Source of the DNA: Chrysomallon squamiferum
Lineage: Eukaryota > Animalia > Mollusca
Reading direction: 5' to 3'
NCBI GenBank assembly: GCA_012295275.1
Contig: CM022679.1
Location: forward strand, 31,496,001-31,560,000
Length of the DNA stretch: 64,000 bases
Shown here: positions 1 through 64,000 of the stretch, in pieces
Layout of the letters: each line of letters begins with the position of its first letter
Position numbering within the stretch: position 1 is the first letter of the stretch
The notes under the pieces: generated by a model
The model's database searches: none
The model's input: the letters and a program-made list of their open reading frames with translations, nothing else
What the model was told of the DNA's origin: nothing
Program-made: the position numbers and the translations under genes

Positions 1-132
1 AATGCTTTTTTAATATTTTTATTTCTGTCATTATTCAACATAAACATCCATAATAATGTTAAAAATAATTATGTTTGCAAACAAAACGGCAAAATTTGGT
101 ACATTGTATGTGTTGTGTACACTTTAAATTAC

Positions 133-3073
133 CTGTATTGCTTGTTGTCTAGCTTTTCTTGCTCTTTCCTCTCTTATTTTTTTCCTGTCTGTATTCTGTT
201 CATCAGTGACACTTTCCAGTAAAGAAAGACTTCTGTCACTCAGCTGTTTACCTTCTCGCTCCTGTCTCTTGTGTTCTAACATCCTTTTCAGTGCTGCCTG
301 GCAAGCCAACCTTCTCTTCTGATGTCGGCGAAACCACGACTGTATCTTTGTTGCAGCATTGTTCAATGTCTTTATGTAATCCTCAGCAACATTCAGTCCC
401 ACTTGATTCGAAGTTGATTTCGAAATGTCGTTCACTTGATGATTTGCCACTTGGTTTTTTGATGAAGATTTCCTCATCTGGTTTTGGTTCACCGGTGCTT
501 TAGGTTTGATATTTTGATACGAATTTTCCATGGACGACAGAGAAGGTCTGGTTCTTGGCATTAAACCTTGACTAGTCATGTTATTGGCGATGCTGTTCAG
601 TGGTAGGCTTCTGGGACTCGACTCAGATCTGTGACTATTGAGCATTCCCTGCTCGTCAGCTGACGAGTTGTTTCGGTTGACCCCTGACAGCTGGTTCTGA
701 AGACTCTGAAGTTTGTTAATGGAGCGAGACAGACTTTCTTCGATGTCCTCTGTCTCATCAGAGCTGCTGTTGACGACCTCTGGGTGGAAGATGTTGTGAG
801 GCTCTGTGCGATCTGAATCTAAAGTTGTGTCAGTTCTGGAACTGTTGGGAGGACCACTAGATTTTCTACCCTGTCAAATATGTTTTAAAACAATTAGCTT
901 CAGTTTATTACAAACACTTAACAGAATATGTCAGAATTAGGTTTCAACTTTAAGAAGAAACTAAAGCTCATAAATTATCTTATTATAAAATATTACAGTA
1001 TCCACTATAAAAGATTAATTAGTATCACAGAATGAACATTTGTGGAATGTGTCAGACATGAATAGTACTTGCGTCAATGTAATTTGCTAATCATAAATCT
1101 GTTAATGATGAGTTTTCACACTCAGAATGATACAAAATGATACTGTAGCTGAATGAAGACATAAGACTATAATGTTTGGTTTGTGTCCAACTTGAAAAAC
1201 TGAATTTATTAAACAATAAATAACTAACAATAATAATTTACTATAAAGATCTAGCTGAATAATTTCTATTACAGTTTTTTGAAAATGCTACTTCTAGATA
1301 TATCTAACTCAAATCTGTGTTTAATAAGTCAACACCTTTCCGAAGATGTTTATTAACTGGGTTTTTTAATCTAAACAATGATTTGTACTATTACACTGCA
1401 ATTAGTCATAAATAAAGAAGTACACGTCGTGGTACTAGTAGTACAAATTAGCGACTGATGATTGTGAGTATTACCATCTGGTCCCAGAGAACTTTTGACG
1501 TGGTGGTCTTCTGGTTTTTTGTACTAGGAGCAGAAGTGGGGCGTCTGATCTTGGGTTGATGTGAATTTTCAAACAGAGCTAGAAAATCAGTCCTGGAAGA
1601 AAAATATAAATACATAAATAAATAAATATGAATAAATAATCACACAAAAATGGTATTTTATCAACAAAAAAACTCCCCAGATAAACAGGAATGAATCTTG
1701 TTATTATTTTAATGGCAAAACATTCTGAACACATGTATCAATAACTGTAACAATGACGATTTTTATATTTTTTATTATGATAATTTTGGATAGAGAGAAA
1801 ATTAGGTAAGTAAATAATTGAGTTTGTAACTTACTCTTTGGTTTTGGGTCTTCTGCCAGAGTTTCCTGTTACAGTTGAAGTAGCACTAGACTCACTTCTA
1901 TGACTGGAAGGGGGCATTCCAGAACCTGGATAAAGTTAAACAGAATTTTTAAAGATATTCCATGAAACCCAGAAATTAACAACACTGAACAGAGTAAAAT
2001 TTGAATATTAATAATTTTGATTTTTCTTTTTTTTTTTTAAATCTCATTATATTGGTATCATATATGAATCATTAAAATTAAAACTTTCTGAAAGGTAATA
2101 TCACTGTGGTCTCATTAAAAGCTAAGGATATTTTACATGCATTTTCGAACATTTGTGAAAGAAGTCACCATAATGTATGATAAAACAGTTGTAAGTAATA
2201 GATTACATGGCACATAACTATTAAACATTGATCCTTGGGTCTTGCCTGAGGCAAGCACTCTAACAGTAATCTACATATAGTGTCCTCATGTATTGATTTA
2301 ATACAGTAAACAGTATGATTGCATGACATGTATCTCACCTTTCACCCATTTCAGTTTTCATTTTTGGTTATTTCCAACTCATTAAATACAAATCATAATT
2401 AAAATGATAATTTAAAAGTTATTAGTTATTAATTGTATGTGGTTTAAAAAATTCATCTTCATAAAAAAAAAAAATCCTTCATACTTCGATTTCTGGCTCG
2501 ACTGGGTGCTCTTTTTTCTGCATCACTTTCACTGCCAGATGTATATTTTCGATTTGATGTCTGAAAACAATATTTTATAAAAATAAAAATAATAATAATA
2601 ATAAAATTAATAATAAAACTAAAAACAAATTAATAATGATATCAGAAAACACAAATACTGACAGGAGTATTAATACTGTACTGTGACGGAAATTATTAAT
2701 AATTAAAATATTTAAGTCATGTCATATAAACTATATCTATGCAGTGGGTTTTTTTTAATACCTTTATTATATACACCAGAAATATATATATTTTTTCAAA
2801 ACACAAGATGATCTGCTAGCATTTAATGCTGCGACATTTTCATTTAAATAAAAAAAGAAACAATAATATTTTGTATTACAATAATAATTTTAATTATAAG
2901 TTTTAAACAAATAACTTTAAATGTATTACACAAACCTTTGATGTTCTTACATCAACTAAAGAGTTTGGTCGTTTCAGCTGTGCAGAGCTTGGGCGCTTCC
3001 CTTTAGATGTTAGAATCTGAGAACCTGTCAGACTAAGGTTCAACTCTTCGCCAGGGGGACTTCGGTAAGTCAT
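133..3073 (-). CDS. CEP131: Centrosomal protein 131 (AZI1), 5' part; gene continues beyond the window start
   Basis: GT-AG exons 3073-2936 (ATG at 3073), 2560-2485, 1925-1835, 1592-1475 and 870-133 join in frame. Motifs recalled from CEP131: N-terminal LNLSLTG..KRPSSA, TDFLALFENS, IQ motif (AATKIQSWFRRH) and RKKIREERARKARQQAIQ. Confidence 0.9.
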
Positions 3074-4779
3074 TTTAAATAATTTGAATTGTGACCTACA
3101 ATAAATAAAAAAATTAACCTTTTTTTCGAAACAAGGAAATTTCATAATTAAAACTGGAGGGAATAAATATAAAGATCAAAATTCATCTGTAAACTTATTC
3201 AATAAATACAAATTAATTAATTTTTTTTAACGTTTTAAAAAACATTATCAATTTGTTAAAAATAGATCAGAAAACCAAATCTGGAGTTTTATATGTATTA
3301 ATTATCTAGTAACTTTTATTTTAGAAGAAAGATACACATCTTAAATATTCAAAATCATATAACTCTGACCACTCCTTTGGCAGAAATGGAATAAATTGAT
3401 TTAGAAAATTTTGTAATCATAAATAGCATTTTGTTAATGAAAAATGATATATTTTGAGATTTTTAATTTAAACATTAGACAGTAAATTATGATTAATTTA
3501 ACTGTACTTAAAATGTCCCAATGGTTGTCAAGATTTTTTAATGCGAGCAAAAAGGAAATAACCAATAACTGAATAAGTTATAGTATGCAATGACATCTCA
3601 TTGAATAGAACTATTAAACCTTAGTTACACCACAGTGCTGGACTATGGAAATTTCGCCACAGGTATATGATGTCCAGGCAATCTCACCATGAGTGAGAAT
3701 CTATAAATTCTATTTCCTACTTGACTAACTGATGTTGTTTAAAATGATTATATTATTAAAATACATTAATCATTCATTGCATGTTGTTTTTATTTTTAAT
3801 AGCATGTAGGTTGCATGTTGTTCTTTCATGTTCTGACTTTTAGTGTATATAATATAAAATAAACAAATTATGAGAAATATTTCTATTGCAATAATTCTGT
3901 ACGAACTAGTAGAAATAAATATATATTTTTTTAAATGACAACTCGTGCAATTAATTAACTATTAATAACAGACCTGTCAAGTGAAAATCATTTAATCCAC
4001 TAGTTGTTGATGACCAAAAGCTTCAGTTGACATAACACACACACACACACACTGAGTAGGTTTAGAAGTGATTAATTATCTTACATCAGATTATTAGCAC
4101 CAGTGAATGCATAAAAAGATTTCTCCCAGACAGGCAGATATTAGTTGCATTTGAATACAAATACACTTTGGTTATAAATATGCATTTTGTTCATGAGAAA
4201 ATTTATTTAAGAATGCACTGAATGATAATAAGTTTAATAATATAATCATTTCAAACAGCACCAATTCTTTCTTGCTGTTATGTATCCCAGCTGGAAAATT
4301 AATCTACAGCAATTTCTAACTGTGATGAGACTGCTGGGCACTACACTGATGATACCATAGTAGTTCACTTTTCACCTTTCTGAATTTTGTTTACTTTTTA
4401 ATACGTTTAACCGTTAGTGTTAGTGTTACTGTTAGCTGTAGGATACTATCAGTATCATACTGATACTTAAGTTATGACTTTTGTATCATTGAATGTAATT
4501 ACTATAATTTTGTGTATTTGGAATATTCTCTATTCCATTGTCTAATTGGATAATCATGTAAAGTAATAAATTATATAATCACTGATTCACTATGATTATT
4601 AATATTATTATATAAAATTATGATGGTAAGATGAAGCTGCTGTTGGAAAATTATTTCATTTTTAAATTTCTTTATACGGTCGGATGTAAGACTAAGCCAC
4701 TGATTTTTAATTTACATTTGATTTATTATTATTAATATGCATCTATTTTATTACATTGCAAACAACTTTTTAAAAAGAT

Positions 4780-5435
4780 TTTACCCTTTAGTTTAGAAAA
4801 ACGAGAGTAGTACTCGGTCATTAATTCGCATGCCTGCACATCGTCAACCAAAACCGGTGGGCACTTCAGTCGAATATTGTGCATACGATTCAATTTAAGT
4901 TCAAGGTATACCCTTGCTTACAAACATTGTCATTTGTTTTTCTATAGTGTCACAGATAATGAACTGTCTGGGGTGCTGAACAATCAAGCCAGAAGCACTG
5001 CCGTACAATTTCGGTGTTTCTGCCGTCAAAACTTGTAAACATTTATTGGCTCATGCGCTGTGAACTAAATCTGTCTTTCCGGTTTCATTAAGTATCATTG
5101 AGCCTAAACTTTTTGGCTGTACAAATTAATAATAAAAATATTGTTCACATTTTTATTCTTTTAAATCCATAAAATATTGTTGTCCATTTATCGTTTAAAC
5201 ATATTCATCAAAAAGATATATATACTTAATAAATACCTTATTTCTCTGGCACTATATTGTCCATCGGCGATATATTGTGTATGTTAAAAGGCTTGTCTAG
5301 ATTTCGGCCATCTTGGGTTTTCAGAAATTGCTTATGAGTGGAAAAAAATAATTGTTTGTATACTGTCTTCTTTAATTTGGATACCCCTGCATAGCATAGC
5401 ATGCTCCAATTACTAATATACATGCATTCATAGCT
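4780..5435. promoter_or_regulatory. Probable bidirectional promoter between CEP131 and CNOT3
   Basis: Divergent ATGs at 3073 (-) and 5436 (+). Local CpG enrichment, ATTGG (reverse CCAAT) at 5045, ETS-like TTCCGG at 5077-5082, YY1-like CGGCCATCTTG at 5305-5315. Confidence 0.55.
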
Positions 5436-20908
<15,473 letters not shown>

Positions 20909-22971
20909 TTTTGAGCTTCTAACCATGTGATCTTGGATGTGCAATCCGCATCCTTTCTTGACTCGGTGCATAGAAAGGAGCCCTGACTAAATGCAGGACA
21001 TTGGATGCTACTACCCGACACTGACAAGTGAATGAATGGACAGTGGTCAGTTGTGCTCGGACTGTCAAGCCAAGCGAGTTGATCTCACAAAAACGGGTTG
21101 TTTTTGTATCACCGTCATGCTGCTGTTCTTCCCACAACAGACATCATTTTATTGAGTTTTGTTTCTGTCACACTCACATGGCTCCTCCTACTCTTCTCCA
21201 AGTGTTCACAAGGGCAAAAACTATTTTCTTTATTTTTATTTTGAAAAAAAAAAGAAAACGAAAAGAAAACAAAAGAAATATATACATATATATTAAAAAA
21301 TAAAAGATGAAGAGATAATATTTTGTGTTCTTCAACAATGCCCTAAAATACTGATTCAAATTAACCTGTTTTTTTTTTTTTTTTTTTTATGAATATGTAT
21401 AATAATAATATACATAAATAAGCTATATTTAAGAAAGTCACCTTTAGAAAAATCATGTGATGTCAAAACATGTTGGAAAATTCCAGAGTGTTGTAGTCTC
21501 ACTTGGCTGCATGCATCATGATAAAAAGAAAGGAATTAGTTGCCTAGGTTATGTACAAATTTATTTCTGAATGTCGACATTATGAGGAGAGTAGCAGGTG
21601 CACATGGTCAGTTGTACTGTGACCGATACAGGACTTTGTGACCAGCAGGCACTTGCCATATGTTTTAACAGTGTGGCCGTCCATGAACAAATGTGTGGCT
21701 GGCTGAATTGAGTGAATCAAAATTGAGAGGAAAATCATCTGTGGACTATTTGTTTTTATTTTAGTTGTTCTTTTATTATTATTATTATTATTATTATTTT
21801 TTTTTTTTTTTTCCTATCTGGCAGTATTCGTTGTTACGAGATCATGTTTAGACTATCAAAGAGTTTACACAGTTGTCACAGACTTGGTGCTTTGTTGAGA
21901 GAAAATGTTTGCATGGATTTGTTTGTTTTGTGTCATACATCTGAGTAAATGCTTAATTTGGTTCACTTCTGATGAATGTAGAACTACATTCTTTTTCGTT
22001 TTCTTTTTCTGATTAAATTAGTTGTGATGTGTTTTGGTTAACTATATCATTATGACAAAAGACATGGTTAAAAGTTAGTTACGACATTGACAGACTGTTA
22101 CTGTAAATAACAAGACATATCAGGGATGGACGGAACTGAAAGCTGCAAATGATATTTCTTTCTACTTCTGCATATGTTCTTCCTTTATACTGATATATAA
22201 ACGATTATTGGAAATATTCTTTGGAAAGAATTGAAGCCCTGTTTTAAATACTTAAGATGGTCACACTATTGGCTTTGTTTGATTTCTTGGTATCTTTCTA
22301 ATAATAACAAGTTTCTTAATGGATTTCTAAAACCACATTTCTTACTGAATTTTTTTTTTTTTTCTTTTGCTGAAATATTCCTTAGTAACTAGTGGTTTCA
22401 GAAGGTAATTTTATCTGCAGGCAGTGACAAAAGTGTCATTGATGAATGAAAAACCATAGACCACTGGAAGAATGTTTTTGTCTTCTTAACTAAATGTCAG
22501 GTGAAACTGGTGGTAATTATTTCACGAATTGATTTTTCTTTCGGTAGTTTTCTGATTCTAGAATTCATTTTTTTCTCATTTTTTCTTTCTTTTTCTTCTT
22601 ATTACTATTATTTTTTTAAACCTTGTGGTCCCCAATCCTAGAAACAGAAAGGCAAAAAAGAAAATGAATACACTTGAAAGTTCCTTCTTAAAATTGTATT
22701 TTGTGACATGAGTCACTTTAATGCATTGTTAGTTTTAGATTCTGAAAATTAGTGCATTGTTTGAGATAAAGATTGATTTTTGAGATAAGTAAATTGTTTG
22801 ATCAACTTCTAACATCCATTTACACATTCAGGATTAAATTGCTGGGTGGGTATTATTTTCTAATTGTAATTAAATTTAATACTTTTTCTACAGTTTATTA
22901 TTATTATTAATAATATTATTAACAGTTTGATACATTTTTAAAAATAAATAATGATTTTATCACTATTATTA

Positions 22972-23003
<32 letters not shown>

Positions 23004-26000
23004 ACAAAATAATATTCCTGTATCATTTGTAGTGACCAAATACACCTAACATTGCTCTCTTTGATTTGGTTGTATTTGAAAGTTGGCATGTTTTCTTTTT
23101 ATGTTGATATCTACGCAGGTCTTTGACTTTCAGTATTCTCTTAATGACATGTGACAAAAAAAAAAAAAAAAAAATAATAATAATAAATTGGTTTTAAATG
23201 ACTTGTAATAAACAGTTTGCTTTAGTCACAGCTGTTATAGTAAATTAAGTGTATTTTTGAGAAGTTACTGTTTTTAAGAAACTGAAAAAAATATATTACT
23301 TTAAAGACAAATAGTAGTTATAACTGTAATTTCAGGGTATTTTAAAAAAAGAATAAGTGGTTTAAAAATGATAAAATCTACAGAATAAAAAATACGACAC
23401 TTAATTACTTTTAAAATATGAAAATAATTTTTTACATGTGTATGTGTGTAAAGGAACTGTTTAAAATAAATGATAAGGTAATAACTTAATGTAAATAATA
23501 ATAATATGAATTTGAAAATAGCTTGATCTAAAAAATGATACTGATTTTAAATAATTAGAGTACAGGTATTTCTTTCATTTGGTTTGTGTAAAACTTCCAA
23601 ATATTTTTGAACAAATTTAATTAATAACTTAACCACTGGCTTCATCTTTCAGAACTCTACCTGTAAAATAGTAAGTTATGTTCTATAACTACTGCTTTAT
23701 CCTTGATAGCTATTTTGTTCATGTATAAAATAAATTTAAAAAAAAGAAAAGATTTTTTCAAACAACAAAAGTAAAACTATTTGAAATACGTAAGTGATCA
23801 AACAATAAAAAGAAGAAAAAAACATACATATATATATACGTATACATTCTGTGCACATACATACACACAAATGTATATGAACAGAATGCATGGAACAAAT
23901 AGTTGCAAACAATATTTCTTATTACTTTAGCATATGTTTTGCCTTACTGTTTGTGGCTGTCATTTATTTACAAAACGATTATTGGAAATAGTCTTTGGAA
24001 AGCTCACACACATATACACACACAAAACTTTAGTAAATACATTAACATTTAAAAAGCAAAAAAAAAAAAAAAAAAAGTAGAGGAATTCCAAGTTTAAAAT
24101 AATAGTGATTAAAAAAAGTGTTTTCAGTGTATGATCCTCTTGTCTGAATTCACCAAGTCCTATTGAGTGCTACGCCAAGAAGTGCTAATCTAGTATGAAT
24201 ACTGCCTTTATTTTTATTTTTTTACATTTTTTTTTTTTAAAAACAACTAGACATTGCTCCATGTTTCACATTCAGTTCTGTCTTAACTTTGATGTTTTTG
24301 CGATTATTAAAACAAATTCTGTTTGCAGATGAAAGTATTACATGTTATTTTCTTTTTCTTTTGGTAAAATATCTTTGCATAAAAAAAAAAAGAAAAAGAA
24401 AAAGGAAAAGAAATATAATTTTTACAAAGAATGTTAGTTTTTCAGATTTTTAGTTGAAGATTTGAAACGTAATTTTTATAAAGTTGTTCAGCAGGAGGAT
24501 AACGTGATGGAACAGGGTTTTCATCTGCAAAAAGAATTTTTAAAGCAGATTTGCTACATGTAACTAAATACTAAAATAGTTTTTGCTTTCCAGGTTAGCA
24601 TATTTGTTTTATTTATTTCTAAAAGTTTGCAGGTGGATTTTTTTTTGTCGTTTTTTTTATAGAGTTGAAAAATTACTGCTAATTGAGAATGAAAACTTGT
24701 GTGTCCTTGATTCTTTTGCTAACAACAGATTCCATTTCAAATTAAAATTTTGTCAGTGAAAATTTTCATTGATTTTATTAAATTTTCAGTATTCAGTTGT
24801 TTCAGAGTAATGGCAGTGAAATATTTGTCAAGTCTAGTTTGTATTTACAGAGAAATATTTTTGTTATGTCTACACATTTTATTGTTGGATGTGTACATGT
24901 TGACAACTAAAATATGGCTCAAAAACGAACAACTCAGTTTAGCATTGTGAGGTTTGACTTTTTTAATAGACTTTGCTATATTTCCAATGTGAACGGTTTG
25001 TCATGGCAACTTTTCTATGCTTGAAGTTTAGAAATTATTAATGTTATGTTACATAAAAAGATTTTTTTTTTTTTTTTTTTTTTTAATTTGCGTTTAAAAA
25101 AACTTAACAGCATGGATACTTCTTGAACAGTAGAAATAAAGTGAGAAATTCGTTTTAAATCTTAAAGAAAAAGAAGGAAAAATATCTTGTTTGGATTTCC
25201 CAACCTTTATTTTCATAGTTCTCTTTAAACATCTCCATAGGTTGTTAAAATTTAACATGGAATATATTTGTACAAACACTTACAAGTATATCTGTGTTGC
25301 CAGTACTGTTAATTTGTTTTTACAGGAGTTTTATGTGAATTTTCTTTTCTTTATATTGTTTGACATTATTTGTTCAGCAGTTACTCAACTCCAAAAAAAT
25401 TGGGGCCTTGATTATTATTACTATTTTTTTTTTTTAAAGTCATTTTTGAAAATAGCTATTGTTTATGCAAATCATTTTTATAATCAGTCTAGAATTTAAA
25501 CACTTTGATATTGGACTGCCTTTGATTATAATTTAAGTGATATTGCCACCACTTCCACAATTTTAAGAATAATGTAAGACAGAATGATTAATAAATGTAA
25601 TTATTATTTTTGTTTGTGTCTGTGCAGAGTACAGTTAATATCTTAGTATTCAGTAAGTAAATTCATGTTGCTGAAAATTACATAAAAAGAAAATTACCTC
25701 TAACAAAAAGTCCAGATATGCTATGATTTTTTTTTTACATCTATTAAATAGCTCTTAGTAAAAATATTTTCATTTAAACTTGTCATTTCTGTTTAAACTT
25801 TGGCTGTGCTGGTCACATGGAAGCTTGTGGGAGAGCAGCTCAAGTATTGATAGAAAAGCCAAAATGGATGATTTGAAAGATTTTTTACCCTCATCCTGCC
25901 TGCTTCATTACCTCCCTTGCTTAGCAGTGTGTACGTCTGTGTGCATGTGTCTGAGAATGTCGTGTCAGTTTGGTGCTAATGTTCTCATTTCATTGTCATG

Positions 26001-27456
26001 TAACATCTTTATTGTTTACATCACACCGAGGTCTTCATTTGAACAAGTGTGTTTTCAGCTCTATATAAACGAAATTAAAAATAACAAACGCTAAAAATGT
26101 TATTCTTAAGTCAGGATAAGTAAATTTAAAATAATTCATGAATCTGAACCAGAAAGTGATGATAATTTTTTTTACCAAATGCAAAGATTTAAACTAATAA
26201 ATGTTAACTCTCTTGAGACTGTGTTTGGATATTTTATGTCAATATGACAAAGTGTTGATGGATTCAAGTATTATTATTAACGTTATTATTTTGACAATCA
26301 GTTCAGCTGTACAAATTATCCTAAAAAGGATAAAAAAAAAAGGATTTTATTTGAGCTAGTTATCAGTTAACTAGCATGTGCCATTAACAAACTATGCAAA
26401 TATTTGAATGGCCTTTGCAATAAACTGTTTCTTACTGTTCTTACAACTATGACATTTTTAGTTCACTTTATCCATTAAGAACAGTTTTCTTTGAAATGGT
26501 AAAACTGATAGTAAAAGTGTGTTGGATTTCTAGCCTCCTCCCAAAATTTTTTCACATTCTAAAAATACTTGAAATCCTAACAGGTAATGTTTGTCATGTT
26601 GGATCTAAAAGGTTGATGGTTTTTTTGTTGTTATTTTGGAGTGAGGGAATTTTTTTTTTTTTTTTTAATTTCTTGCTATACAGATACTACTTTGACCACA
26701 CAAATTAATATCATCAGGAATAAATTGGAATTTAATGTTGTTACATGATAAATTTATGTAGTATTCTCAAGTATTTGTATTGAGACAGTTGTTATGGTAC
26801 TATTTCTGGTGGTTATGAAATAGTAAAACATTTCACTAGTCAGTTACTCACTTTCAGTGCCTGCTAGCAACAATTCTACATTACACGTTAGATATATTGG
26901 GAAGAAAGAAAGTTATGGTTTGCTCCATAACATTCTCGATTCTATTTGGAACAGGCATGTATCACAAAATCTCTTTTCTGATTAGCTTATACATCTAAAA
27001 TACTTCAAACAATTGTTATGAATTTTTAATTTACTGTTATTTTGAGATTTTATTTTCTGTAGCTCCAAGGTAAGGATGTTGTTTGTACATTTATTATATC
27101 CACTGTTCAAAGTTTGCTAAAAGCAGTTTTGTCCATGATTAATTGTTCAATAATTTGTTTTTGGTTTGTTGACCTAAATGATGAATGCTGCTGATGTGAA
27201 TTATTTTCAGAAAGAAGGGAAAAATTTTTTTTGGTTTAAATTGTTTCTTTTTGTCCTAGCATTGTTTTTGGTTTTTTTTTTTGGTTTTTTTATTATTTTA
27301 GTATGTACTGCAGACTGAAGTCCTTTTGCATAAGCTACAAGTGAAATAATTTCATTTTGCTGTGTGCAGCAGATACATTCACACTGGTGTATGCAAGACA
27401 CTTCATTGAATGCAAGAAGTGAAGTCACTTTGGTGTGTACAGTAGATGGAATCATT

Positions 27457-27487
<31 letters not shown>

Positions 27488-27900
27488 GTGCATGTGTGCA
27501 TGTTTGCACTGTTTTGCAAAGAGGTGGTGAATGCAGGCAGGTTGTGTGTGAACATGCGAGTTGCCAATTCTCCTTGTAAGCTTCATTCACTTGCAGTGAC
27601 GATGTAGTCTTCAAAATGTCCATGTCATTGATGTTTCATCATGCTGTTGGTTTTTAGTGTGAAGCTCTCTCTGTACTCTGATGGCCTATTTTTGTACAGT
27701 GTGAGTTACGATCTATCCTCACCTGGTTGCCCCGTTTAACCCACCAGGCCGTTGGTTTTAACAGCATCTTGGTGGGTTTGTATATATATATATAATTAAC
27801 CGGGGCAACCAGGTGTATGGATACAGCATAAAAAAAAAAAAAAAAAAAAAAAAAGAAAAAAAAAGAAAAAAAAATATATAAAAAATAAACTCATTTGTCT
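20909..27900 (+). other. Probable long 3' UTR of CNOT3 (3' end uncertain)
   Basis: No exons seen; plus strand is U/GU-rich; several TGTANATA motifs; AATAAA near 27884. Confidence 0.45.
27714..27823 (+). other. Long nested inverted repeat (RNA hairpin)
   Basis: CACCTGGTTGCCCCG (27720-27734) is the exact reverse complement of CGGGGCAACCAGGTG (27801-27815). Inner stem CCCACCA/TGGTGGG, outer TATCC/GGATA. Confidence 0.85.
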
Positions 27901-29149
27901 GAACAATGAATATTTGTCTTTGTTGTAATTTGCAAATGTGTTTTTATACATAATGTTTTTATCGTATATGTGCATACATTTACTTGCATGTATTTTTAGA
28001 AATATAACAGATATACAAGTGACTAAATTATAGGTTAAATAATGGATCTGGAAGAGAATGTTTACTGGAATGCAGTGATAAAAATATAGCTTCCCCACAA
28101 AAAAAAAAATCAAAAATCAAAATATCAGCTGCATTGATTTAATTTATAGTCTGATATTTATTTCAGTTTATGCTAGCACTTAAAAATTTAAGGAACCATT
28201 CACAAATATGTTTTGTTACTTCCTATTTGGTATGTTGTAAATTACTGCATTTCATCTCAAACCTTTTCAAATATTATCTTCAGTTCTTATAGTGAGGAAC
28301 ATATCTGTAAACAATAGCACCTGTGGCAAGCTCTGAAAATGCACTCCTATCCAAAATTCTGACATCCATCTTTCAGATCACTATACCATTAAATCAGCTC
28401 AAAAATGCCAGTCAGGTTTAACAGAAATTGCTTAGTGGCACCCAGGGCATGTAGCTTACTTGCTGTTTAGTTACACAACTGCTGACATCATAGTTTTCTG
28501 CCCACATTTACTCCTCATTGATAAACAGATTTATGTGGACAGAAAAGTTAAGAAAAGTTAAAAAAAAAAAAAAAAAAAAAAGAAAAGAAAAGAGTTAAAA
28601 AGGTTCCTGACTGGTGTCGATGTCAATGTAGATTATTTTCTCTACTTGGCAGTGTTAAAAAGTCTGGGATTGTCATACATTTATTGAAGATAACATTCAG
28701 TCTAAAACAACAACATTCTGAGAATTGTGCTACACACCAGGCTTGAAATGCTGCAGAACTAAACTTGTATAATTAGTGATATGCCTTTCAGAGTAAGACA
28801 TTTTAAAACAGGACACTGTTTTATTACCATATGCAGAAAAAAATAAAAAAAATCAACAAATTAGGAATATTTTCAATAAGTTGACATAATTTATGTTAAT
28901 GATCCTGCTTGTGACCATAACATGATGATTAAATAAATTAGAAATAGTTATCATGTGTCTTCTGAATGTTACCTTGTAAATACAGAAACAAACATTAGAG
29001 CCAAACAAGTTTCAAGTAGCCAAATTCAAAATATAAATCTACTATCAAAAGTTGCACAGATATATAGTTCAACAACAACAACAACAACAAAAATTAGCTT
29101 TCATTATTGTTTGGAATAATATATATATATCAAAAAAAAAAAAAAAAAA

Positions 29150-29210
29150 TTAAAATTGAACCGGAAGAAATTAATACGCTGAACAGTTTGAATACACAGT
29201 GAGTCATAGA
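29150..29210 (+). promoter_or_regulatory. Candidate promoter and non-coding first exon of the PH-domain gene
   Basis: ETS-like CCGGAAG at 29161, donor GTGAGT at 29199, candidate acceptor CAG at 29931-29933 upstream of the ATG. Confidence 0.4.
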
Positions 29211-30001
29211 CATTTATCTCATGGTAAATTAAAATCACTTATAAGAAAGATGTCGGACTTTTCAAATGATAATGAAACTATGCTGGAAACACTTGACAAA
29301 GCATATACATATTACATTTACGAATTAAACAGAACTGTGATATGTATGACACATCAAAGGAATAGTGATGCTGAAGATGGTCAAAATAAGTTATACTATA
29401 CTTTCAGTAAGAAAATGTCAGTAATAACAACAATAACAATAAACAGATAAATAATAATAAAAAATACGACCACCCTTGACAAACAGTTGTATAATTCTTA
29501 ACAGATCGCTATAATAATCCAGTATAAATAATTACTATGCTGTTAGTTATAATTTCTTCCATTAACATAAAAGCGAAAGAAACAAGCCTGAGTTGTGTAA
29601 TCAGGGACTTGCTCGACTTTTTCTGACTATAATAATGATATTTACCTTTACAGCCAGAAAGTTAGGTTTACAAGAGGACTTTCGACGTACCTATCGGCAA
29701 ACACTCGTTATAGTGGCAGTTGTATTGCCACTACAATGAGTATTATAAATTTGTCATCGTGAATGAAAATATTATCCTGAATTAACAGTTATTCAAGATC
29801 AATTCAAATGATACAAAAGCTAAACTAATTTATCATACCAAGTAATCATATATTTAAAGTAATAAATAATTGAACAAAATTTTCCTCATTTACATCACGT
29901 TCTAGTTTTCGAATTACCTCCCTTGTGAACCAGGAAGTTGGAATTGGTGGAAGATCTCGAATGTCATCGGTTGAAACAAAAACACATCGAAATAAATAAA
30001 A

Positions 30002-31324
30002 ATGGCACAAAGATCATCTCTGGTTCAAGGATTTGGTGGATATCTGGAGAAAAATTCAGGACTGGTAAAATGATAAACGTATACCATTATTTCATAACCA
30101 AAATGTTCAGTATACTCTTAAAAATTAGTATGTTATTAGTTATTAAAGTTTAGTAAAGTTTTGTATGCTGTATAAAAGATATATGAACTAACAATTAAAA
30201 AATCATGATAACAGAAAACTTCAGCTAGCTATATATATATATTTATTTATTTATTTATATATATATACTTTATTACAGATGAAATCAAAGATAAAGTACT
30301 GGTGCATGCTTGAAGGAACTACCATGCTGCTATCCAGAGAAAACAAAGTATGTTATTTTATTTAATATTATTAGCCAGTTTACAAAAAAGAAAAGAAAGG
30401 AAAACAGCATATATTCTGATATCCAGTTGATAACCATTAATATAGTAATATATCTTGATCAAACAATAATTTATCAGTGGATGCTTACAACCATTACTGT
30501 TCATATTAATAATTTTTAACATAAATAATTTGTAATTTGCTGATTTTTATAGGTTAAAATGTATTATTATTATTATTTTTTTTTTTTTTTTTTTTTTTTA
30601 TACATATATATTATTATATATATATTTCTTTTTTTAGAGATCCTCAGGTTTTGAATCTGTAAATTTAACGGATGCACAGACAGTGAGAAAAGTAAACAGT
30701 AACAAGTCAGGCACTCAGTTTGAAATTGTCATGAAGAAAAATAAAAAATCACACATTTTTGTAAGATATTTTTTTTACTTTGATCCTTCTCATATTATTA
30801 ATTTTTTCTTAGTAATATTAAAGAAATACTGTATAAAAAAAAAAAAAAAAAAAAAATTAAAAAAAAATTAAGAGACTTTAAAATTTAATTAAATGTATCA
30901 CATAATAAATGTGTGACGTTTGAATATTATATTTTGGAAATACTGCTGCCGATATTTTATTTCTTTATTAATATTAACTTTAATTAAATATTTAAGATAA
31001 ATCTGAAAAACAGAACATCAAAAAAAAAAAAAAAAAAAAATTACTTTAATATTTCGTTAAATTAATACGTTCTCAGTCTGTGAAGTTTGAAAATTTTGGT
31101 TTGGTAATGCTACTGCAGAATTTTATTTTATTTATTTAAATTTAACTTTTATATAATGATTACAGACGGCTTTGAGCCCTGAAGAATGCAGTACCTGGAT
31201 TCAGAAACTTCAGTGTCTGATGATTGCAAAATCACCTGCTGATGTCGGCAGGTAAATTACTTGTACAGTGTTCTGTTAATCTAGATTAAGTTACCTGTAA
31301 ATTTATTTATTCTTTGTCTTCTTC

Positions 31325-31410
<86 letters not shown>

Positions 31411-31470
31411 TTGATTATAGATGGTAGTTTTTTGGTAATTGCCAGGTTTCTAGCAGTTTGCAAAGCCAAG

Positions 31471-31507
<37 letters not shown>

Positions 31508-32509
31508 AAATAAAAATTAAATTTTAACTTGGCTCTTCCTTTTATGTTGAAGTCAAAATATTTTCAGGTTATTTTGTGAATAGGTACTTTAATATATATA
31601 TATAATTTCCTGATTGTATTCTTTCAGTATTACTTTAATTGATTATATGTGTAAAATTACTACACAGATAGCTGCAGTTATGAAATACATTTTTTATCTG
31701 TGAAGAAACATAATAATGTAAAATGTTTCAACTTTACAGTTCTTATTTTAATATGATTAAGTATTAATAATGCAAAATAACTTAGGATGTACATTTAATT
31801 AAAAAGAAAGAAAAGAAAATTGGTAATGAAGGTAGTTTGTTACTTAGTGACAAATTGTTAGTGTTTCTATCAAGAAGTTAAAATTGACCAATTTTGATCT
31901 TAACAATGAAATGTAACAAAAGCCTTTCCATACCATATTTTATTTTTTTATTTTTTTTATTTTTCAATAATTATTTGTATATTATTGAGTACAATTAATT
32001 TTGTGGAATCAGTACTATAATATTAGAATGTAATATTAATTCAAAATTTTCCTTATTCATTTTAATTTCAGTTATCTCCTGGTAAGATCTTGATGTTGGT
32101 TTTTACACTTTTGTTTTCAGATGCATTATCACTCATGTTATTTTTTGTTTTCTTGTGTTTATTTTATGTTTACAATAAATCTTTCTAATCTGTTTATTGT
32201 TCTAGACATTTTGACTGTCTTGAAGTACCTGTTAATGATATTTAAATAATCAACCTTTCATTTTCGTTTTTTAACATTTTTATTTATTTATTTATTTTTA
32301 TATTTTTTACAAAATATATTTCTGCACCTGAAAGCTTTTCCTTGTTTTTTTTACATTTGATTTTTAAAATTTTAAATTTATAGAATATTAGCACATAAAA
32401 ATGATTGGTTTCTAACAAAGAAAACTAAAATTGCAATATTGACGATGGAAACAGAAAGATACTGTGCTTGTTGGATATGGCAAGGTGGGGAAAGAAAAAT
32501 AAATATATA

Positions 32510-32545
<36 letters not shown>

Positions 32546-34587
32546 CTAATTTTATATTTGCACTGCAAAAACCTGCTCACATCCCTGAGTGCTGGTTTTG
32601 AATTTTACCATGCTCTGCAGAAACATCCAGTTATTTAATATAACAAAGAGACAGAAATATTTATTCAAATATTATGAAACTCATATTAATTTGATTCTTA
32701 CTATTATAATCCGCTTCAAAATTATATTGAAAATTCATTATTTCTAGAAAAATCATATTAATGGAAGTGTATCTATCAGCAAAAATAAATTTATTTTAAT
32801 AGCTTATTATTATTTGATTTGATTTGAAATGGATTTGATTCAGATATAATTCTATTACCTAACTCACAGAAGATACACATAAAAATTATTTTCACAAAAA
32901 TAACATTTATTCAGATGTTATTACTGTTAATAACAATGAAATCATACTAATTCAGTGTGTTGTTATCAAGAATAGAAAAGCTACTGAAATGGGAACTTCA
33001 AAACATTTAATAATAATAAAATAAAATAAAAAATAAAATAAATAAAAATATCAATAATAAAAAAACAATATAAATATGTATTTTATATGTCTGTGTATGT
33101 TATATAATGTTATCAGTGGCTTGAGCAAAATACTATAAATTAAAACAATATTATCTCCCTGCACAAACTTATTAATACAAATACAGTAACAATCAGCATA
33201 TATTCACTTGTATATTATTACTAAGAGCAGATTAATCCACATACACTATAACCAGAATCAAACTACTGTTGATTAATATTATTATTATTATTATTATTAT
33301 TACCAATTAAAATACCAAAAATAAATATTGTGGTTGTCAATTGAAAATTAACTCCATGAAATATAATTACAAATTTTTGCATTTTAATTATCAGCACAAA
33401 AATCTGATTAATTCTAAAAATAGTGCAACTGAGTGCAATTAATATTTTAGCCAACCGTTTAAAAGTCACTTTAACAGTAAATGAAATGCAAAATGTTGTT
33501 CTTGGACAAACTTTTAATTGTTATTTATATCCCGATCCTGTCAAGTGAAAAAAAGTGTGACCTACTGTGGAACACTATCTAATTGTTTTTTAATTTTTGA
33601 CTGTTACCATCATTATAACTGACATTTAATATTATGACAAAAGATATAATAAAATGTTTTGAATCCCACTGTTGTAGTTTACATACCACTAGCTTGTGTA
33701 TGAAGGATTGTTTTATCAGCACCTTGTCAATCAACATTTTTTTTCAACATTTATTTTGAAATTGTTTGAAGAATGTTTTTTTTATTTTTATTTTTTTATT
33801 TCTCATTTATTATAATTTTGTTTTAATCTTAATTTAATTTTATTTAATTTAACATTTATTCTCTTTTTATTTATTTCATTTTATTTATTATTATTTTGTT
33901 GTTGTTTTGTTTTGTTTAAGGTCGAGCCAGTTTTTTGTGGATGATAGCGGAGGGTACACATCAATAGATACACTGGATTCTTCAGATCCAGTCAAAATGT
34001 CTCAGAATGAAACTTTCACAGGGACCAAGTCAACAGCAGCAGCAACAACAACAACAACAACAACAACAACAAGAGCATCAGAAACGATGGAGGGGGAATA
34101 TGCTGAGATTGGTGAAGCTTACTTGTCTCAAGAACGCAGCAGTACAAAAACAAAAACAAAAACAAACAACAATGAAAACGAAACGAAAAATGCTTCATTT
34201 TCAAAGCCGTCAAACAGTGGCTTGGTTTCAGAATATGCACCAGCTGACTTGTTAACAGAAGAAAACTATAGTGACGTGGTGTCAGCAGAAGAGCCCAAAC
34301 CTCACAGCCCTGCAGTGACAGATTTGTATGCCTCGGTGAACAAAGAACAGAAAAGAAAGGACAGTGCCGAAGACTCGACTGACGAAGTCCTCAGCCTCTT
34401 CGACAAGTTAGAGTTCACGAAACCAGCACCACTGATTCCTCTGCAGGACGAGGACTACAAACCTCTCCGCGATCTGAAACAGTTCCTTGCCAACAATGAA
34501 GACTTGTGTAGACGGTCTTACAACATTGTGCCCCAGGGAGCTGACCCAGTGCTTCAGCTGAAAGAGATGTTAAAAGAAATAGGATAA
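30002..34587 (+). CDS. PH-domain adaptor-like protein with a tyrosine-motif-rich disordered tail (335 aa)
   Basis: Exons 30002-30064, 30279-30347, 30638-30760, 31166-31251, 33921-34587 join in frame. PH pattern: GYLEK, KYWCML, FEIV, HIFTALSPEECSTWIQKL. Tail motifs YTSI, YAEI, YSDV, YASVNK, YKPL, YNIV. Confidence 0.85.
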
Positions 34588-36844
34588 GAAGTGGAGCTGT
34601 TTGTCAACAGGCTGCAGTAATATCCAACTTACAACCTGTTTTTTGATTCATTTTTCTTTTGTTATTTGGTTACAGATCTACATCTGTGTGTGTGCATATG
34701 CATGTTTGTGGTTGTGTGTGTGTTTCTGTGTATGTGTGTGTGGGTGGGTGGGTGGGTGGGTAAGTGCAGGTCTATTATAACTTCTGGCAATAAATATTTT
34801 TTCACACACAATTTTGAAGGCAAGCTGACGCACACGCATATATATATATATAACTCATATCATACATATTACATAGTTTATATATTTGCATGGATACCTG
34901 ACTCACATTAAGAACAATCATTAGCGTTATGAACAGAGAAGACCTTACAGCCTGTGATTTAAAATATTAGTGTTTTATGAGGAATGATTTTCTTTCAGTT
35001 ATTTCATGCTTTCTGTTATGCTGATGATTCACTGCAGCAAATGTGACATTAGTATCATATTATTCTTGTTAGTAAAGAAATGTTTCCAGCCTGTAACATG
35101 TAATAGAAAAAATACCAGAGAACATGTCATAGACAGAAAATCATTCTTCTTCGTGTTTGTGTAAAACGTTCAGGTTTACACTTTGTGTAAACATTTGTTG
35201 ATAATGTTTTATGTAAAATGTGTTCCAGTTTCAAAAATGTTAGAGATGTTACTTTATATAAAAAAGTTTCCGATTCAAACTGTGTTAAGGATGTTATGTA
35301 CTGTCTTTTATGTAAAATGTGTTCAGTCATAGTTTATGTAAAAAACTATTCTAATTCAAGCTACATTACACAGAATGTGTTCTCAGTCATAGTTCATGTA
35401 AAATAAATTCTGACTCATACATTTGTTTTTATTTATAGATAAAATAGAAATTTGTTTAATCATTCAGTGTGGACTATTGATTGCAATCAGCCAATCAATC
35501 AAAAGTGTAGTGCAGACAGATTGCACATGATTCAGAAATTCAGTGCAGGCCATCAAAGTAAGGTAGACACCACAAATATATTCTTTTGTATTGTGCAACA
35601 ATTGTTCATGCAGTTATGCAAGGTGCACCAACTTATATACTATATATATAAAGTATACTCAGTATATATACCAAAATAAATATTTTTAGAATTTTTTAAT
35701 ACAGGTAAATTATTTTGACCTGGTTATTTTAAAAGTAGCTCGCAATGTGAAAAAGGGTTGGACCCCTCTGCTATATAGTTTGTTACTTTTTATTTTTAAA
35801 TTGCATTGTTATCAAAATTGTGTTTTATAAAGCTTACTTAGATTCTTATCTTATTGGAGAGGTGACTAAGGCTCTGTATATTTTTATGTGTGTGTGTGTG
35901 TGTGTGTGTGTGTTAGGATAATAGAAAATATTTATTCATAAACTATATAGTACATTTACATAATTATTTGGTACTGGAATAAAAACCTACAAATTTTTTT
36001 TTTTTTAAAGCAGTATATTTTATTCAAACTATAAATATATACTTTGACTGGCATGACAGAAATGCCCCCCCCCACACACACATACACATACCCCCACACA
36101 CACACTGTTATAAATGTTACCTTCAAAGTATTACCATAAATATGGGGTCCAGATAATTGACATATCCTACTAATAAGATACTAACAGATAAGGAAACTAT
36201 TTGTTAAAATGCTAATTTTGTTCAGGTATTAGCCATTTAACCTCAGATTTATTTATTTATTTATTTATTTGGAGTTTTTTATTTTTCTCATAAATATAAG
36301 TGTTCTAAAAGTGTTTAATTTCATTTTGTGTGTTTGTGTGTGTGTGTGTTTGTGTGTTTCTATGTGTATTAATGTGTAAATGTACACATATTCAGTATAT
36401 CTCATGAATCTAAATGTCTGCAGTTATTATTTATTAGTGTTTTGTTCATCATTTATGAACAAGTAAATTTTGTAATATATTGATACCACAAGTAAATGGC
36501 CATGAGTGAATGCTTGTATACAGACTACATTCACTTAGACTCCATGAAAAATGTTGTTTATCTTCTTTTTAATTGGAAGAATTGGATAAGGCCAGATGGG
36601 TAATCTTTTTATTTTAGTATTGTTTTTAAAAACTGTTTGTCTATTTGTGAATAGAATCATGTACTGAATGGTAACTGATCATTATCACTGGTATCTCTTA
36701 CTGTCATGAACAGTCACAGGTATAAGGAGGTGCAGTTTTATTAGTTTTGAAAGCAACATGTTGGTAATAAAAATACAAAAAATATGATAAAGTATGATAA
36801 ACAACATATTTCTTTTAGCAGTCCTTAGTAAACTGTCAAAAAGA

Positions 36845-36890
<46 letters not shown>

Positions 36891-37112
36891 GTGTGTGTTT
36901 GTGTGTGTCTTTTTAAAGATATATTTGACTGGAGGCTGTATGTAGTAAGTTAAAACTGAACAGAGACAATTCCAGCTACTGAAATGATATATTCTTTACT
37001 TTTGTACAATTTAATACTATTTGTAATATTTGGTTTTATATATGCCTCTTATAGACCATGATGATATTTTTGTGACCTTTGAATTATGAGCTTGTTGCAG
37101 AAAATGGGTATC

Positions 37113-37118
37113 AATAAA
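37113..37118 (+). terminator. Candidate polyadenylation signal of the PH-domain gene
   Basis: AATAAA followed by a GU/U-rich downstream element. Confidence 0.4.
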
Positions 37119-38252
37119 ATATTGCTTTGTTTCTTTGAGTTTGTTTTTCTTATTCAAAAGAAAAAAAGGATATTAATCTTTTTTTTCTTTTCTTAATAAA
37201 AATATTGTTTTAATGCATTTAAGAAATCTATTGGTTATTATTCATTCTCTGAAAGTCTAAAAATAAAAAAGAATAAAATATATCAAAACCCATAGTCCAC
37301 TGGCTAAGACATAGGGACTCAGTGGTCCAATCTATACAGTGTAAACCAGGACTTCACAAACCTGTTAGTCAAATTTTCACATTTGGCATAAAACATTGGA
37401 ACCACTTTGTTGATACCCCAACCTCCCCTATCAAGCTGGGAAGACTTATTTTTTACATATTAATAAGATCTTTTTTGTTTAATTTTCATTATCTTTTTTT
37501 TTTTCCATGTTATTCTTGTTAAAAAATTTAAATCTTGGCATATTTGTAAATTATAATAATGCCAATCTTCAGTTTTCTAATATGCACATGTTAGTTATAA
37601 ATACATTGTTTGTATAGCTTACACATACATATTCTTAATTTTTACACTACATGTGCACTTATCTTACAATGTCTGGATGTTTTCTTTTGTCTTTATTATT
37701 GTTATTTCAGCTTATTGCATACAAGTTCTATCTGTGTTTCTATTTTTTTCGTTTGAAAAATGAAAAAAAAAAAAATTAACATATAAAACCAAAGCATTAA
37801 CTTACTTTGATCCACTACTTAAAAAAACAACCAAAAAACAATCAAAAAATTAATAATCATAAATCAAAAATGTATAAATATAAAACATTTTAATTTATTA
37901 TTATTATTATTATTTTCCTAAAGTAGAAATGAAATACAATAGTAAGAAAGTTATCAACAAGTTAGAGTCAAACCATTAATTTACTTTGATTGGTTATTTA
38001 CAAAAAATTAAACTTAATCATAACACATGAATATACAGATATTCACAACATTTTTTGTTTTTCTGTTTGTTTGTTTATTTTAAAAAAGAGCAAAAATAAA
38101 ATAAAATAATAAAACATATATGTATACATTAGGGACAAAACATTAATTTACTTTGATTAAAAAATTAATTTAATCATAAAACAGATATATATATATTTTT
38201 TAATAACTATAAAAGTTTAATTTACTTTGATAAGTTATTTTACAAAAAATTA

Positions 38253-39962
38253 AATTTCCCTTAGACTTAATGTATTAATCTGTAGTGTCATTACTAATGT
38301 TTTTAAAAAAAGAAAATATGTATTTATTTATTTTTAGTATGAGCAGTAAAGGGGAGTAACTCCTGTTTTAAGGAATGTCGAAAATATATTTCTAAAGAGA
38401 ATATTAAATTAACGGTCGAAGGGAAATAATTCATGACGCATAAAGAAAACAAGAGTTATTTCCCGTAGACTGTTAAATATTAATCTGTAGTGTCATTTCC
38501 AATGGTATAATTATTATTTTTTTTTTATAATGGATGTATCTATTTATTTTCAGTGTGAGCAGTAAATTTACGATCTAAGGGGAGTAACTCCTGTTTTAAG
38601 GAAAGTCGAAAATGTAATTGTTTAGAGAATATTAAATTAACGGTCAAGGGGAAATAATTCTTGATGCCTAATCAAAACAAGAGTTACTTCCCCTAGACTG
38701 TTAATTTGCCATTTCCATTTTTTTTTTTTTTTTTTTTTTTAAATTATAGATTGATTTATTTTCAGTATGAGCAGGAAATTAATGATTTGAGGGGAGTGAC
38801 TCCTGTTTTAAGGACAGTCGAAAATATATTTCTAAAGACTAAAGAGAATATAAAATTAACGGTCTAAGGGAAATAATTCTTGAAGGATAAAAACGAATTA
38901 TTTTCCGTAGAGTGTTAATGTATTAATGTGTAGTGTCATTTGCAAGGCTTTTTTTTGAAAAAAAGAAATTTGATATATTTATTTTCAGTATCAGCAGTAA
39001 ATTTACGATCTAAGGGGAGTAACTCCTGTTTTAAGGAAAGTTGAAAATATATTTGTAAAGAGAATGTTAAATTAACGGTCAAGGGGAAATAATTCCTGAT
39101 GCCTAAACAAAACAAGAGTTATTTCCCTTAGACTGTTAGTATATTAATCTATAGTGTCATTTCAATTTTTATTTATTATTATTATTTGTTTTTATATATA
39201 TATTTTTTTAAATTATGGATTTATTTATTTCCAGTATTAGCAGTAAATTTACGGTCTAAGGGAGTAACTCCTGTTTTAAGTAAGGTCAAAAATTAATTTC
39301 TAAAGACAATATTAAATTAACGGTCAATGGGAAATAATTCTTGATGGCTAAACAAAACAAGAGTTATTTCCCTTAGACTGTTAGTATGTTAATCTATAGT
39401 GTCATTTCCATTTTTATTTATTATTATTATTTGTTTTTATATATATATATTTTTTTAAATTATGGATTTATTTATTTCCGGTATTAGCAGTAAATTTGCG
39501 GTCTAAGGGAGTAACTCCTGTTTTAAGTAAGGTCAAAAATTAATTTCTAAAGACAATATTAAATTAACGGTCAATGGGAAATAATTCTTGATGGCTAAAC
39601 AAAACAAGAGTTATTTCCCTTAGACTGTTAGTATGTTAATCTATAGTGTCATTTCCATTTTTATTTATTATTATTATTTGTTTTTATATATATATATTTT
39701 TTTAAATTATGGATTTATTTATTTCCAGTATTAGCAGTAAATTTACGGTCTAAGGGAGTAACTCCTGTTTTAAGTAAGGTCAAAAATTAATTTCTAAAGA
39801 CAATATTAAATTAACGGTCAATGGGAAATAATTCTTGATGGCTAAAAAAAACAAGAGTTATTTCCCTTGGACTGTAAATGTACTAATCTATAGTGTCATT
39901 TCCATTTTTTTTTAATTATTATTATTTTTTTTATACAAAATTATGCACTTATTTATTTTCAG
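38253..39962. repeat. Tandem satellite, about 7 units of 212-247 bp, each with an internal inverted repeat
   Basis: The GCAGTAAA anchor (one variant) recurs at 38343, 38559, 38771, 38994, 39240, 39487 and 39734. Units carry AAGGGGAGTAACTC, AAGGGAAATAATTCTTG and CAAGAGTTATTTCCCTT. Confidence 0.95.
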
Positions 39963-40899
39963 TATTTTAGTATATAATAGCTTATAAAAACTACATTATT
40001 GGTCTGATAAATAAATTATAAAACATAACAAATTTGATTTTAGACATGCAATCGCTGAAGTAATTATCAATGACGAGTTAGACTTATATACATAATAGCT
40101 TTTACACCTTCATTTCAAGTGACTGAAAGAGAATGAGATGAGAATACAATCTGTTTTAAAAATCAGCCAAAATGATTTTCAATCATTACATTGCTGTCTT
40201 GGTTATAAACAAATACTAATAATCATAATTAACAAACAAATAAATAAATAAATAAATAAATAACAAAAAACATATGAAAATTTATTGAGATATAAATAAG
40301 TATACACTTGAATTATATATGCAAAAGAGAAAATTCTAATTAAAGAAAAAAAAAATGAATGAAATAAAAATATAAAAAAGTAAAAATAAAATAAAGATAA
40401 CGAACTTTTACTCCAATACAAATTACTTTTAACTTAATATAAATCAAAAATATAATGCAATGTACCCTAGCTAGATAAATAAATATTAAACATGTGCTAA
40501 CAAACATGCTATTTTAACAACATAAATTTATAATCTAACTTTTTGAACTATGATATTTTCTCAGTTCATAAATTTTACTGAGTTTAATGTACCAAAGGTG
40601 AACAGTCCCCCAGTAGCTCATTTTCAAATATGAGTTTCCTGTATTAGCCACACTGAGGTGGGGGTATCATCACTCACCAGGTGACTCCTTGTTGCTGCAT
40701 TTAAGGTACATTAAATAGTAATAATTTTTAAATGGTGAGGAATGAATGATCCTAACAAATAATTATAAAATAAACCTAAGTATTTTCATTACACCATGCA
40801 AGACAAAATGGATACCAATATTTCTTTTAAATTAAGACTAAACAAAATTTTAGTTTTATATTTATTTAGTTTCTAATTATTAAACAATAAGGAATATCA

Positions 40900-41905
40900 T
40901 TTTATTTTATTTTATTATTATTAATAATGTATTACTAGTGCTTCTGCTATCATTACTATTGCTACAAATACTACTACTATTATTATTACATATTGATTTA
41001 GTTCTAGTTTTACATCTTCTTCTTCTTCTTCTTCTTAGTACTACTACTATTACTACTATAACATATTTATTTACTTATTTACTTTTTATTTATATATTTA
41101 TTTATTTATGTATTTATTTATTTATAATGCTATATATTCTATTTCTAGTGTTTCTTTTTTTTCTTCTTCTTATTATTATTACTACAACAATTACTACTTT
41201 TGTTATTATTTTTATATTTATTTATTTATACAACATTTTCTTCTTCTAATTCTTCTTCTTCTTCTTATTGTTTATTATTTCTTTCTTTATTTGTTTATTT
41301 ATTTCAAACCGTATGTCTTCTTCTTATTATTATTTATTTATTATGCTACATGTTGTTCCTGTTGTTCTTTTTCTTCTTTTAAATTAATTATTTTATTTAT
41401 TTATTACATTTATTGATAACGTTGCATGTTCTTCTTCCTCTTTTTCTTCATCTTCTGATTATTATCATTGTTATTATTTATTTATTTATAATGTTCTTCT
41501 GTTTCTAGTTTTTGTTCTTCCTCTTTTACTACTATTTCCACTACCACTACTTCCACTACTACTACCACTACCACTACAACTACAACTCTTCTTCATCTTC
41601 TGATTATTATTATCATTATTATATATTTACAATACTAGATGTTCTTCTATTTCAAGTTCTTCTTTTTCTTACTACTACTACTACAAATTTATTTATTTAT
41701 TTTATAATGTTAGGTATTCTTCTTATTATTGTTACTGCAACTGCTACTGCTATTACTACTAATTCTACTACTACTACTCCCTACTACTACTATTATTTAT
41801 TTATTTATTTACTTACTTATAATGTTATATGTTCTTCTAATTCTTCTTATTATTTATTTATTTATTTATCGATAATGCTACATATTCTTCTGACTTGAGT
41901 TTTTT

Positions 41906-41944
<39 letters not shown>

Positions 41945-43000
41945 TTATGCTACATTTTTTTCATTATTAATGTACTAAGTTTCAATATTAAATTAAATAT
42001 GTAAGTATTGGAATCATTTTAAAGTATCAAAATCTAATTATTTATCTGCAAAATTTGAAAAATTTAAAAAGTATATGTGATGAACATAATTTTAAAAAAT
42101 GTTTGAATTTGTGGTGAAGAGTAACAATTAATAGTAATAATAAGAAAAATAATTTTTGGGATGACTAAAAATAAATAAATAAATAAATAAACAAATAAAT
42201 AAATAAATCAATAAATTAATAAATAAATAATATAAATAAATAAATAAATAAACAAACAAAAAAATAAAAAAAAATAAAAAAATAAATAAAATAAAAAAAT
42301 AATAAAGTAAGATATATGCTTGAATGATATTAAGAGACAGTAATGCTATTATTTATTGTTCCAAAGTTATAAATATTTGAAATTCAATTCAGAATTTATG
42401 GACACCCATATATATTAAGAATCTGAAAAGGTTCAAAATTTTATGAATCAAAGAAATAAATAGTCTGTAATAAAATTTAATTAGTTTTTTAAATCGTAAA
42501 AATTAAATATGCACCACAATCATCTCCATCATTTGACTACTATATTTATAATTAAAATACAGTTGAAAGCATTAATAAAAAGTAAAGTTACACACTACAT
42601 TTTAATCTTGTTGTTTAATATCAGTCATCATATATGTACACTACTGCTACTACTAGTACTACTACAACTACTTCTACTGCTACTACTATTACTATTGCTA
42701 CTATTTTATTTTAATATCAGTTTTTACATCTCTTTTTCTAGTTCTTCTTCATCATCCTTCTTTTCTTATTTATTTATTTATTTATCTGCTTATTTATATA
42801 TAATGATTCTTCTTCTTTTTCTTCTTATTCTTGACCGTATTATTATCATTATTAAGAATTATTTATTTATTTAAATTTAATGTTGCATGGTGTTCTTAAT
42901 CTGGTTCCTATTTATTTATTTATAATGTATATATTATCCTTAAAGTTCTGCTTCTCCTTATTTATTTTATTCATATTTTATGCTACCTGTTCTTATTATT
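40900..43000. repeat. Low-complexity (TTA/CTA/CTT/TTTA)n tract
   Basis: Mixed tri- and tetranucleotide microsatellites; source of the spurious Leu/Tyr/Ile-rich ORFs. Confidence 0.9.
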
Positions 43001-43309
43001 ATCACTTACTATGCTAGATGTTTGTAATTGTAAATATATTAAATTTAGATACAAAATTAGAAATATATGGCACCATTTTGTTTTCTATATTTATTTCTAA
43101 AACTGGAAGATCTGATGTCACAAGAAAACAATTTTTGTTTCAAATGTTCTTACATTACTAAATATAGAAAGTAATTTTGCTCTGAACTTCTCTCGATTTC
43201 CGTAAACAAATAATATTTGTATATTACAGTAGAAAAATAGCAATAATAAATATATAAATAAATAAATACCAAGTTTGATTAATAATATTCTAAATCAGTA
43301 AATGTCAAA

Positions 43310-43620
43310 ATTGATCATTTCCGGTTTTGAAGCTGAATGTCGTTTGTCCACATTAATCATGAAGTAAACCCGTCCTAATATTTGAAAAACAAAACAAAAT
43401 TAAATTATTTTTAGCGTACTTACTACATATCGCAAAGTACTAACGCGGTGAGTTAATATTTAATTTTAATTTTGTCACACAGAAATTGCAGCTACTTACA
43501 TAGTTTGATGCGGAGTCACTAAGGATGTGTATTGTTGACGTCACTAGCATCGCTAGGTTGTCGGAAGTTGTCGAAGTAAAGCGAGTTGACAGAAACTTTC
43601 GGGAGTTTATCCCTTTCTAT
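43310..43620. promoter_or_regulatory. CpG-enriched promoter-like island
   Basis: TTCCGG near 43319, perfect CRE TGACGTCA near 43536, CGGAAGT at 43562, many CpGs in an otherwise very AT-rich context. Confidence 0.5.
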
Positions 43621-43638
43621 CTTTTAATACCAGTAAAC

Positions 43639-43669
<31 letters not shown>

Positions 43670-44084
43670 TTTTTTTTTTTTTTTTTTTAAATATTTCGTT
43701 ACGTAGTTAAAATTAATATTAAATATGACTTGTTTTGGTCAATGTAACATTTAAATTTTTTTTTTTATTAGTAACTAGACTGTTAACATGAGCAACTTTT
43801 GTTTCAACGGAAAACTGATAATTTATTACTGAACAAAAATAAATATAAATAAATAAATAAATAAATAATAAAGATACATTTAAAAGAAAAGAAAAAAAGA
43901 ATAGAAATAGGAAAAATATATTTTATAAGTGAATATATATTAAGCACATACTTACAAACAGGATTAAATTCGAAATACGAGGCTCCACAGTATACAAGGC
44001 TCTCTGTAGCATAGACACACACACAGAGATTCATACATACACCTGCAGAAACATAGACACCTATACATATGAACAAACGTATCA

Positions 44085-44266
44085 GTTACACACACGACTG
44101 TTATTCATCAGTAATTCAAACGGTAAACACGAATTTAGTAAAGTGGACATTTTCATAAAGAGGGCACTCAGATACAAACACTGCAAAAAACTGCAATATG
44201 TCGTGGATATGGAAGGATTATCATGAAAATTATTAACACTGAAATAAAAATATCACTTTAATAAAC

Positions 44267-44314
<48 letters not shown>

Positions 44315-45500
44315 TTTTCAAAACGACTTTCCTGCTTTATATCAATTATTATTAGTAGTATCAAAGGTTTAATCAAAGTAGGATATATTAATATACTTTC
44401 TATATACTTTTCTGGTCAGTGTTTATGAACTAGATATAGTGTAAATGTCAGTAATTTATATGTTACAGTTTGTTTAACAATATTTAAACTGTTGTAATAA
44501 TTTACATGTCAACGTTTCAGATTTTTCTTAACGTCACTGTAGTCTTGTTGAAAGTACAATAATTAAAAAACAAAACAAAACAAAAACTATATCATAATAA
44601 TTTTAAGAAAACAATACAACAGAATGATTAAATGTTATATGAAATCTGGATCATATTAAAACTGTTATTTTGATTATATATCAACATTTGTATGTAGCTT
44701 TACTTTCAATTATGTGAATAGGGGTTCACCATTTCCAGTTTATATATGTTTTAGTTGTTTACTTTTTGTACACCAGTGTCTGTCATCAAAATTATAACTA
44801 AATTAATCTTTGACTATAATAATATCTAGAGACTGAATAAATATTCATATTTCACATACTATTATTAAAATGATAAAAAAAACGAACACCAAAAACCCCA
44901 TCTAAAAAAAAACCCCACGTACAAAACCAACAAAAAACAAACAACAAAACAAAGAAAAAGAAAAAAGAAAAACAACCGAATATTCATAGTCAATACATTT
45001 ATAGTATTATTACATTTTAATATCTCATAAACATTCTTATATTACATTTCACATTCATTATCTAGATACACAGCTGACTGAAATTCCAAAAAATTAGTTG
45101 CAGTCTATTTATGAAGTAATAATTTATTTTAACAATTATTTCCTAATTACTTTGAAAAATCAGAATAGGTAGATTTTATATTAACTATACTAGAACTTCA
45201 GGAGAAAAGGGTAAGCTGAAAAGAAAAAAAAAAAACAACCATGAACTACCTAAAATTTAACAGTTCAGAAAATCTTTTGCGTACCTATAAATATAAAATA
45301 AAATAAACAAAATGAAAAGTAAAATGAATAAAATAAAATAAAATAAAATATCATAAAATAAATAAATAACAATTAAGTCAGATAAAACTTCAGGAATATG
45401 AAGGAAATACAATAATTATGATATTTTGCATATGTTTAAAGTATCACAGTGTGGTAGATTTTTGTTAACAGTAATGAAGAACGGTAAAAATGTATAGATG

Positions 45501-45535
<35 letters not shown>

Positions 45536-46178
45536 TTGTATAAATATATATATGTGTACATATATAAACATCTATTTATGTATGTATCTAGCAATAACTA
45601 TAAGAATGATAATAATAAGGAAAATTAAAATTAATACAGTTGCAAAGAAATCATGTATTTTTTCTACAGAACTGTAGCTCATAAAAACTATTATTTACCC
45701 TAACACCGAACTGAATATTTTTTTCTCCCTAATTCATCTGTTGTAATCAGTAAAGTATAATTTTAAAAATTTCCTTCCTCCTTTATGTCAGTTATTACAA
45801 AAATTTCAAAGGGTTTAATCAAATCAGAATATAGTCATTTTCTATACAAGTTTCGTCTGATTAAGTTCAACATATGGCTTAAATGTCAATAGTTTATACG
45901 TTCAAGCTATTTCACTACTATTATAACAGTCAAAGTTATACAAAGTAGAATGTATACTTCAGGGACAGTTTATCTAGGAAAAAGACAGAGTCAGTAGATT
46001 ATTTGTTTCTGTTTATCTACGAATATTTTAAAAATTAATTTGCATGTTAACGTTTCAGATTTTGCTTGACTTTTCAGAGGTCATATTAAAACTCTTTTAC
46101 AATAAGAATTTATATAAAAAAAAAGAAAACCAAAGAAAAAAACTTACAGCAATTGCATTGCATGTTACTAAAACAATT

Positions 46179-46219
<41 letters not shown>

Positions 46220-46680
46220 GACTTCAGAATATGTTAATCAAATTCATTACATGTATTTTGATCTTTTTCTATTACAGGGTTTGTCTGTAAGTCCAATCAT
46301 TAGACCTAGTAACTAAATTAATATTTAATTTACTCATCTAATAAATATTCATATTGATATATGTATATATATTTGTATTATACTTTCAAATAACCCATAT
46401 ATTTACATTGTAATTAAAACTATAACAATAGCAAGTTATATCTAAGGAATATTAATATTTCCATTATTAAATAACTTTTTGCTATTATTAAGTTTATAAC
46501 AACAGTAATAGTGTAATCTCATAAATGTTCACCACTAAAATTTCATATTAGTTTCATATAAGTCCACAGATGGTTCATTGTATATACACATAGTTAAGAT
46601 CTGTTTATAAAATAATAATTACTTAGTTAATTACTTAGAAATCTAAATTGGAAAGTTTTATTAACAAAAGTAGGTCTTCA
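44085..46680 (+). pseudogene. Two remnant paralogous 3' ends of the secreted-peptide gene family
   Basis: AACGTTTCAG|ATTTTTCTTAA (44521-44531) and AACGTTTCAG|ATTTTGCTTGA (46059-46069) match the terminal exon at 49901. Flanks 44090-44620 resemble 48730-48800 plus 49735-49968. No upstream exons found. Confidence 0.5.
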
Positions 46681-46919
46681 GATTTATTACAGATTTCTGT
46701 GAGATATACGTATCAGGTGATCTAATTCTATATTCATGCACTGTGTATAAAAAGAGGAGATTTTTTTGTGAAAAGCAAAGACGAATCCAAGAGAAGAGAA
46801 AGTTTTAAAGAAGAATCAGAGAAAATATTTGTCTTCATTCACTAGTTTCACATTCCTTTACATTTAAGTCTATATTTATATATATATTTATTTAACAAAG
46901 AAAATTATATTATGTGTTC

Positions 46920-46955
<36 letters not shown>

Positions 46956-47188
46956 CTCACTCTACATTCATACATAAAGTTGTCTCGGTTACCGATAGAT
47001 ATCGTCGTTAGCCTTCTAAGTGCACAAAATAAACACATCCATGCATACATACACACCCTATTCTCTTGTACTCACTGTAGGTATAATAGTGTTATACAAC
47101 TATAGTTTTTCACATATTTGTTTACTTATATATATAAACATACTCACATACAAAAAAAACACACCTAGATACACAGATACATACATAC

Positions 47189-47367
47189 GGTTTTCTTGCG
47201 GGCCGAGTGTTTTCGGAGTTTGGGGAAATGGGTGTCATACGCTGGCATCTCTTCATCAACGTCTGACGGGGTTTGTGAGGTCGCGACTGGACTTTGTCCT
47301 GTTACGTTAGAGCGTTCCCGAGTGTTACCTAAGGGTAGAGTCTAATCAGACGTATATAAGACTGAGA
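47189..47367. mobile_element. GC-rich insertion in an (ACAT)n microsatellite, probable retroposon fragment
   Basis: About 180-bp CpG-rich block flanked on both sides by (ACAT)n. 47228-47241 is the reverse complement of 55487-55500. Confidence 0.55.
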
Positions 47368-47513
47368 ACATACATACATACATACATACATACATAATAC
47401 ATACATACACACACATATATATATATACTCAATGATACAGATATACACACACATACACACTCTTTCTGAGTAATAGTTTACATAATAAATTTACAAAAAA
47501 ATATCTGTTTCAA

Positions 47514-48171
47514 ATGAAAGTATTTCAGCTCTCAGTTGTAATGTTTCTTCTGTTGGTGCTTAATTCATCTCCGATATTAGCTACTGTTACGTATTCAGAA
47601 TGTGTGGAAAAATGCAGGTAAGTCTACAATCGGCTTAACAGGTTCAGTAATTAGAAGTAATTTGTATCAAAAGCGAATCTTCGATCACGTTAAAAAAATG
47701 TGAAAATATTGTAACACCATTTCTCTTGCCTATTACATATATTATATATTCAGTTTATCACTTCTACACACTTTAATAGTAGTATGAAAGCTAGTAAAAC
47801 AGATAATATTGAAGATTCTGTAAATATAGATGTTTTATAAGGTATATAATATAAAAGAAAAATCTCTATCACGTTCGTATTTTATTTTTTATTTTATTAG
47901 TGGTTTCTTGCCAGATCCTTCGTAAGTATCATTTTATTATTATTCTATTATTCTATTAGTCTTTAAACTGCGTGTAAAACCCAACACACTACTACTATTA
48001 TACTAGTAAAACCCAACACACTACTACTATTATACTAGTAATACTAATACCACTACTACAACCTTCAGTATTATTAATATTACTACACTGCCAATACAGT
48101 ATATTATACTACCACAGCATTACTACCATACTTCTATTATACTAACAAATATTGCTGCTATTGCTATTGCT

Positions 48172-48212
<41 letters not shown>

Positions 48213-49564
48213 GCTAACATTATTATTATCATTAGTAGTAGTAGTCCCATCACTATTAAATATAATTCTTTCAGATTAACTGTACTCTATAGTATCACTA
48301 CATTACTTCCACACTACTACCATTTCTACCATAGCTACTACTTTTACACTAGTACTATAATATCCTGTATTAGTGCTATTGCTATTACTGTTATAATGCT
48401 GTTACTATTAATATTATCACTTCTAATGGTGGTTCTTTCAGATTAACTGTAAGGCAAAGTGATATATGTATACATTATTAAAATACTTTATACTGATTGT
48501 TGATGTTCTGTATATCATCACTGGCCACATTTTTCAGGAAATGCCCAAAATGCTGTGCTGATGTTGAAGAGATTGGAAGTAAGATGAATTTTATTTTCTT
48601 AAAGAATTTTACACAGGCACAGGCACAGACAGACACGTACATACGCTGAGGCTAATGTACTCTCACATACACACACACACGTATATATGTTTTTTACAGA
48701 CATAGACATGGACATACAGAAATGAACAAACACGACTGTTATTCATTGTAAATGATTTTAGTAAAGTGAACAGTTTACACGAAGTGGTCATTCAGACACA
48801 TACATACGTACATATATATATATATATATATGAATCTGCAGATCCTGTACATACGTATGTGATGTTGCATATATTTTAGAGAATATAATAATAAAAATAT
48901 CTCCTCGTTCAAGCTTTTGCTGGTATTCTGAAAGTTTCGATTATGTATGTATCATTTGCATGAAATTTCACCAATTAAGAATCATAAAATCACCAATTCA
49001 AAAGAACAGCAGTAACATTAACAGTAATTATAAACATGATAATAACAATAACAGTATAATAATAATAATAAGATCCCAGCTATAACAACAAAAACAATAA
49101 CAATAATTATAATTTTATTTTAAAATAAGCCCAGTTATATCATTTTAATAAGAATCTCCATTTTTTTTCAAACATCTCTGCCTTCGAAACCAAATTAGAC
49201 CAATAGCTGATCACATTGTTTAGCTATAGTCATAACATCCCAAATATTTAGAATAAAGTATATGGTAGGACAAATATTACTATTATCATTAAATTATTAT
49301 ACCACTACAGCGATTTGAAAAGATGTGTGTGTGTGTGTGTGTGATAAATGCATTATAGAGTAACTGGGCTTTCTCATAGTAAATATTTTCAATTGTTAAA
49401 GAACGTTATAATGTCGCGAATATTTATTCTTATTTAATGAAGATTTATTAGAAAGGTTACTTAATTTAGTAAAAAACAAAAGTAATAAATAAAATGTGTA
49501 TATGTGTGTGTGTGCGTGCGTGTGTTTCATTTAATAACAATAACAACAACAACAACAACAATAA

Positions 49565-49595
<31 letters not shown>

Positions 49596-49920
49596 AAGAA
49601 GAAGAAGAAGATGATGAAGAAGAAGACAAAGACGAAGATACAGAAGAAAAGAAGTATAAACATTTTTTAATTCAGTACAATCGTTAACATATTTTGTTTC
49701 CTGCAAAATATGCAATATTAGTGAATCATATTATAAAAATTATTAACACTGAAAGAAATACATCACTTTAATAAACCTCATTTTAAATACTTTTCTGGTC
49801 AGTGTTTATGAAGAGAAATAGTGAGTAAATATGAGTAATTTATATCTTACAGTTTAACAATATTATAACAATTGTAATCATTTATATGTCAACGTTTCAG
49901 ATTTTTCTTTACGTCACTGA
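47514..49920 (+). CDS. Small secreted Cys-rich peptide precursor (61 aa predicted)
   Basis: Exons 47514-47617, 47901-47921 (21 nt), 48538-48578, 49901-49920, all GT-AG. Translation MKVFQLSVVMFLLLVLNSSPILA-TVTYSECVEKCSGFLPDPSKCPKCCADVEEIGNFSLRH*. The hydrophobic signal peptide is clear; the last-exon assignment is inferred from phase. Confidence 0.75.
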
Positions 49921-49969
49921 AGTCTTACTGACAATATTTATGATAATTTTAGCAAAACTACATCACAAT

Positions 49970-50289
49970 AAGCTTGCATATAAGCTGAAAAAATGGTGGA
50001 CATAAGCTCAAAGATGTTTCAGCATATAAACTACCGAATGAGCTGCATTCTTCAAGTTAGTCGCATCTTCAATGGAACATTTAAAGCATTTGACAAACAC
50101 ATTAATCTTGCAAACTAAAAAGAACGTAAGTCTGGTGAACGAAAAGCGGAGATAATTCTGGGTTTAGTTTTGTTATGGGGAGGAAGGTATTTCACGTGTT
50201 CCTCTTCGTGGTGTCGGTCCCGGAATAGGCCGGGTTTGCTGATAGAGAGATGTGTACTGCTGCAGCACGAGGAGGTGGTTCAGGTCTCC
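49970..50289 (+). mobile_element. Probable 5'-truncated retroelement 3' end with an (ACAT)n tail
   Basis: Interrupts the homology with 44540-44620. The GC-rich end has stems CCTCTTCGTG/CACGAGGAGG and CCCGG/CCGGG, followed by (CATA)n. Confidence 0.45.
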
Positions 50290-51585
50290 ATACATACATA
50301 CATATGACATAGATAAGACATACATATATGCTTACACCTATACAAACATATATACACACAGACACACATACATATATACACATGTACATTCAAATGTATA
50401 TATGTGTTTATATATATATACAGACAGATGTACATACATAGATACATATACATACATACAAACATATATACATACACTTTGTCAAGAAATGCACACTCAT
50501 ACACACACATCTATATACATATCTATACATGAATACATACATGCTTACCCTAATACAAACATATATATACACAGACACACATACATATACAGACATGTGC
50601 ATACATATGTGTATATCTATGCACACACATGTACTACATACATATATACATATACATACATACCTATATACACTTTTATGTTCTTTTTTTCTAATAAGCT
50701 ATAGGTAGTAAGATAGATAACTGTTCATGCATTTAAAATTCAATTATTTTACGTAATCTTCTTAGTAGCTGTTAAAATAGAGGCAGACAGACAGAGTGTA
50801 TGACAGATGTACAGATTAAAATATGTCAGTTTTCTTTTTAAGCTGTAACAATTTTAATATGTTAGACTGATTTATACTTTTCTGTCGTAGTACAGAATAA
50901 TATAATATTCAAATCTTTGATACAAAATATTTTATTACATTCGTACATGATTTTAAAAAGCTCGTGTAATCGATATCATAGATATTCTTCCAAGAAGGCT
51001 GTTGAATAACACAACTGTTTTTGATATTTTCACATGATATATATACATTTTATCATTAAAGTATCTCGACATTAAAGAAATTTAAAGGACAGAAAGACCG
51101 TGTGACAGATATAGAGATTAAAATATGTCAGATAACTTTCTAAGCTGTCATAATTTTAACATTTACTGCCAGATTTGTAATTTTTTGTCGTTGTAAAGAT
51201 TAATATAATATTCAAATGTCTGATACAAAATATGTTATTACATTAGTACATGATTATTTTAAAAGGCTCGTGCATTCGATATAGTACACTTTCTTCCTGC
51301 TAGTTTGTTGAATAACACTACTGTTTTCGGTAAGATATTTTCACATTTTATATATATTTTTTAATGATCCCGACACTTCTAATAAATTTCATGAAACAGT
51401 ATTCACAATCATTTAATAAGACAATGTGTTGGATTTGATAAATAATCATCCTATAGTAGATACTTCATATATTATAATAGTCATTATATTAATAAGCGTA
51501 AAAAGAAAACAAATGTATATTTTAATCACTAAAAAATATATTTATTTCTCTAAGAATCTGCATGTTTCAGTTGACCTGGTTTGCA

Positions 51586-54003
51586 ATGTCTGTACTGAAA
51601 CTGAAAATGTTTCTCGTCTTACTAATTTTGGGATCAGTGGTGGCCGTGTCAGCTGTTGAATGGGAACCTTACAAACCACTGTAAGATTTATTTTAGCTGT
51701 CTTCCTATGTGAATCCAAATGTAAATTATTTTATTTTGTAAGATTTATTTCTGTTCTTCTTACTCAATAAATATCAGACAAGGTTAGAAATTTCAAGACG
51801 AAGGATTCCAGATTCAGACTATTTAAATGTGTCTTTGTATATCCTATGCTCGCTGTTATTTACAAGTATATGTTATAGAGAAGGAACTAATTCCATTCAT
51901 ATTTTGTGTAAAAGGCTTTATTATATTATTATATATATTTCTTTTTTCCACATGTTTCAGTCCACCGTGAGTATAATTTATCATTACATGACATTCACAC
52001 AATATTTCGGTCCTGTATAAAGAAACATACTGTATCAAGTAAACTAATAGCATACAAACTAAAATTAGGAAAAACAATCTGTGAAATAGTGTTTCCTTCT
52101 AATCCAATAATAAAAAAGAATTAGAATTATTAAGAGTTGAGAATCAGTTTATGTTTCTCTTTCTTTTTCTGTCTTTCTTTGTTTTGTTTTCTTCCACAAC
52201 CGTAACAACTTAGACCCAAGTGGAAATGGAAATGGAAAAAAATTAACGTGCTAATCAGAGCAAGCTGTTGTGAAGCACGTATTAGACCCAAGTTGTTATT
52301 TTACTAAATTATACTCATATCAGTCTTCACTTTTCAAAAACAGATTGATGTTTTATAAGTGAGTATCAATTTATCTCCACACAGAAGTGTGTGTGTGAGA
52401 GAGAGTGGCAATCAGCAGCAAAAACAACAAAATAATGATGATGATAATACTAAATTGTACTAATATCAGTGTTCACTTTTACAGATACAAAAGGAGTATT
52501 GTTAGGTGAGTACAGCCAAACCACCTACACCACAACTGCAACCGCCAACACAAAAAACAACATAATCAACAACAACAACAATAAGAATAATAATAATAAT
52601 AATAATTGATGATTCCGATGAATATTATATGTGTTGATGAATAGTATGTGGACAGCGATGAATGGTAATAGTAAGAAATGTGATAATTATTTCATTATTA
52701 TGTCTGCTGAAAAATTGATTTTTATTTTTATTTATGTGTTCCCTTCAGAGAATGGTATGTGTCAATTATCAGTAGGGAACTTAACTGTATTTACAACAGT
52801 ACCAAACAAATTCTTACATCAAAATTGAAGTAACAAATACACATCTGACCTGTTGTAATTTTATGCACTTTAATATAAATATTTTTAAATGAATTTTGAG
52901 AAGACTAACCATGAGATGGATCCAAATTTACTTTTAAGTTCCGATACTTATTATTTGATTGATAATTGTTGTTTCTCTTCAAAATATTAAACAAACAAAC
53001 AGCCTGGCAAGTCTCATTCTCTTAAATTGTAAGACAATTTAATTCAGCAGAAATATTATATATTGGGTCTTAGTTTTGTAAAACCAGAAACCATTAAAAA
53101 CAAGTCTCTTTGATATATTCGTAAGTTAATAGAGAGCACCCCACCTGGAAAAAGAACTGAATGGGGATTTCATGCAGTATGAACATAAGGGCATTAAAAC
53201 AGACGACAGTGATAAAAAATAAATTGTTAAAAAGGACCTCATTATATATGACAATGCTGATAATGCTGAATTCATTTTCTAACAAATGGACACTCAATCA
53301 GTTTATGCTTTTTAAACATTCACACTTCTTTTGCTGTAAATGTATAATGTTTTCAATCCCTGTCTAAGTGATGTCCATTATCCTTACTATTGTACTAATT
53401 CAGCACTTTTTTCTTTACTTTTATTTTACTATTTCTATCAGGCTTACATAAAATAATAATAGTAAAATAAAACGAAAAACTTAGTTTCCATGATTATTTA
53501 TCTTTATAAAACATGTACAGAGCTGGCTTGTAAGTCTCATTCTCTGAAACTGTAAGACAAATTACATCAGCAGAACTATTATACTGGGTTTTAGTTTTCG
53601 TAATACGCATAGAAACTATTAAATATAACTGTCACTGAATTGCACCGGTTCGGAATAAAATTATATTTTTTAATGTTGACAGGAGGCAGTTCCACCATTT
53701 AGAAATACAAGAATTCAGTTTCAGAAGACCGTACAAATGTCCAAGCTTATGATTTAAAAATCTCAAAAAATAAGTGAAACATTTCACATTACTGTCTAGC
53801 ACTTTGTAAATTCATACCACAAAGGTGAAGATATAATCACGTTTGTGAACAAACCCACGACAAAATCATACTCACATTAAATTTCCTAATTTATCCTTCA
53901 GACAGTATATATATATTTTTTTCCTTTAACAAAAGACAATAATGTATATTACAGTTTATCTAATGCGGACTATAACAAAATACATTATAAGAAAAAAAAA
54001 ATG

Positions 54004-54035
<32 letters not shown>

Positions 54036-54145
54036 AATAATAATAATTTAAAAAAATGATATTTAAATTTCTAGAAGATATACTGAATTTAAATTCAAAT
54101 CGTTTTTCTCCAAATCTTAAGAATATCATGTGTTCAGTTAAATAA

Positions 54146-54204
<59 letters not shown>

Positions 54205-54833
54205 CAACAACAATAATAATAATGATAATACTCTTACACAGCAGTTCAGATAAACTTAGTATTTTAAAGACGATGTCAAAATGAAGAGAAAAGATCGGAA
54301 CAGTTCGTTATCAATAGGTGTATAGAGGTCATCTCAAGTAAAATAAAACAAACATGTCTCCGAAATAAGAAAAAATGTAATTTGTATTTTCAGGAGAGGC
54401 GCACTACCTGTTATCTCTGATTTGCTTCACATCAGAAGTTGTAAGTGAAGTTATTTTTGTCTAAACTAATACAAGAAAGAAAATGTTTATTTTTGTGGAT
54501 ACTTATGTACGTAACTAAGCATATATCACTCAGTGAATGTATGTATGTATGTATGTATGTATGATTGTATGCATGCATATATGTATGTAGATGTATGCAT
54601 AAACGTGTGTATCTATGTATGTAGGTATGTCATCCATGTGTGTATGTGCATCTACGTATGGATAGATAGATAGGGACTGAAGAATGAATGGATATTGATA
54701 AAAATAATGTCTCATTTAAATTTCTAAATTCTTTAATTATTGCCGGCAGAGAGCTGATATTATGTATTTATTTACTGTTTTTCTCGTTTCAGTGTCAGGA
54801 AAAGAGGGAGAAAGCAAGATGAGTTCACGATAA
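51586..54833 (+). CDS. Micro-exon secreted peptide precursor, copy 1 (71-76 aa)
   Basis: Exons 51586-51680, 51961-51966 (6 nt), [52344-52358, 15 nt], 52485-52505 (21 nt), 52749-52754 (6 nt), 54394-54440, 54793-54833; non-coding exon donor at 51330. Translation MSVLKLKMFLVLLILGSVVAVSA-VEWEPYKPLPP[LMFYK]YKRSIVREWRGALPVISDLLHIRSLSGKEGESKMSSR*. Confidence 0.8.
52210..52293 (-). mobile_element. 60-bp retroposon 3' fragment with a 12-bp target-site duplication
   Basis: TTAGACCCAAGT at 52210-52221 and 52282-52293 flanks an insert that ends in (TTTCCA)n on the minus strand. The insert is absent at the paralogous site near 58815. Confidence 0.8.
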
Positions 54834-54939
54834 TAAAATATTGTGTGATGAAAACACTTAAGTGTCTATTATGAATCTGTTTAACCTATTTCTATCATTC
54901 TATTTAGATAAAATGTCATAAAATCATTAACGATTTAAC

Positions 54940-54944
<5 letters not shown>

Positions 54945-55009
<65 letters not shown>
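54945..55009. repeat. (CT)n microsatellite; longer paralog at 61571-61687
   Basis: Perfect dinucleotide run. Confidence 0.95.
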
Positions 55010-55013
<4 letters not shown>

Positions 55014-58000
55014 CATTTTCTGTAAGCATTATCAGTATTTTATTTTCCTAAATGTAAAATAATATATATTTAAAAGACAAAATTTTCACTGAATAACATT
55101 GACTCATCTTATTTATAGTGGACTTAAATGTTCTTCTGTTGTTTTTTCGAAACTGAATGTCCTCCAAATCAAGAAAAGTGATAACAATTAATTTTATACT
55201 TTCTTTTTCTTTCCCGAATCAAACTGGTCTGCACTTTGTAATTACAAACACAATGTCTATACATTGGAATGCAATGAAGCATCATATTTGTTAAACAGAT
55301 TGCTAGTGGCGCATTAATAGTGTCTAAAACTAAAACATATCTATATACAATATAAAAATAGTATAGCAGTTAGACTCAATATATCGGTAAATGATATTTC
55401 TCACTTTTTAAAATATAATTTGTAAAATGTTTAACGAGATTATTCTTATTTCCGAGAAAGTAACAATGCCGTTGACGAGATTTTAACGTATGACACCCAT
55501 ATATGCATGTGCATGTGCATGTATGTACGTATGTATGTCTGTATGTCTGTATGTATTTGTGAGATTAACTGCGTAAGGAGCCTATAGAAATAACTGTCTA
55601 ACAAAAAAATGTTTTGGATTAGTTGGATCATATTTATAATGACACGAATTACATACAACATACCTTGTTCCTTCTTGTTAATTACAATATTCGAGTAAAT
55701 GTCACTTTTGTAAATCAGTTTTTACATAGCACTGACTCCTTAATGAACAACATGCATGTATATAATCTATGCACGTTTATTTCTTTCTACATGTGAGTCT
55801 TTAATTGAGTGTATTCACCTGTCCCTTTAATCAATTATATAGCTAACTGTATATCTATGCATCTATGCATCTGTCTATCTGTCTATCTCTCTATATGTCT
55901 GTCTATCCATCTATCTATCTATCTATCTGTCTATCTGCATTTCTATCTAAATATATAATATATGCATAAATGGGTTGAATATGTCTCATAATTAATCTTG
56001 TAACGATTCATAAAACCTTTTTTATTTTAAATTTCTGAATAATAATCATCAAAAATAACAACTCACTAAAACTGATGTTCAATGACGTAAAAATACTGGT
56101 TTCAGTAACACATATAAAGTGATTAGTAAATATGACTCATGTTGAAAGATGTCGGTGGACGAAAACATTCAAATATGGTGCGCGTCAGTTTAACGACAGT
56201 ACAGGAGGCAGGGTAATGACCACCTACTCTCTAAAAACTAACTGAGTGAGAGTCAGACATGGAGATTACAATAAACCAAATATTCTATGATAAAAAAAAT
56301 AAATGTTTATTCTGAATATTCATTTGGTTTTTATGCTCTAGACTGAGAAAATATACGATTTGTTCTTTTTTGTGTGTTTTTTTTAAATTTATTTTTGTAA
56401 TATATACCATTACCACTATTAAAACATTAGATAAGACTAAAAACGCCTCTAATATTTAAAACATGAATATTAATACTGTCACAATTTTAATAACAGTAAA
56501 AATATCTTCTTTATTATGGCACCATAAAAATATGAAATTACCAAACATGACTAATTATTAAATAAGTGAATAAACTTTAATGACTTATGTCCTCAAAAAT
56601 AAAATAAAATAAAATTAACAAGTTCTCTCCATGTTGCAGGTCAGTTGAGGGTCACAACAAATCACAGTCATCATCAGGGCTCATAATGGTCATAAACCAT
56701 ATCAGCATTTTCCCTACACCTGTCAGATTTATAGTTCTGTACATTTCTATTTCTGACATTTACTGAATAATCCCCTTCCCTTGACATGCTGAATTTTCTT
56801 TCTTTATATCATTTCTACCTGTTTTTATTATTATTATTATTATTATTATTAATTTAGAGATCAATGTCAAAAAGTGCACACACATATCTATATACATATC
56901 TATACATACATACATATGACATAGATATGAGAAACATATATGATTACACCTATACAAACATATATACACACAGACACACATGCATATATACACATGTACA
57001 TTCAAATATATATATGTGTTTATATATATATACAGACAGATGTACATACATAGATACATATACATACATACAAACATATATACATACACTTTGTCAAGAA
57101 ATGCACACTCATACACACACATCTATATACATATCTATACATAAATACATACATGCTTACACCAATACAAACATATATATACACAGACACACATACATAT
57201 ACAAACATGTGCATACATATATGTATATCTATGCACACACATGTACATACATAGATACATATACATACATACATACATATATACACTTTTATGTTCTTTT
57301 TTTCTAATAAGCTATAGGTAGTAAGATAGATAACTGTTCATGCATTTACAGTTCAATTATTTTACGTAATCTTCTTAGTAGCTGTTAAAATAGAGGCAGA
57401 CAGACAGAGTGTATGACAGATGTACAGATTAAAATATGTCAGTTTTCTTTTTAAGCTGTAACAATTTTAATATTTTTGACTGATTTATACTTTTCTGTCG
57501 TAGTACAGAATAATATAATATTCAAATCTTTGATACAAAATATTTTACTACATTCGTACATGATTTTAGAAAGCTCGTGTTATCGATATCATAGATATTC
57601 TTCCAGGAAGGTTGTTGAATAACACAACTGTTTTTGATATTTTCACATGATATATATACATTTTATCATTAAAGTATCCCGACATTAAAGAAATTTAAAG
57701 GACAGAAAGACCGTGTGACAGATATAGAGATTAAAATATGTCAGATAACTTTCTAAGCTGTCAGAATTTTAACATTTACTGCCAGATTTGTAATTTTTTG
57801 TCGTTGTAAAGACTAATATAATATTCAAATGTCTGATACAAAATATGTTATTACATTAGTACATGATTATTTTAAAAGGCTCGTGCATTCGATATAGTAC
57901 ACTTTCTTCCTGCTAGTTTGTTCAATAACACTACTGTTTTCGGTAAGATGTTTTCACATTTTATATATATTTTTAATGATCCCGACACTGCTAATAAATT

Positions 58001-58196
58001 TCATGAAACAGTATTTACAATCATTTAATAAGAGAATGTGTTGGATTTGATAAATAATCATCCTATAGTAGATATTTCATATATTATAATAGTCATTATA
58101 TTAATCAGCGTAAAAAGAAAAAAATGTATATTTTAATCACTAAAAAATAAATTTATTTCGCTAAAAATCTGCATGTTTCAGTTGACCTGGTTTGCA

Positions 58197-60539
58197 ATGA
58201 CTGTACTGAAACTGAAAATGTTTCTCGTCTTGCTAATTTTGGGATCAGTGGTGGCCGTGTCAGCTGTGGAATGGGAACCTTACAAACCACCGTAAGATTC
58301 ATTTTAGCTGTCTTCTTATGTGAATCCAAACATAAATTACTTTATTTTGTAAGATTTATTTCTGTTCTTCTTACTTAATAAATATCAGACGAGGTTGGAA
58401 AATTGAAGACGAAGGATTCCAGATTCAGACTATTTAAATGTATCTTTGTATATCCTATACTCGCTGTTATTTACAAGTAAATGTTATAGAGAAAGAACTA
58501 ATTCCATTCATATTTTGTGTAAAACGCTTTATTATATTATTATATGTATTTCTTTTTTGCACATTTTTCAGAACACCGTCAGTGTAATATATCATTACAT
58601 GACATTCACACAATATTTCTGTCCTGTATAAAGAAACATACTGTATCAAGTAAACTAATAGCATACAAATTAAAATTAGGAAAAACAATCTGTGAAATAG
58701 TGTTTCCTTCTAATCCAATAATAAAAAAGAATTAGAATTATTAAGAGTTGAGAATCAGTTTATGTTTCTCCTTCTTTTTCTGTCTTTCTTTGTTTTCTTC
58801 CACAACTACAGCAACTTCGACCCACGTTGTTATTTTACTAAATAGTACTCATATCAGTGTTCACTTTTCAGAAACAGAAGTAGGGCTTATCTGTGTGTAT
58901 CAATTTATCTCCACACAGAAGTGTGTGTGTGAGAGAGAGTGGCAAACAGCAGCAAAAACAACAAAGATAATGATGATGATAATACTAAATTGTACTAATA
59001 TCAGTGTTCACTTTTACAGATTGAAAAAGAGTATTCGTAGGTGAGTACAGCCAAACCACCTACACCACAACTGCAACCGCCAACACAAAAAACAACATAA
59101 TCAACAACAAGAACAACACTAATAATAATAATAATAAAAATAATTGATGATTCCGATGAATATTATATGTGTTGATGAATAGTATGTGGACAGCGATGAA
59201 TGGTAATAGTAAGAAATGTGATAATTATTTCATTATTATGTCTGCTGAAAAATTGATTTTTATTTTTATTTATGTGTTCCCTTGAGAGAATGGTATGTGT
59301 CAATTATCAGTAGGGATCTTAACTGTATTTACAACAGTACCAAACAAATTCTTACATCAAAATTGAAGTAACAAATACACATCTGACCTGTTGTAATTTT
59401 ATGCACTTTAATATAAATATTTTTAAATGAATTTTGAGAAGACTAACCATGAGATGGATCCAAATTTATTTTTAAGTTCCGATACTTATTATTTGATTGA
59501 TAATTGTTGTTTCTCTTCAAAATATTAAACAAACAAACAGACTGGCAAGTCTCATTCTCTTAAATTGTAAGACAATTCAATTCAGAAGAAATATTATATA
59601 TTGGGTCTTAGTTTTGGAAAACGTATCAGAAACCATTAAAAACAAGTCTCTTTGATATATTCGTAAGTTAATAGAGAGCACCCCACCTGGAAAAAGAACT
59701 GAATGGGGATTTCATGCAGTATGAACATAATGGCATTAAAACAGACGACAGTGATAAAAAATAAATTGTTAAAAAGGACCTCATATGACAATGCTGATAA
59801 TGCTGAATTCATTTTCTAACAAATGGACACTCAATCAGTTTATGCTTTTTAAACATTCACACGTCTTTTGCTGTAAATGTATAATGTTTTCAATCCCTGT
59901 CTAAGTGAAGTCCATTATCCTTACTATTGTACTAATTCAGCACTTTTTTCCTTACTTTTATTTTACTATTTCTATCAGGCTTTACATAAAATAATAATAG
60001 TAAAATAAAACGAAAAACGTAGTTTCCATGATTATTTATATTTATAAAACAGGTACAGAGCTGGCTTGTAAGTCTCATTCTCTGAAACTGTAAGACAAAT
60101 TACATCAGCAGAAATATTATACTGGGTTTTAGTTTTCGCAATACGCATAGAAACTATTAAATATAACTGTCACTGAATTGCACCGGTTCGGAATAAAAAC
60201 ATATTTTTTAATGTTGACAGGAGGCAATTTCACCATTTAGAAATACAAGAATTCAGTTTCAGAAGACCGTACAAATGTCCAAGCTTATGATTTAAAAATC
60301 TCAAAAAATAAGTGAAACATTTCACATTACTGTCTAGCACTTTGTAAATTCATACCACAAAGGTGAAGATATAATCACGTTTGTGAACAAACCCACGACA
60401 AAATCATACTCACATTAAATTTCCTAATTTATCCTTCAGACAGTATATATATTTTTTTTACTTTAACAAAAGACAATAATGTATATTACAGTTTAACTAA
60501 TGCGGACTATAAGAAAATACATTATAAGAAAAAAAAATG

Positions 60540-60585
<46 letters not shown>

Positions 60586-61457
60586 TAACAAAAATAATAA
60601 TAATTTAAAAAAATGATATTTAAATTTCTAGAAGATATACTGAATTTAAATTCAAAGCGTTTTTCTCCAAATCTTAAGAATATCATGTGTACAGTTAAAT
60701 AATAATAATAATAATAATAATAAAAATAATAATAATAGTAATAATAATAATAATAATAATAACAACAATAACAACAACAATAATAATAATAATAATAATA
60801 AAAATAATAATAATAGTAATAATAATAATAATAATAACAACAACAATAACAACAACAATAATAATAATGATAATACTCTTACACAGCAGTTCAGATAAAC
60901 TTTGTATTTTAAAGACGATGTCAAAATGAAGAGAAAAGATCGGAACAGTTCGTTATCAATAGGTGTATAGAGGTGATCTGAAGTAAAATAAAACAAAAAT
61001 GTCTCCGAAATAAGAAAAAATGTAATTTGTATTTTCAGGAGAGGCGACCGACCTGTTATCTCTGATTTGCTTCACATCAGAAGTTGTAAGTGTAGTTATT
61101 TTTGTCTAAACTAATACAAGAAAGAAAATGTATATTTTTGTGGATACTTATGTACGTAACTAAGCATATATCACTCAGTGAATGTATGTATGTATGTATG
61201 TATGTATGTATGTATGTATGATTGTATGTATGTATGTAGATGTATGCATAAACGTGTGTATCTATGTATGTAGGTATGTCATACATGTGTGTATGTGCAT
61301 CTGAAGAATGAATGGATATTGATAAAAATAATGTCTGATTTAAATTTCTAATTTCTTTAATTATTGGCGGCAGAGAGCTGATATTATGTATTTATTTACT
61401 GTTTTTCTCGTTTCAGTGTCAGGAAAACAGCGAGAAAGCAAGATGAGCTCACGATAA
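58197..61457 (+). CDS. Micro-exon secreted peptide precursor, copy 2 (71-78 aa)
   Basis: Exons 58197-58291, 58572-58577, [58872-58892], 59020-59040, 59287-59292, 61039-61085, 61417-61457; non-coding exon donor at 57943. Translation MTVLKLKMFLVLLILGSVVAVSA-VEWEPYKPPTP[NRSRAYL]LKKSIRREWRGDRPVISDLLHIRSLSGKQRESKMSSR*. Some micro-exon splice sites are weaker (GTCAGT, GTGTGT, GAG acceptor). Confidence 0.75.
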
Positions 61458-61564
61458 TAAAATATTGTGTGATGAAAACACTTAAGTGTCTATTATGAAT
61501 CTGTTTAACCTATTTCTATCATTCTATTTAGATAAAATGTCATAAAATCATTAACGATTTAACT

Positions 61565-61689
<125 letters not shown>

Positions 61690-63699
61690 GCATTTTCTGT
61701 AAGCATTATCAGTATTTTATTTTCCTAAATGTAAAATAATATATATTTAAAAGACCAAATTTTCACTGAATAACATTGACTCATCTTATTTATAGTGGAC
61801 TTAATTGTTCTTCTGTTCTTTTTTCGAAATTGAATGTCCTCCAAATCAAGAAAAGTGATAACAATTAATTCTATACTTCCTTTTTCTTTCCCGAATCAAA
61901 CTGGTCTGCACTTTGTAATTAAAAACACAATGTCTATACATTGGAATGCAATGAAGCATCACATTTGTTAAACAGATTGCTAGTGGCGCATTAATGCTGT
62001 CTGAAACTAAAACATATCTATACACAATATAAAAATAGTATAGCAGTTAGACTCAATATATCGGTAAATGATATTTCTCACTTTTTAAAATATAATTTTG
62101 TAAAATGTTTAACGAGATTATACTTATTTCCGAGAAAGTAACAATGCCGTTGACGAGATTTTAACGTATATATGTGCATGTATGTATGTATGTATGTATG
62201 TATTTATGTATTTGTGAGATTAACTACGTACTGAGCCTATAGAAAAAACAACTGTCTAACAAAAAAAATGTTTTTTACAAGAAACCAAATATTATATAAA
62301 CCAAAGATAAAAGAAATACAGATTTATTCTGAATATTCATTTGATTTTTATGCTCTATACTGAGAAAATATATGATTTGTTCTTTTTTGTGTTTTATTTT
62401 TTATTTATTTTTGTAATATATACCATTACCACTATTAAAACATTTGATAAGACTAAAAACGCTTCTAATATTTGAAACATGAATATTAATACTGTCACAA
62501 TTTTAATAACAGTAAAAATGTCTTCGTTATTATGGCACCATAAAAATATGAAATTACCAAACATGACTAATTATTAAATAAGTGAATAAACTTTAATGAC
62601 TTATGTCCTCAAAAATAAAATAAAGTAAAATTAACAATTTCTCTACATGTTGCAGGTCAGTTGAGGCTCACAACAAATCACAGTCATCATCAGGGCTCAT
62701 AATGGTCATAAACCATATCAGCATTTTCCCTACACCTGTCAGATTTATAGTTCTGTACATTTCTATTTCTGACATTTACTGAATAATCCCCTTCCCTTGA
62801 CATGCTGAATTTTCTTTCTTTATATCATTTCTACCTGTTTTTATTATTATTATTATTATTAATTTAGAGATCAATGTCAAGAAGTGCACACACATATCTA
62901 TATACATATCTATACATACATACATATGACATAGATATATGAGAAACATATATGATTACACCTATACAAACATATATACACACAGACACACATGCATATA
63001 TACACATGTACATTCAAATATATATATGTGTTTATATATATATACAGACAGATGTACATACATAGATACATATACATACATACAAACATATATACATACA
63101 CTTTGTCAAGAAATGCACACTCATACACACACATCTATATACATATCTATACATAAATACATACATGCTTACACCAATACAAACATATATATATACACAC
63201 ATACATATACAAACATGTGCATACATATATGTATATCTATGCACACACATGTACATACATATATACATATACATACATACATACATATATACACTTTTAT
63301 GTTCTTTTTTTCTAATAAGCTATAGGTAGTAAGATAGATAACTGTTCATGCATTTACAGTTCAATTATTTTACGTAATCTTCTTAGTAGCTGTTAAAATA
63401 GAGGCAGACAGACAGAGTTTGTATGACAGATGTACAGATTAAAATATGTCAGTTTTCTTTTTAAGCTGTAACAATTTTAATATTTTTGACTGATTTATAC
63501 TTTTCTGTCGTAGTACAGAATAATATAATATTCAAATCTTTGATACAAAATATTTTATTACATTCGTACATGATTTTAAAAAGCTCGTGTTATCGATATC
63601 ATAGATATTCTTCCAGGAAGGTTGTTGAATAACACAACTGTTTTTGATATTTTCGCATAATATATATACATTTTATCATTAAAGTATCCCGACATTAAA

Positions 63700-63960
63700 G
63701 AAATTTAAAGGACCGAAAGACCGTGTGACAGATATAGAGATTAAAATATGTCAGTTATCTTTCTCAGCTGTCATAATTTGAACATTTACTGCCAGATTTG
63801 TAATTTTTTGTCGTTGTAAAGACTAATATAATATTCAAATGTCTGATACAAAATATGTTATTACATTAGTACATGATTATTTTAAAAGGCTCGTGCATTC
63901 GATATAGTACACTTTCTTCCTGCTAGTTTGTTGAATAACACTACTGTTTTTCGGTAAGAT
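63700..63960 (+). promoter_or_regulatory. Promoter and non-coding exon 1 of a third micro-exon gene copy (coding part beyond the window)
   Basis: Paralog of 51095-51335 with the TTTAAAAGG TATA-like box and an intact donor CG|GTAAGA at 63954. Confidence 0.6.
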
Positions 63961-64000
63961 GTTTTCAATTTTATATATATTTTTTTCCATAAATTTCATG

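Follow-up and report, generated by a model that had tools for sequence, protein, structure and literature searches.

A candidate gene for a small cysteine-rich secreted peptide in a putative tandem cluster of short-exon genes of Chrysomallon squamiferum

Background

The closest described counterparts of the gene considered here are the micro-exon genes (MEGs) of schistosomes and the peptides that fold as helical hairpins. Schistosome MEGs combine a signal peptide with tiny symmetric exons and long introns, occur as clustered paralogues and have fast-changing products (PMC4350168; bioRxiv 10.1101/2023.06.21.545858). Their definition requires that most of the coding region lie in very small symmetric exons (PMC4350168). 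MEGs carry 10-20 such exons and are described as specific to Schistosomatidae (PMC4350168; bioRxiv 10.1101/2023.06.21.545858). Peptides of the C-X3-C...C-X3-C type consist of two antiparallel helices with one CX3C motif on each and with disulfides joining cysteines 1-4 and 2-3, a fold known from plant alpha-hairpinins, scorpion kappa-hefutoxins and the cone-snail peptides flf14/vil14 (PMC7191063). The same account writes the alpha-hairpinin motif as Xn-C-X3-C-Xn-C-X3-C-Xn, with four Cys and X standing for residues other than Cys, and it cautions that the Cys pattern alone is insufficient to classify a peptide or to predict its fold (PMC7191063).

Here we describe a candidate gene, referred to as the focal gene, that shares some features with each of these systems. 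It lies in a window, by which we mean the whole stretch of DNA that was analysed, of 64,000 nt from the mollusc Chrysomallon squamiferum (assembly GCA_012295275.1, contig CM022679.1, positions 31,496,001 to 31,560,000 of the forward strand); all coordinates below are those of the window. A sequence-only reading of this DNA had proposed the gene, and the analysis presented here follows up that proposal.

Results

The window is AT-rich, with a G+C fraction of 0.22-0.35 per 2 kb. Near its start it contains a CEP131/AZI1-like exon on the reverse strand (124-873), for which the best match was 74% identical and the next 46%; one of the weaker matches is named '5-azacytidine-induced protein 1' by JGI. 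Exons of the CNOT3 type lie near 20390 (Pfam NOT2_3_5_C, E=1.2e-14), an Sm-like retro-pseudogene lies just downstream of the focal gene, and Rfam and tRNA scans found nothing. An Atlas search returned no more than IQ-motif look-alikes with scores below 0.9.

The focal gene is on the forward strand and consists of four exons with GT..AG borders, of 104, 21, 41 and 20 coding nt and with intron phases 2, 2 and 1, which a script joined by coordinates into an open frame of 186 nt, i.e. 61 codons encoding a 61-residue precursor. Exon 1 (47514..47617, 104 nt) follows directly on caa and ends in phase 2, its terminal TGCAG meeting gtaagt to form the donor CAG/GTAAGT; it runs from the ATG through a signal peptide, predicted to be 23 residues long, into the first 11 residues of the mature part, which include the first CX3C motif (CVEKC). 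Exon 2 (47901..47921) is a symmetric micro-exon of 21 nt, running from phase 2 to phase 2, that stands behind ttattttattag (border ttattag) and before gtaagt, and it encodes the Gly/Pro-rich stretch between both CX3C motifs. Exon 3 (48538..48578, 41 nt, phase 2 to 1), behind cacatttttcag (border tttttcag) and before gtaaga, encodes CPKCC and an acidic stretch; like exon 2, it passed the strict scan described below. Exon 4 (49901..49972) begins behind caacgtttcag, and its 20 coding nt (49901-49920) complete six codons before the TGA; the short 3' region beyond it has AATAAG at 49967.

The leader formed by residues 1-23 of the precursor is hydrophobic (mean Kyte-Doolittle hydropathy 2.79 over residues 3-16), and the predicted cleavage has small residues at -1 and -3. 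Of the 38 residues in the mature part (pI 5.0), six are acidic and four are basic, and the cysteines occupy mature positions 7, 11, 21, 24 and 25, which gives the pattern C-x3-C-x9-C-x2-CC. Another way to read these five Cys is as CX3C-X9-CX3C, an additional Cys standing next to the last one. The sequence-only reading had given the same coordinates and borders for all four exons, and the signal peptide and five-Cys mature pattern that it had proposed were reproduced from the joined frame. Together, these observations support an intact gene model.

The searches for relatives and transcripts were largely silent. A word-based search of 5.8 billion proteins found no homologue of the focal peptide, the exon-1 translation matched no family in Pfam, and a full-text literature search for four short peptide motifs of the product found no occurrence. 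Three metagenome loci retrieved with a degenerate exon 3 pattern (L001-L003) were rejected as chance matches, for want of matching splice borders or of a surrounding frame. Among the RNA data sets indexed, none was listed as containing 46700-50000. Over 40000-50300, three RNA runs carrying the same organism label yielded only low-complexity pieces of 38-87 nt and one unspliced contig of 1066 nt at 42466-43539. The predicted joints of the focal gene were absent among the 15 joints listed out of 90, a result that speaks neither for nor against expression.

Part of the focal gene recurs upstream. Distal intron 3 and exon 4 together make up a 3' module (48702..49936, forward strand) that has two paralogous copies on the same strand. 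Around the last exon, copy A (44063..44556) matches the module at 85% identity across 151 nt, and its frame runs into TAA after three codons; copy B (45756..46134) is more diverged, at about 66-71% identity, and its frame runs into TGA, also after three codons. When the three modules are aligned, the best-conserved block is the acceptor caacgtttcag with the first 10 bases of exon 4. No counterparts of exons 1-3 were found upstream of copies A and B, and a scan of 35300-47500 for signal exons that could belong to the two orphan last exons returned none beyond low-complexity or weak matches. Copies A and B look like the remnants of lost paralogues, as would be left by birth-and-death turnover. 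Because these orphan 3' modules stop early and have no exons 1-3, it can be said that losses have already occurred in the focal lineage.

The 5' end of the gene is polymorphic. The base adjoining the ATG, at 47513 on the forward strand, is A in the window (TGTTTCAA), and run X1 also carries G (TGTTTCAG), the A>G difference being present in one contig with an other_depth of 51.5 out of an all_depth of 106. The G allele reads TTTCAG/ATG, i.e. an intact acceptor abutting the ATG, whereas the window's A allele has no AG at this position. Of the words sampled from the stretch, 70% were present in run X1, which may be the sample behind the window's assembly. The sequence-only reading had cautioned that TGTTTCAA before the ATG might be a mutated acceptor, and the X1 allele, with TGTTTCAG directly before the ATG, strengthens that caution; since both bases are present in X1, the 'mutated acceptor' is a segregating variant. 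Between 47468 and 50000, 14 differences between X1 and the window were listed and 0 of them fall inside the 186 coding bases, which is not evidence of constraint, because only about one would be expected there and the shortfall is not significant.

Further upstream, a 5' exon had been suggested from a TATA-like box near 46745. Such a box is present at 46746, and the sequence from there to the ATG yielded no donor with a score of 6 of 8 or higher. Closer to the gene lies a block (47185..47460, forward strand) made up of a G+C-rich element, TATATAAG and a microsatellite and reaching to within about 55 nt of the ATG. The G+C-rich element (47185-47345) has a G+C fraction of 0.51 and a CpG observed/expected ratio of 1.22, against 0.45 for the window; TATATAAG stands at its end, at 47353, and an (ACAT)n-type microsatellite comes next. 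In X1, the depth in bin 47224-47567 was 2715, compared to about 40-300 in most neighbouring bins. The block could be either an inserted repeat or a proximal promoter.

One alternative is that the focal gene is a silent or decaying copy, a frame left from birth-and-death turnover that is no longer, or never was, properly expressed on the window haplotype. In favour of decay, the dinucleotide that forms the acceptor AG on the other allele is AA on the window allele; against it, the G allele keeps the acceptor, and a transcript with an unspliced 5' end could be driven by TATATAAG at 47353. Decay is also suggested by the two upstream 3' modules, which stop after three codons and have no exons 1-3; against it, the four exons of the focal gene are themselves open and have consensus splice sites, and no coding differences between the window and the X1 contigs were listed. 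The immediate surroundings, with the G+C-rich repeat and microsatellite 55-330 nt upstream of the ATG and the Sm-like retro-pseudogene about 70 nt past the focal stop, are consistent with a decaying copy, as are the odd Cys count and the lack of a homologue in the protein search. Weighing these points, we consider a silent or decaying copy possible, though somewhat unlikely.

A second alternative is a real gene whose exons differ from those modelled: splicing into 47528 or 47535 would leave the second Met as the start of translation, or the transcript would include further symmetric micro-exons. Within exon 1 there are two acceptor-like sites followed by a second in-frame ATG (47521..47543, forward strand, as read from the sequence): TATTTCAG ends at 47528, CTCTCAG ends at 47535, and the ATG at 47541 has a purine at -3. 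This ATG may serve the A allele as an alternative start. An acceptor placed in this manner would have a parallel in the Cys-free gene downstream, a coding exon of which begins behind catgtttcag; nevertheless, the leader made from the second Met would be short, 14 residues, without a charged start. As for additional exons, a relaxed scan gave 10 micro-exon candidates in introns 2 and 3 and 0 in intron 1, those of intron 2 sitting in low-complexity repeats. One candidate of 18 nt (49803-49820) has 13 of 20 upstream pyrimidines, the donor GTGAGT and a frame open in phase 1, which would favour a longer coding sequence, but in copy A the same stretch contains a stop and has no donor, i.e. it is not conserved as coding, and it was rejected. 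Another, of 45 nt (49676-49720), would add two Cys and was set aside for its weak donor (GTGAAT). The sequence-only reading had raised the possibility of a missed Cys-bearing micro-exon, and no convincing one was found in the introns of the focal gene. A gene differing from our model in these ways is, in our view, distinctly improbable.

Downstream of the focal gene, an array of Cys-free genes comprises at least two complete copies in tandem as well as the beginning of another. Copy 1 (51586..54833, forward strand) is modelled with coding exons of 74/6/15/21/6/47/41 nt, the first being 74 nt, or 95 nt if counted from the first in-exon ATG, and the last standing behind ctcgtttcag; a coding exon starts behind catgtttcag. 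The model of copy 1 has 7 exons with phases 2,2,2,2,2,1,0, and its product has no Cys and is basic (pI 9.8 after the leader). The frame of copy 2 (58197..61457, forward strand) stays open if the 15-nt exon is left out; that exon is poorly conserved in this copy (10/29 positions differ), and several residues of copy 2 are unlike those of copy 1. The signal exons of the two copies begin at 51586/51607 and 58197/58218, and a 26/27-nt exon recurs in the array at 51304, 57917 and 63927.

The claim that the focal gene and these neighbours use the same layout was borne out: in both, a signal exon ending in phase 2 is followed by one or more symmetric micro-exons, an exon of 41-47 nt from phase 2 to 1 and a short last exon behind CGTTTCAG. 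This acceptor occurs 6 times on the forward strand of the window and 0 times on the reverse, and 5/6 occurrences are last-exon acceptors of the cluster, although the five represent only two independent lineages. The sequence-only reading had gone further and derived all these genes from one ancestral scaffold. In favour of this, the phase plan and the CGTTTCAG acceptor are common to both kinds of gene; the likeness between the exons themselves, in local alignments against shuffles, was at the level of chance (signal exons, p=0.32; 41-nt against 47-nt exon, p=0.53; last exons, p=0.65; 21-nt exons, p=0.53). With 40-nt flanks added, p was only 0.04 and 0.01, values driven by the splice-site consensus. 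Since the exons are no more alike than shuffles, common ancestry is not demonstrated. It is plausible from the position, the strand, the phases and the CG before TTTCAG, the last of these being a weak hint only.

Finally, the exons were compared with what splice-like motifs would produce by chance. The strict micro-exon scan, run on both strands, required a YAG acceptor with at least 14/20 upstream pyrimidines, a GT[AG]AG[TA] donor, a length of no more than 90 nt and an open frame. It found 23 candidates on the forward strand and 5 on the reverse, compared to a mean of 6.1 in 30 block-shuffled windows (sd 2.8, max 13), and the forward-strand surplus lies mostly in the gene array at about 46 to 64 kb. 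In the 2.3 kb interval between exon 1 and exon 4, about 0.2 strict candidates would be expected, and two distinct ones were found, namely exons 2 and 3; a third, of 7 nt, is nested in exon 2. Both exons are frame-preserving. This enrichment of strict candidates, together with the frame kept by both internal exons, leads us to take the focal model as a real feature rather than a frame picked to fit. We consider it highly improbable that there is no gene here and that the open frame arose by chance from the splice-like motifs of AT-rich DNA. In favour of chance, the forward strand does hold 67 TTTCAG and 25 GTAAGT, the exons were picked by eye in the sequence-only reading, and the searches yielded neither a transcript nor a homologue. 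Against it, strict candidates are about 4 times commoner on that strand than on the reverse or in shuffles and cluster in the gene array, both internal exons are compatible with the frame, three copies of the last exon show its conservation and the neighbours follow an identical phase plan.

Discussion

The reading that we prefer is that the focal locus is a real gene with the modelled structure, expressed and encoding a small, acidic, disulfide-bonded secreted peptide from a 61-residue precursor, and we would give this an even chance of being correct. The leader would direct the product to the ER, with cleavage after residue 23, and an NFS sequon formed at the exon 3/4 joint could bear a glycan. 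The gene probably belongs, as a lineage-restricted member, to a local tandem cluster of secreted-peptide genes with short exons. Orphan cysteine-rich secreted peptides encoded in tandem clusters are a familiar kind, to which the focal gene would be a plausible and fairly ordinary addition. Automatic gene finders usually miss micro-exon-type secreted peptide genes. If the focal gene is expressed, an unannotated, taxonomically restricted cysteine-rich peptide would be added to a tandem cluster of the micro-exon type; as matters stand, it is one more plausible orphan gene.

The variant at 47513 suggests how the two alleles might differ in expression. On the G allele, an upstream non-coding exon or leader could be spliced straight onto the ATG. 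On the A allele this acceptor would be lost, and two ways of making a product can be envisioned: transcription may start nearby, with TATATAAG at 47353 as the candidate element, or an internal AG may be used for splicing, with translation from the second Met. An A/G variant at an acceptor adjoining the ATG is, in effect, a ready-made allelic test of function.

With respect to its product, the focal gene recalls the helical-hairpin peptides. It resembles the alpha-hairpinins in being short and in having twin CX3C motifs with X9 between them, and a spacer of 9 residues between the CX3C motifs is also that of kappa-hefutoxin. It departs from the alpha-hairpinin motif in having five Cys, the fifth of which falls inside the second X3, and, unlike the helical-hairpin peptides as compared here, it is acidic; no homology is implied. 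It can be hypothesized that the two CX3C motifs, each encoded by an exon of its own, sit on a pair of antiparallel helices, that the 21-nt micro-exon supplies the Gly/Pro loop between them, and that two disulfides (1-4 and 2-3) pin the helices as they do in helical-hairpin peptides. The fifth Cys would then stay free or serve dimerisation. The focal peptide may thus work like a helical hairpin, an analogy of form that does not make it a member of the family.

With respect to gene structure, the resemblance is to the MEGs of schistosomes, which have in common with this cluster the signal peptide, the tiny symmetric exons, the long introns and the fast-changing products. The focal gene has a predicted N-terminal signal peptide (hydropathy 2.79), and its neighbours have exons of 6, 15 and 21 nt. 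However, its symmetric micro-exon holds only 21/186 coding bases and its 41-nt exon is asymmetric, which is far from a coding region made mostly of very small symmetric exons; the neighbour, with 48/210 coding bases in symmetric micro-exons, differs from MEGs in the same respect. The word-based search of 5.8 billion proteins found no protein similarity for the focal peptide. A much more ambitious reading would see in this cluster a micro-exon-type secreted peptide family outside schistosomes, in which tiny exons correspond to structural elements (CX3C helix 1, loop, CX3C helix 2), one phase-compatible scaffold has given rise to both hairpin and linear basic peptides by exon replacement, and the variant in the acceptor at the ATG switches the focal member on or off. 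We consider this reading, taken as a whole, to be quite unlikely. If the focal gene is expressed, the layout of one exon per structural element, combined with common phases, would offer a small natural test case for diversification by exon replacement. Judged by the exon structure predicted from the DNA, the focal gene is best described as micro-exon-like, and not as a MEG.

Recurring units of the Cys-free gene

An exon-like unit of 26/27 nt, beginning TTTGTT.AATAACACTACTG... and bounded by ctgctag on its 5' side and gtaaga on its 3' side, occurs three times on the + strand of the window (51304-51329, 57917-57942 and 63927-63953), and it is therefore concluded that the neighbouring Cys-free micro-exon gene forms a tandem array of at least three units, spaced ~6.0-6.6 kb apart. 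Each signal exon of this gene is preceded by such a unit, ~260 nt upstream. Near 50990-51030 there is one more copy of it, in degenerate form.

Elements within and around the focal gene

Intron 3 of the focal gene, which is predicted to encode the five-Cys secreted peptide, holds a symmetric exon candidate of 18 nt (49803-49820, +), flanked by ggtcag and gtgagt and open in phase 1. Its inclusion would add six residues, Lys-Arg among them; the paralogous counterpart at ~44410, within a copy of the 3' module of the gene, has a stop and lacks a donor.

Upstream of the focal gene is a G+C-rich island (47185-47345, +; GC 0.51), where CpG o/e is 1.22 vs 0.45 for the window. The island is single-copy within the window and without an Rfam or tRNA match, and the depth of sequencing run X1, possibly from the source sample of the window, is very high there, reaching 2715 in the corresponding bin. 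The island probably represents a dispersed repeat whose tail is a microsatellite. Downstream, ~70 nt beyond the focal stop codon, begins an intronless Sm/LSm-like open frame (49993-50290, +), codons 1-41 of which match Pfam LSM (E=4.4e-6) before an in-frame TAA interrupts it, with an (ACAT)n-type microsatellite on its 3' side. The frame has the appearance of a processed pseudogene derived from an snRNP Sm protein gene.

Apparent transcription and conserved exons

Long CTA/CTT/TTTA-type simple-repeat runs (40800-42900 and 48000-48450) produce long but spurious 'ORFs' with a high content of Tyr, Leu and Thr. Thousands of contig pieces from sequencing runs map onto these repeats, which are the source of most apparent RNA depth. 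A 1066-nt contig from the RNA-library run X3 is colinear with the genome at 42466-43539 with 0 mismatches and aligns to the window without a splice. Possible sources are an unspliced transcript, transcription of a repeat and DNA carryover in the library.

Two exons belong to conserved animal genes, a CNOT3-type NOT2/3/5 C-terminal exon (within 18100-20700, +; E=1.2e-14) and a CEP131/AZI1-like exon that carries an IQ motif (124-873, -). For the CEP131/AZI1-like exon, identity reaches only 74% with the closest database relative and 46% with the second, values that suggest a lineage for which sampling is sparse.

Follow-up and report, generated by a model that had tools for sequence, protein, structure and literature searches.

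Predicted micro-exon genes for small cationic, likely secreted peptides in tandem copies of a gastropod locus

Does the tandem repeat at the end of this window (the whole 64-kb stretch of DNA analysed) carry genes whose coding sequence is divided into micro-exons and, if so, what could have driven the copies apart? The initial annotation described an array of such genes, each with a signal peptide and skippable micro-exons, and compared it to the micro-exon genes (MEGs) of schistosomes.

Tandem units and predicted exons

A blastn self-comparison of the window detects two complete tandem units and the start of a third:

50287-56898, + strand: tandem unit A, 6.6 kb
56899-62908, + strand: tandem unit B, 6.0 kb, lacking a 650-bp and a 72-bp stretch of A
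62909-64000, + strand: start of the third unit, upstream region only; its coding exon 1 would fall past the window end

The array announced earlier thus stands as two complete genes, the third unit being truncated by the end of the window ahead of its coding exon. Units A and B diverge by about 3%, and the three units differ from one another, with 14/682 (A-B), 17/682 (A-third unit) and 11/681 (B-third unit) pairwise differences in the upstream region. The CNOT3 gene beside the array and its counterpart in the vent snail Gigantopelta aegis are 671/716 identical (93.7%), which places the host, as judged from this flanking gene, among the gastropods as a relative of Gigantopelta. Sequencing run X1, possibly the window's own source, shows at least 40 differences; among the 40 listed out of 121, 22 agree with B and 18 with neither A nor B.

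The following exons are predicted in copy A:

51290-51329, + strand: putative 5'-UTR exon, start approximate, strong donor at 51329 (8.6)
51571-51680, + strand: coding exon 1, with 15 nt of UTR, ATG at 51586, a 23-aa signal peptide plus 8 residues and a phase-2 donor
51961-51966, + strand: micro-exon 2, 6 nt, 2/6 bases differ in B; acceptor 8.8, donor 5.3
52344-52358, + strand: micro-exon 3, 15 nt, 8/15 bases differ in B; weak acceptor
52485-52505, + strand: micro-exon 4, 21 nt, 5/21 bases differ in B; acceptor 5.4, donor 10.2; flank homology marks it as a duplicate of exon 3
52749-52754, + strand: micro-exon 5, 6 nt, identical in B; splice scores 10.1/7.3; middle of an R-x-x-R motif
54394-54440, + strand: exon 6, 47 nt, phase 2 to phase 1; 9.0/6.0
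54793-54837, + strand: exon 7, 41 coding nt to the stop, AATAAA at 54832; acceptor 13.0

Those predicted in copy B are:

58197-58291, + strand: coding exon 1
58572-58577, + strand: micro-exon 2, donor GTCAGT, probably weak
58872-58892, + strand: micro-exon 3, 21 nt via a strong acceptor (13.7) or 15 nt from 58878 (-1.3), two in-frame acceptors 6 nt apart; donor GTGTGT (4.1)
59020-59040, + strand: micro-exon 4, 21 nt, strong sites
59287-59292, + strand: micro-exon 5, probably weak acceptor GAG; run X1 lists this base too
61039-61085, + strand: exon 6
61417-61461, + strand: exon 7, with stop and AATAAA

Every exon named in the initial annotation is indeed bounded by AG and GT, and the joined copy A exons give an open frame of 76 codons with predicted intron phases 2,2,2,2,2,1. 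The predicted precursor opens with a signal peptide of 23 aa; four phase-2 micro-exons, all symmetric, follow, and two exons close the frame. The donor of the putative UTR exon recurs at 57942 and 63953; with 8.6, it is the only one in each upstream region to reach a score of 6.

The product would be a small, likely secreted cationic peptide. Read from the sequence, its signal peptide has a basic n-region, a hydrophobic core and a V-x-A cleavage site; a heuristic scan of both strands of the 64 kb gave two matches, finding A and missing B and the neighbouring predicted gene C. The mature part is Cys-free and basic, as had been proposed, with 53 aa in A against an estimate of about 50. Over its whole length its pI is 9.8 (A) or 10.6 (B) and its net charge +4 (A) or +8 (B). 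The best 11-residue hydrophobic moment, 0.8, spans exons 4-6. An R-x-x-R motif is present in both copies, dibasic sites fall in the variable exon 4, and the tail downstream has no acidic excess.

Evidence for the micro-exons and their origin

The scoring matrix for splice sites was built from the window's 17 CNOT3 introns. With this matrix, 153 AG..GT candidates of 3-36 nt are found on the plus strand of the 64 kb and 121 on the minus strand, and loose micro-exon candidates occur about twice per kb; splice motifs alone are at chance level. Several predicted sites are poor: the exon-3 acceptor of A (-3.9) is below the weakest CNOT3 acceptor (-1.6), the exon-2 donor of B scores 1.3 against 3.2 for the weakest CNOT3 donor, and three of the four micro-exons of B have one weakened site each. 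Among the 14 matrix-defined candidates in the gene span, A and B differ in two only, exons 2 and 4.

Divergence is more informative. Between A and B, 15/48 micro-exon bases differ compared with 69/2,493 bases of unmasked intron (Fisher p 8e-12), a substitution level about 11 times the intron rate, and the 35 windows of 21 nt that hold at least five differences (among 4,134 overlapping windows) all touch a micro-exon. Changes that alter the amino acid amount to 15 per 41 sites in micro-exon codons and silent ones to 1 per 10, whereas in the signal peptide the values are 1 per 50 and 1 per 19; dN/dS is poorly estimable because there are just 10 silent sites. The pN is 0.366 in micro-exon codons, 0.156 in the mature region and 0.020 in the signal peptide. 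A third version of exon 3, present in run X1, differs from A at 7/15 bases and from B at 9/15, and is stop-free. Internal stops occur in 0/11 exon versions in phase 2, 2/11 in phase 1 and 7/11 in phase 0, counts that are not independent since the 11 versions are related; the stop-free phase is the one set by exon 1. The micro-exons are therefore credible on account of their excess divergence, of changes that nearly all alter the amino acid, and of phase 2 being the sole stop-free phase. Exon 5, being identical in A and B, is called from its splice sites only.

The surroundings of the micro-exons are also affected. Intron bases within 15 nt of a micro-exon have diverged threefold more than those beyond (9/120 vs 60/2,367, p 0.005), for which amino-acid selection alone does not account, and introns 1-2, at 6% divergence, exceed the remaining introns (0.6-2.4%). 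The micro-exon interiors nevertheless stand well above these flanks (15/54 vs 9/120, p 0.0006).

The cassette was enlarged by internal duplication, and exons 3 and 4 are duplicates: they share their upstream flank (p 0.0017 against 600 background acceptors), and exons 2 and 3 share 16/17 bases of downstream flank (p 0.013 against 75 donors).

Neighbouring gene C, database searches and known systems

Just upstream of the array lies a further predicted gene, with the following features:

47514-49920, + strand: predicted gene C, 23-aa signal peptide
47514-47617, + strand: exon 1, phase 2, CxxxC
47901-47921, + strand: 21-nt exon
48442-48453, + strand: optional 12-nt exon
48538-48578, + strand: CxxCC exon, phase 2 to 1
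from 49901, + strand: last exon

Gene C is Cys-rich and has strong splice sites and the phase layout of A and B. Its signal peptide (p 0.016) and exon-6 region (p 0.023) resemble those of A/B, but homology is not established, the comparisons of mature peptides (p 0.49), exon 1 DNA (p 0.14) and last exon (p 0.62) being non-significant. Remnants of its last exon at 44521 and 46059 are signs of birth-and-death turnover nearby. A search with gene C among 33-107-aa proteins gave no candidate; a likeness to plant thionin-like clusters (Atlas 0.78-0.80 only) was dismissed as a chance-level lead.

For A and B, exon 1 was the sole query, a weak one because it is mostly signal peptide. With it, no candidate was found among 28-91-aa proteins, there were 0 matches at E ≤0.001 among 1.84 billion representatives, and neither a Pfam family nor an Atlas match was obtained; exon-1 and exon-6 patterns had no exact match in metagenome contigs. 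No RNA run is listed over 51500-55000. On 51300-53900, a stretch with coding exons 1-5 of copy A, the contigs of RNA runs X2-X4, which inform on presence and not on absence, contain no exon-exon joint; they cover 10, 4 and 4 of 30 bins, and the listed pieces lie solely on the high-copy repeat 52235-52280. A 55-nt DNA joint in run X1 that would delete exon 4 was discarded as too weak (side 23 letters, likeness 85).

The MEG criteria applied here are those given in papers citing DeMarco 2010. In flatworm MEGs, very small symmetric exons hold most of the coding region (PMC4350168), and the genes possess 10-20 very short exons (PMC10526429); an operational rule demands seven or more exons, half or more of which are 3n and <70 nt, with a run of at least four (PMC7653826). 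A and B share with MEGs the signal peptide, the run of symmetric 3n micro-exons, the tandem paralogues and a mature region that evolves faster than the signal peptide (PMC4350168, PMC7653826). With the exons predicted here, copy A just satisfies the operational rule (4/7 coding exons, or 4/8 with the UTR exon, and a run of four), while for copy B the rule applies doubtfully (PMC7653826). However, the host is a gastropod, homology was not detected, there are four micro-exons among seven predicted coding exons instead of 10-20 (PMC10526429), and micro-exons make up 48/231 nt of the coding sequence in A (21%) and 54/237 in B (23%), or 30-33% of the mature part, instead of most of it (PMC4350168). 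The predicted gene thus resembles a flatworm MEG but is not one. The initial annotation took the layout, a signal peptide plus symmetric micro-exons, as the hallmark of schistosome MEGs, which overstates the case: similar layouts exist in SCPP (PMC6732285) and SA8 (PMC10210398) genes. The coding share is also too small. In line with its suggestion of an independent origin, no relative of flatworm MEGs was detected with the exon 1 query, and the layout is therefore likely to be convergent.

Other systems offer partial parallels. Myticalins, antimicrobial peptides of mussels that are linear and cationic, join a conserved signal peptide to a hypervariable cationic mature region (PMC5577615). Like A and B, they form a Cys-free mollusc multigene family whose hypervariable cationic region is rich in Pro and aromatic residues, with a 5'-UTR exon ahead of the ATG exon and decaying copies (PMC5577615). 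However, myticalins have three exons with the whole mature peptide in exon 2, whereas the mature part of A/B is spread over seven predicted exons and its variable part is split over micro-exons; moreover, they have a mature pI >11 and KR followed by an anionic extension, in contrast to pI 9.8-10.6 and a tail that is not anionic (PMC5577615). Vertebrate SCPP genes such as ameloblastin and amelogenin also encode secreted proteins, and their same-phase introns permit exon duplication, loss and skipping in frame, but their skippable exons are all phase 0 and their products bind mineral (PMC6732285); homology is neither expected nor seen. Sea anemone SA8 genes are clustered secreted-peptide genes with 3-5 microexons and one highly variable exon, but they encode Cys-rich cnidarian venom peptides, unlike the Cys-free A and B (PMC10210398).

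Selection, function and competing explanations

The explanation that we favour, to which we give about an even chance of being right, is that A and B are recent tandem copies of a gene for a small cationic, likely secreted peptide, whose cassette has diverged far above its introns, likely under microbe-driven diversifying selection. A short UTR exon would be spliced to the signal-peptide exon, and the precursor would be exported and cut after residue 23. Between constant ends lies the cassette of 3n, phase-2 micro-exons, any of which, given these properties, could be added, lost or skipped in frame once splicing operates as predicted. The cassette grew by duplication of exons with their flanks, and the copies diverge through amino-acid changes concentrated in it and through gain or loss of splice-site strength. 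Each paralogue would yield its own peptide, with further variants possibly arising from low-level skipping. The N-terminal 26-28 residues, of Pro/aromatic/basic character, may be freed at R-x-x-R and may, at an exposed surface, act on bacteria, whether for defence or to control symbionts; a pI below the >11 of myticalins and the absence of an anionic pro-region count against an antimicrobial role.

The same genes could instead diversify mainly by combinatorial skipping within each copy, as in flatworm MEGs, with up to 16 isoforms per copy, which we regard as possible but clearly less probable. As claimed from the outset, any combination of micro-exons stays in frame (16/16 open in both copies); several sites are intermediate or weak, exon 3 of B has its paired acceptors, and copy A falls under the operational rule. 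However, exon duplication alone would produce the same symmetry, the coding share of micro-exons is small, and strong selection on exon sequences implies their usual inclusion. The weakened sites of B would point equally to exon gain and loss between paralogues, and diversity may therefore lie mainly between gene copies. A tentative alternative, to which we lend similar credence, retains the genes and the selection but has the peptide serve in gamete recognition, as a pheromone or otherwise in reproduction or chemical signalling, or in mucus or the hard-part matrix, and not against microbes. Reproductive and pheromone proteins, too, typically pair a conserved signal peptide with fast amino-acid change. 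Matrix proteins usually have acidic, Gly-rich or repetitive composition, features that the cationic, Pro/aromatic-rich variable part does not show, although Peltospirid hard parts contain family-specific uncharacterised proteins (PMC11871041).

Decay of copy B, or of the cluster as a whole, is an unlikely reading; the divergence peaks would then be patches of gene conversion among older paralogues or local mutation hotspots, and some micro-exons would no longer be spliced. The weakened B sites, the raised divergence of flanks and of introns 1-2, and the turnover near gene C would fit such decay, but both copies keep the start, signal peptide, stop, AATAAA and an open frame in every exon combination, the interiors exceed their flanks, and the third exon-3 version is likewise stop-free. 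Equally speculative is the boldest extension of the favoured explanation, a MEG-like diversifier evolved independently by a free-living vent snail with symbionts, in which duplicated, positively selected micro-exons would be shuffled between tandem paralogues and by skipping within each gene, on a scaffold common to the Cys-free A/B and the Cys-rich gene C, the peptide pool recognising or controlling bacterial symbionts. Finally, the density of loose candidates and the matchless searches with the weak exon 1 query could mean that there is no gene, just chance motifs in a segmental duplication or haplotypes assembled in tandem. This is very improbable: the divergence peaks fall on called exons, the stop-free phase agrees with exon 1, three different units exceed two haplotypes, and gene C repeats the phase layout with strong sites.

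Since ORF calling is blind to such genes and short-read mapping is hard, such snails may hold fast-evolving secreted peptides missing from annotations. If microbe-facing, these peptides would be candidate host molecules for managing vent symbionts. The locus would also offer a view of the birth of a micro-exon cassette (exon plus flanks duplicated), its diversification and its pruning as splice sites decay in one copy, with a bearing on the origin of flatworm MEGs.

Further observations run counter to the favoured explanation: exon 5 is invariant, the exon-3 acceptor of A is weak, and an alternative last exon scores like exon 6:

53683-53752, + strand: phase-2 candidate for an alternative last exon, 22 codons to the stop; acceptor 9.0

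A search for homology between this candidate and exon 6 gave no convincing alignment; both of its A/B changes are silent, and its use as a last exon is suggestive only.

Tandem units and the gene predicted in them

Features located in the window
124-873, minus strand: gene with an IQ motif
5436-20908: complete CNOT3 gene (our own model, 18 exons)
47514-49920, plus strand: gene C, predicted Cys-rich secreted peptide (CxxxC ... CxxCC)
50287-56898: unit A, complete (self-alignment)
56899-62908: unit B, complete (self-alignment)
from 62909: third unit, cut by the window end (self-alignment)

The upstream regions of the three tandem units differ pairwise at 14/682, 17/682 and 11/681 bases, more versions than two haplotypes would give. 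The initial annotation had placed in units A and B a gene consisting of a signal-peptide exon (exon 1), a cassette of micro-exons (exons 2-5, 6-21 nt) and two closing exons (exons 6 and 7). Each of these exons is indeed bounded by AG and GT, and those of A can be joined into an open frame of 76 codons (phases 2,2,2,2,2,1). As had been claimed, the frame is kept in 16 of 16 micro-exon combinations in both copies, and the mature peptide (53 aa) is Cys-free and basic, with a pI of 9.8 in A and 10.6 in B. An untranslated first exon may precede these, to judge from a strong donor at 51329 and an acceptor at 51571, and the polyadenylation motif AATAAA overlaps the stop codon. The predicted exon 5 is identical in A and B, its splice sites being the one support for it. 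The model has an alternative at its 3' end: an acceptor at 53683 scores level with that of exon 6 and opens a last exon of 22 codons in which both A/B changes are silent.

Counting this one, the strong acceptors of the long intron on the plus strand (53442, 53521-53529, 53683-53752) could serve two alternative last exons and a fifth micro-exon of 9 nt, invariant between A and B. Copy A alone contains a 72-bp insertion (52210-52281) with an 11-bp direct repeat on both sides. The depth of sequencing run X1 is ~66,000-76,000 in its core versus mostly 400-2,500 around it, and the insertion is a very high-copy short mobile element.

Divergence and origin of the micro-exon cassette

A splice-site matrix trained on the 17 CNOT3 introns of the window, used with loose thresholds, returned 153 micro-exon candidates on the plus strand and 121 on the minus strand. 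Splice motifs alone do not lift the micro-exons above chance, and their independent support is evolutionary. A and B differ at 15/48 micro-exon bases, compared with 69/2,493 in the introns after masking of microsatellites (p 8e-12); in the three larger exons the count is 10/183 (p 0.04). Overlapping 21-nt windows with at least five differences number 35 of 4,134, and all 35 touch a micro-exon. The matrix defines 14 candidates within the gene span, and A/B differences occur in just two of them, exons 2 and 4; exon 3 is missing from this set because its acceptor in A is weak. Phase 2, which is fixed by exon 1, has no internal stops among 11 exon versions, versus 2 and 7 in the other phases; random intron pieces are open in 74% (15 nt), 65% (21 nt) and 36% (47 nt) of cases. 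The stop-free phase backs the gene moderately, the exon versions being related to one another. We are confident that the gene predicted in A and B is real, and it very probably represents a family of orphan peptides whose evolutionary signature is striking and whose gene design is a variant of a recurrent one.

The codons of the micro-exons hold 15 differences that change an amino acid, in 41 sites, and one silent difference, in 10 sites, versus 1 in 50 and 1 in 19, respectively, in the signal peptide. Amino-acid-changing hypervariability is confined to the cassette and, provided that the gene is real, diversifying selection is its likely cause. The divergence must, however, owe something to gene conversion in patches or to selection for splice strength: intron bases up to 15 nt from micro-exons differ at 9/120 positions versus 60/2,367 elsewhere (p 0.005), and introns 1-2 are ~6% diverged, the remaining ones 0.6-2.4%. 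Micro-exon interiors (15/54) are still far more diverged than these flanks (9/120, p 0.0006). Run X1, whose type is unrecorded and which could be the window's own source, has 40 listed differences, besides 81 more; B shares 22 of the 40, and the other 18 agree with neither copy. A third version of exon 3 is among those listed, which makes further members of the family likely.

The copies stand in tandem with a symmetric layout, exons have been duplicated internally, and splice sites differ between copies. Exons 3 and 4 have upstream flanks that nearly copy each other (p 0.0017), and the flanks at the donors of exons 2 and 3 match at 16/17 bases (p 0.013), indicating that the cassette expanded by duplication of exons together with their splice signals. 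Such duplication yields symmetric exons with or without skipping, and substantial skipping within one gene seems doubtful. The exon 3 acceptor is strong in B, defining a 21-nt exon, whereas A lacks that AG and retains a weak 15-nt acceptor; in B, sites are weakened at exons 2, 3 and 5. Judging from these sites, the copies probably differ in exon content and not just in sequence. In B, a second AG lies 2 bases downstream of the GAG acceptor of exon 5 (59289-59292, plus strand) and could yield a 4-nt exon, shifting the frame.

Known systems and possible function

The A/B layout is like that of a small flatworm micro-exon gene (MEG), and the predicted model of A comes within the operational rule for tapeworms, at its threshold (PMC7653826). 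However, most of the A/B coding region lies outside micro-exons, unlike in MEGs (PMC4350168), the 10-20 short exons of MEGs (PMC10526429) are lacking, and MEGs are apparently restricted to flatworms (PMC4350168), outside which A and B lie. The layout had been taken as a hallmark of schistosome MEGs; the likeness stands but not its exclusiveness, since small frame-neutral exons also occur in secreted proteins of the SCPP (PMC6732285) and SA8 (PMC10210398) types. Among the matches listed for open-access titles and abstracts there was no such gastropod gene; subscription papers or closed preprint supplements might contain one.

The micro-exon transcript would be spliced and its peptide secreted, the precursor perhaps being cleaved at an R-x-x-R motif that both copies form over exons 4-6. 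With a net charge of +4 in A and +8 in B, the variable region is cationic; it is also Pro/aromatic-rich and includes an amphipathic stretch. In these traits it is similar to linear peptides of host defence, for instance myticalins (PMC5577615). The chances of a microbe-facing role may be put at about even; peptides serving reproduction, signalling or matrix instead are a less probable alternative.

Gene C and other neighbours

Gene C, upstream of A, has a 23-aa signal peptide and a phase plan identical to that of A/B: the signal exon ends in phase 2, one or two 3n micro-exons follow, then a 41-nt exon leads from phase 2 to phase 1, and the last exon is short. The donor of the 21-nt exon in gene C is weak (score 2.9), and the minimal model of this gene contains 5 cysteines, an odd number. 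Homology between its mature part and that of A/B is not significant, and a homologue search with gene C found none; layout and adjacency are what suggest common ancestry. Remnants like its last intron and last exon lie at 44088-44546 and 45756-46070 (plus strand), with 85% over 151 nt at 44398-44546. Nearby AG..GT candidates of 9, 9 and 24 nt are found at 45202, 46278 and 46693. These remnants are possibly decayed paralogues or UTR exons.

The window is animal DNA with 72% AT. We take the IQ-motif gene to be CEP131-like. The CNOT3 model is identical to Gigantopelta aegis CNOT3 at 671/716 residues, and a 90-residue query gave 93% identity with G. aegis, the next match being Haliotis (72%). In this model, intron 13 begins with GC at 18446-18447 (plus strand); a few codons further downstream there is a GT donor in frame. 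G. aegis is described in PMC11871041 as a peltospirid vent snail harbouring bacterial symbionts; judging from CNOT3, the host studied here is likely a related snail, which would be symbiotic too. Pieces of another multi-exon gene occupy ~28600-34600 (plus strand), among them an open frame of 244 codons at 33853-34587 that matches no Pfam family. A minisatellite at 38254-39966 has a period of ~204-247 bp and ~7 copies, those at its right end being the most alike.

Follow-up and report, generated by a model that had tools for sequence, protein, structure and literature searches.

The window, by which we mean the whole stretch of 64,000 nucleotides that was analysed, carries a tandem array on the forward strand: self-BLAST and alignment place unit 1 at 50287..56898 and unit 2 at 56899..62908, and self-BLAST finds the start of a unit 3 at 62909..64000, where the window ends before the first coding exon. 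Global alignment of units 1 and 2 (50287-56898 vs 56899-62908) gives 189 mismatches in 5822 aligned columns, the start of unit 3 differs from unit 1 at 17/675 positions and from unit 2 at 11/675, and unit 1 alone has an insertion of about 72 nt (52210..52282), with short direct repeats on either side and a depth peak in the runs that marks it as high-copy. The repeats are true tandem paralogs, neither haplotypes nor read errors. Mis-assembled haplotypes are ruled out by the three distinct units, by the tail-to-head junction present twice in the window and by five distinct exon G contigs, counted by depth arithmetic, in run X3, which may represent one animal or several. Moreover, most of the unit 1 and unit 2 variants and further paralogs with frame-keeping length changes were found in DNA contigs of 4 runs, so neither mis-assembly nor read errors, which the preliminary description had itself raised against its claims, suffice to explain the units. 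A nearby exon of CNOT3 has its best match in Gigantopelta aegis (93% identity), with Haliotis next at 72%, and the host of the gene is likely a peltospirid-type vent snail. Gigantopelta aegis is a symbiont-bearing vent snail.

Each of the two complete units is predicted, from splice motifs and reading frame, to hold one gene on the forward strand. In unit 1, predicted exon A (51571..51680; CAG acceptor, GTAAGA donor, translation and hydropathy) would start at ATG 51586 or 51607, run through a hydrophobic signal region up to 51654 (Kyte-Doolittle up to 3.1, by hydropathy rather than a dedicated predictor) and end in phase 2 with the first 8 mature codons. Four predicted micro-exons follow: B, of 6 nt (51961..51966, CAG/GTGAGT); the cassette exon C, of 21 nt (52338..52358, splice motifs, the acceptor of this form reading CAA), for which a CAG at 52341-52343 would alternatively give an in-frame exon of 15 nt (52344-52358); D, of 21 nt (52485..52505, CAG/GTGAGT); and E, of 6 nt (52749..52754, CAG/GTATGT). 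Exon D lies in a 55-nt module of acceptor flank, exon and donor start (52454..52508) that is homologous to the exon C module and is skipped in one contig of run X7. The model is completed by exon G (47 nt, 54394..54440), with its first 21 nt variable and its last 26 invariant, and by the last coding exon H (54793..54833), which runs to a TAA stop overlapped by AATAAA. The corresponding exons of unit 2 are predicted at 58182..58291 (A), 58572..58577 (B, donor GTCAGT), 58872..58892 (C, 21 nt, or 15 nt from 58878, donor GTGTGT), 59020..59040 (D), 59287..59292 (E, acceptor GAG), 61039..61085 (G) and 61417..61457 (H, to the stop).

As predicted from splice motifs, micro-exons B, C, D and E (6, 15/21, 21 and 6 nt) are all symmetric, in phase 2 and multiples of three; three or four of them make up 15-23% of the coding sequence, the mature part is spread over 6-7 predicted exons, and all 16 combinations of skipped micro-exons are free of stops in both units. 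In the phase set by exon A, C, D and G are open in 6/6 copies, whereas the other two phases are closed in 6/6 and 2/6. Splice sites are weak in one of the two units for B, C and E, and some of the micro-exons concerned may be left out in splicing or be in decay. The view of the preliminary description that these tiny exons exist is supported by the frame test, by an internal duplication of C and D and by frame-keeping indels, which together argue that these predicted exons are coding.

The central claim of that description, that the mature-peptide exons diverge faster than the introns, is confirmed by the alignment of the units. Excluding cassette C, 15/144 bases of mature coding sequence differ, vs 83/2903 (2.9%) in the introns (Fisher p 3.9e-5); including it, 23/165 differ (p 3.4e-9). 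The excess persists in a block permutation (p 4.6e-4 without C, 5e-6 with C), in a Poisson test adjusted for base composition (1.5e-4 and 1.5e-8) and when neighbouring differences are merged into single events (0.0025-0.024 and 8e-5 to 0.019), where few events, 8-15, carry the exon signal. With each exon set against its own flanking introns, 23 differences are seen vs 5.7 expected; without C and D the excess is still 10/123 (p 0.004), and without H it is 20/127. The earlier counts by eye were reproduced exactly: 2/6 in B, 8/21 in C, 5/21 in D and the GCA-CTA to GAC-CGA cluster of 3/47 in G. The mature part of A has 2/26 differences, the coding part of H 3/38, and E 0/6, so that E itself lends the model no evolutionary support. 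The tiny predicted exons (6-21 bases) reach about ten times the intron level, and the exon excess sits mainly in the two 21-nt exons, C, with all 8 differences in its last 15 nt, and D, whose flanking introns differ at only 6/369 positions. Across the variable stretch, which runs from the end of A through B, C and D to codon 7 of G, there are 19/77 differences, vs 0/26 in the block that follows. The single change described for the signal peptide holds from ATG 51607 (1/48 nt, synonymous), but from the upstream in-frame ATG 51586 there are two (2/69, one of them S>T).

The introns, described as a few percent divergent, are so overall but not uniformly, with values of 6.4, 5.4, 1.6, 1.7, 2.0 and 3.4% (heterogeneity p 6e-5); being a mosaic, they are a poor clock. 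Against the single most divergent intron the excess without C falls short of significance (15/144 vs 18/280, p 0.11), while with C it is (p 0.007), and one non-exonic window of 21 columns (52199-52293) holds 6 differences. Neither base composition nor simple repeats account for the exon excess. The same holds for GC-biased gene conversion, since GC-neutral changes are over-represented in exons too (8/165 vs 48/5468, p 2e-4) and the 11 W>S vs 4 S>W changes are not significantly skewed.

The gene also contains its own control. Exons C and D form a young internal duplication whose flanks differ at 3/40 positions (7%), vs 10/21 and 13/21 (48-62%) in the exons (p 6e-4 and 1e-5). The 4 runs add further versions: a third exon C, in which a 1-nt loss is offset by a 1-nt gain, occurs in 3/4 runs, and in run X3 7 of its 14 substitutions fall inside the 21-nt exon (p 7e-4); exon G versions 3 nt longer occur in runs X1, X3 and X7, and among the exon G matches listed (40 of 56) 9 of the first 21 positions vary, vs 0 of the last 26 and 9 of 137 flank positions. 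The five differences of the unit 2 exon D occur together in 4/4 runs, and the GAG-acceptor form of E in 3/4. Differences between the two copies are not fixed, and other samples show mosaics such as a unit 2 D with a unit 1 H. The unit 1 D and unit 2 H versions were not found in the 4 runs among the matches listed (40 of 169 and 40 of 56, from filtered records), a non-recovery that carries no evidential weight.

At the codon level our count without C agrees with the earlier list, at 9 amino-acid changes in 48 mature residues and 2 purely synonymous codons; with C there are 13 changes in 55 residues. The ratio of 9 to 2 is rejected as evidence of selection, because random changes yield the same (P 0.53). 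The positive selection proposed earlier fits a dN that exceeds intron divergence 3.8-fold without C and 5.7-fold with C (p 2e-4 and 6e-9) next to a conserved signal, but dN/dS is 0.90 and 1.55, in neither case significantly above 1 (Fisher p 0.74 and 0.40). The synonymous divergence, pS, is 10-11%, itself above the intron rate (p ~0.015-0.02) and, without C, close to pN; part of the coding excess over introns may therefore come from homogenised introns or from local hypermutation. Exons C and D together have 13 nonsynonymous differences and no synonymous one (post hoc p 0.03). Changes that add Arg, as noted before, amount without C to three gains, set against one loss, and the mature net charge is +3 vs +6.

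We consider it reasonably probable that the predicted micro-exons outrun the introns under selection for variety in the middle of a predicted secreted peptide, encoded by tandem paralogs, that most likely acts on microbes. It is a good deal less likely that the exons are old rather than fast, with gene conversion or unequal crossing-over homogenising the introns while selection keeps long-standing exon variants, so that dN relative to introns overstates the speed. The heterogeneous introns (1.6-6.4%), the raised pS and the mosaics of other samples would fit such a history, as would a concentration of differences near the exons (8/120 within 10 nt vs 26/1233 beyond 200 nt), though this is no more than a trend (p 0.08 for 25 nt). 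However, both the comparison of C with D and a diverged paralog contig show exons several-fold above their directly adjoining flanks, C and D lack any synonymous difference, and with so few differences in the introns on either side of D conversion tracts would need to end within bases of the exon.

Selection would have little part if the exons were local mutation hotspots, through error-prone repair or multi-nucleotide events, a reading that we regard as improbable and that draws on the similarity of pS and pN without C, on a higher share of transversions in exons (19/23, vs 91/164 elsewhere; p 0.013) and on adjacent differences (8/23 vs 10/164). Selection for replacements would also enrich transversions, however; the indels keep the frame, exon A and the last 26 nt of G are conserved, and no copy has a stop, a weak point given a chance of 0.2-0.3 in neutral simulation. 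We know of no mechanism that targets 21-nt germline windows. For the mature exons of conotoxins, where Dn and Ds are both raised, low-fidelity polymerases have been proposed in the accessible text of PMC3862624. About as improbable, if anything slightly more so, is a wrong micro-exon model or a decaying gene, with clusters arising by chance, alignment noise or assembly error: the model is built on splice motifs, some of them weak, differences also cluster outside exons, and two unit-specific exon versions are missing among the matches listed in the runs, but neutral decay should proceed at the intron rate and not at the 5-10 times that rate observed, and the several units and versions (more than one in single runs), the phase test and the frame-keeping indels oppose it.

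Under the favoured explanation, selection for varied middle segments, the gene would encode a predicted secreted peptide of ~70-78 residues, with a signal region, 8 conserved residues, the variable stretch, the conserved 26-nt block and a tail. Diversity would stem from duplication of units, duplication or loss of exons, amino-acid replacement, reshuffling among copies and skipping of the symmetric phase-2 exons, whose splicing we infer. The predicted mature part has 0 Cys in both units, 5 Pro, 5-7 Arg and 6 scattered acidic residues; the peptide from exon G shows only modest amphipathicity (moment up to 0.55), an anionic propeptide is absent and the tail is not anionic. A dibasic site occurs at mature residue 13 in both units; it and a Gly-Lys pair, at residue 38, could be processing sites. 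No homologues of the exon A reading frame were found among proteins of 23-76 or 77-2000 residues, a weak result as the 43-codon query is mostly signal, with 11 codons intronic or untranslated; the exon A peptide had no match to a Pfam family or to a conotoxin superfamily signal sequence, and no usable match in an Atlas search, and these searches lend no function any support. Literature searches returned nothing relevant on micro-exon secreted peptides in molluscs (among those listed, flatworm papers by title and one review, subscription journals being mostly outside their scope) and only general papers on gene conversion.

Among known systems, comparison starts with the schistosome MEGs. These combine a signal peptide with small symmetric exons, whose lengths are divisible by three and so permit in-frame skipping, lie in tandem clusters, show alternative splicing in their transcripts, and have a mature part faster than the signal with dN/dS only up to ~1.1; their 10-20 short exons form most of the coding region, and they are described as seemingly confined to platyhelminths (PMC4350168, PMC10526429). 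The present gene shares, as predicted, the signal region and the symmetric phase-2 micro-exons, and also the tandem units and the faster mature part, but has 3-4 micro-exons, a gastropod host and no known sequence link. We reject membership in the MEG class, since its micro-exon share falls short of the definition and a host whose CNOT3 exon is nearest Gigantopelta aegis is not a platyhelminth. The myticalins of Mytilus, as far as the accessible text of PMC5577615 describes them, are linear, Cys-free, Pro/Arg-bearing cationic antimicrobial peptides, multigene and variable between individuals, with a hypervariable middle between conserved signal and C-terminal parts and a phase-1 last intron. 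A single exon encodes both their signal and their mature peptide, a dibasic site and then an anionic extension come next, and they occur in Mytiloida only. To the extent of that text, our predicted molluscan peptide resembles them in its lack of Cys, its Pro and Arg, its conserved ends around a hypervariable middle, multigene nature, apparent variation between individuals and last-intron phase, and differs in a middle split over predicted micro-exons, a tail that is not anionic and the modest net charge. The parallel to conotoxins and abalone lysin drawn in the preliminary description stands for the divergence pattern only, given the lack of homology and of a cysteine frame and the likely peltospirid-like host. 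Conotoxin precursors, in the accessible part of PMC3862624, share the conserved signal exon, mature exons of much higher Dn and Ds, and trinucleotide indels; here there is no cysteine framework, such as most conotoxin superfamilies have, and no propeptide exon, the mature part is split into predicted micro-exons, and the host is no cone snail or conoidean. Lysin is a cationic protein that gastropods secrete and that evolves under positive selection, traits which the predicted product here would share, but it is a larger folded protein that diverges between species, and no Pfam or sequence match was found here, where only the first exon was compared.

From composition and host biology we guess, at a little under even chances, that the peptide is a cationic effector, with Pro and Arg but no Cys, at a surface where host and microbes meet; a reproductive or chemical signal is a clearly less likely guess, and the remaining chances are spread. 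Secreted reproductive proteins of gastropods are well known to change rapidly. A reproductive or chemical-signal protein, with venom much less likely, would leave the evolutionary pattern unchanged, and although we think it unlikely as a replacement for antimicrobial or symbiont control, the possible processing sites are in keeping with it; the absence of homology and of Cys in the mature part stands against it, and many copies and versions per sample suit immune-type families. There is little support for a role as venom or as a lysin, in view of the CNOT3 exon's closeness to a symbiont-bearing vent snail, and the report, in the accessible text of PMC5333402, that discrete salivary glands were not found in Gigantopelta chessoia argues against venom.

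Exons faster than introns are already known in peptides of toxin, immune and reproductive function; the unusual point in this gene is a fast part that consists of predicted exons of 6-21 nt in a gastropod, in an architecture described as seemingly restricted to flatworm parasites. The family probably comprises lineage-specific secreted peptides with schistosome-MEG-like micro-exons, under diversifying selection and acting on microbes. More speculatively, and we would call it doubtful, a vent snail may have independently evolved a MEG-like generator of diversity, its micro-exons born by duplication of the 55-nt acceptor-exon-donor module, diverging within a few percent of intron divergence, skipped combinatorially and used to recognise or control bacterial symbionts. 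The locus makes the old question of selection versus hypermutation, which comes from conotoxins, testable. Such genes escape routine annotation, and vent snails that carry symbionts may therefore hold a whole class of rapidly evolving effectors that no record shows.

The predicted secreted-peptide gene is repeated in the window as tandem units that we delimited by self-BLAST: unit 1 at 50287-56898, unit 2 at 56899-62908, and the start only of unit 3, from 62909. Of the 5822 aligned columns of units 1 and 2, 189 hold a difference, and over the roughly 675 bases shared by all three units the pairwise differences are 14, 17 and 11; since all three are pairwise distinct, at least two loci are required. 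A 650-nt segment of unit 1 (55616-56265) is missing from unit 2 and has no other copy in the window. The exon model was inferred from splice motifs and reading frame. In unit 1, predicted exon A (51571-51680), with ATGs at 51586 and 51607, would encode a hydrophobic signal region and eight mature codons, followed by four predicted symmetric phase-2 micro-exons, B (6 nt), the cassette C (21 or 15 nt), D (21 nt) and E (6 nt), and by predicted exons G (47 nt) and H, which complete the frame to a TAA stop at 54831-54833. Within the unit, upstream of exon A, a segment of about 300 nt is directly repeated (50786-51363, 80% alike), as it is in units 2 and 3, and a GTAAGA donor at 51330 may close an untranslated first exon. 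Read in the phase that exon A fixes, C, D and G stay open in all their copies (6/6); of the two alternative phases, one is closed in 6/6 and the other in 2/6. All 16 skip combinations are free of stops, in units 1 and 2 alike, and cassette C may still be usable in unit 1, where a CAG further downstream would give an open 15-nt form.

The preliminary description had claimed that the mature exons outpace the introns in divergence, and this observation is confirmed, every one of its difference counts being reproduced on recount. Between units 1 and 2, introns differ at 83/2903 bases, the mature coding sequence at 15/144 if C is left out and at 23/165 if it is counted, a contrast that is significant by Fisher's test (p = 3.9e-5 and 3.4e-9, respectively) and by block permutation (p = 4.6e-4 and 5e-6). 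The excess persists on dropping both C and D (10/123, p = 0.004) and, without C, on pooling adjacent differences into events (p = 0.0025-0.024). Micro-exons differ at 15/54 positions, larger exon parts at 8/111, and the signal region at 2/69, at or under the intron rate. Intron divergence is itself uneven (1.6-6.4%, p = 6e-5), and, with C left out, the mature exons do not significantly exceed the most divergent intron (p = 0.11). Five or more differences occur in 18 of 5308 non-exonic 21-column windows, located in three places. The densest non-exonic cluster (6 in 21 columns) follows a long pyrimidine tract within 52140-52293 and coincides with the unit-1 insertion site; a micro-exon that has decayed or escaped recognition may lie there, but a search for clean splice sites that would keep the frame found no such pair.

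C and D, as the preliminary description missed, are copies of one module. In each unit their flanks (33 nt at the acceptor, 7 nt at the donor) differ at 3/40 positions, while the 21-nt exons show 10 differences in unit 1 and 13 in unit 2 (p = 6e-4 and 1e-5). The pair acts as an internal control, with flanks alike and exons diverged.

Eleven sequencing runs were listed, 9 with part of the stretch, and 4 from three studies (X1, X3, X5, X7) were compared as contigs only; variants were tallied among the rows listed, 40 of 169 for the B-E tract and 40 of 56 for the G-H tract. Among the variants listed, unit 2's five D differences co-occur in 4/4 runs, as does the B change at 51962; unit 2's C is present in X1 and X3, the exact unit 1 C in X3, the exact unit 1 G in X5 and unit 1's H in 4/4, and neither unit 1's D nor unit 2's H was found in the four runs. 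By depth arithmetic X3 holds five distinct G-start versions, one carrying unit 2's three changes. The differences between units 1 and 2 are therefore real, yet across samples they travel as a mosaic and do not reliably tell copy 1 from copy 2. A third version of C, with a 1-nt loss plus a 1-nt gain, occurs in 3/4 runs, and in X3 7/14 of its substitutions over about 170 aligned bases fall within the 21-nt exon (p = 7e-4). G is 3 nt longer in versions from X1, X3 and X7; among the rows listed, its variable positions number 9/21 in the first 21 nt and 0/26 in the last 26, with 9/137 in the flanks (G-start versus flanks p = 5e-5; 0.015 if all 16 other rows lay in the flanks). The 55-nt D module is absent from one X7 contig (1/4 runs, the short side only 23 letters), and diverged contigs of X1 and X3 stop at the same base, a weak to moderate sign that D is missing from some paralogs.

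The interpretation of the excess as positive selection is partly supported: dN lies far above intron divergence (3.8-fold without C, 5.7-fold with C), but dN/dS (0.90 and 1.55) is in neither case significantly above 1, and pS itself exceeds the intron rate (3.5 of about 31-35 sites). The nine replacements against two synonymous codons, offered earlier as a selection signal, stand as a count but equal the random expectation. C and D alone hold 13 nonsynonymous and 0 synonymous differences (p = 0.03, for a subset picked post hoc). Transversions and adjacent changes are enriched among the exon differences, which is compatible both with selection for replacements and with hypermutation, a process proposed for conotoxins in the account of PMC3862624. 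GC-biased conversion as a cause of the excess was ruled out by test.

The window has the base composition of AT-rich animal DNA. A CNOT3 (CCR4-NOT subunit 3) gene spans, by eye, about 7780-20910 (+); the one exon searched (19314-19583) best matches Gigantopelta aegis at 93% identity, followed by Haliotis at 72%, among the 120 best of 363 matches. The vent snail G. aegis belongs to the peltospirids, and PMC7895826 reports bacterial endosymbionts in it; the 93% match makes a close relative the likely source of the window. Further multi-exon protein-coding genes are seen by eye at about 30280-34590 (+) and 130-3100 (-), one with a long last exon (about 33921-34587), and a tandem array of about 200-250-nt units, older copies 75-82% alike, occupies 38254-39966. 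Just upstream of the tandem units, a second predicted secreted-peptide gene of the same layout (47514-48578, +) comprises a signal exon with a phase-2 end (47514-47619, +), a 21-nt phase-2 micro-exon (47901-47921, +) and a 41-nt phase 2-to-1 exon (48538-48578, +). It is Cys-rich (5 Cys across its three recognised exons), returned only thionin-like leads in Atlas (at most 0.80) and a sub-threshold signal match in Pfam, and may be an older relative within the same micro-exon family. Homologous patches at 44088-44546, 45756-46070, 48726-48804 and 49729-49926 (69-90% identity) suggest older, decayed duplications of its region.

Searches with exon A found no sequence relative, lysin included, and the open-access literature, supplements aside, held nothing relevant on mollusc micro-exon secreted peptides. 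Schistosome micro-exon genes (MEGs), as described in PMC4350168 and PMC10526429, share a signal peptide, symmetric micro-exons and a fast mature part, but differ in exon number, coding share and phylum, so that the snail gene falls outside them. Myticalins, as described in PMC5577615, are alike in composition and layout; however, their gene structure is unlike that of the snail gene, and their anionic tail has no counterpart here. Conotoxins have the evolutionary pattern alone in common with it.

The predicted mature peptide of units 1 and 2 is Cys-free, with 5 Pro, 5-7 Arg and a net charge of +3 to +6. This cationic Pro/Arg composition, the many versions per sample and the symbiont-bearing host lead us to guess that it acts as an effector between host and microbes; a role in reproduction or signalling is a less probable alternative, and a venom role is unlikely, since a search for discrete salivary glands in G. 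chessoia, in the account of PMC5333402, found none. Whichever its role, the fast-evolving micro-exon peptide family is real, and it is probably without existing annotation. Splice sites are weakened at the B donor, C donor and E acceptor of unit 2 and at the C acceptor of unit 1, which would promote exon skipping. The predicted secreted precursor would open with a conserved start, run on through a variable middle in which 19/77 nt differ and a 26-nt block that is conserved (0/26), and end in a tail, its variety coming from unit duplication, from module duplication and loss and from replacements under diversifying selection, with reshuffling between units and exon skipping adding more.
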